Below are positions 1 through 47,141 of a stretch of DNA of 47,141 bases, piece by piece (positions within the stretch are counted from its first letter, which is position 1; each line of letters opens with the position of its first letter). The position numbers were made by a program, and so were the translations under genes. The stretch is from Acidobacteriota bacterium. GTDB lineage: Bacteria; Acidobacteriota; Polarisedimenticolia; J045. Below the pieces are notes generated by a model. It saw only the letters and a list, made by a program, of their open reading frames with translations, searched no databases and was not told the DNA's origin. The stretch spans positions 1-47,141 of the forward strand of contig JALUUK010000317.1 of the NCBI GenBank assembly GCA_027021395.1. Reading direction: 5' to 3'.

Positions 1-371
1 TCAGAAGTGTTTCGGGTGTGTTCGTTGAGAGTCGTCAGACTACCACCACTGCCCCCCGAAGAGCAAGGGTTGAAGTGCGGGTTTCTAGCCCGAAAAATTC
101 ACGAAGTCTCTCACTTCGGGGGTTCCATCCACGATCTAGGGCTAGAGGTGCAACGCGCTTTTTTTTGACAGGGTCGGCGATCGGTCCTAACCTCGGCGGT
201 CTTTTCATGGTCCGCCGGTCCGGGCGTGCGCCGTCGGCCGCGTCCGGGTGGTCTGGACTCGTGGTTTTGATCAGCGACGCACTTGATCTTGCCGAGGCTT
301 TCATGGTTCAACGAAGTTACGAGAGTATCGCACACTGAGAATCGGCAAGTCGCGAGAATGGGGTTTTTAGG

Positions 372-506
372 ATGAAGCGCACGTTTCAACCGAACAATCG
401 GAAGAGAAAAAAAACGCACGGGTTTCGCATCAGGATGCGCTCGGCGGGAGGGCGGCAAGTTCTTCGCCGCCGTCGCCGCAAGGGGCGCAAGCGTATCGCC
501 GTCTGA
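372..506 (+). CDS. rpmH: 50S ribosomal protein L34
   Basis: 44-aa ORF below the track length cut-off, read directly from the sequence: [44 protein letters not shown]. This is the near-invariant L34 sequence. It lies directly upstream of rnpA, as in most bacteria. Confidence 0.95.
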
Positions 507-535
507 TCGATCGATCGAAGACGCTCTTCCCACCC

Positions 536-868
536 TTGCTGAGGGTCCGGAAGAGAGGTGAGTTCAAGGCGGTCTACGGCGAGGGACTCCGGGTCGCGGG
601 GGAACGGCTCGTGATTTTCGTGCGTTCGGGGGAAAACGATCATCCTCGCCTCGGGATAACCGCCACACGAAAGGTGGGTGGCGCGGTCGTGCGCAACCGC
701 TTGCGCCGTCTGGTAAGAGAAGTCTTCCGTCGCAACCTTTCGGCGTTTGATACGTGGGACGTGGTCGTCAATCTGCGGAGGAAAGCCGTAGGGTCCCGCT
801 ATCAGGACATGGAACGTGAGATGTTGAGTCTGATGCGTCGAGCTCGAAAAAGGTCCTGCTCCCAATGA
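536..868 (+). CDS. rnpA: RNase P protein component
   Basis: 110-aa basic ORF with a TTG start at 536, directly after rpmH. The region RLGITATRKVGGAVVRNRLRRLVRE fits the RnpA RNR-motif region. Its stop overlaps the yidD start (ATGA at 865-868). Confidence 0.9.
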   Translation: MLRVRKRGEFKAVYGEGLRVAGERLVIFVRSGENDHPRLGITATRKVGGAVVRNRLRRLVREVFRRNLSAFDTWDVVVNLRRKAVGSRYQDMEREMLSLMRRARKRSCSQ

Positions 869-1140
869 ACTCGGTGACTCCGGTCGGGCGTGGGATGATT
901 CTGTTGGTGCGCGGATACCAACGCTTCATTTCCCCCATGCTCCCGGCGAGCTGTCGCTTCGTCCCCTCTTGCTCGGAATACGCGACGATGGCCATCGAAG
1001 AGTGGGGTGCGGTGCGCGGCGTTTTCCTTTCACTCTGGCGAATTCTCCGATGCCAGCCCCTTTGCCGCGGCGGGCTCGACCTGCCCCCGCCTCGGCAAGC
1101 GACGCCCTCGAACGGCGATATCGCAGAAACGAATCACTAG
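865..1140 (+). CDS. yidD: membrane protein insertion efficiency factor YidD
   Basis: Contains YQRFISPMLPASCRFVPSCSEYA, the YidD signature with conserved Cys residues. Sits in the canonical position between rnpA and yidC. Confidence 0.9.
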   Translation: MNSVTPVGRGMILLVRGYQRFISPMLPASCRFVPSCSEYATMAIEEWGAVRGVFLSLWRILRCQPLCRGGLDLPPPRQATPSNGDIAETNH

Positions 1141-1142
1141 AA

Positions 1143-2918
1143 ATGGACAAAGAAGGAACACTGCGTCTCCTGCTGGCCGTTGTCCTCTCCATGGGGCTGA
1201 TGCTGAGCTGGAACTATTTTTTCGGGCCCGAGCCAAGACCACCGGGATCGATCTCCCCTCCCCCGCTCGCGGACGGCGGTCTCGACTCCTCAGATCCAAG
1301 CTCGGTCGAGTCGGAAATGCAGTCGCTGGCCGCCGCGCCGCTCGTCGAAGCCCCTGTCGAGGTTTCCGCCGACGCCATCTCCGGTCTATCCGGTGAGGCG
1401 CCGCGGGTCCTGCGTTCCCCCACGAGCGAGGTGACGCTATCGTCTCGAGGCGGCCGTATTCTGGAGTGGCGGTTGCTGGACTACGAGAAGAACCCCGGAA
1501 GCGGCGAGCGGCAATTCGTCGATCTCGTTTCCCCGGCCGAGCGTAAGCTCGATCGCCAACCGCTCTACATCGAAACGGCCGACCCCGAATTGACCGAGCA
1601 AATCAACAGTGCTTGGTATCGCGTGACCGAAGCAGAGGTCGGGGCGGACCAAGCGGCGAGAGTGCACGTCGCTGAGGGCAGCGAGAAGTTGATCTTCGAG
1701 TGGGCCGACGGTCAGGGGCTAGAGGTTCGGAAGGAGTTCATTCTCTCGCGAGACGAGCGATTCCTCGCGGCGGTGGAGTGGGACGTCAAGGTCCAAGGCC
1801 GATCGTTGAGCGACGCACGCATCACTTGGGGTCCGGGAATCGGGCGCCCCCGTGAAGCTGGGTCGAACTTCTTCATGTATCGCGGAGATGTGGTCACCGC
1901 CCGCGGAGATGACACGGAAACGCTCAAGAGCGGCAAGATCGATCGGCAGCAGGAGTGGCCCGCCTCGATCGCACCGGATTGGATCGGAATTACCGACCAG
2001 TACTTCAGTGTCGTTCTCGTCCCGGCACGCCGAGCGGTAACGCTGGTTCGCCCGTGGTCGCAGGAGGGAATCGATGCCTCGGCCGGCGGCGATCTGTCGA
2101 TCGAGACATCCGCCCGAAGCGTGAGCATTTTTGCCGGGCCGAAATCCGTCGAGCTGCTCGAAGAGGTTTCCCAGGGCCTCGGGCACAATCTCAACGGCTT
2201 GATTCCCTGGGGCTGGTTCGGAGTCATCGCTCGTCCGCTCTATTCCTTCCTCGCGTGGTTCTACTCTCTGGTCGGAAACTGGGGAGTGGCGATCATTCTC
2301 CTGACCCTGGTCGTGCGATTGGCGATGTTTCCCATCACGCAGGGCGGGATGGTCAAGATGCGCAAGGCGCAGCAAGACATGGCGCGCCTGCAGCCGAAGA
2401 TCAAGAAGATCAAGGAGAAGTACAAAGACAAGAAGGATATGGAAGCCCGTCGCAAGATGCAGGAGGAGACGATGGAGCTTTACCGCCGAGAAGGTGTCAA
2501 TCCTGCGGCGATGCTCATCGGCTGCCTTCCGCTCTTGCTGCAGATGCCGATCTTCTTCGGCATCTACAAGGTGCTCAGCGTCAGTGCCGAGCTTCGCGGC
2601 GCGCCCTTCGTCGGATGGATCCACGACCTGTCCATTGCCGATCCCTACTGGATCACGCCCATTCTCATGGGTGCAACGATGCTGCTTCAGCAGTTGATGA
2701 CGGCTACGAAGACGGAAGATCCACAGCAGAAATCCCAACAGCGGATGATGCTGATGATGCCGTTCATTTTCACTTACATGTTTCTCAACATGCCCAGTGG
2801 ACTCGTGCTCTACTGGCTCTCGAGCAACGTCTTCGGAATATTGCAGCAGCTCCTGATCAACCGACAGGCAGCGGGAAGTACGACACCAGCCGCAGGAAAG
2901 GCCAAGGCCGGCGCGTGA
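1143..2918 (+). CDS. yidC: membrane protein insertase YidC
   Basis: ORF 969..2918 trimmed to ATG 1143 (MDKEGTLRLLLAVVLSMGLMLSW, TM1) because the upstream part overlaps yidD. Large periplasmic P1 domain. Conserved core: WGVAIILLTLVVRLAMFPIT, LQPKIKKIKEKYKDKKD, GVNPAAMLIGCLPLLLQMPIFFGIY, PSGLVLYWLSSNVFGILQQ. Confidence 0.95.
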   Translation: MDKEGTLRLLLAVVLSMGLMLSWNYFFGPEPRPPGSISPPPLADGGLDSSDPSSVESEMQSLAAAPLVEAPVEVSADAISGLSGEAPRVLRSPTSEVTLSSRGGRILEWRLLDYEKNPGSGERQFVDLVSPAERKLDRQPLYIETADPELTEQINSAWYRVTEAEVGADQAARVHVAEGSEKLIFEWADGQGLEVRKEFILSRDERFLAAVEWDVKVQGRSLSDARITWGPGIGRPREAGSNFFMYRGDVVTARGDDTETLKSGKIDRQQEWPASIAPDWIGITDQYFSVVLVPARRAVTLVRPWSQEGIDASAGGDLSIETSARSVSIFAGPKSVELLEEVSQGLGHNLNGLIPWGWFGVIARPLYSFLAWFYSLVGNWGVAIILLTLVVRLAMFPITQGGMVKMRKAQQDMARLQPKIKKIKEKYKDKKDMEARRKMQEETMELYRREGVNPAAMLIGCLPLLLQMPIFFGIYKVLSVSAELRGAPFVGWIHDLSIADPYWITPILMGATMLLQQLMTATKTEDPQQKSQQRMMLMMPFIFTYMFLNMPSGLVLYWLSSNVFGILQQLLINRQAAGSTTPAAGKAKAGA

Positions 2919-2952
2919 AGAGTGCCGAGGGGTGGTCGAGGAGGATCAACGT

Positions 2953-3768
2953 ATGAGCAACAAGAAGATGAGGTTTACCGGGCGCGATTTGGCTGAGGCG
3001 CTTGGGAAAGCACGCCGGGAGTTCAAGGCGACCCGCCAAGATATCGGTTTCGAGGTGACACGTTCGCCTAGCGTCGGTCCTCTCGGAGAGGACAGTGAGG
3101 ATCTCGAGATCGAGGCGTGGTACCAGCCGGGTGCCCATCCGGCGCCCGCACGCAGCGACGAGGGAAGAGGAAGCTATCGCGACCGGGAGCCACGAGGCGG
3201 GCGTCACCGCGAGAGGCGCGATCGAGGTGGCGGAGCCGGCCGCCCACGATCGCCGCGCGACGAGCATGTTCCCGAATTGCCGCCCCTGTTGCCTGAAGCC
3301 TCGGTCACCGATGCCGAGCAGATTCTCCGCCATCTTTCTGCGACGATGATCGAGGGTCTCGATCTCGACTTGCGGGTGCGCGAGATCATTCAAAGCGACG
3401 TGGGGTTGCGGGTTTCACTCGACGGTGAGGATAGCGAGTACCTGCTCCAAGACGATGGAAAGGGGCTCGATGCGCTTCAGTTTCTAGCGAACCGCGTGCT
3501 GCAACGTGACGGTCGCATCGAAACCCGCGTCACCTTTGATTCGGATGGATGGCGCGCTGAAAGTGAATCGAGACTGATCGCGCACGCGCGCCGCACGGCG
3601 GAAGAGGTGCGGCAAAGCGGCGAAACGATCGCGCTATCGCCGATGGGCGCCTACGAACGCCGGCTGATCCACATGGCGCTCGCCGAAGAAGAAGGCGTCC
3701 GCACCTTCTCTTCCGGCGATGGCCATGAAAAATGCTTGAACATTGCTCCCGACGAACCTAGCGAATGA
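2953..3768 (+). CDS. jag: Jag/KhpB-type RNA-binding protein (Jag_N, KH, R3H)
   Basis: Conserved position after yidC. C-terminal R3H-type motif YERRLIHMALAEEEGVRTFSSGDG. N-terminal Jag-like segment followed by an Arg/Gly/Asp-rich linker (RGSYRDREPRGGRHRERRDRGGGAGRPRSPRD). ATG 2953 preferred over GTG 2932. Confidence 0.85.
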   Translation: MSNKKMRFTGRDLAEALGKARREFKATRQDIGFEVTRSPSVGPLGEDSEDLEIEAWYQPGAHPAPARSDEGRGSYRDREPRGGRHRERRDRGGGAGRPRSPRDEHVPELPPLLPEASVTDAEQILRHLSATMIEGLDLDLRVREIIQSDVGLRVSLDGEDSEYLLQDDGKGLDALQFLANRVLQRDGRIETRVTFDSDGWRAESESRLIAHARRTAEEVRQSGETIALSPMGAYERRLIHMALAEEEGVRTFSSGDGHEKCLNIAPDEPSE

Positions 3769-3813
3769 GGACTCTTTCGGGAGCTTTGCTCGCTTCCAAT
3801 CCGATGCACTCGG

Positions 3814-4371
3814 TCATTCGACGATGAACTTTCCTTTCATCATCGCAAAGTGACCGGGGAAAGAGCAGAGGAAGTCGTAGGTGCCCGCTGCCGGGGCTTG
3901 GAAGGTGATGGTGTCTTCCTCTCCTCCGCCGATCAGCTTCGTATGCACGAGGACTTGGTCCTTTAGGCTCGGGGGCAGGTAGTCGTTTTCTTTGTCCTGG
4001 GCCGCAGCCATCCCGAATTCCATCGGATCGACGCCCTGGTTCAAAATCACGAGATTGTGACCCATGATCTCACGGGTCTGCTTGCCGACGTGCTTGAGTG
4101 TCAACTCGACCGTGGATCCCGCAGGAACGCGCAGCTCGCTGAGATTGAACTGCATCAGATCGTTGCCCTCGATGACCAACTTGATGACTTGGCCCTCGCT
4201 GCTCGCCGAGGCCGCCCCGGTTGCCGCCTCGGTTGCGGCTTCGGTCGCGGTACCGCTGCCCGATGTCTTCTCGTCCGAGCCGCAAGCGGCAAGACTCAGT
4301 ACGAACAGCAAGACAACGGTCGTGACGAGCGCGCGGCGTCGCCCGGACATGTAAAGAACTCTTGTATTCAT
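3814..4371 (-). CDS. azurin-like type-1 copper protein, predicted lipoprotein
   Basis: Cupredoxin ligand motifs MGHNLVIL and FLCSFPGHFAMMKGKFIV (His, Cys, His, Met spacing as in azurin). Lipobox LSLAAC after a basic n-region. AGGAGA lies 5 nt upstream of ATG 4371. Confidence 0.85.
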   Translation of the reverse strand: MNTRVLYMSGRRRALVTTVVLLFVLSLAACGSDEKTSGSGTATEAATEAATGAASASSEGQVIKLVIEGNDLMQFNLSELRVPAGSTVELTLKHVGKQTREIMGHNLVILNQGVDPMEFGMAAAQDKENDYLPPSLKDQVLVHTKLIGGGEEDTITFQAPAAGTYDFLCSFPGHFAMMKGKFIVE

Positions 4372-4612
4372 TGCCGTCTCCTTCGATCCTCGATCAAGAG
4401 GATTCATGATTCTTCAATTTTTCGTCAAGAACTCATCTTTCGAGCGGGGCATCCTACTCTCCACCCCCTCCGCCCCGCAATCGAACGCAGGGTTCGGTCT
4501 CGTCCGCCGAGAACCCTTCATGCCCGGTTCACTCGCGTGTGAGTGCTCTTCGTCGCGAGGCTGGTATCCTCGGGAGACGACGTTTCACAGCCGTCCTACC
4601 GAGCGAGGAACG

Positions 4613-5962
4613 ATGATGACCGAGACGAAGCTCTACGCGGAGCATCTAGCGCGTTTGGACTCCTGGTTGGCCGATTCCCTCGAGTTGGCGGCAAAGTCCG
4701 GTCCGGCGCTGCGTGGTGTTCTCTTTCACGCGGGCCGGTCGGCCACCTACCACGCCGACGATCAAGAAATCGCATTCTTCTCCTGCCCGCATTTTCGTCG
4801 ATGGACCCCTCTCGCCGGGCCGGAACACGTATTGCTAGCCGTTCCGGGCAAGACGCCGATCGCAGTGCGCGTGCGGCCCACCGACTATTGGTACGATACC
4901 ACGCCGCCGCCGCATTCCTACTGGGAGGAGGCCTTGCGACTCGAGGAAGTGGCATCCTTCGCGCAGATCTCCAGCGTCCTGGGATCACTCGAGGGCATCG
5001 CCTATGTGGGCAATTCGCCGCAAGCCGCCGCGGAAGTGGGCATCGACGAGAGTCTCGTAGAGCCACCGGCCTTGATGGCTCCGCTGGATTGGTACCGAGC
5101 GGTGAAGACGGATCACGAAATCAGGCTGATGCGTGTGGCTGCGGAAAAAGGTGCTGCGGGGCACATGGCCGGACGTGAAGCATTCCTAGCCGGTGGAAGC
5201 GAAAGGGAGATTCACTGGGCCTATCTTCGCGGTTCGGATCAGATCGAACGGGAACTTCCATTCGAAGCCATCGTCGCGCTCGATCAGAAAGCATCGATCC
5301 TGCACTACCAACACAAGCGGGGACGGGAAGCGGCGCCGGGAAAAGTCTTGCTGCTCGATGCAGGGGCCGGCTTCGAGGGATATGCCTCGGACATCACACG
5401 CACATGGGTTCACGACGATGTACCGGCGGAGTTTAGGAGCTTGCTCGAAGCCATGGACGGTCTCGAGCGTGACTTGGTGGCGATGGTGACGCCGGGGCGG
5501 TGCTATACAGAGATCCACATGGAGTGTCACCGGCGTATCGCAGCATTGCTTGCAGAGACTGGAGTCTTCAAGGTCGGCGGCGAGGAGGCTTTCACGCGAG
5601 GTCTTACCCTCCCCTTCATGCCCCACGGGGTGGGGCACCATCTCGGCATCCAAGTCCACGATATCGGCGGGCGACAGGCCGGTCCGGCCGGTGGTGTCAT
5701 AGCGCCCCCGGAACGACACCCTTTTCTGCGCAATACTCGTCGACTCGAAGAAGGTCAGGTCGTGACCATCGAACCCGGACTCTACTTCATCGAGATTCTT
5801 CTCACACCACTGCGCGCCGGCCAGGATGCCTCGGCGATCAACTGGGATCTCGTCGAAGAACTCATGCCCTGCGGCGGTATACGTATCGAAGACGATATCC
5901 TCTGTCGCCCCACGCCCGAAGACCTGACCCGCGCTCTCGTGCCCGGCCCCGCAAGCGAATAG
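4613..5962 (+). CDS. pepQ: Xaa-Pro dipeptidase (M24B, PepQ-like)
   Basis: Collinear with my recollection of E. coli PepQ. Motifs: LLDAGAGFEGYASDITRTW, FMPHGVGHHLGIQVHD, VVTIEPGLYFI, GGIRIEDDI (metal ligands). ATG 4613 is preceded by GAGGAA; the 5' part of ORF 4406.. has no protein-like character. Confidence 0.9.
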   Translation: MMTETKLYAEHLARLDSWLADSLELAAKSGPALRGVLFHAGRSATYHADDQEIAFFSCPHFRRWTPLAGPEHVLLAVPGKTPIAVRVRPTDYWYDTTPPPHSYWEEALRLEEVASFAQISSVLGSLEGIAYVGNSPQAAAEVGIDESLVEPPALMAPLDWYRAVKTDHEIRLMRVAAEKGAAGHMAGREAFLAGGSEREIHWAYLRGSDQIERELPFEAIVALDQKASILHYQHKRGREAAPGKVLLLDAGAGFEGYASDITRTWVHDDVPAEFRSLLEAMDGLERDLVAMVTPGRCYTEIHMECHRRIAALLAETGVFKVGGEEAFTRGLTLPFMPHGVGHHLGIQVHDIGGRQAGPAGGVIAPPERHPFLRNTRRLEEGQVVTIEPGLYFIEILLTPLRAGQDASAINWDLVEELMPCGGIRIEDDILCRPTPEDLTRALVPGPASE

Positions 5963-5987
5963 CCGACCAAGAGCCATCCTCCCCTCG

Positions 5988-6896
5988 TCAAATGCCTCCG
6001 AGGGCAAGCAACCACGCCACGGCCATCAGCAAAGCGGCTCCGATACCGAGGCTTCGATCCTGCCACGCACCGAGCCGCGGCAGGAAGGGGGTCAGAATGC
6101 CGATCAGCAGGCCGGCACACAAGCCTGCGGCGTGGCCGACGACATCGACGCGCTCACCGCTGACACCGAGCATGGAGAAGAGCGCCAAGCAGGCTGCGAG
6201 AACGGGCCAGGCCCGGAACCAGCGCCGTCGTCGTGAATGAAACGATCCAGCCTTGCCGCGCCGGATGAATTGTAGTCCCGCGAGAATGCCCAGCGTTCCG
6301 AAGATGGCGGTGGACGCGCCCACAGAGAGATGATCGGAGCCGTAGTACAGCGCAGTGGCGAAGTTGCCCGCGGCGCCGGAGGCTACAGCTAGGGCGCTCG
6401 CTAGGCCGCCACCGAGCCAACGCGCGGTGAACCCAAGAAAGAGAGCGCCGGCAAGGAGGTTTCCCAAGAGGTGGCTGACATCAGCGTGCAGGCTCAACGC
6501 CGTCAGGATTCGCCACCATTCGCCGGCGAGAATCCGTTCGGTATCGGCGCTGCCGCGAATGAAAAGCTCCGGCCGTGCAGGACTGCCGCTCGGCCCACTC
6601 AGCCAATAGATCACCAGCAGAACGACGGCAACGATGAACGGCGCGGAGGATGGACCGTGATCCGGAATCGTCTCTGTCGCAACCTCCGTGTGCTCGTTTT
6701 CTTCACGATCGGTCCCATCGAGTGCCGCTCGGGCGCGCTCGGCATCCCGCTGCTCGACGACCAGCGAGTGATGGCGGAAGGCCCCGTCGGGGCGGTGGAT
6801 CCTGTAGGGAATCGCCAAGGCTTCGAGCACCAGGGCCCACGAATCGAGACGAGCCCGTCGACGTGTTCGGCGGACTACGACGGAGCGTCGGCTCAC
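5988..6896 (-). CDS. rhomboid-family intramembrane serine protease
   Basis: Motifs LHADVSHLLGNLL, catalytic GASTAIFGTLG (GxSxxxF) and VVGHAAGLCAGLLIG (catalytic His), in a multi-TM protein with an N-terminal soluble extension. Confidence 0.85.
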   Translation of the reverse strand: MSRRSVVVRRTRRRARLDSWALVLEALAIPYRIHRPDGAFRHHSLVVEQRDAERARAALDGTDREENEHTEVATETIPDHGPSSAPFIVAVVLLVIYWLSGPSGSPARPELFIRGSADTERILAGEWWRILTALSLHADVSHLLGNLLAGALFLGFTARWLGGGLASALAVASGAAGNFATALYYGSDHLSVGASTAIFGTLGILAGLQFIRRGKAGSFHSRRRRWFRAWPVLAACLALFSMLGVSGERVDVVGHAAGLCAGLLIGILTPFLPRLGAWQDRSLGIGAALLMAVAWLLALGGI

Positions 6897-6909
6897 GAAG
6901 CGATCCAGG

Positions 6910-8829
6910 CTACGCCGGAGAAGCGGCTCTTCTTCGCGCGAGGAAGTAACCGCCCGATGCCAGCGCGATTTCCAGCAGGCAGAACGCGGCGAGCTTCATC
7001 GCGACCGAGTCGGTAAACCCATACGAGTGCAAACCGACGTTCAGCAGATTCACCCCGAACCAAGCCAGCGCCACGACGATGTTGTTGAGGATCAAACCTG
7101 CGGCCATTCCGCGAGGTCCGGTGTAGCCGGCCAGACGACCGTGGATCAGCATCAACTGCCACATGACGATCAGCAGCGCGCCGTTTTCCTTCGGATCCCA
7201 GCCCCAAAAACGGCCCCAGCTCTGGTCGGCCCAGATTCCCCCGAGAATGGTTCCAAAGAGGGTGAAAAAGAGGGCGACGAGATTCAGCCCGTTCATGTTG
7301 CGCGACAGGGCGCTTAGAACCTTGCGATGATCACCGGGCAAAGCCGCTCGGAAGAGATAGACATGTCCCACCAAACCGGCGACGAGCGCGCAACCATAGC
7401 CGATCGTGATCGTCACGACGTGAGTCGCCAGCCAGAAATTGGAGTCGAGAACCGCGACGAGCATGCCCATCGTGTCCCCGTCCGCTGCATATGAAAAGCC
7501 TACGAAATGCAATACGGCTCCCATGACGTTGCCGACGATCAAGCCGAAGCCGTCGTGACGCACGAGTTCGACGATCAGTCCGGTCAGTGCTCCGATGAAG
7601 CCGACGAAGATCACACTCTCGTAGAGTGTGGATACGGGAGGCCGTCCCATGACGAGCATTCTCACCAAGAGTCCACCGCCATGAAGAGACACACCGAGAA
7701 TCAGCAGCGCCAAAGAGCAGCGGCGGAGAAAGTTCGGCCAAACGAGCCAACTTGCTCCCAAGACCAAGAAACCGGCGATATAGGCCGCGACGCTCTTGTA
7801 GAAGAGTTCCGTCCTACTCATCCAGGTTTCAAGGCGTAGCCGAGAATCCATGGCGACACCACCACGATTCGCAGCGAAGGTCTCGAAAAGTTCGGCGACC
7901 TTTCCGTTTGCCGAATCCCGTCGGCCGTTCGACTCTGCTTCGAGAATGGCTGCCCACGTATCGAGCGTTTGACGCTCTTCATTACTGAGCTTCGGACTGT
8001 TCATCAATGCCCAGGGGCTGCGCCATTCTCCCGTTGGACTATCGGCACGCGCGGGAACGACAGCCGCACCGTTTGCACTGAGATCTTGGCGGACGCGATT
8101 GAGCGCATTGACCAGTTGGACGATTTCCAGATCTCTAGCGTTCCACTCCTCTTCTTCCTTCGAGCGGATCGAATCAATGACTTTCTCCAGGACATCGCTG
8201 CGTTGAGCAAAATAATAGTAAGACGCTGCCTGGTTCGGCTGAAGATCGAATTCAGCCGCCAGTTCCGGGTTCTGGATCTTGAAAACCGCCAGCAGGCAAC
8301 TGAAGGAACGGCGGACTTCATCGACTCGAAGTTGCCCGATGTAGGTCTCGACGAGCTGTCTTTCGATCAGAGAACGTTGCTCATACTCCTTTTGGTACAA
8401 CTCATGCAGATAGTCGCGATGTTTGAGAGTGGCTTCGGATAACTCCTCGAAGGTGTAAAGTCGTTTCTTTCGTTCTGGTAGTTGCAGTGCATAGACCAAC
8501 TCGGGATTGCGCAGATGAAAGATCGGACGCGTGCGAAAGGCAGGCTTATCGGCAGCCACTTCGAAGTACCAGTCGAGCGCCGACATATCCGGAAGCGACC
8601 GCTTACCATAGACGCTCAGCAGCAGTACGCGGGCGAACGTGTCGATCGGCTTGACTCGACCGTCATGCTGTACCGGCAATTCAGCAATGCCCGGCTCGCC
8701 TGCGAGGGAAACGCTGCAACCAGCAACAACCAAGAGAACGGCGAAAACGGCGAGCCATGTCTTGACGCCGACCGCCGAGCGTCTCGTCCTGCGGTATACG
8801 AACGATTTGTCGTAAAAGCTCTTCGTCAT
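6910..8829 (-). CDS. ccsA: cytochrome c biogenesis protein CcsA/ResC with long N-terminal extension
   Basis: Trp-rich haem-handling motif WADQSWGRFWGWDPKENGALLIVMW in a polytopic C-terminal half. About 340 aa of N-terminal exported domain precede it. 4-nt overlap with the upstream resB-like gene. Confidence 0.85.
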   Translation of the reverse strand: MTKSFYDKSFVYRRTRRSAVGVKTWLAVFAVLLVVAGCSVSLAGEPGIAELPVQHDGRVKPIDTFARVLLLSVYGKRSLPDMSALDWYFEVAADKPAFRTRPIFHLRNPELVYALQLPERKKRLYTFEELSEATLKHRDYLHELYQKEYEQRSLIERQLVETYIGQLRVDEVRRSFSCLLAVFKIQNPELAAEFDLQPNQAASYYYFAQRSDVLEKVIDSIRSKEEEEWNARDLEIVQLVNALNRVRQDLSANGAAVVPARADSPTGEWRSPWALMNSPKLSNEERQTLDTWAAILEAESNGRRDSANGKVAELFETFAANRGGVAMDSRLRLETWMSRTELFYKSVAAYIAGFLVLGASWLVWPNFLRRCSLALLILGVSLHGGGLLVRMLVMGRPPVSTLYESVIFVGFIGALTGLIVELVRHDGFGLIVGNVMGAVLHFVGFSYAADGDTMGMLVAVLDSNFWLATHVVTITIGYGCALVAGLVGHVYLFRAALPGDHRKVLSALSRNMNGLNLVALFFTLFGTILGGIWADQSWGRFWGWDPKENGALLIVMWQLMLIHGRLAGYTGPRGMAAGLILNNIVVALAWFGVNLLNVGLHSYGFTDSVAMKLAAFCLLEIALASGGYFLARRRAASPA

Positions 8830-9953
8830 GCGTTACTCTCGCTTTTCTTCTTGGCGATCAGCCCGGGGACTTTGATCACCAGATGAATCAAGAGGCCGAT
8901 GCACATGATGATGCTCGAGATATAGGGAAACATGCGCCCATAGTTCTTGACGACCTGCAGCACGGTGGTTTCGGTGTTGTTCCCTTTGAAGAAAGAGGCT
9001 TGGAAGAACGTTCGACCGGCTAGGCGCAGAGGTTCATTCATCTGGATGACGACTCGCCGACTCGTTTCGCCCTGATGCAGATTGACGATTGAGCGGTAGC
9101 TTTTCGCCATCCCGGTTCCAGGATGAAGGTTCTGCTGGAAATCCAGCAGCTCGAGGCTGAATGGCAAGTAGGTGCGTTCCCGCCGGAGAACTAGAGCGAC
9201 GGTGCGCTGGCCGTCGGAAAGGGTCTGCAGCATGGGAGAACGCTCGTAAAGGGCGTAGATGCCGTCATTTTGCTCATCGATCCCCGATACCTTCAAGACG
9301 ATCCCCGCACGGTTTTGTTGACGTTCTTGTGCTTCCGGAATTCGTTCGAGTTCAAAGCGTTCGGCGAGACCGCGGTAGGGCCCGGAATCTTGGTTCTTAC
9401 GGGGAACCGGCCGGCAATTCCGATAGTATTCGAGAACTTCGAACGATCCTGGGATATTAGGATGTGTCAAAGTCGAACCGACCTTCAAGAGTGCCTCGGG
9501 GATGGCCGTGATCTCGTCGTAGTCGGGGTGGTTCTGATCGGCCAAGACGAGTTCTTTGACCTCGTCGCTCGAGACGAAAGAAACCGTTTCGCCCTCGTTG
9601 ATGACCATGGTGCCTTCGCTCGAAAAATAGGCCGTGAGAAAACCGCCGACCAGAAGGAGCAAAGCACCGAAGTGAGTGATCAGTACGCCGATCTTCTTTG
9701 GTCGCCAAAGGGTCTTCTTCGTATGAAAAAGAGCGAGATTGATGAAGGTCAGCAGCATGGTCAAACGACCACCGGGCAAGGGCAGAAAGCCTACGAACAG
9801 AAACCAAGAAGAAAAATATTTTTCTTGGGCAAGGTACAGCCCGAGATCACGCTGCGCGATCGTTCCAACTGTGAGTAGTACGATCAACCAAATGCAACAG
9901 AAGAAAAAAACCCTGGGGTGAGAAAGAGCACGAAGGAGAGAACGGAGCATCAT
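8826..9953 (-). CDS. resB: ResB/Ccs1-like cytochrome c biogenesis protein
   Basis: N-terminal TM pair with GVLITHFGALLLLVGGFL (ResB-like His-containing TM), large periplasmic domain and a C-terminal TM. Translationally coupled to ccsA. Confidence 0.75.
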   Translation of the reverse strand: MMLRSLLRALSHPRVFFFCCIWLIVLLTVGTIAQRDLGLYLAQEKYFSSWFLFVGFLPLPGGRLTMLLTFINLALFHTKKTLWRPKKIGVLITHFGALLLLVGGFLTAYFSSEGTMVINEGETVSFVSSDEVKELVLADQNHPDYDEITAIPEALLKVGSTLTHPNIPGSFEVLEYYRNCRPVPRKNQDSGPYRGLAERFELERIPEAQERQQNRAGIVLKVSGIDEQNDGIYALYERSPMLQTLSDGQRTVALVLRRERTYLPFSLELLDFQQNLHPGTGMAKSYRSIVNLHQGETSRRVVIQMNEPLRLAGRTFFQASFFKGNNTETTVLQVVKNYGRMFPYISSIIMCIGLLIHLVIKVPGLIAKKKSESNA

Positions 9954-9981
9954 GCAACCCTCGACGAGAGCAGAACGGGGG

Positions 9982-10560
9982 CTACTCGTCCGGAATGTGG
10001 ATCGAATCGCTAAGAGCTTGGAAGGGCTCCGTCAGAGAATCGATGGATCGACGGCTTGCCGTGAGTTTGACGAACAACGCACCTCTATCGGTGTGAATGA
10101 TGGAAACGAGGAAGGCTTTCTCATCGACCTCGGGATTGACGATTCTAAAGAAGCTGTAGTCGCCGAAACCGCCGGTCCTCGTGCTCATTGCGGAGTCGAG
10201 TTCGGAAGGGGGAATCGGATCGAGCCCGAGCTGACTCCTCCATCGATTGAGATTGTTCAAAGTGCCGCCACCGTCGCCGGCGAGCGTGATGATCGAGCAA
10301 TCACCCTTCCCATCGGCGGTGGGCATCTCGAAACTGGCAAGCCGCATTCCCGAGGCCGGTTTCTCGATCCAGCCGGGTGGGACTTTCCAAAGAATGCCCG
10401 CGGATGGGGCGGCCTGCGCCGGTTGCGGTGCAGCAGCTGCTTGCGCCGGCGGTTGGGGTGCTTTGGGTACCTGATAGACCGTGATTTCGGGATTCCCGCA
10501 CCCGACCAAGCCGATCCCGAGGATCGCAGGAAGGAGCCGGAACTTCGGAATACCCAACAT
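9982..10560 (-). CDS. lipoprotein of unknown function
   Basis: Signal peptide plus lipobox GLVGC, Pro/Ala/Gln-rich linker, then a ~130-aa domain (LNNLNRWRSQLGL). First gene of the resB-ccsA operon. Confidence 0.6.
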   Translation of the reverse strand: MLGIPKFRLLPAILGIGLVGCGNPEITVYQVPKAPQPPAQAAAAPQPAQAAPSAGILWKVPPGWIEKPASGMRLASFEMPTADGKGDCSIITLAGDGGGTLNNLNRWRSQLGLDPIPPSELDSAMSTRTGGFGDYSFFRIVNPEVDEKAFLVSIIHTDRGALFVKLTASRRSIDSLTEPFQALSDSIHIPDE

Positions 10561-11392
10561 CTCGCTTCTCCAGTGCTGGCAGTCCCGACCATGGTAGCGA
10601 GTTCTGGGGACGGAGCTAGAAAAATCATGACGCGGCTCAAGCGTTTTCTTGAGCCTTGTCGTCTTCTTTCGACAAGCGGAAAAACGACTTAGCCGGTATC
10701 TTGCTCGGCCTTCTTCGGCGACAAATGGTCAAGAGTCAATCCGGATCGGACTCTAGACGGTACTCGGAGTCTGCATTGTTCCAAAAGCTTTCACGAAAGC
10801 GCACTCGAGAGTCGGTCGGGTGCGGGCCCGCCGACGGTGTTCAGAAAGGCGAGCACCCACCCAACGGGTGCCCATCGTGGTGTCTAGCCCATGCGAGCTG
10901 CCCTATCGCCGCGATGCCGGGCGCACCTTCTTGATCCTGCGCGGTAGCCACAGGCACGGTCTCGTAGCCAAACCCTCTTTCACGGGTTTCCCGGCTTTGA
11001 GCGGGCTGCCTTGCCCCGGTCACCGGTGTGTTTCTCGGAGGAAAAAGGCTGCGCCGGGCCGCCAAGGCACACCACACGGCTAGCCGCGAACCATCGTTCG
11101 CCGCGATCTTATCGCGCGGCGTTTTAGGGTCTTGGATCGCGTGCGCATCGGCCTAGCTGAAAGAGAAAAGTCCAACTCAGACATCGGGTGAAAGAGGAGA
11201 AGGCCTCGGGTGCGACGGAGGTGGCACCGCGGCCGCCGCCCGAGTCGCAGCGTGGGGAAATCTCGGATTCGGCTGTGTCCTATTGTTGCGACATTACTTT
11301 TGTTATCTCGGCAGTAAAGTTTCTCCAGCTTACGACGAATAGACAAGACGTCAGCCCGGAAAAACTTCGGGTGCAATTCGCGGAGTCATAGC

Positions 11393-12607
11393 ATGCGCGC
11401 AAAACGATTGTCGGCATTTCTTCTCTGCGCTCTGATCCTACCCGCAACGCCCGCAGCTGAACTGAACTGGAGCGGGTATGGAAACGCCCACTACATGAAG
11501 ATGAAAGGTGGACCCGAGCTTGCCGAAATGGATCTCAGCGATTCTCAGATTCAATTGCGAGAGTTCACGCTTTTTCTCGATGTCGTCATCAGCGATACGT
11601 TGACCATTTCCTCGGAAATCGAGATGGCTCGCAACGGATCCGTTGTCTCACTGAACTACGGTTATGCTTTGTGGCAACCACGGGATTGGTTGAATGTGCG
11701 TATCGGCAAGTTTCTCGTACCCTTCCTGAAATACAATGAAGAAAAGCCGAGCTTCCGTCAAAGTCTGATGAGTTCGCCATTCACCGCCACGGTCCTAGCA
11801 CCGGTCATCAACCCCAACGCACAGATTGCGCAGGGCATCGGCTGGTCGGATTACGGCGTCTCCATCGAGGGTATATGGGCCGGCGAGACCGGTGTCCTTT
11901 CCGGAACGCTGGCCGTGATCACCGGCCTGGCAAACAGTGATCCGGCGGCACTCGACTCGAATACCGTCAATTTTGCCGACGGAACTCCACCGGGAGCCAT
12001 ACGTCCTCGTGACGGACTGATCCAAAATGAAGCGGGTACCCGTGACAACAACGACGACAAAGCCATCGTCGCTCGCGTACTGTATCAGCTCTACAGCATA
12101 CCTCTCGGTTTCGGGCTGTCTCGATATCAAGGAAGTTGGGATCCGAACGGAATGCTGGACATCACGATGACCGGTGTCAATGCCGAACTTCGCTATCCCC
12201 GTCTGGAAATCAAGATGGAATGGGGTACAGCGGATATCGAGCAGAGCCCTGGAGCTCTTCCCGATGGCGCATTGCCGGTCACGCCGAATGTGAGCACGAC
12301 GAGTTACACGATGGAGGCCTGGTTCGTCGAAGCAGGGTGGAAGTTCAAGCAGTACCGTGAAGATCTCTGGGTCAAGCTCATTGGACGTCGGGATGAAGCC
12401 GATACCAATGATCAAGCAGCGTTCACACCCTTCGATCGCACGAGATCGACACTTGGAATCGAATGGCAATACGAGAAGAATTCCCGCCTACGCTACGAGC
12501 ATCAATGGACGCGAATTCGAGACTTCGGTCGAGCACCGTCGGCGGTCGCCGACTCCCTGACGGATTCTCCTTCGATGCACATGGCATCGCTGATCTTCTG
12601 GTTCTGA
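11393..12607 (+). CDS. porin-like outer-membrane beta-barrel protein
   Basis: Signal peptide MRAKRLSAFLLCALILPATPAAE, alternating amphipathic strands, GKFLVPF motif as in OprO/P-type porins, C-terminal aromatic residue (..LIFWF). Confidence 0.65.
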   Translation: MRAKRLSAFLLCALILPATPAAELNWSGYGNAHYMKMKGGPELAEMDLSDSQIQLREFTLFLDVVISDTLTISSEIEMARNGSVVSLNYGYALWQPRDWLNVRIGKFLVPFLKYNEEKPSFRQSLMSSPFTATVLAPVINPNAQIAQGIGWSDYGVSIEGIWAGETGVLSGTLAVITGLANSDPAALDSNTVNFADGTPPGAIRPRDGLIQNEAGTRDNNDDKAIVARVLYQLYSIPLGFGLSRYQGSWDPNGMLDITMTGVNAELRYPRLEIKMEWGTADIEQSPGALPDGALPVTPNVSTTSYTMEAWFVEAGWKFKQYREDLWVKLIGRRDEADTNDQAAFTPFDRTRSTLGIEWQYEKNSRLRYEHQWTRIRDFGRAPSAVADSLTDSPSMHMASLIFWF

Positions 12608-12624
12608 CGATGGAGGAAGGCAAG

Positions 12625-13164
12625 ATGAAAAATGCTTCGAGTTCCCGGCGTCGTCGGCCCACCCTGGTTTCTCTTCTCGTTCTTGCCCTCATCGCTGCAG
12701 CGGCTTCGGTGCCGGTATCGGCAGGGGAGTTCATGACACTCTACTCGATGAAGGACCGCAAGATTTGGAACTCGGTGAAGGGCTCCCTAGCAGGGCACAC
12801 CGTTCACGAATACAAGGTCGATCTTCTTGCGGTGGCGGATTATTCGGCCAAGCAGAAGGTCGTGGCCAAAGCGGATCAATACGACTATGCCCTGGTGATC
12901 GGTCCCCGCGCCAGCACGATCCTGCACGATGCGAAGTTCGGCACCGTCGTCGTCGGCGTAGAGGCGAAAGCCTCGCTTTCCGGAAACAAGGTTGTCTACT
13001 TGGTGACCGCAGGCATGCCGGATGGTAGTGCGTCCAAGGTTTCGGTGGCGGATGCAGCAGAGTTGGGAAGTACGGATCTATCGAAAAACACTCAGATCAC
13101 GGTGACCGATGCACAAAACTTGGGTCCGATCCTGGCGGGGGTTATCGAGAGACTCGCAAAATGA
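12625..13164 (+). CDS. small exported protein of unknown function
   Basis: ATG 12625 preceded by GGAGGAAGG. Signal peptide [33 protein letters not shown]. Its stop overlaps the MCP start (ATGA 13161-13164). Confidence 0.55.
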
Positions 13165-14684
13165 ACCAGCCTACAGTTGGAGAAGAACATAAGCGGAAAC
13201 GCAGCCTTAGCGTTTCCGCCAAGATCATTCTGGCGACGATTCTCGTTCCCAGCATCGGGATACTCGCGACCGCGGGCATCCTCAGCCATCTGCACGCCAA
13301 GGATGCACGGGAGTCGTTTAGCGAGCACGCTGTCTATATGGGAGATTCTGCAGCAGGTTCCCTGGGCTTGGCCATGGCTCTCGGTTCGAGCGATTCCATG
13401 CGCGAGACACTGGCTTTGTTGCAGCAAGACCCGTTCTTCCTAGGCCTTGTCGTATTCGACAGCGAAGGGGAAGTGCTGCTTTCCGAGCCGACCGACCTAA
13501 CCATTCCGGAGCAGATCAGCGACACGTCGCTGGGCAACGATCAGGTGATCGATGGGAGGCTTTTCATTTCCCAAAGTCTCAACTTCGAGAACGAGCCGCT
13601 CGGTCGAATCGTACTCGTCCTCAACGAGGCTCGACTGGCCCAGCAGCGCCTCAGCATGGTACTGATCGCGCTCCTGATCGCGGGGGCGGCGATCGCCGTG
13701 GGGGCCGTTGTCGGTTTGCGCATGTCGAAGGGTATTCGTACGCTTCTGCCCCCACTATCGACGATGATGGCGGCGATCGCCAAAGGGGACCTGCGAGAAC
13801 GGACGCTTCCCGTGACGGGCAACGATGAACTTGCCGTTCTAGCGGAAGCAGCTCAGGCGATGCTGCAAAACACACGTTCGGTCATCGACAACATGGGTCA
13901 GCAGGCAACACTGGTCGCATCCGCGGCGGAAGAGCTGACCGCAACGAGCGACGAACTCTACAATTCTACGGAATCATCCAGCGAGTCGGTCCAGCGTGTT
14001 TCGCAGGCGGCAAGCAACGTCGATGGTTCCGTCGGTGATTTGCTGGCAGAATCGAGAAGCATCGCCGAGATGATCCGAGAAATCGCCGAGCATGCTCAGC
14101 GTGTTTCCGATGAGGCGCGAAGCGCGGTGACCGTTTCAGCGAACGCATCCGAGCAGATGTCCCAACTCGAGCAGGTCGGACGCGAGATCGAAGCCGCGGC
14201 CGAGCAGATCGGCTCTGTGGCGGACCAGACGAATCTACTCGCACTCAACGCAACGATCGAAGCCGCGCGAGCGGGTGAAGCGGGCAAGGGTTTCGCAGTC
14301 GTTGCCACCGAGGTCAAGGAGCTTGCGGCGTCTGCGGCGAGCGCGGCCGAGTCGGTGGGAGGTTTCATTCGTTCGATACAATCAGGAATTCAGTCGGCGG
14401 TCGGCGCAATGACCGATGTGTCTCAATCGATCAGCAGAATCGATGATCTGCAAACGAAAATCACCAGCGCGGTCCAAGAGCAATCCGACTCCGCAGACCG
14501 CATGGCGGGCAATGTCGAAGGTGCCGGAAACGCCAGTCGAGAGATCGCGCAGAGCCTGCAGACCGTGTCGCAGACCACTCAGCACGGATCGATCACCGCG
14601 GAATCGACGAAGTGCGCGGCACAAGAGTTGACGCGATTGGCGGAGCAGCTCAGTTCTACAGTGTCGGGTTTCCAGCTCCAGTAG
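13161..14684 (+). CDS. methyl-accepting chemotaxis protein
   Basis: Two TM segments flank a ~150-aa periplasmic domain, followed by a HAMP region. Highly conserved signalling hairpin [31 protein letters not shown]. Confidence 0.9.
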
Positions 14685-14719
14685 ATTCGACTCGAGCGAG
14701 TCGGGCAGAAAAAAGCAAA

Positions 14720-14747
14720 GGCGGCACTTGGTGTGCCGCCTTTTTTT
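14720..14747. terminator. bidirectional rho-independent terminator
   Basis: GGCGGCAC-ttggt-GTGCCGCC hairpin flanked by an A-run (14709-14715) and a T-run (14741-14747). Lies between the convergent MCP and DUF2231-like genes. Confidence 0.8.
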
Positions 14748-14766
14748 GCTGAAGCAGAGTGTCGTA

Positions 14767-15852
14767 CTATTCTTCTTCTATCGGATAGATCGTCACTTCG
14801 AGGACCGTGATGCGACCCCGCCCCGAAAGGAAAAGGCCGACCTTTCCATCGGGAGGAGCGTCGATGTGACCGTGGTTGACCATCTCATCTCGGAGAAAGC
14901 CCTTCAAGTGCGAGCCGGCGGAGGAAACCACGAGGGTTTCCGTACCGTAAGAATCGAAACCCTCGGTCTTGTCTAAGAAATTCTCCGCAGCGTCACGGTA
15001 ATCGACCAAAGCGTGCCCTTCGGGTGAGATGAGAAATACGCCATAGGCCTCAGCGTCGCGGAAATGGTGAACGATTCCAACGGATCCTTCGAAAGACGAA
15101 AGATCCAGTGTTGCCGCAGCCTGCACGTCGCCAAGCGTCTGCGGCCAGAGCAGGAAGCCCTTCCCATCCACGGAGAGAGTCAGCCCTTCCGCCGAGGCTT
15201 CGGCCGAAGTGTCTTCCTCGAGCGTGCCATCGAAACGCATCTCGACGAGCGTGGCGAGCGCGCTTCCGTCTCCGGCTGCGGGATTCCATGTCGCCGTACC
15301 ATCATCTTCGACGAAGAAACGCTCCTCGGCGGACGAGGCGGTGGTCTCGGACCGAGATGGCTCTTGCGGAATTTCGACTTTGCTCACCGCGATTCCGTGC
15401 CGATAGACGAGCGCGCCGCCGCGATCAGCCGTCAAGCCGACGAGGCCGGAAAGCCCGAGCGCGAGCAGCGTGAGCGCGATGCGAATCGGTACACGCTCGA
15501 TTCGTTCGTCGTCGCGTGCGATGAAAGCGAAAACGCCGCGAGCCACTGCAAACGCGCAAGTGGCAAGCATCGTCCAATAGCCGAGATCTGCGTGAGAGAC
15601 GACGGCACCCTGTACGCTCGGATCGAGCACGCCAAGGCCGTCGACGGCGTCGCGACCGCTGAAATAAGCAGCGAGTGCGGAGAGCGCAGCGAGTCCCCAA
15701 AGAAGCATCGCCGCTTGGTCGGACCAGCGACGCCGGTGCATGAGGGTCACGATGTCGAAGAGCAAGGCAACGAAAATCAACGCGATCGGAAAGTGAATCA
15801 AAGCCGGATGCAGATTAGGCAGCGCGCTCTGTTCCAGAAGCGGAGACAGCAT
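14767..15852 (-). CDS. DUF2231-like membrane protein with C-terminal exported beta-rich domain
   Basis: N-terminal HPALIHFPIALIFVALLFD motif and 4 predicted TM segments, followed by a ~200-aa soluble domain. Last gene of the cus-containing strand block. Confidence 0.65.
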   Translation of the reverse strand: MLSPLLEQSALPNLHPALIHFPIALIFVALLFDIVTLMHRRRWSDQAAMLLWGLAALSALAAYFSGRDAVDGLGVLDPSVQGAVVSHADLGYWTMLATCAFAVARGVFAFIARDDERIERVPIRIALTLLALGLSGLVGLTADRGGALVYRHGIAVSKVEIPQEPSRSETTASSAEERFFVEDDGTATWNPAAGDGSALATLVEMRFDGTLEEDTSAEASAEGLTLSVDGKGFLLWPQTLGDVQAAATLDLSSFEGSVGIVHHFRDAEAYGVFLISPEGHALVDYRDAAENFLDKTEGFDSYGTETLVVSSAGSHLKGFLRDEMVNHGHIDAPPDGKVGLFLSGRGRITVLEVTIYPIEEE

Positions 15853-15997
15853 GTCTCACCCTCCCTTTCAAGATTCAGGGTGATTCGCAGCCAAGAAAGA
15901 GAACAATCCATCGAGGTTGATGGACGTTCGGCGAACCACCGGATTGAACGTGTGTTCGTGTCATTCAGCGGGCCGTGCAAGCAAAGCAGGATGCGAT

Positions 15998-16029
15998 GCC
16001 GGAGGAGGCTTTGTCGGCACTCCTCCGGC
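15998..16029 (-). other. intercistronic perfect 10-bp GC-rich stem-loop
   Basis: GCCGGAGGAG (15998-16007) pairs with CTCCTCCGGC (16020-16029) around a 12-nt loop. It starts 15 nt past the stop of the DUF3347-like gene. No U-tract on either strand. Confidence 0.5.
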
Positions 16030-16043
16030 AAGAATCCTATCTT

Positions 16044-16601
16044 CTATTTGGAGACGATTTCTCCACAGCGCGCCATTTTCTTTCCGCCGAAGGGGTTGCC
16101 GATATCCTCGCCGGTTTGCAGCCACTTCTTCTCGACCATCGGACAGAAGGCCACGACCGGCTTTTTCCCTTGGATCATGTCACGGTAAGTGACCATGGAT
16201 GCCGAGAGATCGCCGAAGGCGGCGCGGGCCGCTTCGAGGTCCGAAGCCGTCGACAGAGTCTTGGCGGCATCCTTGATCTTCGGAAGCAAGGCCTTGGTTG
16301 CGGCCGCATCTCCGGCGGAGACCCCGGCATCTGCGGCATCGAAGGCGGTGGCGAGACGTCCGGCGCGGTTGGCGATCGAGCGCGCGGCTTTGGCCACGCC
16401 ATCGAGGGAATCGTCGGCCAGCGAGGCGCGGATCTGCTCGTAGTTCTTGTGCAGGGAATGGAAGGCGGCGCCACCGTGCTTCATCGCGCCGTGTTTCATC
16501 GAGCCATGCTTTTCGCCTCCATGTGCAGCAGCGGGGGCGACGGCAAGGACGGCAACGAGCCCGAAGGCGAGAATTGCGGAGAGAATGTTCTTCATAATCA
16601 T
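16044..16601 (-). CDS. DUF3347-like periplasmic His/Met-rich metal-binding protein
   Basis: Signal peptide MIMKNILSAILAFGLVAVLAVAPAAA, then HGGEKHGSMKHGAMKHGGAAFH. C-terminal FCPMVEKKWLQTGEDIGNPFGGKKMARCGE resembles the C-terminal CPM...NPY.G..M..CG motif I recall for DUF3347. Start 16601 or 16595. Confidence 0.7.
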   Translation of the reverse strand: MIMKNILSAILAFGLVAVLAVAPAAAHGGEKHGSMKHGAMKHGGAAFHSLHKNYEQIRASLADDSLDGVAKAARSIANRAGRLATAFDAADAGVSAGDAAATKALLPKIKDAAKTLSTASDLEAARAAFGDLSASMVTYRDMIQGKKPVVAFCPMVEKKWLQTGEDIGNPFGGKKMARCGEIVSK

Positions 16602-16642
16602 GGATCCTTTCGTTGTTACGGCGAGCTGTCTCGCCGAGTGGT

Positions 16643-19600
16643 TCAAGCCATGTCGGCGTCGTCATGTAGCCCGTGGCGGATCTCCCGCCTCAGGACGGCG
16701 CCCTTCCAGACCATGTAGATGGCCGGAATGATGAGAAGAGTCAGAACGGTGGCGCTCAACATGCCACCGACCATCGGGGCGGCGATGCGTTGCATGACCT
16801 GGGACCCCGATTCGAATACGTTACCGGCCATGACCGGCAGCAGACCGATGACGGTGGTTGCCACGGTCATCAGTTTCGGGCGAACACGAAGCACGGCCCC
16901 TTCGATGATTCCCTGGTACAGATCGCTGATCGTTTTCAACCGCCCTTCTCGCTTACGCCGTTTGTACACCTCGTCGAGATAGGCGAGCATCACGATACCG
17001 GTTTCGGCAGCTAGGCCGGCAAGAGCGATGAATCCGACGGCAACGGCGACACTCATATTATAGTCCAGCAAGTACATCAGCCATACGCCTCCCACCAAGG
17101 AGAACGGAATGGCCAGCAGGACGATCAACACTTCCGGGATATTCTTGAAGTGCATGTAGAGGAGGAAGAAAATGATCAAGAGCGTCAGCGGGAGCACAAG
17201 CATCAAGCGCTCTCGTGCTCGTTCCATGTACTCGTAACGCCCGCTCCACCGCAAGCTGTAGCCGGGGGGTAGTTTGATGTTCTCCGCGACGGCTTTCTTG
17301 GCGAGGTCGACGTAGGTGGCCATGTCGACCTCATCTTCGCGAATGCTGACCTGAATCCAAGCATTCAGCCGGGCATTTTCGCTCTTGATCGAGGGCGGAC
17401 CGTCGTTGATCTTGATCTCGGCAAGCTGTTCGAGCGGAATGTGCTCGCCCCGCGGTGTGGGAACGAGGACCTGTGCGAGTTTCTCCGGATCGTCGCGCAA
17501 CTCCTGCTGATATCGGACATTGACCGGATATCGCTCGAGTCCTTCGACCGTCTGCGTGACATTCATTCCGCCGATGGCCGTCATGATGACGTCCTGAATG
17601 TCGCCGACCGTTAGACCGAAACGAGCAGCAGCGGCACGATCGACGACAAAGTCGAGATAGCGCCCGCCAAAGGCCTTGTCCGGATAGGCCGACAGCGTTC
17701 CCGGAATCGTCTCCACGACCTGGGCGACTTCACTGGCGATGCGTTGAAGCGTCTGCAGATCATCGCCGGCGATCTTGATTCCGACCGGAGCTCGGATTCC
17801 CGTGGTCAGCATGTCCAGGCGGATCTTGATCGGCCCTTCCATGCTGGCATTCGTCAGTCCGGGAATCTTGATCGCGTCGTTGATCGCTCGATCGAGTTCT
17901 TGCGGGCTTCGCGCCGGTGCGGTTTCCGGCCACAAATGCTGCAGTGTCTCGCGCACCTTCTCCGGCAGAGGCCAGGATGAGTAGAAGCGCTTGATCGGCT
18001 GCTGAGGCCATTCATCCTTCGGTTTGAGCATGATCGTCGTTTCGACCATCGATGGGGGGGCGGGGTCCGTCGATGACTCCGCCCTTCCTATTTTTCCGAA
18101 GGTGTGATGGACTTCCGGGAACTGAGCAATGATCTTGTTCGTTTGTTGCAGAACTTCTTTCGCTTTCGTCAGAGAAATCCCGGGATCCGTCGTCGGCATC
18201 CACAGAAAGTCACCTTCGTAAAGCGGCGGGATGAATTCTCCACCGAGGCGATTGAAGGGGATGATCGTTATGACGGTGATCAAGATCGCTACGAGAATGA
18301 CGGTCTTGGGGAAGCGCAGGACGAAGTGAATCATGGGCTGATAGGCCCAGATGAAGAAGCGGCTCAGGGGGTTCTTGGATTCCGGTCGAATCTTACCGCG
18401 AACCAGGAACGACATCAGTACCGGGATGATGGTAATGGCCAAGACCGCTGCCGCGGCCATCGCGAAAGTCTTCGTAAAGGCCAACGGTCGGAAGAGTCTG
18501 CCTTCTTGAGCTTGCAGCGTAAAGACCGGAAGAAAGGAAAGTGTGATGATCAGTAGGCTATAGAAAAGCGCCGGTCCGACCTCCTTCGAGGCCTCGATGA
18601 TGATCTCATCATGCTTGAAGGGTTTGCCGAGCGATCGAGCATGCTCGAGATGCTTATGCGCATTTTCGACCATCACGACGCTCGCATCGACCATCACTCC
18701 TATCGCGATGGCTATCCCCCCAAGCGACATGATGTTCGCATTGATGTCAAGCATGTACATCACGAGAAAGGAGATCAGGATGCCCACCGGTAAGGTGAAG
18801 ACGGCAACGAAAGCGCTGCGGAAGTGCAACAAGAATACGACGCAGACCAAAGCGACGACGATCAACTCTTCGGTGAGCTTTCTCTCGAGAACTTCGATCG
18901 CATGCTCGATCAGGGTCGATCGATCGTAGACAGGGACGATCTCGACGCCTTCAGGAAGCCCGGCTTTCAGTTGCTCGAGCTTTTCCTTGACGTTTTCGAT
19001 CGTTGTCAGCGCGTTTTCTCCGAGACGCATGATGATCACGCCGCCGGCGACTTCGCCTTCTCCGTTGAGCTCAACGAGTCCGCGCCGCAAGTCGGGTCCA
19101 ATGCCGATCTCAGCGATGTCTCTGAGCAGAATGGGCGTTCCGTCCTTGCTCGCGCCGACTGGGATGTTCTCGAGATCGGCGAGACTTTTGATATACCCGA
19201 GGCCTCTGACCATGAACTCGGTTTCACCGAGTTCAACGAGACGTCCGCCGACGTCGTTGTTGCTTCGTCTAACGGCTCGAATGATCTTGGAAATAGGAAT
19301 GTCGTAGGAGCGTAACTTGACGGGGTCGACGGTAACCTGGTATTGCTTGACGAAGCCGCCGACACTGGCGACTTCGGAGACGCCCTCAACGCTGGTGAGC
19401 TCGTAGCGCAAATACCAATCCTGAATCGAACGAAGCTCAGCAAGAGAGTGGTTGTTCGATTTCAGAACGTATTCATAAACCCAGCCGACCCCCGTGGCGT
19501 CGGGTCCGAGTTCGACCTTGGCGTTCCGAGGCAGAGTCCCCTGAATCGAGGAGAGGTACTCGAGAACGCGACTACGAGCCCAGTAGAGATCGGTTCCATC

Positions 19601-19894
19601 TTCGAAGATGATGTAGACAAAAGAGAATCCAAAGAAGGAATACCCTCGGACCACCTTCGAGTACGGTACGGAGAGCATCTTGGTCGTCAGAGGATAGGTG
19701 ACTTGATCCTCCACGACCTGAGGGGCCTGGCCGGGAAAAGAAGTGAAGATGATGACCTGTACGTCGGAAAGGTCGGGAATGGCATCGAGCGGAATATTCA
19801 TCATGGCGAAGATTCCGGCGGCGACGACGGCCGCCGTCAGCACCACGACGAGAAACTTGTTCCTAACACAAGATTCGATGATGGCTTCAATCAT
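16643..19894 (-). CDS. cusA: CusA-type heavy-metal efflux RND pump (HME-RND)
   Basis: N-terminus collinear with E. coli CusA (DAIPDLSDVQVIIFTSFPGQAPQVVEDQVTYPLTTKMLSVP..IFEDGTDLYWARSRVLEYL). The three Met of the CusA Cu(I)/Ag(I) triad appear conserved (FLWMPT, SMVETT, LDMLTTG). ATG 19894 with GAGAGG upstream. Confidence 0.95.
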   Translation of the reverse strand: MIEAIIESCVRNKFLVVVLTAAVVAAGIFAMMNIPLDAIPDLSDVQVIIFTSFPGQAPQVVEDQVTYPLTTKMLSVPYSKVVRGYSFFGFSFVYIIFEDGTDLYWARSRVLEYLSSIQGTLPRNAKVELGPDATGVGWVYEYVLKSNNHSLAELRSIQDWYLRYELTSVEGVSEVASVGGFVKQYQVTVDPVKLRSYDIPISKIIRAVRRSNNDVGGRLVELGETEFMVRGLGYIKSLADLENIPVGASKDGTPILLRDIAEIGIGPDLRRGLVELNGEGEVAGGVIIMRLGENALTTIENVKEKLEQLKAGLPEGVEIVPVYDRSTLIEHAIEVLERKLTEELIVVALVCVVFLLHFRSAFVAVFTLPVGILISFLVMYMLDINANIMSLGGIAIAIGVMVDASVVMVENAHKHLEHARSLGKPFKHDEIIIEASKEVGPALFYSLLIITLSFLPVFTLQAQEGRLFRPLAFTKTFAMAAAAVLAITIIPVLMSFLVRGKIRPESKNPLSRFFIWAYQPMIHFVLRFPKTVILVAILITVITIIPFNRLGGEFIPPLYEGDFLWMPTTDPGISLTKAKEVLQQTNKIIAQFPEVHHTFGKIGRAESSTDPAPPSMVETTIMLKPKDEWPQQPIKRFYSSWPLPEKVRETLQHLWPETAPARSPQELDRAINDAIKIPGLTNASMEGPIKIRLDMLTTGIRAPVGIKIAGDDLQTLQRIASEVAQVVETIPGTLSAYPDKAFGGRYLDFVVDRAAAARFGLTVGDIQDVIMTAIGGMNVTQTVEGLERYPVNVRYQQELRDDPEKLAQVLVPTPRGEHIPLEQLAEIKINDGPPSIKSENARLNAWIQVSIREDEVDMATYVDLAKKAVAENIKLPPGYSLRWSGRYEYMERARERLMLVLPLTLLIIFFLLYMHFKNIPEVLIVLLAIPFSLVGGVWLMYLLDYNMSVAVAVGFIALAGLAAETGIVMLAYLDEVYKRRKREGRLKTISDLYQGIIEGAVLRVRPKLMTVATTVIGLLPVMAGNVFESGSQVMQRIAAPMVGGMLSATVLTLLIIPAIYMVWKGAVLRREIRHGLHDDADMA

Positions 19895-19904
19895 GGCGCG
19901 CCTC

Positions 19905-21668
19905 TCAGTGCTGATGCTCAGCAGGCATGGGCGCCTCGTCCGTTGCAGCGGACGCGGTTCCACGTTTCATGAACTTGGCGATGGCTTCTTGGATCCTGGC
20001 CTCGGAGTCGAGCATGAACTGGGCTTGGGTGACGACGAGATCGCCCGGGGCAATACCGGAGCGAATTTGAATATCGTCGCCCTCACCCCTCACGCCGAGC
20101 ACGACTTCACGTGAGGCGAAACGACCTTCGCCGAGATCGAGAAAGACGAGATTGCGTTCGCCGGAACGGATGACGGCCGACTGTGGAACGACGACGGTGT
20201 TCTTGAGCAGTGGACCTTCGACGTCGGCGTCGGCGTACATTCCCGGGCGGAGTTTTCCGTCAGGATTGGCGACTTCGATGCAAACACGCAGAGTTCGAGT
20301 TTTTTCGGAGACTTCCGGGTAAAGAAAGAGTACCTTGCCGCGGTATTTGCGCGTGGGATCGTTGGGGAAAGAAACGGTAGCCTGTCGTCCCTCGCGTATC
20401 CAGGGAATATCGGTCTCGTAAATATCGGCGTGCACCCAAACGGTCGAGAGATCAGCAATTTGGTAGAGGTTCATACCGGGGCGGATGTACATACCTTCGA
20501 GAGCGCCATCCATGATCTTGACGACGAGGCCTTTGATCGAGGAGCGCACGACGAGAGTGCGCTTGATCTGCCGGGTTCTCTTGAGAGTCTCGACTTGAAC
20601 GTCGTCGATATCCCAGTAGCGCAGCCGCTGACGCGATGCCGCAAGGAGACTGTCGGCTTGTTCGAGAGGTTCCCTTCGCCCGCTTTCGGCGACGGAATCG
20701 CGGTATTCCAGAGCGCGAAGATACTCTTCCTGTGTCGTGACCAGCTCAGGACTGTAGATCTCGAAGAGGGGATCGCCGATGCGAACTTCTTGTCCCACGA
20801 AGTTCAGGTAAGTTTTTTCGACCCATCCTTCGAACTTCGTATTCACCCAGGCGACTTTCTCGGTGTTGTAGTCGACGATACCGACGGTCCGGCTGTGGCG
20901 TGCAATATCCGCACTACGAGCGGGTACGGAGACCACACCGATATTCTGCACCTGTACGGGGTCGATTCGAATGACGCCTTCATCCGAAGCCATGTTTTCG
21001 TCGGCATATTTCGGCACGAGATCCATGCCCATGGGAGACTTGCCCGGTCCATCCCGCACATAGGTCGGGTCCATCGGCGCGTACCAGTAGAGGATTTCCC
21101 GCTCGCCGGATGCGGTCTTCTTTGTCGAAGCCGCCGGTACCTGGTCGACTTTGACGAGGTCCATCCCGCAGATCGGGCATTCGTCGGGCTTGGACTCCAT
21201 GACCTCGGGATGCATGGGGCATTGGTAGACGGCGCTTTCTTCCGTATGCGCCTGTGCCCCGCCGCCGGCACCGGCCGGTGTATCGACCTTGACGAGGTCC
21301 ATCCCGCAGATCGGGCACTCTCCGGGTTTGGACTCCATGACCTCGGGATGCATGGGACACTGGTAGGCCGCAGCGGGCGCGGCATCCGCTGCAGGCGCCG
21401 ATTCTTCCATCGCAGCCATTTGCATGGGTTGCGGCATGAAGGGAATCTGAAGCGGATTGATGATCCAAAACGCCGTCAGCCCGGATCCAAGCAGGAAGAA
21501 CATGATCAGGGAGAACGCCTGCATGCCGCGTGTCATGGGTGGGAGAGAAAGTGCTTGCTTGTCTACCGAACGGCGCTTTGTTCCGAACGGCAATAGGTTT
21601 CGCACTCGCGCGACGAGTCCTCGTTTCGAAGGGGCCGTGGGGCGGTCCGGCGTGTTGTCTTGTGTCAT
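19905..21668 (-). CDS. cusB: CusB-type periplasmic adaptor with two N-terminal heavy-metal-binding domains
   Basis: Membrane-fusion-protein core (barrel-sandwich hybrid and beta-barrel regions). N-terminal TM. Two copies of YQCPMHPEVMESKP.ECPICGMDLVKVD. Its start overlaps the cusC stop (ATGA). Confidence 0.9.
   Translation of the reverse strand: MTQDNTPDRPTAPSKRGLVARVRNLLPFGTKRRSVDKQALSLPPMTRGMQAFSLIMFFLLGSGLTAFWIINPLQIPFMPQPMQMAAMEESAPAADAAPAAAYQCPMHPEVMESKPGECPICGMDLVKVDTPAGAGGGAQAHTEESAVYQCPMHPEVMESKPDECPICGMDLVKVDQVPAASTKKTASGEREILYWYAPMDPTYVRDGPGKSPMGMDLVPKYADENMASDEGVIRIDPVQVQNIGVVSVPARSADIARHSRTVGIVDYNTEKVAWVNTKFEGWVEKTYLNFVGQEVRIGDPLFEIYSPELVTTQEEYLRALEYRDSVAESGRREPLEQADSLLAASRQRLRYWDIDDVQVETLKRTRQIKRTLVVRSSIKGLVVKIMDGALEGMYIRPGMNLYQIADLSTVWVHADIYETDIPWIREGRQATVSFPNDPTRKYRGKVLFLYPEVSEKTRTLRVCIEVANPDGKLRPGMYADADVEGPLLKNTVVVPQSAVIRSGERNLVFLDLGEGRFASREVVLGVRGEGDDIQIRSGIAPGDLVVTQAQFMLDSEARIQEAIAKFMKRGTASAATDEAPMPAEHQH
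21144..21365 (-). repeat. intragenic tandem duplication encoding two HMBD modules
   Basis: Two 84-nt units (21144-21227 and 21282-21365) with a 138-nt period. By eye they are about nine-tenths identical at nucleotide level. The 28-aa products differ at one residue (G/D). Confidence 0.9.
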
Positions 21669-23068
21669 TGATCCTGTCCTCCTTGCGGAAACGCCTTTCC
21701 AACGGCGAATTCGATGTCGGCCAAAGCCGACCAGTAATCAGCAACGAGTCGTTCGTAGATCAGGCGCACCTGAAAGAGAATGCGCTCCGCATCGAGCAGG
21801 TCGAGAAAGTCCTGCTGGTTGGTCGTATAAGCAGCTTCCGCCGAGGCCAGCGACTCCTCGGCCTGGGGAATGATCGTCTTGCTGTAGAGTTCGCTGCGTT
21901 CGCGATATGAGACAAGCCGGATGCCGGCTTCTTGAAGCCGGTAGCGCAGAGCATCTTGCGTGTTCTTCAGCGAACGCTCATCCGAGCGCGTGCGCTCGAT
22001 CGCCTCGGCGACCCCGGCGTCGATGCGCTTTCGATAGATAGGGATATTCAAACCGACGCTGAGGGCCAGAATGTCTTGGCCATTGTCGCTAGGTGGTGAC
22101 AAACGTCCGGCGGGGTCGCTGCGATCACCGACGATGGTGTACCCGAGGCCGAAACGAAAATCCGGTTTACCTTCCAAGCGGCGCCGCTTGACCCACGCAT
22201 CATCCGCAGCGAGAAGCTTGCGTGTGGCTTCGACGCTCGGATGTGTATCGATCGCCTCGTCTTCGAGTGCCTCCGTTTCCAAGGACGAGGGCAGAAGATC
22301 GAGTTCGATTCGTTCGAGCCTTAGCGTCGCCTCCGGCCGTCCAATGAGTTGTGCGATCCGGCGACGGACGACATCGATCTGCTGTTGCAGTTTCGTTTCT
22401 TTGTCGATCAAGCGGGAGATGTCGGTTTGCACCTTCACGACCGCTTGCTGAATGCCTTCTCCCGTAGAGTAGCGGGCGAGCGCAATACGCTCGAAATAGC
22501 GCAGCAAATCGGTCTCTTCTTCGTTGACGACGAGCGCCTCCTGCAAGTAGGCGGCTTCGAAGTAGGCCTTCTTGAGTTCCGCCACCAAAGAGCGTTCAAG
22601 TGCTTCGACCTGCCAAGCAATGCTGTCGGCGGTATGGATTTCGCGCTCGGCCTGCAGCGTCAGCTTGTTCTTCCAGGGGATCTTCTGGCTCACTTCCAAG
22701 GCATGGAGTTGTGGGCCCACGCGAGTCTCCGGGCTTTGCGCGTAGAGGCGATACCCGACCAGCGGATCGGGCAACGACCGAGCTTGGGGAACGCGCTCGA
22801 GGCCGGCGCGCCATGTTCCTTTCGCCGATTGGATGGCCGGGTTTTCCTTCAGCAACACGGCGATGAGATCCCTCAACTGTGCATCGGGGGAGTGGAAATC
22901 CCGCTCAGCATCGAGTGCTTCGGATGCGCGTTGTCGTGCGACCACCATTCCGGATGTCTCTTCACCGAAGATCGGCGGTACCAGCGAGGCGATCAGGACG
23001 AGGACGGCTGCCCCGACACCGGTTCGGCTGCTACGACGGTGATCTTTCGTGTCCAACAGCAAGTTCAT
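21665..23068 (-). CDS. cusC: CusC/TolC-family outer-membrane efflux factor
   Basis: Two-repeat OMF architecture with coiled-coil segments, upstream of and overlapping cusB. ATG 23068 (MNLLLDTKDHRRSSRTGVGAAVLVLIASL) preferred over the Arg-rich 5' extension to 23182. Confidence 0.85.
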   Translation of the reverse strand: MNLLLDTKDHRRSSRTGVGAAVLVLIASLVPPIFGEETSGMVVARQRASEALDAERDFHSPDAQLRDLIAVLLKENPAIQSAKGTWRAGLERVPQARSLPDPLVGYRLYAQSPETRVGPQLHALEVSQKIPWKNKLTLQAEREIHTADSIAWQVEALERSLVAELKKAYFEAAYLQEALVVNEEETDLLRYFERIALARYSTGEGIQQAVVKVQTDISRLIDKETKLQQQIDVVRRRIAQLIGRPEATLRLERIELDLLPSSLETEALEDEAIDTHPSVEATRKLLAADDAWVKRRRLEGKPDFRFGLGYTIVGDRSDPAGRLSPPSDNGQDILALSVGLNIPIYRKRIDAGVAEAIERTRSDERSLKNTQDALRYRLQEAGIRLVSYRERSELYSKTIIPQAEESLASAEAAYTTNQQDFLDLLDAERILFQVRLIYERLVADYWSALADIEFAVGKAFPQGGQDQ

Positions 23069-23298
23069 GGTGTGAATCTCCGTAATGAGAGTTCTTGGTC
23101 GAATGCCATGCGCAGCGTGCATGGTGATGCACGACCAGGCGCGCATGCGACGCCGGGTGTTCCCCGATCCCGACCCCCGCAAGGCTCGAGCGCCGACGAA
23201 GAATCAAGGATCGGAACCATCGTGGACGGGAATCAACGCTGACGACATCCCGTGGCTCTTAGAGGATCCACAAGACATTCCCGTAGCCGGAGCCGATT

Positions 23299-23676
23299 CT
23301 AAATCAGGAAGACGTTGTGGACGGCGTGAAGTGCTCGGTCGGTGAGAGGGGAAGCCCCGCCCCCGAAGGGGAAGAGTCCGCGTGGCGGTACCGTCCTTTC
23401 GATGAGAATGGAGAGGACTTCCACCTGGGTTGATTCCGAGACGCCGTTAGGGGGGAAATCGCGAAGGGTCGATGGAGGAACGGGCGATTCCGGAAGCTTG
23501 CAACAAAGAGAGGCATCGGTATCGGCTTCAAAAGTGCTGGAAGAACCGCAATCCGGGGCCTTTTCGCAGCAGCAATCCGGGGTGGAGGGCGAACACAGGG
23601 CGAACGCAGGGGCAAACGCGAACGCCGCCACAAGGGCGATGACCGAGGTTTTCATGATGATATGCGTCATCGACAT
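23299..23676 (-). CDS. small exported Cys-rich protein (P1), unknown function
   Basis: Signal-like MKTSVIALVAAFAFAPAFA, followed by LCSPSTPDCCCEKAPDCGSSS...SLCCKLPES, then a Cys-free C-terminal half ending HAVHNVFLI. Lies between htrA and cusC on the same strand. Confidence 0.45.
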   Translation of the reverse strand: MSMTHIIMKTSVIALVAAFAFAPAFALCSPSTPDCCCEKAPDCGSSSTFEADTDASLCCKLPESPVPPSTLRDFPPNGVSESTQVEVLSILIERTVPPRGLFPFGGGASPLTDRALHAVHNVFLI

Positions 23677-23910
23677 GGGACCCTTCGTCGGGTACTAGAA
23701 CCCGAGTGGACCATCGCTTTGGACACTTCGGGTACAGCGCCCCAATGGCCGCCGAAACGACCGGCGACCTATGGTAATGATACAGTCGATCAAGGGGGAC
23801 GCAAGCGTGCGCTCTCCGGCACGGTTTTCGAGGGTGTGCGGCGACGATGCATCCAATCCGAGGGCCGACGCAGCGTCGATCGACGCGACGGTGTATTCGC
23901 GCAATGCGGG

Positions 23911-24966
23911 TCAGTGCTTCATTTCGGGTACGATGAACTGAAGCTGGATTTGCTTTTCATCTCTTAGAACTTGCAATCGGATGATGTTGCCCGGGCGTGC
24001 CGCAGCGAGGTGTTCGAGGATGTCGACCGGTCCGCGAACGGGATCGCCGTTGATGGACAGAATGATATCTCCGCCGAAACGGTACTCGTTGGAGCCGAGC
24101 GTGATTCTTCTCGATCCGCCCCGCAACCCAGCCTTCTCGGCGACGCTACCTTCATCCACGCTTTCCACGAGCGCACCCTCTGAAACGGGAAGATCGAAGA
24201 GTTGCGCGAAGTCGTCATTGATGACTTGCACGCCGAATCCGATCTGCGCGCGAAAGGTATGTCCCATGGCGATCAGGTCGGAAAACGTGCGCTTGGCCGC
24301 ATCGATAGGTATCGCAAAACCGATGGACTCTGCATTGAGCATCTTGGCGGTGGTGATGCCGATCACGCTTCCGGAGGAATCGACCAAGGGGCCGCCGCTT
24401 TGGCCGAGATTGAGCGGAGCATCGAATTGGATCAATTCCGGTCCGAGTTCAAGAGCCGGGAGTTCGCGATTGAGCCCGCTGACGATACCGACGCTGACCG
24501 CATGCTTGAGTCCGAGCGGGTGGCTGACCGTCAGCACCTTTTGGCCGACCCGAACGTGGCGCGACGACCCGAGAGCGGCTGGGGGAAGCTCGTCTTCCGA
24601 AAAGGGGACGCGAAGTAGAGCGATATCGTATCCGGGAGCCGTACCGACCAGAACCGCCGCAGCCGATCGACCGCTAGAGAGCACGACCTCGACCTGTGTA
24701 GCATTCTCCAGCACATGGTAGTTCGTCACGACGAGGCCGGGTTTGACGGCGAAACCGCTACCCGTGGCCGTAATCGGGGTGATGCGCTGAGTGTCCGAAT
24801 CGAAGACGATTCCTCTGACGGCGATCAATACGACCGAAGGCGCGACGTTTTCGAATGCCGCGACGGTATTCGCTTCATCGGGAGTGAGTGCGAGAGCTTG
24901 CGGGTTGGCGGAAAAAGCCATGACGACGAAAGCAGCAATCCATGAGAACGTTCGGGTTTTCGGCAT
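23911..24966 (-). CDS. htrA: HtrA/DegP-family periplasmic serine protease with one PDZ domain
   Basis: Signal peptide. Catalytic triad contexts VVTNYHV, YDIALLRV, GQSGGPLVDSSGSVIGI. PDZ segment GALVESVDEGSVAEKAGLRGG. Confidence 0.9.
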   Translation of the reverse strand: MPKTRTFSWIAAFVVMAFSANPQALALTPDEANTVAAFENVAPSVVLIAVRGIVFDSDTQRITPITATGSGFAVKPGLVVTNYHVLENATQVEVVLSSGRSAAAVLVGTAPGYDIALLRVPFSEDELPPAALGSSRHVRVGQKVLTVSHPLGLKHAVSVGIVSGLNRELPALELGPELIQFDAPLNLGQSGGPLVDSSGSVIGITTAKMLNAESIGFAIPIDAAKRTFSDLIAMGHTFRAQIGFGVQVINDDFAQLFDLPVSEGALVESVDEGSVAEKAGLRGGSRRITLGSNEYRFGGDIILSINGDPVRGPVDILEHLAAARPGNIIRLQVLRDEKQIQLQFIVPEMKH

Positions 24967-25229
24967 GTTTTCGAATCCTCTCTTGCGGGTGCCTTCAAGA
25001 GCCTCCGAATCGGCTCACGAGAGCATGCTCTCGTCGGGTACCGCCGGCTGCGTCGTTGATGGACATCAAAGGCTCCAAGTGGCGCTGTCGGTCGACTGGC
25101 AGTACCCTGCCGTCGAGGGTGTGTATCTTGATTCGTCGATCTCATCAGATGACTTGTTCATCGCATGTCGGCTCACTACGCGTTCTTTCGCGTAGGATCT
25201 TAGGATCCTGCACGTCCTTCGAGCGGCCG

Positions 25230-25259
25230 TCGGATCGAAAGTCATCGGATCGAAAGTCA
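25230..25259 (+). repeat. perfect 15-bp tandem direct repeat in the divergent control region
   Basis: TCGGATCGAAAGTCA at 25230-25244 and again at 25245-25259, followed by a degenerate third copy (aGGGTCGGAGGGAAGCGAAA). Lies 79-108 nt upstream of the P2 ATG. Confidence 0.85.
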
Positions 25260-25337
25260 AGGGTCGGAGGGAAGCGAAACGCCCGACCGTGGGCGCCACC
25301 GAGGGTGCCGTCGTGTCGATCGCTGTCGCATTTCGTG

Positions 25338-25688
25338 ATGGCGATTCTCGTAGCTATGGCAAGCGTTCCATTCTCGAGCGGAATCCTCGCCTCTGCGCCA
25401 TGCGCCGGTAGCGAGTGCGGCAGTCTATCAGGGGAGATGTCCTGCTGCCAAGAGGCCGGCTCTTCGGCTTTCCCCCCATCGTGCTGCTCAGTGGGCCTTC
25501 CAGCCATTCCCACGACGACATCGGCAAAGTCGAACGATCTCCTTTCGCGAGCCCGAGGCTTGGCTGTAGCCGCCGATCTGCGACAAGAGTTCTTGCACCT
25601 CTGTCTTCGCAGTCCATCGGACGAAGTTCTCGATAGTGTCGTCGAATCTCTCGACCGAGTCATTCTCTTTCGATCACTGTTGATCTGA
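25338..25688 (+). CDS. small Cys-rich protein (P2), unknown function; start uncertain
   Basis: MAILVAMASVPFSSGILASAPCAGSECGSLSGEMSCCQEAGSSAFPPSCCSVG.., then a Cys-poor C-terminal half ending ILFRSLLI. Layout resembles P1. Weak n-region; GTG 25305 is an alternative start. The competing antisense ORF is Arg-rich and was rejected. Confidence 0.35.
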   Translation: MAILVAMASVPFSSGILASAPCAGSECGSLSGEMSCCQEAGSSAFPPSCCSVGLPAIPTTTSAKSNDLLSRARGLAVAADLRQEFLHLCLRSPSDEVLDSVVESLDRVILFRSLLI

Positions 25689-25850
25689 TGGTTTGATCCG
25701 GCTCGTTTTCTTCCGATCCATGGATGGCGAGTCGAACTCATCTCGATCGGGTCAACGCACGTCTCGACGATGATCGCACCGATGTCGGCGCCCGACGGGA
25801 AAACTCCATTTCACCGAATACAAATTTCAACGCATGCAAAAGAGGCTATC

Positions 25851-26312
25851 ATGAAAGATATCACGAAGAAGACTGTACGGTTCGCATTGCTGGGATTCAC
25901 CCTGGCCATCCTGGCGTCGTCATTCGCGGGTTCCGCCGAGTTCGAGTTCAAGGGTTCGCGCGCCGAAACCTTGAAGTTCATGGAGTACTACGCTGCGATC
26001 GAGCTGACCCCCGCGCAGGAAGCGATTCGCGTCAAGGCGCTCGAGAACATGCCCGCGCCGTGCTGCGGCAAGTTCCCGGCAGCGACCTGCTGCTGCGAGT
26101 GCAACCTCTCGAGGAGCATGTGGGGACTCGCCAAGCACCTCATTGCGGAAGAGGGAGCGGATGCAAAGCGCGTGAGGCGAGCGGTCGATGCTTGGGTGAG
26201 CGCCATCGCGCCCGCTGGACACAACGGGCACTCCTGCCCGACAGGGCGCTGCGGCAAGGGATTCAAAGACGGCGGTTGCGGCGGCATGCGAGCCGACAAG
26301 CTCATCGACTGA
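25851..26312 (+). CDS. exported Cys-cluster protein (PCC...CCCEC), putative metal-binding
   Basis: ATG 25851 after AAAGAGG. Signal peptide MKDITKKTVRFALLGFTLAILASSFAGSA. Motifs MPAPCCGKFPAATCCCECNLSRSMWGL and HNGHSCPTGRCGKGFKDGGCGGM. Confidence 0.6.
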   Translation: MKDITKKTVRFALLGFTLAILASSFAGSAEFEFKGSRAETLKFMEYYAAIELTPAQEAIRVKALENMPAPCCGKFPAATCCCECNLSRSMWGLAKHLIAEEGADAKRVRRAVDAWVSAIAPAGHNGHSCPTGRCGKGFKDGGCGGMRADKLID

Positions 26313-26356
26313 GTTGCCGTCTCGATCGAAGATATCACCACAAGGTGGTTGATCCG

Positions 26357-26389
26357 AAAGCCCGCCCGGCGAACCGGGCGGGCTTTTCT
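26357..26389 (+). terminator. rho-independent terminator
   Basis: AGCCCGCCCGG-cgaa-CCGGGCGGGCT perfect 11-bp stem (extendable by A-T pairs), followed by TTTCT. Lies 45 nt after the stop at 26312. Confidence 0.7.
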
Positions 26390-26477
26390 CCGGTCATGGA
26401 CCTTTGCTACCGATCGCAGTACCATGCAGCGAACCGGCGCATCGTCATCGGCGGTGATGCCGGGAGGTGAACACGCG

Positions 26478-27044
26478 ATGAAGAAGCTTCCCATTTCCTC
26501 ATTTCTGCTGCTTTCAGCCCTTTTGTCGATGATGGCAACCCCGGCTCTCGGTCACGGATCCGGCGGCGGACGCGATGCGAAACACGGTTCCAAAGACCAA
26601 TCGATGCGCAAGTCCATGCACAAGTCGATGCACGAATCTCCACAAGGCGCAATGGCTGTGAGCGCATCCTATCTCGACGCCATGGAATCCGGAGATCTCG
26701 ACCAAGCCGGTGAACTCTTTGCGCACAAGTCTCAGATCTTCGAGGGTGGCAGTGTGGAAGGGCCATGGTCCGCCTACAAAGAGCATCACCTTCAGCCGGA
26801 ACTCGACGCCATCACGAGTTTCACGATTGAGCGTGGTGATGCAGAAGAAGAAACCAGCGCAGATGGCTCGATGGCATTCGTAGCATGGCCGATTCGCTAT
26901 CGTGTCGCGCTTACGGACGAGCGCGTCATAGAAAGGTCGGGAACCGTAACGTTCGTTCTCGTCCGAGAGAAGAAGAGACTCAAGATCCGACACGTGCACT
27001 GGTCGTCGCGCGCTCCGAGAGCAAAAAAAGAGAAGAAGGAATAG
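26478..27044 (+). CDS. exported NTF2/SnoaL-like (DUF4440-type) protein with His/Met-rich N-terminus
   Basis: ATG 26478 after GGGAGGTGA. Signal peptide, then HGSGGGRDAKHGSKDQSMRKSMHKSMHES. The core ends ..TVTFVLVREKKRLKIRHVHWSS, typical of NTF2-like folds. Confidence 0.55.
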   Translation: MKKLPISSFLLLSALLSMMATPALGHGSGGGRDAKHGSKDQSMRKSMHKSMHESPQGAMAVSASYLDAMESGDLDQAGELFAHKSQIFEGGSVEGPWSAYKEHHLQPELDAITSFTIERGDAEEETSADGSMAFVAWPIRYRVALTDERVIERSGTVTFVLVREKKRLKIRHVHWSSRAPRAKKEKKE

Positions 27045-27138
27045 TCGCGCCCGGTACCGGCGCAGATCCTCCTCGAGGTGCTTGGACCGCAGAAAGACGA
27101 GCCCGGAAAAGGAGGAGTTTCCGGAGGAGTCTCTGGAA

Positions 27139-27639
27139 ATGAGCGAAAAACAAGAGCAATCGCTGACCGGCCAGCGAAGTGTCGGGCTCTATCGCGGCTT
27201 GGTCGCCTTGCGCATCCATCACGATCGGATGATCTGGAGTCGGGTTCAAATTCTAATCGCAGTCCAAGGAGCCATCACTGCCGGCGCGTACGCGGTGGGT
27301 GATCATCGCTTGGCAGCCGGGGCCTTTCTCGGCGGAGGTTTGCTGGCATTCGTGATCTATGAGTTGGTCACAAAAGACCAGATGGATCGGGATGTCAATC
27401 GACAAGTCATCGATGCTTTCTCCGAAGAATTCTTGCCGGATGAGGTCAAGCAGCGTCTGCAGCAACAAGGCCAAAGGCAACCGTTCGTGCGGTTGAGCGC
27501 TCCTCCGCCGAAGTGGAGGCCATTCCTACGGGGCCGCTACCTGATCAGATTGGTGATATGGGCGTTCATAGTGAGTGATCTCGTGTTGGCACTTCTGCAC
27601 ATGCTGGGTGTGGCACCCGTGCTTCTCGCCGGCAAGTGA
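27139..27639 (+). CDS. hypothetical membrane protein
   Basis: Three to four hydrophobic segments (RVQILIAVQGAITAGAYAV, AAGAFLGGGLLAFVIYELV, LIRLVIWAFIVSDLVLALLHMLGV). No recognisable motif. Confidence 0.5.
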   Translation: MSEKQEQSLTGQRSVGLYRGLVALRIHHDRMIWSRVQILIAVQGAITAGAYAVGDHRLAAGAFLGGGLLAFVIYELVTKDQMDRDVNRQVIDAFSEEFLPDEVKQRLQQQGQRQPFVRLSAPPPKWRPFLRGRYLIRLVIWAFIVSDLVLALLHMLGVAPVLLAGK

Positions 27640-27672
27640 TTCGGCGGTCTTAGTCGCACCGCAGACGAGAGT

Positions 27673-29550
27673 ATGGCCATTGCCGGACGAGATGCCCGGC
27701 AACAAGTTGAGGCGACGATGCGGAATGCACAGCACGGTCCCGAGTCGATCTTTTTTCCCCAGTCGGGAGAGTCTCGCCCGCAGAGCACGCCAGACTCCCG
27801 ACAAGCGCGCTATATCCACTGGCTGGTGAGTCTGCGCTGGTTGGCGTGTCTCGGTACCGGGGCTGCCATCCTCTTGATCTGGCTGCTTGGAAGTCTCGAA
27901 CACACCGGTCTGGTCTGGCTTACCGTGCTACTCGGCGGGCTCGTGGCAACGAATGCGCTCTACATCTACCTTCTGCGTCGCCTCACGCGGCTCGATCGTC
28001 TCGTTCAGGTCCAGATCGTCGGGGATCTCGTGATCTTGAGTCTGATGCTGCACTTCTCCGGCGGTCTAGAAAACCCCTTGAGTTTCTTGGGTGTATTTCA
28101 CATCATCATCAGTGGGATTCTGCTACCTCGCTTTCAGGCATATCAGATGTTGGCCTTGGCGATGGTCCTGATTTCGGCGTTGGCCATCGCCGAAATGCGT
28201 GGAATCATCCCCCACTACACACTCGATCTTTTTCCGCATCCCGAACTTCATGCCCCGGTGCCGGCAAGCGAACCGTCCGCCGAGTCCGCAAAAGACGGAC
28301 ATGCGGAAGAAAAACGCGAGCACGATGACGAGCGGATCGGCCACGCGGCATCAAGCCAACACGGAAAGGTGATGCATGCGTCATTGGACTCGTCATTCGT
28401 CTATTCGCAGATCTTCCGCCATTTTCTCCTTCTCTCGCTCACCTGCTTCTTTACGCTCTCCATCATGGAAAGGCTGCGCGCGGAAGAGGACAACCTGCGA
28501 GCGAGTCGGAGGCATCTCGAGCGAGTGGTTGAAACCACCGCGGTTGCGCTGGCGGTCTTCGAGAAGGATCTGTCCATCACTTGGCTCAGCCGAGCTTCCG
28601 CGGTACACGGCGGCTCCCGGGTGGCGATCGAAGATTTGCAGAAGTGGATCGGGGGTGAGGATGGTCCGGCAGCAGCGACTCTCAAAGATGCGACCCATCG
28701 TGTCGTAGAGCGCGAAGTGGTCGATCGCGAAGACGGGAAAAAATATCACTATCAGATCACGCTCGCGCCGGTGCATAGCGAGCGGGGAGTTCTCACCGAG
28801 GTCGCGCTATTGGTTCAAGACGTCACATCGAGAAAACATGCCGAAGCGGAGATCATGCACGCCGACAAAATGGGAACGCTCGGTTTTCTTGCGGCGGGGA
28901 TCGTCCACGAAGTCGGCAATCCACTGGCTTCGATTTCGACGCGACTTCAATTGATGGAAGCGAAGAAGGACGATACGAGTTTCTTGCAGCAGAGCATAGA
29001 GCCGATCCGAAAACAGATTTCCAGAATCATGCGAATCCTCCACGGGATACGCGAGTTTTCCCGACCGACACGCAGCGAATGGACCACTTGTCACATCGAG
29101 ACATTGCTCAACGAGACCCTGGATGTGTTGAGCATGCACGTGCTCGCAAAACGTTGCCGGATCGAAACGGCGATCGATCCGGATCTGCCGACGACAGCGG
29201 GTGTGCAGGACCAACTCGTTCAGCTCTTCGTCAACCTAGGGATGAATGCGCTCGATGCGATGCCCGGTGGCGGTCGCCTGCTGATCAGTGCATCGCGCGA
29301 GGGTGGAAACTTGAAGATCACTTTTGAAGATAGCGGCGGCGGAATGTCGGAGACTGTTCGTCGCCGCGTTTTCGATGCGTTCTTCACGACCAAGGAAGGA
29401 GGGCTGGGCATCGGGTTGAGCCTTTCCCGCAATCTGATCAACGCCCATGGTGGCAGCCTCGACGTAGAGAGCGAAGAGGGTGTAGGCTCACGCTTCACGG
29501 TGACACTTCCCATTCGTACAGGAGGAAGAATTGGAGAGAACCTCGCATGA
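27673..29550 (+). CDS. membrane sensor histidine kinase (NtrB/ZraS/AtoS-like)
   Basis: Polytopic N-terminal domain (LHFSGGLENPL), His-rich loop and PAS-like region. H-box GIVHEVGNPLASI, N-box LFVNLGMNALDAM, G-boxes EDSGGGM and GGLGIGLSLS. 4-nt overlap with the regulator gene. Confidence 0.9.
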   Translation: MAIAGRDARQQVEATMRNAQHGPESIFFPQSGESRPQSTPDSRQARYIHWLVSLRWLACLGTGAAILLIWLLGSLEHTGLVWLTVLLGGLVATNALYIYLLRRLTRLDRLVQVQIVGDLVILSLMLHFSGGLENPLSFLGVFHIIISGILLPRFQAYQMLALAMVLISALAIAEMRGIIPHYTLDLFPHPELHAPVPASEPSAESAKDGHAEEKREHDDERIGHAASSQHGKVMHASLDSSFVYSQIFRHFLLLSLTCFFTLSIMERLRAEEDNLRASRRHLERVVETTAVALAVFEKDLSITWLSRASAVHGGSRVAIEDLQKWIGGEDGPAAATLKDATHRVVEREVVDREDGKKYHYQITLAPVHSERGVLTEVALLVQDVTSRKHAEAEIMHADKMGTLGFLAAGIVHEVGNPLASISTRLQLMEAKKDDTSFLQQSIEPIRKQISRIMRILHGIREFSRPTRSEWTTCHIETLLNETLDVLSMHVLAKRCRIETAIDPDLPTTAGVQDQLVQLFVNLGMNALDAMPGGGRLLISASREGGNLKITFEDSGGGMSETVRRRVFDAFFTTKEGGLGIGLSLSRNLINAHGGSLDVESEEGVGSRFTVTLPIRTGGRIGENLA

Positions 29551-30908
29551 GTCGTGCACGAATATTGATCATTGACGATGAAGAGCTTTTCCGTGAAGAC
29601 TTGGCGATGTTGCTCGGAGAATCCGGCTACGATTGCCGAACGGCACCGTCGGCGGATGAAGGGTTGAAGCTTGCCATCGAGACCATGCCCGACGTGATCC
29701 TTTGCGATATCGCCATGCCGGGCAAGTCGGGAATCGAGATACTCGACGAACTGGTCGTAGGTTGCCCGAACACGCATATCGTGATGGTGACGGCTTTCGG
29801 CGCCCTCGAGACTGCGATCCAGACATTTCGCAAGGGAGCGGTCGACTACATCCTCAAGCCGCTGGTTATCGAAGACGTCCTACAAAAGCTCGATCGATTG
29901 ATTCGGGATCGCGACCTTGGCCGGGAGATCCGTTGCTTGCGTCGTTTGGTTTCCGCCGACGATGTTGCTCCTCCCATCATCGGTCGAAGCAAGCCGATGG
30001 AGAAGATCTTCTCGATGGTGGATGCCGTCGCCCCCACGAGCACGACGGTTCTGATCAGCGGAGAATCGGGTACGGGCAAGGAACTCGTTGCGCGCGCCGT
30101 TCACGCGCGCAGCTCTCGCCGCGAGCACCCTTTCGTAGCGATCAACTGCGCCGGCTTTCCGGAGAACCTGCTTGAGAGCGAACTCTTTGGGCATGTGCGC
30201 GGTGCATTCACCGGAGCGCACCAAAGCCGGGAAGGCTTCTTGGAACTTGCAGCAGACGGCACCGTCTTGCTCGATGAAGTCGGCGAGATACCCATCACCT
30301 TGCAAAGCAAGCTGCTGCGCGTTTTGGAACAGCGAGAGTTTCACCGGGTGGGAAGCAGTGCGACTCTGCCACTGCAGGCACGAGTCGTTGCGGCGAGCAA
30401 CCGAGATCTTGCCGAGATGATCAAGCAAGGAGAGTTTCGCGAGGATCTCTACTATCGGCTCGCAGTCTTCGAGATCAAGATTCCGAGTTTGCGGGAGCGC
30501 ACACAAGACATTCCTTTGCTGATCGATCATTTCATTCAGCTCTTCAACCGCGAGATGGGGAAGAAATGCCTCGGCGTGGACAACACGGCCGCGCAGATCT
30601 TGCTTGCCTACTCTTGGCCCGGAAACGTTCGGCAGCTTCGCAACGTGCTCGAAAGGGCGATGATCTTGCTCGACGGCGGCGACTTCATCACCGCCGACCT
30701 CTTACCTGAGAGCCTCGCAGGCCGTTCCCCTATGGAGAGTTCGCCGCAGACGGACAATCTCAAGGAGAGCATGCGGGTCTTCGAACTCGCCCACATTCGC
30801 CGTGTTTTGGCGTCGTGCGACGGAAACAAGGAAGAGGCATCCCGCAGGCTCGGGATCAATCCCTCGACCCTGCATCGAAAGCTAGCAGACGCCGCGGAAA
30901 ATCACTGA
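29547..30908 (+). CDS. sigma54-dependent response regulator (NtrC/ZraR family enhancer-binding protein)
   Basis: REC domain (ILIIDDE.., VILCDIAMPG). AAA+ Walker A ISGESGTGKE. ESELFGHVRGAFTGA with the GAFTGA loop. Walker B LLDEVGE. C-terminal Fis-type HTH NKEEASRRLGINPSTLHRKL. Confidence 0.95.
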   Translation: MSRARILIIDDEELFREDLAMLLGESGYDCRTAPSADEGLKLAIETMPDVILCDIAMPGKSGIEILDELVVGCPNTHIVMVTAFGALETAIQTFRKGAVDYILKPLVIEDVLQKLDRLIRDRDLGREIRCLRRLVSADDVAPPIIGRSKPMEKIFSMVDAVAPTSTTVLISGESGTGKELVARAVHARSSRREHPFVAINCAGFPENLLESELFGHVRGAFTGAHQSREGFLELAADGTVLLDEVGEIPITLQSKLLRVLEQREFHRVGSSATLPLQARVVAASNRDLAEMIKQGEFREDLYYRLAVFEIKIPSLRERTQDIPLLIDHFIQLFNREMGKKCLGVDNTAAQILLAYSWPGNVRQLRNVLERAMILLDGGDFITADLLPESLAGRSPMESSPQTDNLKESMRVFELAHIRRVLASCDGNKEEASRRLGINPSTLHRKLADAAENH

Positions 30909-31113
30909 GTTTCCGCCGCCACCCCCGATGGCAACCCTTGCATTCTTGCGAGAGACACGGGGACGACCTCCCGCACGGATGCAAGAGGTCGCCTCCAGGC
31001 TCTGCCGAAGGCCCCTTCTGAGCTATGAGAATGAGCATCTTAAGCTACTGAGTTTACGGTAGTTAGCATGATCTTGGCCCCGCCGGCCGCCATCGGCCGG
31101 GAATCAGGCTTAC

Positions 31114-31130
31114 TGGGCATGGATCCTGCA
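31114..31130 (+). promoter_or_regulatory. candidate sigma54 (-24/-12) promoter
   Basis: tGGGCAT-GGATC-CTGCA. GG at 31116-31117 and GC at 31128-31129 are in the canonical 12-nt register (consensus TGGCAC-N5-TTGCA). Lies 43 nt upstream of ATG 31173 and 206 nt downstream of the EBP gene. Confidence 0.5.
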
Positions 31131-31172
31131 ATAAGGGATGATGTCCGCGAACGTACCAAGGAGGTTGTTTCG

Positions 31173-32498
31173 ATGAATCGATCCAAGAGAAAGGCCCCGG
31201 CACCACGCACTCGAATCTGCCTGGCGCTACTGAGCGTGGGTCTGATCTTGATGCCCGCGGTCGGCGCTGAAGCGCCGACCGACGCCGAGGCACTGAAACG
31301 GGAATACGAGAAACTCGCTCGTGAAATGGAGGAACTTCGCGAAAAACTGGCCAAGATACAAAAGAGCATCGAAAAAGCGGCCGAGGAGAGAAAAGCAGCT
31401 TCGCAGAACGAGAACCGCAAGAGTGCCGATCAAGACCAAGATTTCGTCACCCGTGCCGAAGTCGACGAACTCAAGCAATTGGTAGAGCGTACGGCGACCT
31501 TCACCGAGCAGGACTCGGTCGTCCATCTCGGTGGCTACACGCATGTCGGTATCGCCAAGAGCGAAGGCGGCAACAGCAGTGCAACGGTGGGAGCATTCGC
31601 GCCCATCTTCCACTATCAGTACAAAGATCGTCTCTTGATGGAAACGGAACTCGAGGTTGAACTCGAAGAAAACGGAGACGTCAGGCTTGGACTCGAGTAC
31701 CTGTCTTTAGACCTCTTCCTCAACGACTATTTGGTGCTGGTCGTAGGAAAGTTCATGTCTCCGATCGGGCAGTTTCGCCAGAATCTCCATCCGTCGTGGA
31801 TCAACAAGCTTCCTTCAGCGCCCGTCGGCTTCGGCCACGATGGTGCGGCGCCGATTTCCGAAACGGGAGTGCAGTTGCGCGGTGGCGGGATGCTCGGATC
31901 CTTGCGCACGAACTTCGCGTTCTACGTTGCCAATGGTCCTGAAATCGGTCTCGAGCCTGTCGCCGGCCCCAGCCTCGGCCCGACCGGTCCGGAACTCGAA
32001 ATCAAGGCGGAAGGTCAAGCAATGGACGCCGACGGCAACAAGGCTTTCGGCGGCCGCATCGGTCTGCTGCCGAGTCCGAACTTCGAAGTCGGAATCTCCG
32101 CTGCGACCTCTCGCGTGCAATACGAGAGTGAAGCCGCTCGAGACTATGACGTCTTCGGCACCGACTTTTACTTCCATCCCCGTTTCCTCTCCAGCCTCGT
32201 ACTGAGAGGGGAATACATAAAGACGACGGTGGCGGAAGGTGGGATCACGGCTCCGGAGGCCATCAACTTGGAGGCCTGGTATGTGCAAGGCGCCTACCGC
32301 CTTCCCGGAAACTTCGAGTCGGTGATTCGCTATGGGAAATTCGATACCGGCGAGAGCGCCGTCACGCAGTGGATGCCTGGTATCAACTACTACATTGCCA
32401 ACCACATCATTGCGAAACTCGGATACGAATTCAACGACAGCAGGGATCCGGCAAATCAAGCCGATCGCATGCTGATGCAACTGAGCTACGGGTTCTAG
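31173..32498 (+). CDS. porin (OprO/P-like beta-barrel) with N-terminal coiled coil
   Basis: ATG 31173 after AAGGAGG. Signal peptide. Heptad-like EALKREYEKLAREMEELREKLAKIQKSIEKAAEE. GKFMSPIGQF motif. C-terminal ..LMQLSYGF. Confidence 0.7.
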   Translation: MNRSKRKAPAPRTRICLALLSVGLILMPAVGAEAPTDAEALKREYEKLAREMEELREKLAKIQKSIEKAAEERKAASQNENRKSADQDQDFVTRAEVDELKQLVERTATFTEQDSVVHLGGYTHVGIAKSEGGNSSATVGAFAPIFHYQYKDRLLMETELEVELEENGDVRLGLEYLSLDLFLNDYLVLVVGKFMSPIGQFRQNLHPSWINKLPSAPVGFGHDGAAPISETGVQLRGGGMLGSLRTNFAFYVANGPEIGLEPVAGPSLGPTGPELEIKAEGQAMDADGNKAFGGRIGLLPSPNFEVGISAATSRVQYESEAARDYDVFGTDFYFHPRFLSSLVLRGEYIKTTVAEGGITAPEAINLEAWYVQGAYRLPGNFESVIRYGKFDTGESAVTQWMPGINYYIANHIIAKLGYEFNDSRDPANQADRMLMQLSYGF

Positions 32499-32546
32499 AG
32501 CATGTGCGAAATACAGTGGAACTCGGAGACAACGGAGGACAAAGCG

Positions 32547-33254
32547 ATGAAGAAGAAGACGAGAGTTCGAATGACGGTTTCCCTCGTGGTCATTTCCGCC
32601 GTGTTGCTGGCGGTGGTGCCGACGGTTGCGACGAGTTCAGTGCAATCGTCATCGGCGCAGGCATCATCGGTTCAGCCATCAGCGGTTCAACCGTCCGAAA
32701 GCAACGAGATCGCAGATCCGGTTCAAGGCGCCACCCTTTGGGCGAATCACTGCGGTCGCTGCCACAATCACCGCAATCCCGGTGAATTCACCGAGGATGA
32801 ATGGCGGCCCGTGCTGGCACATATGCGAGTTCGTAGTGGACTGACCGGTCCGGAGACGAAAGATATTCTCGCCTACATGCAGCAAAGTCGTTGGGCCAAG
32901 TCGAAGCAATCTCAAAGCACGAAAGTCCCGCCGGTGACGAAGGCCGCGGAGAACAAACTCGCCAAGGCGATCGCCGATGCAGACGCCGACAACGGCAAAG
33001 AGATCTTCTCCAAGACTTGCTTCGCTTGTCATGGCATGGATGGAAAGGGCATGCTGCCCGGAATGCCGGATCTGACGGGAGTCGACAGTCCGTTGCTCAA
33101 ACCCGATGGCGTGCTGATGGAGAGCCTGACCAACGGTGTACAGCGCGAAGGCAGTGCTCTGGCCATGCCCCCCAAGGGCGGCAACCCGAATCTGAGCAAA
33201 GAAGACCTCTACGACGTATTGCGCTACATGATGAACGAGTTCAAACCCAAATAA
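32547..33254 (+). CDS. periplasmic dihaem c-type cytochrome
   Basis: ATG 32547 after GGAGGA. Signal peptide and Ser/Val/Gln-rich linker. Two CxxCH motifs (CGRCH, CFACH); second domain has distal ALAMPPKGG. Confidence 0.85.
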   Translation: MKKKTRVRMTVSLVVISAVLLAVVPTVATSSVQSSSAQASSVQPSAVQPSESNEIADPVQGATLWANHCGRCHNHRNPGEFTEDEWRPVLAHMRVRSGLTGPETKDILAYMQQSRWAKSKQSQSTKVPPVTKAAENKLAKAIADADADNGKEIFSKTCFACHGMDGKGMLPGMPDLTGVDSPLLKPDGVLMESLTNGVQREGSALAMPPKGGNPNLSKEDLYDVLRYMMNEFKPK

Positions 33255-33274
33255 CCTCTTCCTCATCGCCCGAT

Positions 33275-33310
33275 GGGAGCGCCACTACGGTGGCGCTCCC
33301 GACTATTTTA
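33275..33310 (+). terminator. probable rho-independent terminator
   Basis: Perfect 11-bp stem GGGAGCGCCAC-tacg-GTGGCGCTCCC, followed 5 nt later by TTTT. Lies 21 nt after the cytochrome stop. Confidence 0.6.
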
Positions 33311-33538
33311 AGTGGGTCTGCTCGGAAAAATAGCTTCATGAATGAACCGAGGATTCTCGCAGCGCTTCTTCCGATGGTCGGCGGCGTACCGGCAGATCGA
33401 CGGGTTTCTGCTGCAAGGACGAGGGATTCACCGGACATTGTCGGGCAAGGGCCATGACGAAGGCGTGAAATCCCGAGGAATCAGCGTCTACTCACGGCGA
33501 GGCGTCCTGCGGGCGGGGCGTCGGCAAGGCCTGTGCGA

Positions 33539-35020
33539 ATGAGCCCGGCGAAGGGAGAGATCGTGCGAAAAGATATCGCCGTCTTCGCGCTCGTGTCGTG
33601 CTTCTTTCTTTTCGGCGCGGCCGACGGAGCCGTGGACGAGGTCTGGGTAGTGAATCAAAATTCTCAGGATCTTGCGATCATCGATACGGCGGGAGAGGTC
33701 GTGAGCGGTCGTATCTCCCTGGGACTGGGAACGAGCGATCTTCCCTTTGCCGTCGCGTTTTCCACGGCGCCGGATGCTCAGGGCGCCTACGCCTTCGTCA
33801 CGCAGGGGCAATTCCTGCGCGTGATCGATGCCTTCAGCCGTACCGTCACACGAACTCTGAACATGGAAGACGTGCTCGGTGAGGTCTTCGAACTCCGCGG
33901 AGTGGCCGCCGGCCTGCCGATCGAGGTGCGCGACGCGCAGGGCACCGTCATTCGCTCGTTCCTGTTCGTCGGGGCGCGTCGCCAATGTTGCGATGGGAAC
34001 GCCTACTATGTGATCTTCGATCAAGAGGCACTGATCACCGGCGGGCCGGGATCGCGAGACTTGGTCGATTTTGCTCCTCTCGAGACGGGAGCTTCCACGG
34101 CGCAAAGTGTCGAGGTGATGGAAGCGCCGGGCGGTGACGAACGTTCCCGCGCGATCTTTACGGTTTATCGCGGCGCGCCCGGCGCGCCGACGCATCTGGT
34201 TGCGCACCAAGTTTTCACCGACGGGAGCGCCGCCGTTTGGCGGCACCGTGTTCTGCGCACGACGGCTGTCCCCGGAGGAACGCCGGTGTCCGACGCGATC
34301 GGCGCTTCTTCTCCGTTCCAGCGCGAAATGCAGGCCATGCCCGAAGGCGGCAGCGGAAGGATCGTCAACCTGCGCACGGGCGATTCCTGCACCATCGCGG
34401 GCGCGAACTTCGGCGCCACTTCGCTCAACGGGCCGGGACCGAATCGCCATGATTTGCTGGCGCTCGACCCGCTTGCGGGAAAGCTCTTTAGTATCGATCC
34501 GGTAGATTGCGCCGATACGCAATACACGGTGGGTGCCGAGCCTTCCGATGTGGAGCACTTGAACGTAGTGGATGGTCCGAAGGCCTACGTGTCGAATTTC
34601 GGCGACGGTAGCGTCTCGATTCTCCAAGAAGATCAAACCATCACGACGATAGAAGGAGTCGGTGATGGTCCGCGCGCTTTGGCACCTCGCCGGACCGCTC
34701 AGGCTTGCCGGATCAACAATGTGACGATCACCAAGGGAGAAGCTGATTCCAACGTGCTCAACTGGAACCAAGTGAGCTGTCCGACGGAAACTCTCTATCA
34801 GATCTGGTGCACCTGCCAAGAGCCAGGATGTCCGGTCGATTGTCAACCGCCTCTTCCACCTTCGAATCCGGAAGCCCTGACCACGACCATACAGCCTCTT
34901 CCCCCGGACGGCCCGATCGCCGAGGGGCAGTGGCTGCCGCTTGGAACCGTCGGCTGTTGCACATTCATCCATCCCGACGGTGGGTCGGCCAACATCAACT
35001 ACCTCGTCGAACCGCAGTGA
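33539..35020 (+). CDS. exported YVTN-type beta-propeller repeat protein with Cys-rich C-terminus
   Basis: Signal peptide (..KDIAVFALVSCFFLFGAADG). YVTN-like blades VWVVNQNSQDLAIIDTAGEVV, AFVTQGQFLRVIDAFS, AYVSNFGDGSVSILQ. C-terminal CPTETLYQIWCTCQEPGCPVDCQ...GCC. Start 33539 (ATG) or 33563 (GTG after GGGAGAG). Confidence 0.75.
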   Translation: MSPAKGEIVRKDIAVFALVSCFFLFGAADGAVDEVWVVNQNSQDLAIIDTAGEVVSGRISLGLGTSDLPFAVAFSTAPDAQGAYAFVTQGQFLRVIDAFSRTVTRTLNMEDVLGEVFELRGVAAGLPIEVRDAQGTVIRSFLFVGARRQCCDGNAYYVIFDQEALITGGPGSRDLVDFAPLETGASTAQSVEVMEAPGGDERSRAIFTVYRGAPGAPTHLVAHQVFTDGSAAVWRHRVLRTTAVPGGTPVSDAIGASSPFQREMQAMPEGGSGRIVNLRTGDSCTIAGANFGATSLNGPGPNRHDLLALDPLAGKLFSIDPVDCADTQYTVGAEPSDVEHLNVVDGPKAYVSNFGDGSVSILQEDQTITTIEGVGDGPRALAPRRTAQACRINNVTITKGEADSNVLNWNQVSCPTETLYQIWCTCQEPGCPVDCQPPLPPSNPEALTTTIQPLPPDGPIAEGQWLPLGTVGCCTFIHPDGGSANINYLVEPQ

Positions 35021-35056
35021 TCCCATCGCAACCTCGGAGGAACCATCGGGGGCCGC

Positions 35057-37540
35057 GTGCGGTATGCTACGAGGATCGTGAGCCCCGCAAAGACGCTCTG
35101 CCTCGCCGTTTTCGTCGTCATGGTGACGGCGGGCTTGGCCTGTCGGAATTCGGAGCCACGGAACGCTGAACCGGCACCGCCGGAGCAAGCGCCGATCGAG
35201 GAAGAGGAACGAGACCCGGTCGATCTTTCGACCTGCCCGCGAGGGTATGAGCCGTGGCTCGAGTCTCTCGAGCGCGCGCAAAAGACGAAAGGTCTACCGT
35301 CACTCGAGCAGCAACTCACAGCGATCTCGGCGCGTTGCAGCGATCAATGGGAAGCTCATTGGGCCTTGGGAGATGCGATCTTCCGTCGATTCGATTTTGC
35401 GGCTGCTCGGCCGCATCTCGAACGAGCAGCCGAAATCGCGGAAGCCGAGTCGTCGGAGATGGGGCTTGCTTGGAGTCGCTACCGCCTCGGCTTCGTCGAC
35501 TTCACCGCCGGCAAGTGGAGCCGGTCGGAATCGATGACGCGTTTCGCCATCGAGGTTTTCAGGCGACGCGGAATGATGAAAGAGGAGACCTTCGCCTGGA
35601 ACAACTTGGCGGCGGTGCTTCAAGAAAGCGGTCGTTTCGGCCAGGCACTCGAAGCGATGGACAAAACGGAGGCGGGTCTCGAGCGACTGGGATTGGCGGG
35701 CCCCGCGCGTCGCTTTGCGCAAAACAAGGCCCTTCTTCAGATCTCCCTCGGCGATGCCCATGGTCCCGAAGAGACCTTGAGCGCTCTATACGAAGAAGCA
35801 AAGCAAGCGGGAGATGGAGTTCTGCGAGATTCTTCGGCCCTTGCTCTGGCATCGCTTCATCGCCTGATCGACGCCTTCGACACGGCCGATGCCTGGTATG
35901 CCCGTGTCGGATCCGACGACACGTTGCCGGAAGCGGCGACCTTGAGCGCGCTCGGTCGCGGTCGTGTGGCGCTGCTTCGCAATGATCCCGATGCCGCGTT
36001 GATGCACCTCGATCAGGCGGCGACCATTGCGGAGAAAAACGATCTCGAGGCGCTAGTCGAGGTCATCGACGCCTTCGCCGGAGCGGCTCTGTTGCGGGTC
36101 GGGCGTTCGGCAGAGGGAACGGCTCGACTCAGGCGTCTCATGGACTCCGATGCCGACGCCCGTCCGGAGTTGGCTTGGCTGACGCGTTGGCTGATGGGCC
36201 GGGAGTTCGAACGCAGAGGCGACGAACGCAGCTTACCGCTGCTGAAAGAGGCTCTCTCACGTCTGGAGACCGAGGGGCTCAAGCTCGATCGCAGCGCCGA
36301 GGGCATGCGATTCTTGCGCGAGCGCATCGAAGTCTACATCGATCTGGCCGCCGCATACGCCCGGCGCGAGGGATACGAAAACGAGATCGCCGACATCATG
36401 TTTCGCGCACACGCTCGCTCTCTCGCGAAGATCTCCGCACACGAGGCGAATTCAAAGGCAGGGGCTCCGGCGACGATTCAAGCGTCGATGCCCGAAGATG
36501 CCTTGATCATTTCCTACCTCTTCGGACGAGAGCAGGGCGTCGCGCTGGCCATCACGCGCGACGTCCGGCGCACCTTCGCCATCCCCGGCCGCGACACGCT
36601 CTCGAAACCGGTCAAGGCCTATCGCGCGGCGTTGATCCGACCGCTAAAGAGTTCCGAAGCGCGCGCGCACCCGCTCGAGGACTTTCTACGGTCGGTGGAA
36701 TGGGGGATGAAGGTGAGTGATGCGCTGCTCGCACCGGTAGCCGATCTGCTCGACCGCTCTTCGCAGATCTTCATCGTTCCTGATGGGGAACTCGCCCTTC
36801 TACCCTTCGCCGCGTTGATTCGGACTCCGGTGGAGGGTTCGAAGTGGCCGTCCTTTCTAGGAGCAACGCACGACGTGGCGGTGTTGCCGGTGCTCTCCAC
36901 GCCGGCAATAGAGAGTGCGGGGCGCTATCCCATGCTTCTCGTCGGAGATGCCATCGCCGATGAGGGCGGCGAGTTTCCTGCTCTCGATCGCTCGGCGGCC
37001 GAAGTTGCAGGGATCTTCGAGCAATGGGAAGGCGGCGGCGAAGTCGACAAAGTCGTATCGGAGGAAGTGACCGTATCGAAACTCGGCGATGGCCGGCTCG
37101 CTCGATATCGGACGATTCATTTTGCGACGCACGCGGTGGCCTCGACGCGTGATCCTCGCAAGTGCGCCGTGATCTGCTCGCGCGGCGAGCGCTTCGGTTT
37201 CGACCGAATCGCCGCTCTTCACCTCGATCGCGCTCTCGTCGTCTTGTCGTCTTGCCGCGGCGGCGAGGGCGAGATCATTCCCGGCGAAGGCATCGTCGGG
37301 CTCGGCTGGGCATTTCTTTCGGCGGGCGCATCGGCTACGGTCACCAGCCTTTGGCAAGTCGAAGATGATTCGGCGGCGCGATTGATGTTGGAATTTCATC
37401 GCCGGCTTCGGCTCGGAAGCAGTGCGACACGGGCCCTAGCAGCCGCCGGTCGCCTCCTGGCGCGTGAGAGAGCACACCCTGCTTATTGGGCGCCTTTCGT
37501 CATTGCGCTCAACACCGAGGCGAGGACGGAGGGGTCATGA
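35057..37540 (+). CDS. TPR-repeat CHAT-domain (caspase-like) protease with N-terminal signal/anchor
   Basis: C-terminal CHAT signature IHFATHAV (His) ... LVVLSSCRGGEG (Cys) ... GIVGLGWAFLSAGASATVTSLWQVEDD. TPR-like helical repeats in the middle. Hydrophobic N-terminus LCLAVFVVMVTAGLAC. Confidence 0.9.
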   Translation: MRYATRIVSPAKTLCLAVFVVMVTAGLACRNSEPRNAEPAPPEQAPIEEEERDPVDLSTCPRGYEPWLESLERAQKTKGLPSLEQQLTAISARCSDQWEAHWALGDAIFRRFDFAAARPHLERAAEIAEAESSEMGLAWSRYRLGFVDFTAGKWSRSESMTRFAIEVFRRRGMMKEETFAWNNLAAVLQESGRFGQALEAMDKTEAGLERLGLAGPARRFAQNKALLQISLGDAHGPEETLSALYEEAKQAGDGVLRDSSALALASLHRLIDAFDTADAWYARVGSDDTLPEAATLSALGRGRVALLRNDPDAALMHLDQAATIAEKNDLEALVEVIDAFAGAALLRVGRSAEGTARLRRLMDSDADARPELAWLTRWLMGREFERRGDERSLPLLKEALSRLETEGLKLDRSAEGMRFLRERIEVYIDLAAAYARREGYENEIADIMFRAHARSLAKISAHEANSKAGAPATIQASMPEDALIISYLFGREQGVALAITRDVRRTFAIPGRDTLSKPVKAYRAALIRPLKSSEARAHPLEDFLRSVEWGMKVSDALLAPVADLLDRSSQIFIVPDGELALLPFAALIRTPVEGSKWPSFLGATHDVAVLPVLSTPAIESAGRYPMLLVGDAIADEGGEFPALDRSAAEVAGIFEQWEGGGEVDKVVSEEVTVSKLGDGRLARYRTIHFATHAVASTRDPRKCAVICSRGERFGFDRIAALHLDRALVVLSSCRGGEGEIIPGEGIVGLGWAFLSAGASATVTSLWQVEDDSAARLMLEFHRRLRLGSSATRALAAAGRLLARERAHPAYWAPFVIALNTEARTEGS

Positions 37541-37755
37541 GGCGGCCCCATCTTCCGTCCGGATTCTCCGCCCGAATGCGGACTATTCGCTTTCGCCCGG
37601 TTTCCGCGTGAATTCGGCCGCGGGTTTTCCGTCCCGTAGGCTCCAAGCCGAGCAAGAGCGGACAAAGATGGCGGGAGATTGGTCCGGATATGACTTGGAG
37701 CAAGGAATCTGCCGTAGCTCGGGGGTAGAGTGACATCGAGGAGGTCTCTGCGCCC

Positions 37756-38226
37756 ATGAACGACGAGCGATGTGAGCACGGCATCACCCACGCACTCGAA
37801 GAACACCAAGAGATTCGTCAGAGCAACAAGGACTTGCTGGACTATCTCGACCGGCCTCGCCCCGAGGTTTCGGCCAGCGAATCCTGGGAATGGGCGGTCT
37901 CGCTCCAGGAAAAGCTTACGACGCTGCATGCGCGCGTAAGCCGACACTTTCGTGCGGAAGAAGGCGAAGTTTTGGGAAAGTTGCGCGACAAGCACCCGCA
38001 CGCTGCAGGAAGCCTAGACGCTCTGCTCGCCGAACATGGTGAAATGTTGAAGGAACTTCGTTCGTTGATCGATGCGGCCATGACCTACGCAGAGGCTCGG
38101 CAGCCAGCCGATCCATGCTTGCGGGCGCGCACGAGGCGCCTGTTGGTGGCCATGTCCGAGCACGAAGCCAAGGAAGTCAATTTGATTCAGGAGCTGATGT
38201 TTACCGACATCGGTACGGGTGAGTGA
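37756..38226 (+). CDS. hemerythrin-like (HHE cation-binding) domain protein
   Basis: Four helix-type His/Glu motifs: HALEEHQEI, HARVSRHFRAEEGEVL, LLAEHGEMLKEL, MSEHEAKEVNLI. Its stop overlaps the korA ATG (TGATG). Confidence 0.7.
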   Translation: MNDERCEHGITHALEEHQEIRQSNKDLLDYLDRPRPEVSASESWEWAVSLQEKLTTLHARVSRHFRAEEGEVLGKLRDKHPHAAGSLDALLAEHGEMLKELRSLIDAAMTYAEARQPADPCLRARTRRLLVAMSEHEAKEVNLIQELMFTDIGTGE

Positions 38227-40094
38227 TGGAACTCATAGTCAAGACCGTCAAGGAAAGCATCTTGGAGTTCGTCTCCGATTCAGGGGAAGGCGCGCAAACC
38301 GCGGGCCAGATGTTCGGCACCGTCAGCGCCAAGATGGGCAACGGCGTCTGGACGGTGGAGATCATTCCCGCCGAGATCGAACCCCCGCACCGTTCGCGAT
38401 CGGGTGCGAGCGGCAATCGCATTCGTATTGCCACCGGCCCCGTGACCAACATGGGAGAGACCGCCGACGTTGTCGTGGCTTTCAACGAGCAGGTCCTCTA
38501 CAGCCGCACGGATGTTCATGCATTGCGTCCGGGAACGATCATCCTTCTCGAGGACAAGTGGAAGGATGACGCCGATCCCGAGATTCGCGAGCAGTACAAA
38601 ACCGCGCTCGCAGAATTCGAAGAGCTAGGCTTCGTGGTCTTCGAGTTTCCGCTGGAAAAGGAGTGCAAGAAGATTCTTCCCGACCCGCGGCGCGGCAAGA
38701 ACATGTGGGCTCTCGGATTGGTCGCTCGCATCTACCAGCGTGATATGTCGATCATTCTCGAGGAGATTCGGCGCAAGTTCACTCGCAAGAGTCAGAAGCT
38801 CGTCGACGTCAACCAGCAACTCGTGCGAGCGGGCTATGACTGGGCTGCAGAGAATGTTCCCTATCGCTTCGAAGTGCCCGGAAGCAAACCCGACCAAGAC
38901 ATGGTGGTCATGAACGGAAATCAGGCGGCGGCGCTTGGAACGATGGCTGCGGGCATCGAGGTTTGCTCGATGTATCCGATCACGCCGGCGACGTCGGTTT
39001 CTCACCAACTTGCCGCTATATTCCATGAAGTCGGCGGATTCGTGCATCAAGCAGAGGATGAAATCTCCGCCATCGGCTACGCGCTCGGTGCATCCTATGC
39101 CGGCAAGACGGCGATGACGGTGACCTCCGGTCCGGGTTTGGCGCTCAAGACCGAATTCCTCGCGCTCGCGGTGCAGGCCGAACTTCCGCTCGTCTTGCTG
39201 CTCGTGCAGCGCGGTGGTCCCTCGACCGGTTTGCCGACGCGCGTCGAACAAGGCGATCTTCTTTCGTCGATATTCGCCGCGCCCGGAGATGCGCCGCGAA
39301 TCGTCTTGGCGGCATCCGATATCGAGGAGTGCTTTCACTTCATGATCACCGCACGCAAACTGGCGGAGACCTTCCGCACGCCGGTGATCGTGCTCACCGA
39401 TGCCAACTTGGCAACCGGACAACAGCCGTTCAAGCGACCGGTCATGTTGGAAGAGTGGATCTCGCCGCCCATCGATCAAAGCGATTGGGATCCGAACGTC
39501 GAACCTTACGACTGGGACGCGTCAACCGGAGTTTCCGAACGACCGATTCCGGGCCAGAAGGGGGGCGAGTACGTTCTGACCGGTCTTGCGCACAACGAGA
39601 AGAGCCAAGTGGCCTACGAATCCTGCGTCAACCAGCGCTCGATGGAAGCGAGGAGCCGCAAGCTGATCGCGCTGCAAAAATCGCTCAAGCCTCCCAAGAT
39701 CCACGGCGACGAGGAAGGCGATCTCTTGGTGGTTTCTTGGGGATCGACTCGCGGCGCGATCGAGGAAGCGGTCGATAGAATCCGCGCCGAAGGCGCGAAG
39801 GTTTCTTCCCTGACCTTGCGCTTTCTCTCACCGCTCGAGCCCGGGCTCGATGCCATCTTCAAGCGCTTCAAGAAAGTGATGACGGTGGAAGTGAACTACA
39901 GCGACGATCTCGACGATGGGTTCGTCACCGAAGAATCCAGGCGCTACGCCCAGCTCGCTTGGTTGCTGCGGGCGAAGACATTGATCGACATCGACTGCTG
40001 GTCGCGGGTTTACGGTATTCCGCTCGCTCCCGGATTGGTCGAAGAAGCCGTGCGTGCACGGTTGAGCGCGCTCAAGACGGCGAAGGCATCTTAG
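38226..40094 (+). CDS. korA: 2-oxoacid:ferredoxin oxidoreductase alpha subunit (gamma-alpha fusion, KorA-type)
   Basis: N-terminal gamma-like domain (GEGAQTAGQMFG), YPITPATSVSHQL, EDEISAIGYALGASYAGKTAMTVTSGPGLALK, QRGGPSTGLPT. GTG 38223 is an alternative start. Confidence 0.9.
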   Translation: MELIVKTVKESILEFVSDSGEGAQTAGQMFGTVSAKMGNGVWTVEIIPAEIEPPHRSRSGASGNRIRIATGPVTNMGETADVVVAFNEQVLYSRTDVHALRPGTIILLEDKWKDDADPEIREQYKTALAEFEELGFVVFEFPLEKECKKILPDPRRGKNMWALGLVARIYQRDMSIILEEIRRKFTRKSQKLVDVNQQLVRAGYDWAAENVPYRFEVPGSKPDQDMVVMNGNQAAALGTMAAGIEVCSMYPITPATSVSHQLAAIFHEVGGFVHQAEDEISAIGYALGASYAGKTAMTVTSGPGLALKTEFLALAVQAELPLVLLLVQRGGPSTGLPTRVEQGDLLSSIFAAPGDAPRIVLAASDIEECFHFMITARKLAETFRTPVIVLTDANLATGQQPFKRPVMLEEWISPPIDQSDWDPNVEPYDWDASTGVSERPIPGQKGGEYVLTGLAHNEKSQVAYESCVNQRSMEARSRKLIALQKSLKPPKIHGDEEGDLLVVSWGSTRGAIEEAVDRIRAEGAKVSSLTLRFLSPLEPGLDAIFKRFKKVMTVEVNYSDDLDDGFVTEESRRYAQLAWLLRAKTLIDIDCWSRVYGIPLAPGLVEEAVRARLSALKTAKAS

Positions 40095-40122
40095 TTCCCC
40101 CAACAATGAAAAACGGGAGTCG

Positions 40123-41082
40123 ATGACGATGTACGGAATCAAGAAAGACTGGGATCTCGAGCCGCTGCCGCGCTGCCTCGTGATGGAGGACTACCAGGCC
40201 GCGGAACCGCGCTGGTGCGCGGGTTGCGGCGACTTTGCGGTGCTTACTGCATTGCAACGCCTCGCACGGGACAAGCAGCTTGCGCCGGAAAAAACCGTCT
40301 TCGTTTCGGGCATCGGCTGCTCGAGTCGATTGCCGCACTACATGAAAACCTACGGATTCCACGGTCTACATGGAAGACCCTTGCCGGTCGCCTCGGGCAT
40401 CCGTGCCCGCCGACCGGATCTCGACATTTTCGTGATCACCGGAGACGGTGACTGCTGCGCCATCGGCACGGCTCATTGGATTCACGCCATCCGCTACAAC
40501 ATGAAGATGACGGTCTTGCTTTTGGACAACAACATCTACGGATTGACCAAGATGCAGACCTCTCCGACGACGCCCAAGGGCCACTACTCGAATACGCAGA
40601 CGACCGGCGCCTATCTTTCGCCGATCAATCCACTGACCGTCACCTTGGGGATCACGAATCGTTCTTTCGTGGCGCAGACCGTGGATTGGTATCCGGCGCA
40701 TGTGTACGACACGCTGAAAGCGGCGCACGAGCATCCGGGGTTGGCGTTTGTGAGAATCCTCCAGCGCTGCCCGCATTTCATGCCCGGCGAGTTCGATGCC
40801 ATCCAACAAGATGCGACCAAGATCCTAGCGCTCGAGCATCCCGATGGAATCCCGATCGATGATGGTCTCGCGCGCGTGCTCACGGAGCGCAAGGAGCACG
40901 ATCCGAGGAACTTGGGATCGGCACTCGAAGTGGCCGGTCGCGAGGACGTTCTGCCGATCGGCTTGTTCTATCGCGATCTCGAGGCCGAACGCTACGATGA
41001 CTTTGCCGCGGCCGGCCTAGGAATGAGCGCAAAAGAAAAAGTTGCCGGAGCGCAGAGAGCCATGGACCGATTTCTGATCTGA
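40123..41082 (+). CDS. korB: 2-oxoacid:ferredoxin oxidoreductase beta subunit (ThDP-binding, KorB-type)
   Basis: WCAGCGDFAVL, GIGCSSRLPHY, ThDP motif ITGDGDCCAIG ... LLLDNNIYGLTKMQTSPT. GGGAG lies 4 nt upstream of the ATG. Confidence 0.9.
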   Translation: MTMYGIKKDWDLEPLPRCLVMEDYQAAEPRWCAGCGDFAVLTALQRLARDKQLAPEKTVFVSGIGCSSRLPHYMKTYGFHGLHGRPLPVASGIRARRPDLDIFVITGDGDCCAIGTAHWIHAIRYNMKMTVLLLDNNIYGLTKMQTSPTTPKGHYSNTQTTGAYLSPINPLTVTLGITNRSFVAQTVDWYPAHVYDTLKAAHEHPGLAFVRILQRCPHFMPGEFDAIQQDATKILALEHPDGIPIDDGLARVLTERKEHDPRNLGSALEVAGREDVLPIGLFYRDLEAERYDDFAAAGLGMSAKEKVAGAQRAMDRFLI

Positions 41083-41141
41083 TGCTCTAGACGAGCGATT
41101 TCCCGTTCTCGACGGGTAGGACCGAAACGAGGGCACGATCG

Positions 41142-44100
41142 ATGGCAGAACCCGGATCCTGGTTTGCCGGCGAAGGCCGAGCGGCCGTCAACCTTTTCGA
41201 GCGAATGATATGCGGGCGGGGTGCCGTATTCGATCCCGCAACGGCCGAGGGCATGGCCATGGTCTCGCGCCGCAGCGCGGTCTTGCTACCGGAAGAGCAA
41301 GGCATCGCATTTTCCCGGCCGGTCTCCGGCTTGGCGGTGGTGTATCACGAGATCGCTCCGCCGGCAGAGTCACGCGTCGATGGAGCGACGGTCCGCCTCG
41401 TGGCGAGCACGATCCAAGAGGCGATCGACCACTGCCTCGTCGCACACTGGCTGGTGCGCAAACGGCGGATTCCGGTCGTCTGCGCGCTTCCTGCGCAAGT
41501 TGCCGATCGCATGCACTTCGTGGCACTGCCTTCACGAGAGATCATCGATGCTCTGCTCGAATCGGAAAACGTCGAGAGTGCATCCGGCGGGATGCCGGCG
41601 AGTTCACTCGAGGACGATCTTCAAGCCGCCTTCGATGCGGTCGGCAACGCCACCGGCCGATCCTTGGCGATGACCGCAGCGGACGATCTAGTCGAAGAGG
41701 AGGACGATCGGGCAGCAGGCAAGTGTCTTTCGATCGCGGCGTGGCCGCGCCGGCACTTTGCCTTGCCGCTGATGCTCGATGTATGCGCACGATTGAGAGA
41801 GCACCGCTCCTTGATGCTCGATCGCCACGCGGACCGTGACGGGGGGGTCGAAGCTCTGGTTCTTCGCGAGACGAAATGCCGTCTCGCGCAGGCCAAGGAT
41901 ATCGACGTGCTCCTGGTCTCCGAACCGGCGTATTGCGACTTCGAGTCGATCGGTGAGCAACTTCGTGATGGTGCGGTGGTCATTCTGATCACCATGGCTG
42001 CGGCGGATGGCGATGCGCTCGACGATGCCGGGGCCGCCGCGCTGGCATCCAAGAAAGCGAGAATCGTACGGATTGATCCTTCTGCTGCGCCATCGTTCGG
42101 TAGCGCCGACGAGTTCGCGGTGTTGCAGGGAGCCTTGCTCGCGGGAATCGCGGCAGCGGCGCCGTGGCTCGAAGAGGCTTGCAGCAGGGCGGGCGACGCC
42201 GATGCATCCGGTGCATGGGGCTACGCCGCGTTGAAAGCAGGCCTTCGAGGCGATGTGCTCGAGGCCGAGATCGAAGCCGATGAGCGCTCGCCGAGCGCAT
42301 GGGCCGAGCAAGGTGTGCTCTTTCATCGCACCGGTCGCGGCAAGCGCTGGCGTGGTGAGCCCTTGGCTTCCGCTCCGCTCTGGCCCAAAGCTCTCGCGCC
42401 GTTGAGTCGAGCGGATTCGCTGTGGAGCGGATTTCCTCTATGGATCCGGAGGGAGGACGGTGCCGAGGTTGAAGTCCTTCCTTGTGCCGACAAACTCGAT
42501 GAAGCATTCGATCACCTCGAGAAGAGCGGCAAGAACATCGCGCTGCTGCGCGAGCATCGACCGCGTCTTCTACGCGAAATCTACATGGTGACGGTCGGCC
42601 GAAGTGCCCTGCCGTTTGAAAAAGTTCTCGACGATGCTGCCGAAGGGTTTCTTTCGCGCTTCGAAATGAGCACGGCGGCTCGCAACGAACTCGAATCGCA
42701 GTTGCGCGAAGTACTCGACGTGATGCGTTCCCACGACGACGTCATCGGTCTGAGCCGACACTGTGTGGTCGATCTTCACGCGGTGGTCGTCGGGCACGAA
42801 CGCGACGAATGTCGCCGGAAGCTTAGAAAGAACGTCGCTCGCCTCGCTTCCCAACTTCGAGAAATGCTCGATTTGGACACGAGCCATTCGCCCAAGGGAC
42901 GGGCCGCGTCTTCGCTCTCGCCGACGCTCGGCGGAGTGACCGGAGTCTTTCTCGATGCCGAGGCGCTCTCGGCGGTCTTACCCGAGCATCGCGGATCGCA
43001 GCATCTCGGCAAAGAGCGTCGCGCGCGCATGTCTGATGCTCTCGAAGCGCTCGAGGCCTACCTCTCCCGTGATCCGACGGATGATGCCCCACGCGTAATC
43101 TATCGTGAGGGGGTCTTCAAAGCCGAGGAGATTCCACACACGGCCTACCGTTTCGAGCATGCGCAGCCGGCATCCGCGGCTCTCGGCGTATTCGAGGGCC
43201 TCGCAGCCGAAATGGAGGCGCTCTTTCGCGCGACGCGCGTGGCACGTCTGGAAATCGAAGGCGACTACGATTCGGTGCGACACGATGATGCCATCGCATC
43301 CTTGACCTGGTCCTCTTTCAGCGAGGAAGAGGTGCGGGCCATCCCGCAAGTCATCGTGCTCGAGACGGTCGCAGGTTTCGGCGGTCCGGCTCTGGCCTCT
43401 TTTTCGGATCTCTTGCGTTCGGGAAGACCGATTCAAGTGTTGGTCGTCGAGGAGCTTCTCGAAGATCTCGGAAGCGCGAGTGCGGAGTTGATGAGCCGCT
43501 ATCACGCAGGCTTGGCCTATCTTGCCGTGGCGCACCGCGAGGCCTTCGTCGCGAGGACCACGCCGGCTCACCCCAAACAGCTTTGCGAGAGCTTGCATCG
43601 CGCGGGCAAAACGCTTCGACCGGCCTTGGTCTTGACGTCGATCCCGAGCCGCGACGCCGTCATCGATTCGGCGCTCGAACTCGCTGCGGCTTTTCATGCG
43701 CGTGCGGCGTCGGTCTATACCTACGACCCCGACGCGGGAGAATCTTGGGCCGATTGCTTCGATCTATCGGACAATCCCGACCCTGATCGAGTCTGGCCGC
43801 GCATCGCGATAGGCCGAGACGTCGCCGAAGACACGGAAGCTACGGTGACGTTGGCCGACGTGATGGCCATGGACCTGCGCTATCGATCGCATTTTAGGGT
43901 CTTGCCGCCCGATGCCTGGAGCGACGAGCAGATCGAAATCGCGACTTTCATCGAATCCTGGGCGGAGTCCTCCGACCATCGCGTGCCTTTCATTTGGATC
44001 GAAGATTCCGAAGGCCGGAAGCAACGCGCAATCGTGACCCGCGAAGTGGCGCTCTTCTGTCGCGATAGGGCGCGCGCTTGGCGTGTGCTGCAGGAAGTCG

Positions 44101-44687
44101 CAGGAACCGACAGCGAATACGTTCGCCGCGCCGTGCGCGAGGCGCGCCGCACGGCAGAGGATGAGACCCGTGAGGCGCTCGATGCCGCCAAAGCGCGGCA
44201 TGAGGACGAAATCGAAGAACTTCGCATGCGTGCGGCGAGCGAAGCCGTCGATCGTCTCGTCGGGGTGCTCACCGGTAGCGGAGCGCCTGTTCCTCTCGGC
44301 GATCTCGGTTCGTGGGATGCAGCACCTCCGCCGACCTCGCCGAAAGCGCTCGACACTCCCAAACCGGCGGAAAGCGAGGCCGAGGACGATACTCCGGCGC
44401 AGGCCGCGGAAGCAGCGGTCGATGATGAAATCGCCGGCTTTGACGATCCTTATATCGATTCCGCGTTGTGTACGACGTGCAATGAGTGCACCAATCTCAA
44501 TGGCATGCTCTTCAAGTACAACGACAACAAGCAAGCCGAGATTGCCGATCCCGCAGCGGGCACCTTCGAGCAATTGGTCATGGCTGCCGAGAAATGCCCC
44601 GTACGCTGCATTCATCCCGGTGTTCCGCGTGCCGGCGACGAGACGGCCACCGACGAGATGATCGCGCGTGCCGCGCCGTTCAACTGA
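41142..44687 (+). CDS. PFOR-derived 1181-aa protein with degenerate ThDP region and C-terminal single-cluster ferredoxin domain
   Basis: Segments collinear with pyruvate:ferredoxin oxidoreductase. Domain I-like ASTIQEAIDHCLVAHWLVRKRRIPVV. Gamma/domain III-like DIDVLLVSEP...ARIVRIDPSA...AVLQGALLAGIA. Domain VI/VII-like LAYLAVAHREAFVARTTPAHPKQLCESLHRAGKTLRPALVLTSIPS and SVYTYDPDAG..CFDLSDNP. C-terminal YIDSALCTTCNECTNLNG..AAEKCPVRCIHPG. Confidence 0.8.
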   Translation: MAEPGSWFAGEGRAAVNLFERMICGRGAVFDPATAEGMAMVSRRSAVLLPEEQGIAFSRPVSGLAVVYHEIAPPAESRVDGATVRLVASTIQEAIDHCLVAHWLVRKRRIPVVCALPAQVADRMHFVALPSREIIDALLESENVESASGGMPASSLEDDLQAAFDAVGNATGRSLAMTAADDLVEEEDDRAAGKCLSIAAWPRRHFALPLMLDVCARLREHRSLMLDRHADRDGGVEALVLRETKCRLAQAKDIDVLLVSEPAYCDFESIGEQLRDGAVVILITMAAADGDALDDAGAAALASKKARIVRIDPSAAPSFGSADEFAVLQGALLAGIAAAAPWLEEACSRAGDADASGAWGYAALKAGLRGDVLEAEIEADERSPSAWAEQGVLFHRTGRGKRWRGEPLASAPLWPKALAPLSRADSLWSGFPLWIRREDGAEVEVLPCADKLDEAFDHLEKSGKNIALLREHRPRLLREIYMVTVGRSALPFEKVLDDAAEGFLSRFEMSTAARNELESQLREVLDVMRSHDDVIGLSRHCVVDLHAVVVGHERDECRRKLRKNVARLASQLREMLDLDTSHSPKGRAASSLSPTLGGVTGVFLDAEALSAVLPEHRGSQHLGKERRARMSDALEALEAYLSRDPTDDAPRVIYREGVFKAEEIPHTAYRFEHAQPASAALGVFEGLAAEMEALFRATRVARLEIEGDYDSVRHDDAIASLTWSSFSEEEVRAIPQVIVLETVAGFGGPALASFSDLLRSGRPIQVLVVEELLEDLGSASAELMSRYHAGLAYLAVAHREAFVARTTPAHPKQLCESLHRAGKTLRPALVLTSIPSRDAVIDSALELAAAFHARAASVYTYDPDAGESWADCFDLSDNPDPDRVWPRIAIGRDVAEDTEATVTLADVMAMDLRYRSHFRVLPPDAWSDEQIEIATFIESWAESSDHRVPFIWIEDSEGRKQRAIVTREVALFCRDRARAWRVLQEVAGTDSEYVRRAVREARRTAEDETREALDAAKARHEDEIEELRMRAASEAVDRLVGVLTGSGAPVPLGDLGSWDAAPPPTSPKALDTPKPAESEAEDDTPAQAAEAAVDDEIAGFDDPYIDSALCTTCNECTNLNGMLFKYNDNKQAEIADPAAGTFEQLVMAAEKCPVRCIHPGVPRAGDETATDEMIARAAPFN

Positions 44688-44695
44688 CGGAGACG

Positions 44696-45529
44696 ATGAA
44701 CGAGATTCTCATCGGTAGCGCAGTCATGTTCGGCGTCGCCGGATTCTTCGGTGTCGTTCTGGCCGTGGCCTATCGCAAGCTGAGCGTGGAAGAAGATCCT
44801 CGCATCGAGGTGGTCGAGAACATGTTGCCGGGAACGAATTGCGGTGCGTGCGGCCAGCCCGGATGCCATGCTTTCGCGGAGGCTTTGTGTCGAGGGGAAA
44901 CGGCGCCGGGCATCTGCACCGTCAGCGCTCCGGAAGCCATCGAAGACATGGCGACTTTTCTCGGGGTTGCGGCGGGAACGCAGGAAAAACGGGTGGCCCG
45001 GTTGCATTGTGCGGGCGGAGCATCGTCGGTCAAACAACTCGCGGCATACCGTGGCATCGCTTCCTGCCGCGCGGCCTTCGTCGTCAACGGCGGGGGGAGA
45101 GCTTGCGCTTGGGGATGCCTCGGGCTCGGGGACTGCGAGACGGCATGCACCTTCGATGCCATCGCCATGAACGTCGAGAACCTTCCGAAGGTCGATGTCG
45201 ATCTCTGCACGGCGTGCAACGACTGTGTGGAAGTCTGTCCTCTCGATCTCTTCACGCTAGAGCCCGTTTCGCATCACGTGCTGGTACAGTGCGCTTCTCC
45301 GCTCATCGGTGATGCCGCCCGTGCAAGCTGCAAAGTGGCCTGCGATGCCTGCGGTCGTTGCGCGCTCGATGCCGCCGAAGGAAGCATCGAGATGGCCGGC
45401 GGACTTCCGCAGGTGGTTTTGCCGAGCAAGGCCGGTCGGGAAAGCACCTACCGCTGCCCGACGGGTGCGATTCAGTACATCGAAGGCAATCAATTCGACG
45501 ATATCGAGATCGGAGTTCGCGATGCATGA
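44696..45529 (+). CDS. RnfB-like membrane-anchored Fe-S (polyferredoxin) protein
   Basis: ATG 44696 within ORF 44486... N-terminal TM ILIGSAVMFGVAGFFGVVLAVAY. RnfB-type LPGTNCGACGQPGCHAFAEAL. Further clusters CLGLGDCETAC, CTACNDCVEVCP, CDACGRC..YRCPTGAI. Confidence 0.85.
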   Translation: MNEILIGSAVMFGVAGFFGVVLAVAYRKLSVEEDPRIEVVENMLPGTNCGACGQPGCHAFAEALCRGETAPGICTVSAPEAIEDMATFLGVAAGTQEKRVARLHCAGGASSVKQLAAYRGIASCRAAFVVNGGGRACAWGCLGLGDCETACTFDAIAMNVENLPKVDVDLCTACNDCVEVCPLDLFTLEPVSHHVLVQCASPLIGDAARASCKVACDACGRCALDAAEGSIEMAGGLPQVVLPSKAGRESTYRCPTGAIQYIEGNQFDDIEIGVRDA

Positions 45530-47141
45530 CGACCCTTCGGCCCGAGGTTGGCTACAGGGGCTCTTCGGCGCTAGGAAATCCTCGAAGGCGACGGGAGAGG
45601 TTCTGCTGCGCACGGGGATCGAAGCAGTGTTGCAAGTCGAAGAAGCCGTCGCCGAAGTGCTCCACCACGATCGGGACGAAGACCCCTCGGCACTGCTGGC
45701 TAGGGCCACTGGATCGGCTCTCATGGGCACGCGTACGGCGGTGATCATCGAACGCAGCGACGTGGATCTTCGCCTGCAGCTCGTCGAAGCGGTGCGTCAA
45801 TGCGTACCGTTGGTAGTGCACGTCGTTCTCGATACCCACAACGACGACGAGAGCGGCCTAGCGGCATTGCTCGATAGCGGCGCGGTCGTTTTCTCTGCGA
45901 GCACGGTGCAGCAGGCGGCGGATCTTTCGCTGGTGGCGCACCGTGTCGCCGAAACGGGGCTGATACCCGTCGTCGTGACGATGGATGCGCGCGAGACGGC
46001 CGAGTCTCTACAGGATGTCGTTCTTCCGATCGACGGGGAATACGTGAACTATCTCGGCGCTCCGGACGACACGGTTGCGTGTCCGACGCCCGCGCAGATC
46101 ATGCTCTTCGGCGACCGGCGACGGCGGCTGCCGCGTTGGTTCAGCCTGGATAGTCCAAGCGCTCATGCCGTTCCCGCGGCAGGAGAAGACCGCTCGGCGC
46201 AGATGGCCGCCCGCCATTTCTTTTTCGATGCGCATCTCGGCGACCACATCGACGAAGCGATGCGCGAGATCACGTCGCTCACGGGGCGCCTTCTTGCCAC
46301 CGTGCTTTCCTGCGCAGCAAAGGGTGCGTCCAAGGCCCCGTCGCAGGTGCTCTTCGCCCATGGATCACTGGCCGACTTGGCGCGTGCCACTCTTCTTCAC
46401 GCAGAATTCCGCGAGTCGAAGAAGGTGGGTTTGATCACTCTCGTCGCTTTGCGTCCTTTCCCCGAAAGTGCCTTGCGGAAGCAATGCACGGTCGTCGAAA
46501 TCGCAGCGATTCTCGAGCGTTCTCATGCGCGATTGGCGGCCCCGCACTGGCATGCGGACTTGCGCGCCGCACTTACGGGTGGACCGATCACCTGGACCAC
46601 GGCTCATTTTCCATCGGGGAGTCAAGCGATCACCCCCGGGCACGTACTCGCAGCCGTCGACAATCTGAATCGGCGCGATCGTCGCCGAGACGAAATTTGG
46701 CTGGGATTGACGCCACCGACCGTCGAGACCCGTTTTCCAAAGCGGGAAGTCTTGCTCAATCGTATCGCGCGCGAGTATCCGGACTTGTCGACGGTCCTCG
46801 ACGAATCTACGGCGACGGTCGACCTACGTCCTGCGGGTGCCGTGACCTTGGCTGTTTGCGCGCGCGAAACGGATCTTCCGGCGGAGGTCTTGCCAGAGAT
46901 CGTGCGCGCGGCTTTTTCGTCGAAGGGACCCTATGCCAGAACTCGTACGACGAGACCGCGGCCGGAATACTGGACGGCGCATATCACTCTCGCCGGCGCT
47001 TCATTCGACGATCCAGGCGATGCGGTGCCGGTCGATGGGATCTTGCTGGCGGGCCTCGATTTTCCGCCTTCGCTCGACCTGCCGGCGGAAGTCTGTGAAG
47101 ACGCCTTTCTACTCGTCGCCACCGACAAGGATTCCAAAGAG
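45522..47141 (+). CDS. second PFOR-like protein, 3'-truncated by the window end (540 codons visible)
   Basis: Not in the ORF track because no stop is reached. Hand translation from ATG 45522 (ATGCATGA overlap with the previous stop) hit no in-frame stop: I checked codon by codon to about 45,910 and read the rest in frame less rigorously. Motifs: MHDDPSARGW..TGIEAVLQVEE..ASTVQQAADLSLVAHRVAETGLIPVVVTMDARE..SLTGRLL..KVGLITLVALRPFPESAL.., collinear with PFOR domains I-II. Confidence 0.75.
   Translation, partial: MHDDPSARGWLQGLFGARKSSKATGEVLLRTGIEAVLQVEEAVAEVLHHDRDEDPSALLARATGSALMGTRTAVIIERSDVDLRLQLVEAVRQCVPLVVHVVLDTHNDDESGLAALLDSGAVVFSASTVQQAADLSLVAHRVAETGLIPVVVTMDARETAESLQDVVLPIDGEYVNYLGAPDDTVACPTPAQIMLFGDRRRRLPRWFSLDSPSAHAVPAAGEDRSAQMAARHFFFDAHLGDHIDEAMREITSLTGRLLATVLSCAAKGASKAPSQVLFAHGSLADLARATLLHAEFRESKKVGLITLVALRPFPESALRKQCTVVEIAAILERSHARLAAPHWHADLRAALTGGPITWTTAHFPSGSQAITPGHVLAAVDNLNRRDRRRDEIWLGLTPPTVETRFPKREVLLNRIAREYPDLSTVLDESTATVDLRPAGAVTLAVCARETDLPAEVLPEIVRAAFSSKGPYARTRTTRPRPEYWTAHITLAGASFDDPGDAVPVDGILLAGLDFPPSLDLPAEVCEDAFLLVATDKDSKE

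Follow-up and report, generated by a model that had tools for sequence, protein, structure and literature searches.

A widespread operon combines korAB, two PFOR-derived proteins predicted to be non-catalytic, and the genes of an Rnf complex

The two-subunit OGORs, known from Magnetococcus marinus (6N2N) and Mycobacterium tuberculosis (KOR), have an alpha(III-I-II)/beta(VI) organization with a single cluster and no delta or ferredoxin domain, and stand alone with a soluble ferredoxin. PFORs have been solved from Moorella thermoacetica (6CIN) and Desulfocurvibacter africanus (1B0P), and six-subunit Rnf complexes are represented by those of Acetobacterium woodii (9ERI), Clostridium tetanomorphum (7ZC6) and Azotobacter vinelandii (Rnf1). 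A PFOR-like accessory of the kind described below is not mentioned in a 2025 review of RNF and NQR.

In the literature, we found one trace of such an arrangement, the "por / por-like" annotation in tubeworm symbionts. The gene string "por / rnfB / por-like / korB / korA" is listed in the supplement of Rubin-Blum et al. 2019 (PMC6315080) as part of "rTCA cycle cluster 2". Transcripts of all five genes are known from the Escarpia symbiont (supplementary table of PMC6315080), and when H2S is limiting in Endoriftia, "PFOR-like" and korAB go down jointly (Mitchell et al. 2024, PMC11636981). Both papers take "por" for a working pyruvate synthase, and are silent on lost active sites, on a tethered ferredoxin and on conservation across phyla together with rnfCDGEA. 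We judge, by gene order alone and not by sequence, that "por" and "por-like" correspond to the proteins here named X2 and X1. The arrangement had been seen before, a point on which an earlier sequence-only reading needs correction, but it was mis-read as containing a real PFOR.

The window analysed here is a 47,141 nt stretch of an Acidobacteriota genome. Its 3' end holds six tightly packed genes, all on the plus strand: a hemerythrin-like gene, korA, korB, X1, rnfB and a truncated X2. The sequence-only reading had counted seven genes; its junctions were all reproduced by direct reading. The stop codon of the hemerythrin-like gene overlaps the korA start codon (TGATG), 59 nt separate the korB stop (41082) from the X1 ATG (41142), an 8-nt spacer containing GGAG lies between the X1 stop and the rnfB ATG, and rnfB and X2 overlap by 8 nt (ATGCATGA).

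The korA gene (38226..40094, +) encodes the alpha subunit of a 2-oxoacid:ferredoxin oxidoreductase with fused domains III-I-II (POR, POR_N and PFOR_II). It scores 526 bits against TIGR03710 (cut-off 482.75), and among solved structures it comes closest to the Magnetococcus marinus OGOR (6N2N_A, E 4e-83). The korB gene (40123..41082, +) encodes the beta subunit, or TPP/PP domain (TPP_enzyme_C, E 5.4e-25; PFO_beta_C), with an intact cofactor set. Its translation contains WCAGCGDF, GIGCSSR, ITGDGD...LLLDNN and RCPHF, that is, the GDG-X26-NN motif and four cysteines for one [4Fe-4S] cluster. The TIGR02177 score is 227 bits, under the cut-off of 262. As the sequence-only reading had proposed, KorAB is a complete two-subunit OFOR, closest to the solved 2-oxoglutarate enzyme, with every catalytic motif kept. 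It has a TPP site and a single [4Fe-4S] cluster, without a ferredoxin domain of its own. It differs from the known two-subunit enzymes in being embedded in an rnf operon.

The rnfB gene (44696..45529, +) encodes a membrane-anchored Fe-S protein of 277 aa with a hydrophobic N-terminus, a PF04060 FeS domain and Fer4 domains. Its best NCBIfam matches are RnfB models (TIGR01944, 76.4 bits vs a cut-off of 68.7), and residues 2-223 align to 9ERI_B (E 2.8e-52) and 7ZC6_B (E 2e-40). A second contig (L001) shares 12,446 nt with the window at 99.95% identity. It runs on through the whole of X2 (1388 aa) and into rnfCDGEA. NCBIfam models confirm RnfC (493 bits), RnfD (313 bits) and RnfE, the last above its cut-off; RnfG and RnfA score slightly under the trusted ones. 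The gene described earlier as RnfB-like is therefore the true subunit B of a complete Rnf operon. The membrane anchor and Fe-S character proposed for it stand, and the statement that the module matches no characterised system does not, since it attaches to the well-characterised Rnf pump. The operon that the window end interrupts has ten genes, korA-korB-X1-rnfB-X2-rnfC-rnfD-rnfG-rnfE-rnfA, and RnfB with RnfCDGEA makes up a complete NAD(H):ferredoxin ion pump of the Rnf type. Its six subunits all score at family level, but unlike in the known Rnf systems a gene for a PFOR-like protein of about 1400 aa sits between rnfB and rnfC, and rnfB is preceded by korAB and another PFOR-derived gene.

X1 (41142..44687, +) is a PFOR-derived protein of 1181 aa, of the long class and predicted to be non-catalytic. 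In brief, it comprises degenerate domains I/II (residues ~1-400), a helical insert (~430-660), a pseudo-PP domain (~660-990) and a long helix (992-1043). Pfam recognizes only a C-terminal Fer4_13 domain (E 1.4e-6); the PFOR ancestry of X1 itself is invisible to Pfam and was established via relatives, profile comparison and structure. X1 is 32% identical over 583 aa, covering domain VI and the C-terminus, to an intact long PFOR (P0003). GDG/NN, the proximal cysteines and domain V are absent. Its long-class relatives match PFOR_II and POR_N. An AF2 model (pLDDT 85, pTM 0.80) has as its best Foldseek matches PFORs (6CIQ_B, E 2e-15) and OFOR beta subunits. With E<=1e-30 as the threshold, the X1 family counts 830 representative clusters.

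X1 lacks domains III-V and, in a further difference from PFORs, ends in a tethered ferredoxin domain with a single cluster. This is the only ferredoxin domain kept, and it is carried on a disordered linker of about 60 residues after the long helix. The linker (residues ~1044-1103; 44271..44450, +) is rich in Ala, Pro and Glu, and pLDDT falls below 50 at residues 1045-1063 and 1068-1098. Among 100 family members, it is 43-79 aa long (median 60) and consists of 23% A, 16% P and 13% E. The ferredoxin domain (residues ~1104-1160; 44451..44621, +; CxxCxxC...CP) is the most conserved segment in the same 100 sequences, where C1110, C1113, C1116 and C1152 are invariant (100/100). It is confidently modelled and superimposes on D. 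africanus ferredoxin I (1FXR_A) with a TM score of 0.84 and an rmsd of 1.1 A (Foldseek).

The window contains the first 540 codons of the 1388-aa X2 (45522..47141, +), with no stop before its end, and these reach from a degenerate domain I through domain II into the beginning of domain III. Pfam matches are weak (POR_N, 6.8e-9; PFOR_II, 1.1e-6). The X2 family profile aligns to PFOR 6CIN_A (E 1.9e-71); the match takes in domains I, II, III, V and VI, in the order and fold of PFOR. X2 has lost YPITPS, the catalytic Glu/Arg, the proximal cysteines, GDG/NN and the fourth Cys, and of the motifs keeps only the two for [4Fe-4S] clusters, with the eight cysteines of the two-cluster ferredoxin domain V (both CxxCxxCxxxCP motifs). 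Domain I of the X2 in the window is more degenerate than in gammaproteobacterial relatives. The predicted loss of catalysis extends over the family in an all-or-none manner: of 77 X2-type ORFs, 60 have the two ferredoxin motifs and lack those for TPP, proximal CxxC and PITPS, and 13 retain all motifs. The replacement residues (AGGDGAExGSGERLA and HAPSPxRHGF) are conserved across the family. Two X2 proteins from Phycisphaerales lack all eight domain-V cysteines, so X2 is not solely an electron relay, and it may be mainly a scaffold.

X1 and X2 are paralogues derived from a long-form PFOR in which every residue set for TPP chemistry is gone: neither retains the TPP motif, the cysteines of the proximal cluster or the substrate motifs of domain I. 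The proposal of two degenerate PFOR paralogues thus holds, and the homology searches place neither protein in a characterised family with intact active sites. Compared with PFORs, there is an additional helical insert of about 100 residues and a C-terminal coiled-coil-like helix. Each is closer to P0003 than to the other. P0003 belongs to a variant form of the locus (P0003-P0005; Gemmatimonadota, Rokubacteria, Hydrogenedentota and Phycisphaera mikurensis), itself uncharacterised, in which the frame is korAB, a small X1-like gene, rnfB, a PFOR-like gene and rnfCDGEA. The variant proteins share 31-32% identity with X1 and with X2, as well as the helical insert, the C-terminal helix, the A/P-rich linker and Fer4_13. 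The catalytically intact PFOR of this form (P0003; Gemmatimonadota, Rokubacteria, Phycisphaera mikurensis) carries the tethered Fer4_13 as a fused part, which in the window sits on X1, and the gene between korB and rnfB is a mini-X1 (hhalign 97.7%). The variant holds all catalytic motifs in a single protein of about 1690 aa, whereas the form in the window divides these features over two dead paralogues.

Relatives of X2 occur in at least 228 species genomes, and 80 loci were kept for neighbourhood counts. X2 is directly preceded by rnfB in 66 of 70 loci and followed by rnfC in 65 of 70; X1 lies upstream in 48 of 64 and korB in 51 of 61. The exact order korAB-X1-rnfB-X2-rnfC is found in 36 of the 50 loci with enough flank. 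The loci come from Gammaproteobacteria, Planctomycetota, Eisenbacteria, Latescibacteria and Calditrichota. The operon is widespread and uncharacterised, with a strongly conserved order; genes beyond the ten-gene core show no conservation among the compared loci. Beggiatoaceae and Thiosymbion have just an rnfB-like gene next to X2, without korAB or X1, and the KorAB link is thus not obligatory.

The earlier idea of an electron-routing module is kept as the best reading. We suggest, at roughly even chances, that X1 and X2, themselves without catalytic activity, are Fe-S adaptor subunits wiring KorAB to RnfB, so that 2-oxoglutarate/succinyl-CoA conversion would be coupled to NAD(H) and an ion gradient. 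X1 and X2 would form a pseudo-PFOR heterodimer in place of the homodimer of the ancestral enzyme, and this would dock on RnfB as the private electron conduit of the operon. The tethered ferredoxin domain of X1 would swing between the KorB cluster and the clusters of X2/RnfB, making free ferredoxin unnecessary. The net reaction would be 2-oxoglutarate + CoA + NAD+ <-> succinyl-CoA + CO2 + NADH, coupled to ion translocation. The contacts between X1, X2, KorAB and Rnf are all drawn from gene order and domain shuffling. Lipoyl domains of 2-oxoacid dehydrogenase E2 are swinging-arm carriers on Ala/Pro-rich linkers. X1 would resemble them as a small carrier domain on a disordered linker in a system acting on 2-oxoglutarate, but its carrier is an Fe-S ferredoxin domain, and the likeness would be mechanistic, without homology. 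If the adaptor reading is true, the oxidative direction would provide an extra energy-conserving site and a substitute for 2-oxoglutarate dehydrogenase; run backwards, the system would use NADH and the ion gradient to drive the CO2-fixing step of the reductive TCA cycle. With the proximal cluster absent, it is not obvious which partner would follow the medial cluster of X2 in a PFOR-like geometry, and this counts against the adaptor reading, as do the dispensable KorAB link, the Phycisphaerales proteins and the scores of KorB, RnfG and RnfA slightly under the trusted cut-offs.

The tightest and most widespread pairing is that of rnfB with X2 (66/70), and it persists without korAB and X1 in Parabeggiatoa, Thiomargarita and Thiosymbion. 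X1 and X2 might then be accessory subunits or a dedicated redox partner of Rnf, for example an oxygen-shielded giant ferredoxin, without contact to KorAB, and korAB a co-regulated ferredoxin-dependent enzyme using soluble ferredoxin; some loci indeed have separate ferredoxin and NuoF-like genes upstream of korA (our own loci and a table in PMC6315080). We regard this as rather unlikely, although deserving serious weight: 46-51 of the 55-61 informative loci, from different phyla and with either architecture, have korAB alongside, and X1 provides the tethered ferredoxin domain that KorAB lacks.

The conserved replacement residues, about 1400 residues under selection in hundreds of lineages, and a domain-III-like (CoA-binding) region still detectable against 6CIN could instead point to a neofunctionalised enzyme. 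X2, alone or with X1, would then bind another cofactor or acyl-CoA at a remodelled site, where the GGDGAExGSGE loop replaces the proximal-cluster CxxC, and catalyse or sense something other than TPP-dependent decarboxylation. This seems improbable to us, since the sequences show no recognisable motif for a known cofactor, X1 matches no Pfam/NCBIfam family past Fer4_13, the PFOR matches of X2 are weak, domain I of the X2 in the window is more degenerate than that of its gammaproteobacterial relatives, and conservation of surface or scaffold residues would explain the same pattern. It is very hard to maintain that X2 is an ordinary PFOR, a pyruvate synthase for the reductive TCA cycle, with X1 as a divergent second copy. 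The overall PFOR homology is clear, the source annotations read "pyruvate ferredoxin oxidoreductase", and Rubin-Blum et al. (PMC6315080, supplementary note 2) read it so, but motif analysis contradicts this identity: the TPP motif, all four proximal-cluster cysteines and the domain-I set are absent from X2, with identical losses in the 60 family members counted above, whereas the co-aligned true PFORs and variant proteins keep all of them.

The first of the six genes (37756..38226, +) encodes a hemerythrin HHE-domain protein of 156 aa (PF01814, E 8.9e-9). It gave no tblastn match upstream of korA in the other loci, and is a lineage-specific accessory outside the conserved core. Unrelated hemerythrin-like ORFs were seen downstream of rnfA in three loci.

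The feature at the window end makes up the first half of an operon of ten genes, korA-korB-X1-rnfB-X2-rnfCDGEA. ORF calling gave six plus strand genes from 37756 to the window end, not the seven counted in the sequence-only reading. These are a hemerythrin-like gene (37756-38226), korA (38226-40094), korB (40123-41082), X1 (41142-44687), encoding 1181 aa, rnfB (44696-45529), encoding 277 aa, and the PFOR-like X2, which starts at 45522 and runs past the window end after 540 codons. The four junctions described in that reading were all exact when the sequence was read directly, and its observations hold apart from the gene count. The hemerythrin-like gene and korA join at TGATG, korB and X1 are separated by 59 nt, X1 and rnfB by 8 nt with GGAG inside, and rnfB and X2 overlap by 8 nt (ATGCATGA). 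A scan of 37300-47141 for consensus promoters and terminators gave counts at chance level and did not indicate the operon boundaries.

An exact-protein look-up of RnfB identified a 41.9 kb contig, L001, on which positions 1-12446 correspond to window positions 34696-47141. Over the shared 12,446 nt the two assemblies are 99.95% identical, with 6 mismatches, so the sampling covered two or more near-identical strains. Residues altered by the mismatches include 857 of X1 (Ser/Pro) and 539 of X2 (Lys/Glu). Extension onto L001 recovered the last gene of the window, X2, at its full length of 1388 aa, followed without gaps by rnfC, rnfD, rnfG, rnfE and rnfA, as confirmed with NCBIfam models.

KorA contains POR, POR_N and PFOR_II domains and matches TIGR03710 with 526 bits, above the cut-off. 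The translation of korB contains WCAGCGDF, GIGCSSR, GDGD...LLLDNN and RCPHF, a motif set that amounts to an entire TPP site plus the four ligands of a single [4Fe-4S] cluster. It should be noted that KorB scores 227 bits against TIGR02177, under the cut-off of 262, yet every motif is present. In brief, the alpha subunit has domains III-I-II, and the beta subunit has GDG...NN and four Cys for a single cluster and lacks a ferredoxin domain, as in other two-subunit OFORs. Judged by these motifs, KorAB is a competent OFOR. The best solved relative of KorA is the 2-oxoglutarate:ferredoxin oxidoreductase of Magnetococcus marinus (6N2N, E 4e-83), and this single relationship suggests that KorAB may be specific for 2-oxoglutarate.

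In the 277-aa protein, a hydrophobic N-terminus predicted to form a membrane helix is accompanied by a PF04060 Fe-S domain and ferredoxin-type motifs, and the protein aligns to solved RnfB proteins (9ERI_B, E 2.8e-52; 7ZC6_B, E 2e-40). Because rnfCDGEA follow X2 on L001, it is subunit B of a complete Rnf complex. Subunits A, B, C, D, E and G are encoded together, rnfB in the window and the other five on L001; RnfG and RnfA score slightly under the TIGR cut-offs, with these models still their best matches. The complex is predicted to be an ion-translocating ferredoxin:NAD+ oxidoreductase. Two small hydrophobic ORFs without a family match were seen in such operons, one of 45 aa after rnfA in the lineage of the window (L001:19235-19372) and one of 50 aa between rnfG and apbE in another genome (L005:16283-16435). 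They could encode an uncalled Rnf-associated membrane subunit or maturation factor.

A profile of the X2 family, built from 20 proteins, matches the Moorella PFOR (6CIN_A) with E 1.9e-71, spanning domains I, II, III, V and VI. X2 was compared by alignment with three sets of PFORs, canonical, long (~1570 aa) and rnf-linked (~1690 aa). The reference PFORs all retain YPITPS, the domain-I Glu and Arg, two CxxCxxCxxxCP motifs, the proximal cluster motif CxGCGE...TGC...TxC, and GGDG...DTxVYSNTGGQ. From this set only the eight domain-V Cys of the two CxxCxxCxxxCP motifs remain in X2, and these are invariant in the 20 family sequences. On the window and L001, the TPP motif GDG-X(~26)-NN/SN is absent, with LMGREAL...VLDDS in place of the GGDG...DTEVYSNTGGQ of PFORs. 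The proximal [4Fe-4S] ligands are replaced by Glu, Ser, Leu and Ser, the aligned sites reading GGDGAEPGSGE, AGDLA and TPSPA (family consensus HAPSP). The YPITPS loop, the TPP-activating Glu and the substrate Arg are all gone from the X2 of the window; some gammaproteobacterial relatives retain the Glu and Arg positions, but not YPITPS. The same pattern of loss, with the TPP motif absent, was found in 60 of 77 X2-type ORFs from genome loci. Every motif is retained in 13, two keep only a proximal CxxC-like motif and have no TPP motif, and in two, which are Phycisphaerales proteins, the domain-V Cys are gone as well. X2 is on this evidence a PFOR unable to do PFOR chemistry. The two Phycisphaerales MAGs (L036:9740-14356 and L047:9689-14314) encode X2 proteins with none of the eight Cys (e.g. 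CVSDGRLWTSCP), which would carry no Fe-S cluster though they lie within a full operon.

The ancestry of X1 is less apparent. Its only Pfam match is a C-terminal Fer4_13, and a PDB sequence search with X1 as lone query gave no PFOR. Residues 659-1181 are 32% identical over 583 aa to domain VI and the C-terminus of an intact long rnf-linked PFOR (P0003), and the N-terminus matches domain I weakly. An exhaustive HMMER search placed 830 representative clusters in the family (E<=1e-30); word-index searches with X1 alone or an 18-sequence alignment gave 5 and 4 matches and heavily under-report it. Family members fall into two length classes, ~770-870 aa and ~1000-1400 aa, and the long class, to which the X1 of the window belongs, has relatives matching PFOR_II and POR_N. 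An AlphaFold2 model from a 100-sequence alignment reached pLDDT 85 and pTM 0.80, and Foldseek matched it best to PFORs (6CIQ_B, 2e-15; 1B0P_A, 3e-11) and also to OFOR beta subunits. A run with a 5-sequence alignment (pLDDT 52) had also pointed to PFOR by Foldseek and was not relied on.

X1 lacks the TPP motif, the proximal-cluster Cys and domain V, with ETVAGFGG...VVEELLEDLG and TSIPS at the aligned sites, and a TPP or ferredoxin motif was found in 0 of 50 X1 ORFs. In the model, a long helix (residues 992-1043) is followed by a disordered linker (1045-1098); across 100 sequences the linker spans 43-79 residues and has a high content of Ala, Pro and Glu. Conservation is strongest in the terminal ferredoxin domain, where four Cys are invariant in the 100 sequences, and this domain resembles Desulfovibrio africanus ferredoxin I (Foldseek TM 0.84, rmsd 1.1 A). 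From the alignment, the domain matches of its relatives and the model, X1 is, like X2, derived from a PFOR, but is further reduced and bears a tethered ferredoxin.

With one genome scanned per species, at least 228 genomes were found to encode an X2 relative. The best matches to X2 are only 37-40% identical and come from Acidobacteriota and Myxococcales MAGs. Other carriers include Sedimenticola, Candidatus Thiodiazotropha, Woeseiaceae, Thiohalomonadaceae, Chromatiales, Phycisphaerales and other Planctomycetota, Eisenbacteria, Latescibacteria and Calditrichota. We retrieved 80 loci, searched them by tblastn with the proteins of the window, and counted only loci with enough flank. Upstream of X2 we found rnfB directly adjacent in 66/70 loci, X1 in 48/64, korB in 51/61 and korA in 46/55; downstream, rnfC was found in 65/70 and rnfA in 45/50. 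The exact order korAB-X1-rnfB-X2-rnfC is present in 36 of 50 fully informative loci. No gene outside the ten-gene core is general (NuoF-like in 9 loci, ApbE in 5, mdh in 4 and hemerythrin-like in 3), so the hemerythrin gene of the window is a local addition. The NuoF-like gene (Complex1_51K, ~415 aa) lies upstream of korA in its 9 loci, including L012, L014, L068 and L077, and matches the "nuoF*" listed beside korA in a tubeworm symbiont; possibly it gives NAD(H) an alternative point of entry to the module.

A second architecture, variant B, has the order korA-korB-(~330 aa)-rnfB-(~1690-aa PFOR)-rnfCDGEA and is found in loci of Gemmatimonadota, Rokubacteria, Hydrogenedentota and Phycisphaera mikurensis, and in L005. 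Its PFOR retains every catalytic motif and carries the C-terminal helix, A/P-rich linker and Fer4_13 seen on the X1 of the window, and remote homology to the X1 core was detected for its ~330-aa gene (hhalign 97.7%, E 1.6e-12). X1 and X2 are each 31-32% identical to the variant B PFOR, closer than to each other, and all three share a helical insert of ~100 residues within the proximal-cluster region. The simplest history suggested by these comparisons is that an rnf-linked long PFOR with a tethered ferredoxin was duplicated and both copies then lost catalysis, X1 probably keeping the ferredoxin and X2 domain V. The split of these two between the proteins is what chiefly argues for joint action of X1 and X2. 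A minimal form with an rnfB-like gene and X2 only occurs in Parabeggiatoa, Thiomargarita and Thiosymbion. An Eisenbacteria locus (L040:1-19000) has three PFOR-derived genes in a single operon, in the order korAB-X1, an intact ~1669-aa long PFOR with Fer4_13, rnfB, a pseudo X2 and rnfCDGEA, and L069:1-18299 has a second pair of rnfB and an intact PFOR-like gene after rnfA.

Two other readings of X1 and X2 were rejected. Decaying pseudogenes would not be expected to have intact ORFs and conserved motifs in hundreds of lineages, and the residues that replace the X2 active site are themselves conserved (AGGDGAExGSGERLA, HAPSPxRHGF), so the proteins are maintained. X1 is not a simple fission product of X2, since a pseudo-domain VI of its own is present and, in long-class members, domains I/II as well. 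In the sole earlier sighting X2 was taken for a working pyruvate synthase, a reading contradicted by its motifs. X1 has no NCBIfam model and X2 passes none, and source annotations read "4Fe-4S binding protein" or "pyruvate ferredoxin oxidoreductase". Metabolic reconstructions now count such genes as working pyruvate synthase, a recurring annotation that the present reading would correct.

The operon encodes a competent KorAB and a complete Rnf along with two Fe-S-retaining, non-catalytic PFOR derivatives, and this co-location is conserved across phyla. The sequence-only reading had proposed a functional korAB beside two non-catalytic PFOR paralogues and an RnfB-like membrane Fe-S carrier. The enzyme and the paralogues stand, as does the membrane anchoring, but the carrier is not merely RnfB-like, being subunit B of a complete complex; the interpretation was largely right, but incomplete in missing the Rnf pump past the window end.

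In the usual picture, Rnf trades electrons with free ferredoxin. An open problem, both for the reductive TCA cycle of sulfur-oxidising symbionts and for oxidative cycles without OGDH, is how bacteria exposed to oxygen supply or take up electrons near -500 mV at 2-oxoglutarate:ferredoxin oxidoreductase. We suggest that X1 and X2 could form a pseudo-PFOR heterodimer bound to RnfB, and that the tethered ferredoxin domain could shuttle electrons between the single cluster of KorB and the clusters of X2 and RnfB. Oxidation of 2-oxoglutarate, or in reverse carboxylation of succinyl-CoA, would then be coupled to NAD(H) and ion translocation with no free ferredoxin. Such a new membrane supercomplex, a TCA 2-oxoacid oxidoreductase hard-wired to Rnf through the heterodimer and a swinging ferredoxin, would be an ion-motive 2-oxoglutarate:NAD+ oxidoreductase. 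Gene order, domain shuffling and published co-expression are the three lines that suggest it. Against it speak the minimal rnfB and X2 form without korAB, the Cys-less Phycisphaerales X2, which argues for a scaffold role, and the X2 medial cluster, which is left without an onward partner. The supercomplex is a tentative proposal, and we lean somewhat away from it.

A literature search for a described Rnf-PFOR/KorAB system returned two tubeworm-symbiont papers only. The Escarpia symbiont expresses korA, korB, "por-like", rnfB and "por", and these symbionts have no OGDH E1 gene according to the authors (PMC6315080 supplement). In Endoriftia, "PFOR-like" and korAB drop together under sulfide limitation (PMC11636981). 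These published data agree with co-function. In the searched literature we found no Rnf operon with embedded PFOR-derived subunits, and neither active-site loss in such subunits nor a tethered ferredoxin was described. The parts (Rnf, OFOR/PFOR and ferredoxin I) are known, and the operon is both widespread and conserved, and its genes are mis-annotated. It would also be a clear example of the conversion of large metabolic enzymes into non-catalytic electron-transfer subunits. With its own tethered ferredoxin and pseudo-enzyme scaffold, it would make the -500 mV question testable in cultured carriers. If the supercomplex exists, it would add an energy-coupling site to the oxidative TCA cycle, or alternatively provide a gradient-driven CO2-fixing step with low-potential electrons shielded from oxygen, and would be carried by hundreds of lineages, most of them aerobic or microaerobic.

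Elsewhere in the window, a yidC and R3H (jag-like) pair, of the kind usual in the origin-proximal rnpA-yidC region, and nearby system II cytochrome c biogenesis genes (ResB-like, CcsA-like) are encoded at 969-3768 (plus strand) and 6910-9953 (minus strand). A CusCBA-type RND heavy-metal efflux system lies at 16643-23182 on the minus strand, and its membrane-fusion protein has three HMBD heavy-metal-binding repeats. Two adjacent plus strand ORFs (24942-25688 and 25724-26470), both of 248 aa and without Pfam match, are possibly tandem paralogues. Directly 5' of the hemerythrin gene is a large TPR-CHAT (caspase-like protease) protein (35057-37540, plus strand), preceded by a 495-aa ORF without Pfam match (33533-35020). 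The plus strand region 27673-33254 encodes a PAS histidine kinase and a sigma-54-dependent response regulator, then a porin O/P-like outer-membrane protein and a multi-haem c-type cytochrome, and could be a regulated periplasmic redox module.

Follow-up and report, generated by a model that had tools for sequence, protein, structure and literature searches.

Low-potential electron metabolism, as in the reverse TCA cycle, nitrogen fixation, and the conservation of energy under anaerobic conditions, revolves around PFOR/OFOR enzymes and Rnf. The substrate of Rnf (ferredoxin:NAD+ oxidoreductase, RnfABCDGE) is ferredoxin, and ferredoxin transfer between PFOR/OFOR and Rnf is normally left to diffusion. 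The described systems closest to the locus analyzed here include: (i) single-chain PFORs, such as those of D. africanus (1B0P), in which domain VII shields an oxygen-sensitive cluster, and M. thermoacetica (6CIN), (ii) two-subunit OGOR/OFOR of the KorAB type, which use a soluble ferredoxin partner (Magnetococcus marinus 6N2N, Sulfolobus 5B46, and H. thermophilus Kor with Fd1), the only cluster of the beta subunit delivering electrons to a small single-cluster ferredoxin, and (iii) KorABC of Azoarcus evansii, reportedly a 2-oxoglutarate:NADP+ oxidoreductase composed of a KorAB core and an extra component, KorC, which is said to be a flavoprotein and not a PFOR-derived ferredoxin carrier. A survey of the full-text literature found no PFOR-like gene in rnf operons, no dead PFOR, and no KorAB-linked large ferredoxin. 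Here we show that a gene linked to korB encodes a PFOR homologue, termed protein A, in which the PFOR cofactor sites are lost while a conserved C-terminal ferredoxin is retained.

The kor and rnf genes of the window

The window (the whole stretch of 47,141 nucleotides that was analyzed) contains the following genes around protein A.

37756..38226, + strand: hemerythrin-domain gene (Pfam PF01814, E 9e-9), overlapping the korA start by 4 nt
38223..40094, + strand: KorA-type 2-oxoacid:acceptor oxidoreductase alpha (Pfam POR, POR_N, PFOR_II; TIGR03710)
40123..41082, + strand: KorB-type beta subunit (Pfam TPP_enzyme_C, PFO_beta_C; 6n2n_B)
41142..44687, + strand: protein A, an apparently dead paralogue of PFOR that bears a C-terminal ferredoxin on a tether (Fer4_13, hhalign, AlphaFold2, Foldseek)
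44696..45529, + strand: RnfB-like Fe-S subunit (Pfam FeS, Fer4; NCBIfam RnfB models), starting 8 nt past the stop of A
45522..47141, + strand: protein B, 5' part only, the open frame leaving the window (weak POR_N and PFOR_II matches)

KorA is a gamma and alpha fusion of domains III, I, and II, scoring 526 bits with TIGR03710 (cut-off 482.75). KorB retains its motifs intact (GDGD..DNNIYGLTK, and cluster cysteines in CAGCG, GIGCSS, and RCPHF), which align with those of Magnetococcus OGOR beta (6n2n_B, E 1e-45); its score falls under the TIGR02177 cut-off, and a substrate assignment for KorAB is not supported by that model. Protein B is a second degenerate PFOR paralogue, whose full-length orthologues have kept both domain-V CxxCxxCxxxCP motifs but no longer have a ThDP site, a proximal cluster, or a terminal ferredoxin. 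Spacing around protein A is tight, with gaps of 59 and 8 nt on either side and an 8-nt overlap between the rnfB stop and B, and a promoter and terminator scan of 37-47 kb gave nothing over shuffled background. While the gene for A lies immediately upstream of rnfB in an rnf-linked cluster, its product is not homologous to any Rnf subunit: no Pfam or NCBIfam match to RnfA, B, C, D, E, or G was obtained. A phage or mobile origin was rejected; GC content is even (0.54-0.63) throughout the window.

Architecture of protein A

The ORF encodes 1181 amino acids from an ATG start preceded by a Shine-Dalgarno-like GAGGG. Pfam and NCBIfam searches of the whole protein returned just Fer4_13 and a sub-threshold DUF2239 match, with POR_N, POR, TPP_enzyme_C (Pfam), and TIGR02176 (NCBIfam) unmatched at E<=0.1, and searches of PDB sequences (phmmer, and hmmsearch with the family profile) recovered D. 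africanus Fd I along with designed helical repeats that are spurious matches, and no PFOR. The PFOR relationship, invisible to these searches, emerges through transitive profile comparison and fold. Profile-profile alignment (hhalign) of the A family with long PFORs of 1650-1700 aa is colinear across aa 31-1137 (Prob 100, E 3e-97), and the best PDB matches of the AlphaFold2 model (pLDDT 79.9, pTM 0.72) in Foldseek are the Moorella and Desulfovibrio PFORs 6cin, 6cio, and 1b0p (E 1e-13 to 1e-10). The match to 6cio has prob 1.0 and E 1.7e-13 with a global TM-score of just 0.21, indicating that the domain arrangement differs. An earlier note, made from the letters of the DNA, had called this protein a PFOR homologue on a repurposed scaffold, and both parts of that description agree with our results. 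Using the intact long PFOR P0003 as reference for an hhalign residue map, protein A was divided as follows.

41154..41561, + strand: domain-I remnant, aa 5-140 (BLASTP and hhalign to P0003 residues 53-211)
41709..42197, + strand: domain-III (gamma) remnant, aa 190-352 (hhalign to P0003 ~550-700)
42306..42746, + strand: domain IV/V remnant, aa 389-535 (hhalign residue map)
42747..43916, + strand: degenerate domain VI, aa 536-925 (hhalign map; Foldseek to OFOR beta subunits, TMt 0.41-0.46)
43917..44276, + strand: clade-specific extension, aa 926-1045 (common to long PFORs P0003-5; AlphaFold2 pLDDT >90)
44277..44441, + strand: disordered Pro/Ala/acidic linker, aa 1046-1100 (pLDDT <50)
44442..44684, + strand: single-cluster ferredoxin domain, aa 1101-1181 (Fer4_13; invariant Cys; Foldseek)

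In the domain-I remnant YPITPS is missing, since protein A starts downstream of its position, and P0003 E80 aligns with A28. Domain II, kept in P0002 (Pfam PFOR_II matches P0002 only), is deleted. Protein A has 19 Cys in total, with no Cys cluster outside the C-terminal ferredoxin; both the Cys scan and the residue map thus bear out the earlier statement that the middle lacks a Cys cluster and the internal two-cluster ferredoxin is absent. Residues 350-735 were likewise correctly described as Leu/Glu/Arg/Ala-rich and motif-free (A 13.5%, L 11.4%, R 10.1%, E 10.1%; 0 Pfam/NCBIfam matches), a composition that barely departs from that of the whole protein. The accompanying claim of a ~380-aa novel insert did not hold, as residues ~389-735 align colinearly with the stretch of long PFORs that runs from domain IV through V into the beginning of VI, include helical insertions also present in intact long PFORs (P0003 805-890 and 1013-1090), and have had their Fe-S motifs deleted or substituted. 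In the domain IV/V remnant, which keeps its clade-specific helical insert, C788 of P0003 (motif 1) aligns with D439, the remainder of that motif is deleted, and a deletion at the junction 529/530 has removed motif 2. Equivalence of protein A to a delta subunit was rejected because its domain-V remnant has no clusters. In domain VI, the proximal-cluster cysteines C1002, C1005, C1112, and C1316 of P0003 correspond to V534, L537, V658, and S836, the ThDP motif G1203-D1204-G1205 to T742-V743-A744, and N1237 to L776. Judged from this alignment, the PFOR body has lost all of its cofactor sites, namely those for ThDP, for the proximal cluster, and for both [4Fe-4S] clusters of domain V and, with no ThDP to wire, protein A cannot be an oxidoreductase on its own. 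The earlier note had mentioned neither the loss of the ThDP site and proximal cluster nor the conserved gene neighbourhood described below.

A domain-VI-like fold, the extension, the flexible linker, and a [4Fe-4S]-type ferredoxin appear to have been retained under selection. Residues R699, H714, W723, E730, H798-R799-E800, R854, and N878 of the domain-VI-like core are invariant in the A family. Core and extension show 39-43% identity across the family, a degree of conservation beyond the apparent needs of a passive tether, which tells against an adaptor role. The extension is built of a small alpha/beta domain and, C-terminal to it, a helix of ~50 residues; when it was folded alone and searched against PDB folds, ferredoxin alone was matched, leaving the alpha/beta domain and helix with no structural relative. 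The acidic/Pro linker reported earlier is present, comprises ~55 residues with 23% identity across the family, and is disordered in the AlphaFold2 model. It leads, as the note had also proposed, to a terminal single-cluster ferredoxin, where the sole CxxCxxC...CP of the protein lies at the extreme C-terminus (C1110/C1113/C1116...C1152-P, plus C1156; nt 44469-44609). Putative cluster ligands are C1110, C1113, C1116, and C1152, and these, like C1156, do not vary among 30 family members. Over aa 1105-1158 the domain scores 29.3 bits with Pfam Fer4_13 (gathering cut-off 24.5), and the fold resembles soluble single-cluster ferredoxins, including H. thermophilus Fd1 and D. africanus Fd I (1fxr_A; TMt 0.84, rmsd 1.9 A over 60 columns). 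This predicted Fer4_13 domain, putatively of [4Fe-4S] or perhaps [3Fe-4S] type, is the best-conserved region of the family (69% identity versus 22-43% elsewhere).

Compared with single-chain PFORs, protein A preserves the colinear order I, III, IV/V, VI and, by way of long PFORs, a C-terminal part of domain VI recognizable by sequence; unlike them, it has no ThDP site, proximal cluster, domain-V clusters, or domain II, has gained an extension, linker, and ferredoxin, and does not retrieve PFOR in PDB sequence-profile searches. The long PFORs P0003-P0005, encoded between rnfB and rnfC, are closer: they share its helical inserts, alpha/beta domain, helix, linker, Fer4_13 domain, and Kor/Rnf neighbourhood, and are 32% identical to it over 583 aa, rising to 50-63% within the ferredoxin. 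Whereas these proteins keep all catalytic and cluster motifs, protein A keeps the terminal ferredoxin only.

Family distribution and gene neighbourhood

Searched for exhaustively with HMMER, the family comprises 1829 cluster representatives, of which 823 score E<1e-30, and numbers at least 800 clusters at 50% identity. Word-indexed protein searches with the full protein, the family alignment, or the core alignment yielded 4-5 matches each, which, given the 1829 found exhaustively, reflects a limit of sensitivity and not rarity. Family members occur in Acidobacteriota, Myxococcota, Deltaproteobacteria, Opitutales, and Betaproteobacteria, are currently annotated only as "ferredoxin" or "hypothetical", and include short forms of ~800 aa that lack domains I-III entirely, the domain-I remnant included.

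KorB lies directly upstream of A in all 25 loci with enough flank, and RnfB directly downstream in 18 of 27, with a divergent RnfB-B arrangement in 3 more. The usual gene order is hemerythrin-KorA-KorB-A-RnfB-B-RnfCDGEA, with a hemerythrin homologue ahead of korA in 8 related loci. In 17 proteobacterial loci KorAB-A has Nfn-like genes at its flanks; these replace Rnf in the betaproteobacterial loci, which are closely related among themselves and thus amount to few independent observations. Some loci (Opitutales L004, L045/46, and L048) have neither Rnf nor Nfn inside 10 kb, an observation that weighs against an adaptor between KorAB and such an enzyme. In L003, L106, and L107 the slot of B, with rnfB on one side and rnfC on the other, holds an intact long PFOR, and L106 has RnfB-PFOR-RnfC without KorAB. 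Where an intact long PFOR occupies the B position, that PFOR carries the ferredoxin and only a ferredoxin-less miniA adjoins KorB, such that each cluster type has exactly one extension-ferredoxin module. MiniA is found only where KorAB is present, and in each informative locus the gene after korB is A or miniA. The link of miniA to PFOR rests on comparison with the A family (Prob 95.6), its direct match to long PFORs being weak (Prob 17%, E 0.0014).

A proposed tethered-ferredoxin adaptor and its alternatives

With moderate confidence, we read protein A as a non-catalytic descendant of a long PFOR whose C-terminal extension ended in a ferredoxin, now serving as an adaptor through which this tethered ferredoxin links KorAB to a ferredoxin:NAD(P) oxidoreductase. 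Gene context, together with a seemingly dead body that carries a ferredoxin, suggests an undescribed built-in electron wire between KorAB and Rnf, for which we infer physical docking, the electron route, and its direction. Protein A would be an accessory subunit of the neighbouring intact KorAB 2-oxoacid:ferredoxin oxidoreductase; its dead PFOR body would dock, and the tethered ferredoxin would swing from the KorB cluster to an acceptor and back. The acceptor would be RnfB in this window, probably via the two clusters kept by the dead paralogue B, and an Nfn-like enzyme in Betaproteobacteria. With the ferredoxin shuttling in this manner, no pool of free ferredoxin would be needed for electrons to pass between 2-oxoacid and NAD(P). 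The proposed transfer from a beta-subunit cluster to a small single-cluster ferredoxin is that of KorAB-type OGOR/OFOR, to which the window KorB aligns and whose partner ferredoxins the A domain resembles in fold. Unlike in those systems, a covalent tether joins the ferredoxin of A to a dead PFOR body of ~1000 aa whose gene shares the operon of korAB, and solved KorAB structures contain no such third subunit. In outcome, the betaproteobacterial Nfn-like/KorAB/A clusters would be like Azoarcus KorABC, in which the extra component reportedly connects the oxidation of 2-oxoglutarate with a pyridine nucleotide. More tentatively, KorAB, A, B, and RnfABCDGE may form one membrane-bound supercomplex, in which the domain-V clusters of B and the ferredoxin of A would constitute a fixed-plus-swinging Fe-S wire.

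A different partnership, which we consider unlikely, is that A and B form a pseudo-PFOR heterodimer that has replaced an ancestral long-PFOR homodimer as an electron-input module of Rnf, the link with KorAB being metabolic or operonic and not physical. In favour of such a dimer are the intact long PFORs in the B slot and the RnfB-PFOR-RnfC arrangement lacking KorAB; furthermore, the Fe-S modules kept by A and B are complementary, and each protein is nearer to long PFORs than to the other. However, short A forms occur with KorAB and no B or Rnf nearby in Betaproteobacteria and Opitutales, and both the constant position of A or miniA after KorB and the restriction of miniA to loci with KorAB speak for a tie to KorAB.

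Less probable still is a new non-redox role for the dead body, either as a cap over the oxygen-sensitive KorB cluster, comparable to domain VII of D. africanus PFOR, or as a ligand/CoA sensor regulating KorAB, with the ferredoxin as redox sensor. The strong conservation of the domain-VI-like core with its invariant residues, the upstream hemerythrin genes, and the persistence of ferredoxin-less miniA beside KorB are in keeping with such a role. Hemerythrins reportedly protect Por and Oor in Campylobacter. However, most of the invariant residues are common to active long PFORs and may just maintain the fold, the most conserved part is a ferredoxin on a long linker, which fits a shuttle better than a fixed sensor, and Rnf or Nfn adjacency is consistent. 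It is very improbable that A is still an active 2-oxoacid oxidoreductase with an unconventional cofactor arrangement or electron path, as the earlier note had left open: although the PFOR fold is retained overall, GDG..N, the domain-I Glu and YPITPS, the four proximal-cluster Cys, and both domain-V motifs are missing, their absence is family-wide in the consensus, and short forms exist without domains I-III. Finally, an assembly chimera (a fusion error having been raised in the note) or decaying pseudogene is hardly credible, for while the N-terminal remnant is variable (domain II absent in A; short forms exist), the 1181 codons run without frame interruption, the same colinear architecture and gene order recur in ~30 independent metagenome/MAG contigs from different studies at 33-46% identity, and both the 823 stronger family matches and the confident AlphaFold2 model argue against it.

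If the tethered-adaptor reading is true, protein A represents the first recognized family of catalytically dead PFOR paralogues, one that is widespread yet has gone unrecognized under the label "ferredoxin". For annotation, A genes would be neither PFOR, as catalysis is not predicted from their sequences, nor plain ferredoxin. The analysis also exposes a conserved 10-11-gene Kor-pseudoPFOR-Rnf cluster and a related architecture with an intact PFOR between rnfB and rnfC. Were the supercomplex to exist, 2-oxoacid oxidation would directly drive the reduction of NAD+ and the pumping of ions with no free ferredoxin, an ion gradient would drive 2-oxoacid synthesis if it ran in reverse, and versions with an intact long PFOR would do likewise for pyruvate. 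In some bacteria, probably microaerobic in view of the hemerythrin gene, a 2-oxoacid oxidoreductase and a ferredoxin:NAD(P) oxidoreductase may be hard-wired to each other.

Sequence and descent of protein A

The ORF at 41142-44687 (+) is real and encodes a protein of 1181 aa (protein A). All four features that the earlier note had described from the sequence alone held up under a Cys count, motif search, composition analysis and the disorder of an AlphaFold2 model. Its 19 Cys residues include a sole ferredoxin-type pattern (C1110-x2-C1113-x2-C1116...C1152-P, plus C1156; nt 44469-44609), placed, as described, at the extreme C-terminus with no Cys cluster in mid-protein. Across the whole protein, Pfam and NCBIfam recognised nothing beyond an above-threshold Pfam Fer4_13 match (aa 1105-1158). 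Residues 350-735 are indeed Ala/Leu/Arg/Glu-rich and without a recognised motif, yet not richer than A overall, and the Pro/acidic stretch preceding the ferredoxin (aa 1046-1100) is modelled with pLDDT <50.

No PFOR match to A was returned by Pfam or NCBIfam, by phmmer against PDB sequences, or by a 30-sequence A-family profile against PDB sequences. The homology to PFOR that had been proposed was confirmed by fold and through intermediates, namely three PFORs of 1647-1703 aa (P0003-P0005, hereafter long PFORs), to which A is 32% identical over aa 659-1181 (E 1e-70), with a weak second match of aa 10-139 to domain I. These proteins are bona fide PFORs: every Pfam PFOR domain is present, and P0003, the one used in a PDB search, matches Moorella PFOR (E 7e-80). 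Like A, they are extended at the C-terminus and finish with a Fer4_13 domain. Profile-profile alignment places the A family and the long PFORs in colinear register over aa 31-1137 (Prob 100, E 3e-97). When the AlphaFold2 model, built from 30 homologues (pLDDT 79.9, pTM 0.72), was compared with PDB folds, the PFORs of Moorella and D. africanus ranked first (E 1.7e-13 to 2.6e-10, prob 1.0) and OFOR (2-oxoacid:ferredoxin oxidoreductase) beta subunits next. The global TM-score to PFOR is only ~0.21, and the domains of A are therefore arranged differently or some are missing. A is descended from a long PFOR, and belongs to the PFOR superfamily by descent only.

Lost cofactor sites and the retained ferredoxin

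Residue map of A from profile-profile alignment to P0003, with identity across the A family measured against A of the window
aa 5-140: domain-I remnant, starting past the YPITPS position; the conserved Glu (P0003 E80) is A28
domain II: absent from A, present in its 1334-aa relative P0002
aa 190-352: domain-III remnant, degenerate; 22% identity
aa 389-535: domains IV/V; in motif 1, C788 of P0003 aligns with D439 and the remainder is deleted; motif 2 has been lost at 529/530 together with ~100 residues around it; the helical insert seen in long PFORs (P0003 805-890) is retained; 24% identity
aa 536-925: domain VI; proximal Cys C1002/C1005/C1112/C1316 of P0003 align with V534/L537/V658/S836, its GDG with T742-V743-A744 and its N1237 with L776; 39% identity
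aa 926-1045: clade-specific extension, a small alpha/beta domain and a ~50-residue helix (pLDDT >90), without a PDB fold match; 43% identity
aa 1046-1100: linker, disordered; 23% identity
aa 1101-1181: ferredoxin, TM 0.84 to D. africanus Fd I, also resembling Pyrococcus, Thermotoga and H. thermophilus ferredoxins in fold; 69% identity

What had been taken for a novel insert of 380 aa is, on this map, colinear with PFOR domains IV-VI, of which it is a degenerate version, and includes inserts already found in active long PFORs. The losses extend beyond the internal ferredoxin to the entire PFOR cofactor set. ThDP enzymes require a GDG..N Mg-diphosphate site and an activating Glu; because both are gone, A, judged from its residues, cannot be a ThDP enzyme, and residual catalysis is highly improbable. 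None of the features that define a catalytic PFOR was found in A, and its C-terminal domain has those of Fer4_13. The earlier interpretation thus stands as regards a PFOR homologue with a repurposed scaffold and falls as regards the insert, the lost cofactor sites marking A as a pseudoenzyme and not a rewired enzyme. All PFOR cofactor sites have been lost while the tethered single-cluster ferredoxin was selectively kept.

Searched exhaustively with HMMER, 1.84 billion representatives yielded 1829 relatives of A (1398 with E<1e-10; 823 with E<1e-30), and an artefact or pseudogene has a negligible probability. A word-indexed protein search returned 4-5, although such low counts for Ala/Leu/Arg-rich queries cannot be read as rarity. 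By length, family members are either ~1200-1400 aa or ~800-850 aa, and the shorter ones span only aa ~390-1181. Conservation climbs from N- to C-terminus, and among 29 aligned members only 13 have the N-terminal remnants. Source MAGs belong to Acidobacteriota, Myxococcota, Deltaproteobacteria, Opitutales, Betaproteobacteria (Casimicrobiaceae and others), Xanthobacteraceae, and Eisenbacteria.

Gene neighbourhood and PFOR paralogues

Features of the window
16643-23182 (-): CusCBA-type heavy-metal RND efflux operon (AcrB-family pump, HlyD-type adaptor with three HMBD repeats, outer-membrane factor)
27673-33254 (+): PAS histidine kinase and sigma-54 response regulator, then porin O/P-like and cytochrome c-domain proteins (the latter Pfam Cytochrome_CBB3 / Cytochrom_C, weak DHC)
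33488-35281 (-) and 33533-35020 (+): overlapping ORFs of 597 and 495 aa, no Pfam match
35057-37540 (+): TPR and CHAT-domain protein, 827 aa, immediately 5' of the hemerythrin-kor cluster
37756-38226 (+): hemerythrin-domain gene, overlapping the korA start by 4 nt
38223-40094: KorA
40123-41082: KorB
44696-45529: RnfB
45522-47141 (+), frame still open where the window stops: B, another PFOR-like ORF, overlapping the rnfB stop by 8 nt

A lies between KorB and RnfB with gaps of 59 nt and 8 nt, in the order hemerythrin, KorA, KorB, A, RnfB, B. KorB is intact, its motifs aligning with Magnetococcus OGOR beta (E 1e-45). Hemerythrin recurs 5' of korA in 8 related loci, which suggests oxygen sensing or protection for Fe-S enzymes.

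Among 35 A-type loci (a few duplicates), KorB lies directly 5' of A in all 25 whose upstream flank measures 3.2 kb or more, and RnfB directly 3' in 18 of the 27 with at least 1 kb downstream; three further loci have a divergent RnfB-B pair. Long contigs (L001, L028, L033, L035, L047, L057, and others) show the full order KorA-KorB-A-RnfB-B-RnfC-D-G-E-A. The order NfnA-like, NfnB-like, KorA, KorB, short A is found in 17 proteobacterial loci, where a GltD-like flavoprotein bearing two Fer4 motifs often comes next, together with a second OFOR. Betaproteobacterial MAG loci L006-L023 (e.g. L020 2162-15280; short A ~750 aa) have this order, some continuing with such a flavoprotein (673 aa) and then a second OFOR alpha/beta pair; here Rnf is replaced by a soluble Fd:NAD(P) system. 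Every informative locus pairs KorAB with an A-type protein, the linkage of A to an intact KorAB being obligate, and the usual neighbour of KorAB-A is a ferredoxin:NAD(P) oxidoreductase system, Rnf or Nfn-like.

B, analysed at full length from 10 loci (~1400 aa), retains both domain-V CxxCxxCxxxCP motifs as its only [4Fe-4S] motifs; it has no YPITPS, Glu, or GDG..N, its four proximal Cys are now E, S, x, S, and it ends ahead of the linker and ferredoxin. Fe-S retention in B complements that in A, and each is nearer to long PFORs than to the other.

Intact long PFORs and miniA, a small relative of A
L003 8001-13067, L106 10001-14944, L107 10001-15112: apparently intact long PFORs, 1650-1700 aa
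L003 6144-7127, L107 8118-9140: miniA, 327-340 aa, between korB and rnfB

All three long PFORs are encoded within complete rnf operons, between rnfB and rnfC, and combine large helical inserts with a C-terminal tethered ferredoxin; no published description of this architecture was found. Two of their clusters carry KorA-KorB followed by miniA, a remote relative of the degenerate domain VI at aa 555-891 of A (Prob 95.6, E 1e-8) without Pfam match or ferredoxin; L106, the cluster without KorAB, also lacks miniA. Each cluster has one extension-ferredoxin module.

Proposed role of the A family

We lean, with modest confidence, towards A as a docked dead body whose ferredoxin shuttle links KorAB to NAD(P) independently of the ferredoxin pool. 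The dead PFOR body would dock on KorAB and/or B, and the ferredoxin, on its ~55-residue linker, would shuttle electrons, with the KorB cluster at one end and RnfB, B or an Nfn-like enzyme at the other. Oxidation of 2-oxoacids, or the reverse synthesis, could then be tied to NAD(P) without that pool. The complementary Fe-S retention would also accommodate a pseudo-PFOR heterodimer of A and B that serves Rnf with no part played by KorAB; this is rather unlikely, and is weakened by loci that have KorAB-A but neither B nor Rnf. More doubtful still is a neofunctionalised body in the role of protective cap or sensor. Both are partly compatible with the docked shuttle.

In the docked-shuttle proposal, A works as do soluble ferredoxin partners of KorAB-type OFORs, but with its ferredoxin covalently tethered to a PFOR-derived scaffold. 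Azoarcus KorABC may be the nearest functional analogy. A full-text literature search, itself no proof of novelty, returned no account of a dead PFOR paralogue, of PFOR-like genes within an rnf operon, or of a KorAB-linked A-type protein. The A family is widespread and unannotated, its database names being only 'ferredoxin' or 'hypothetical protein', and it implies a hard-wired, directly testable electron path from OFOR to Rnf or Nfn.
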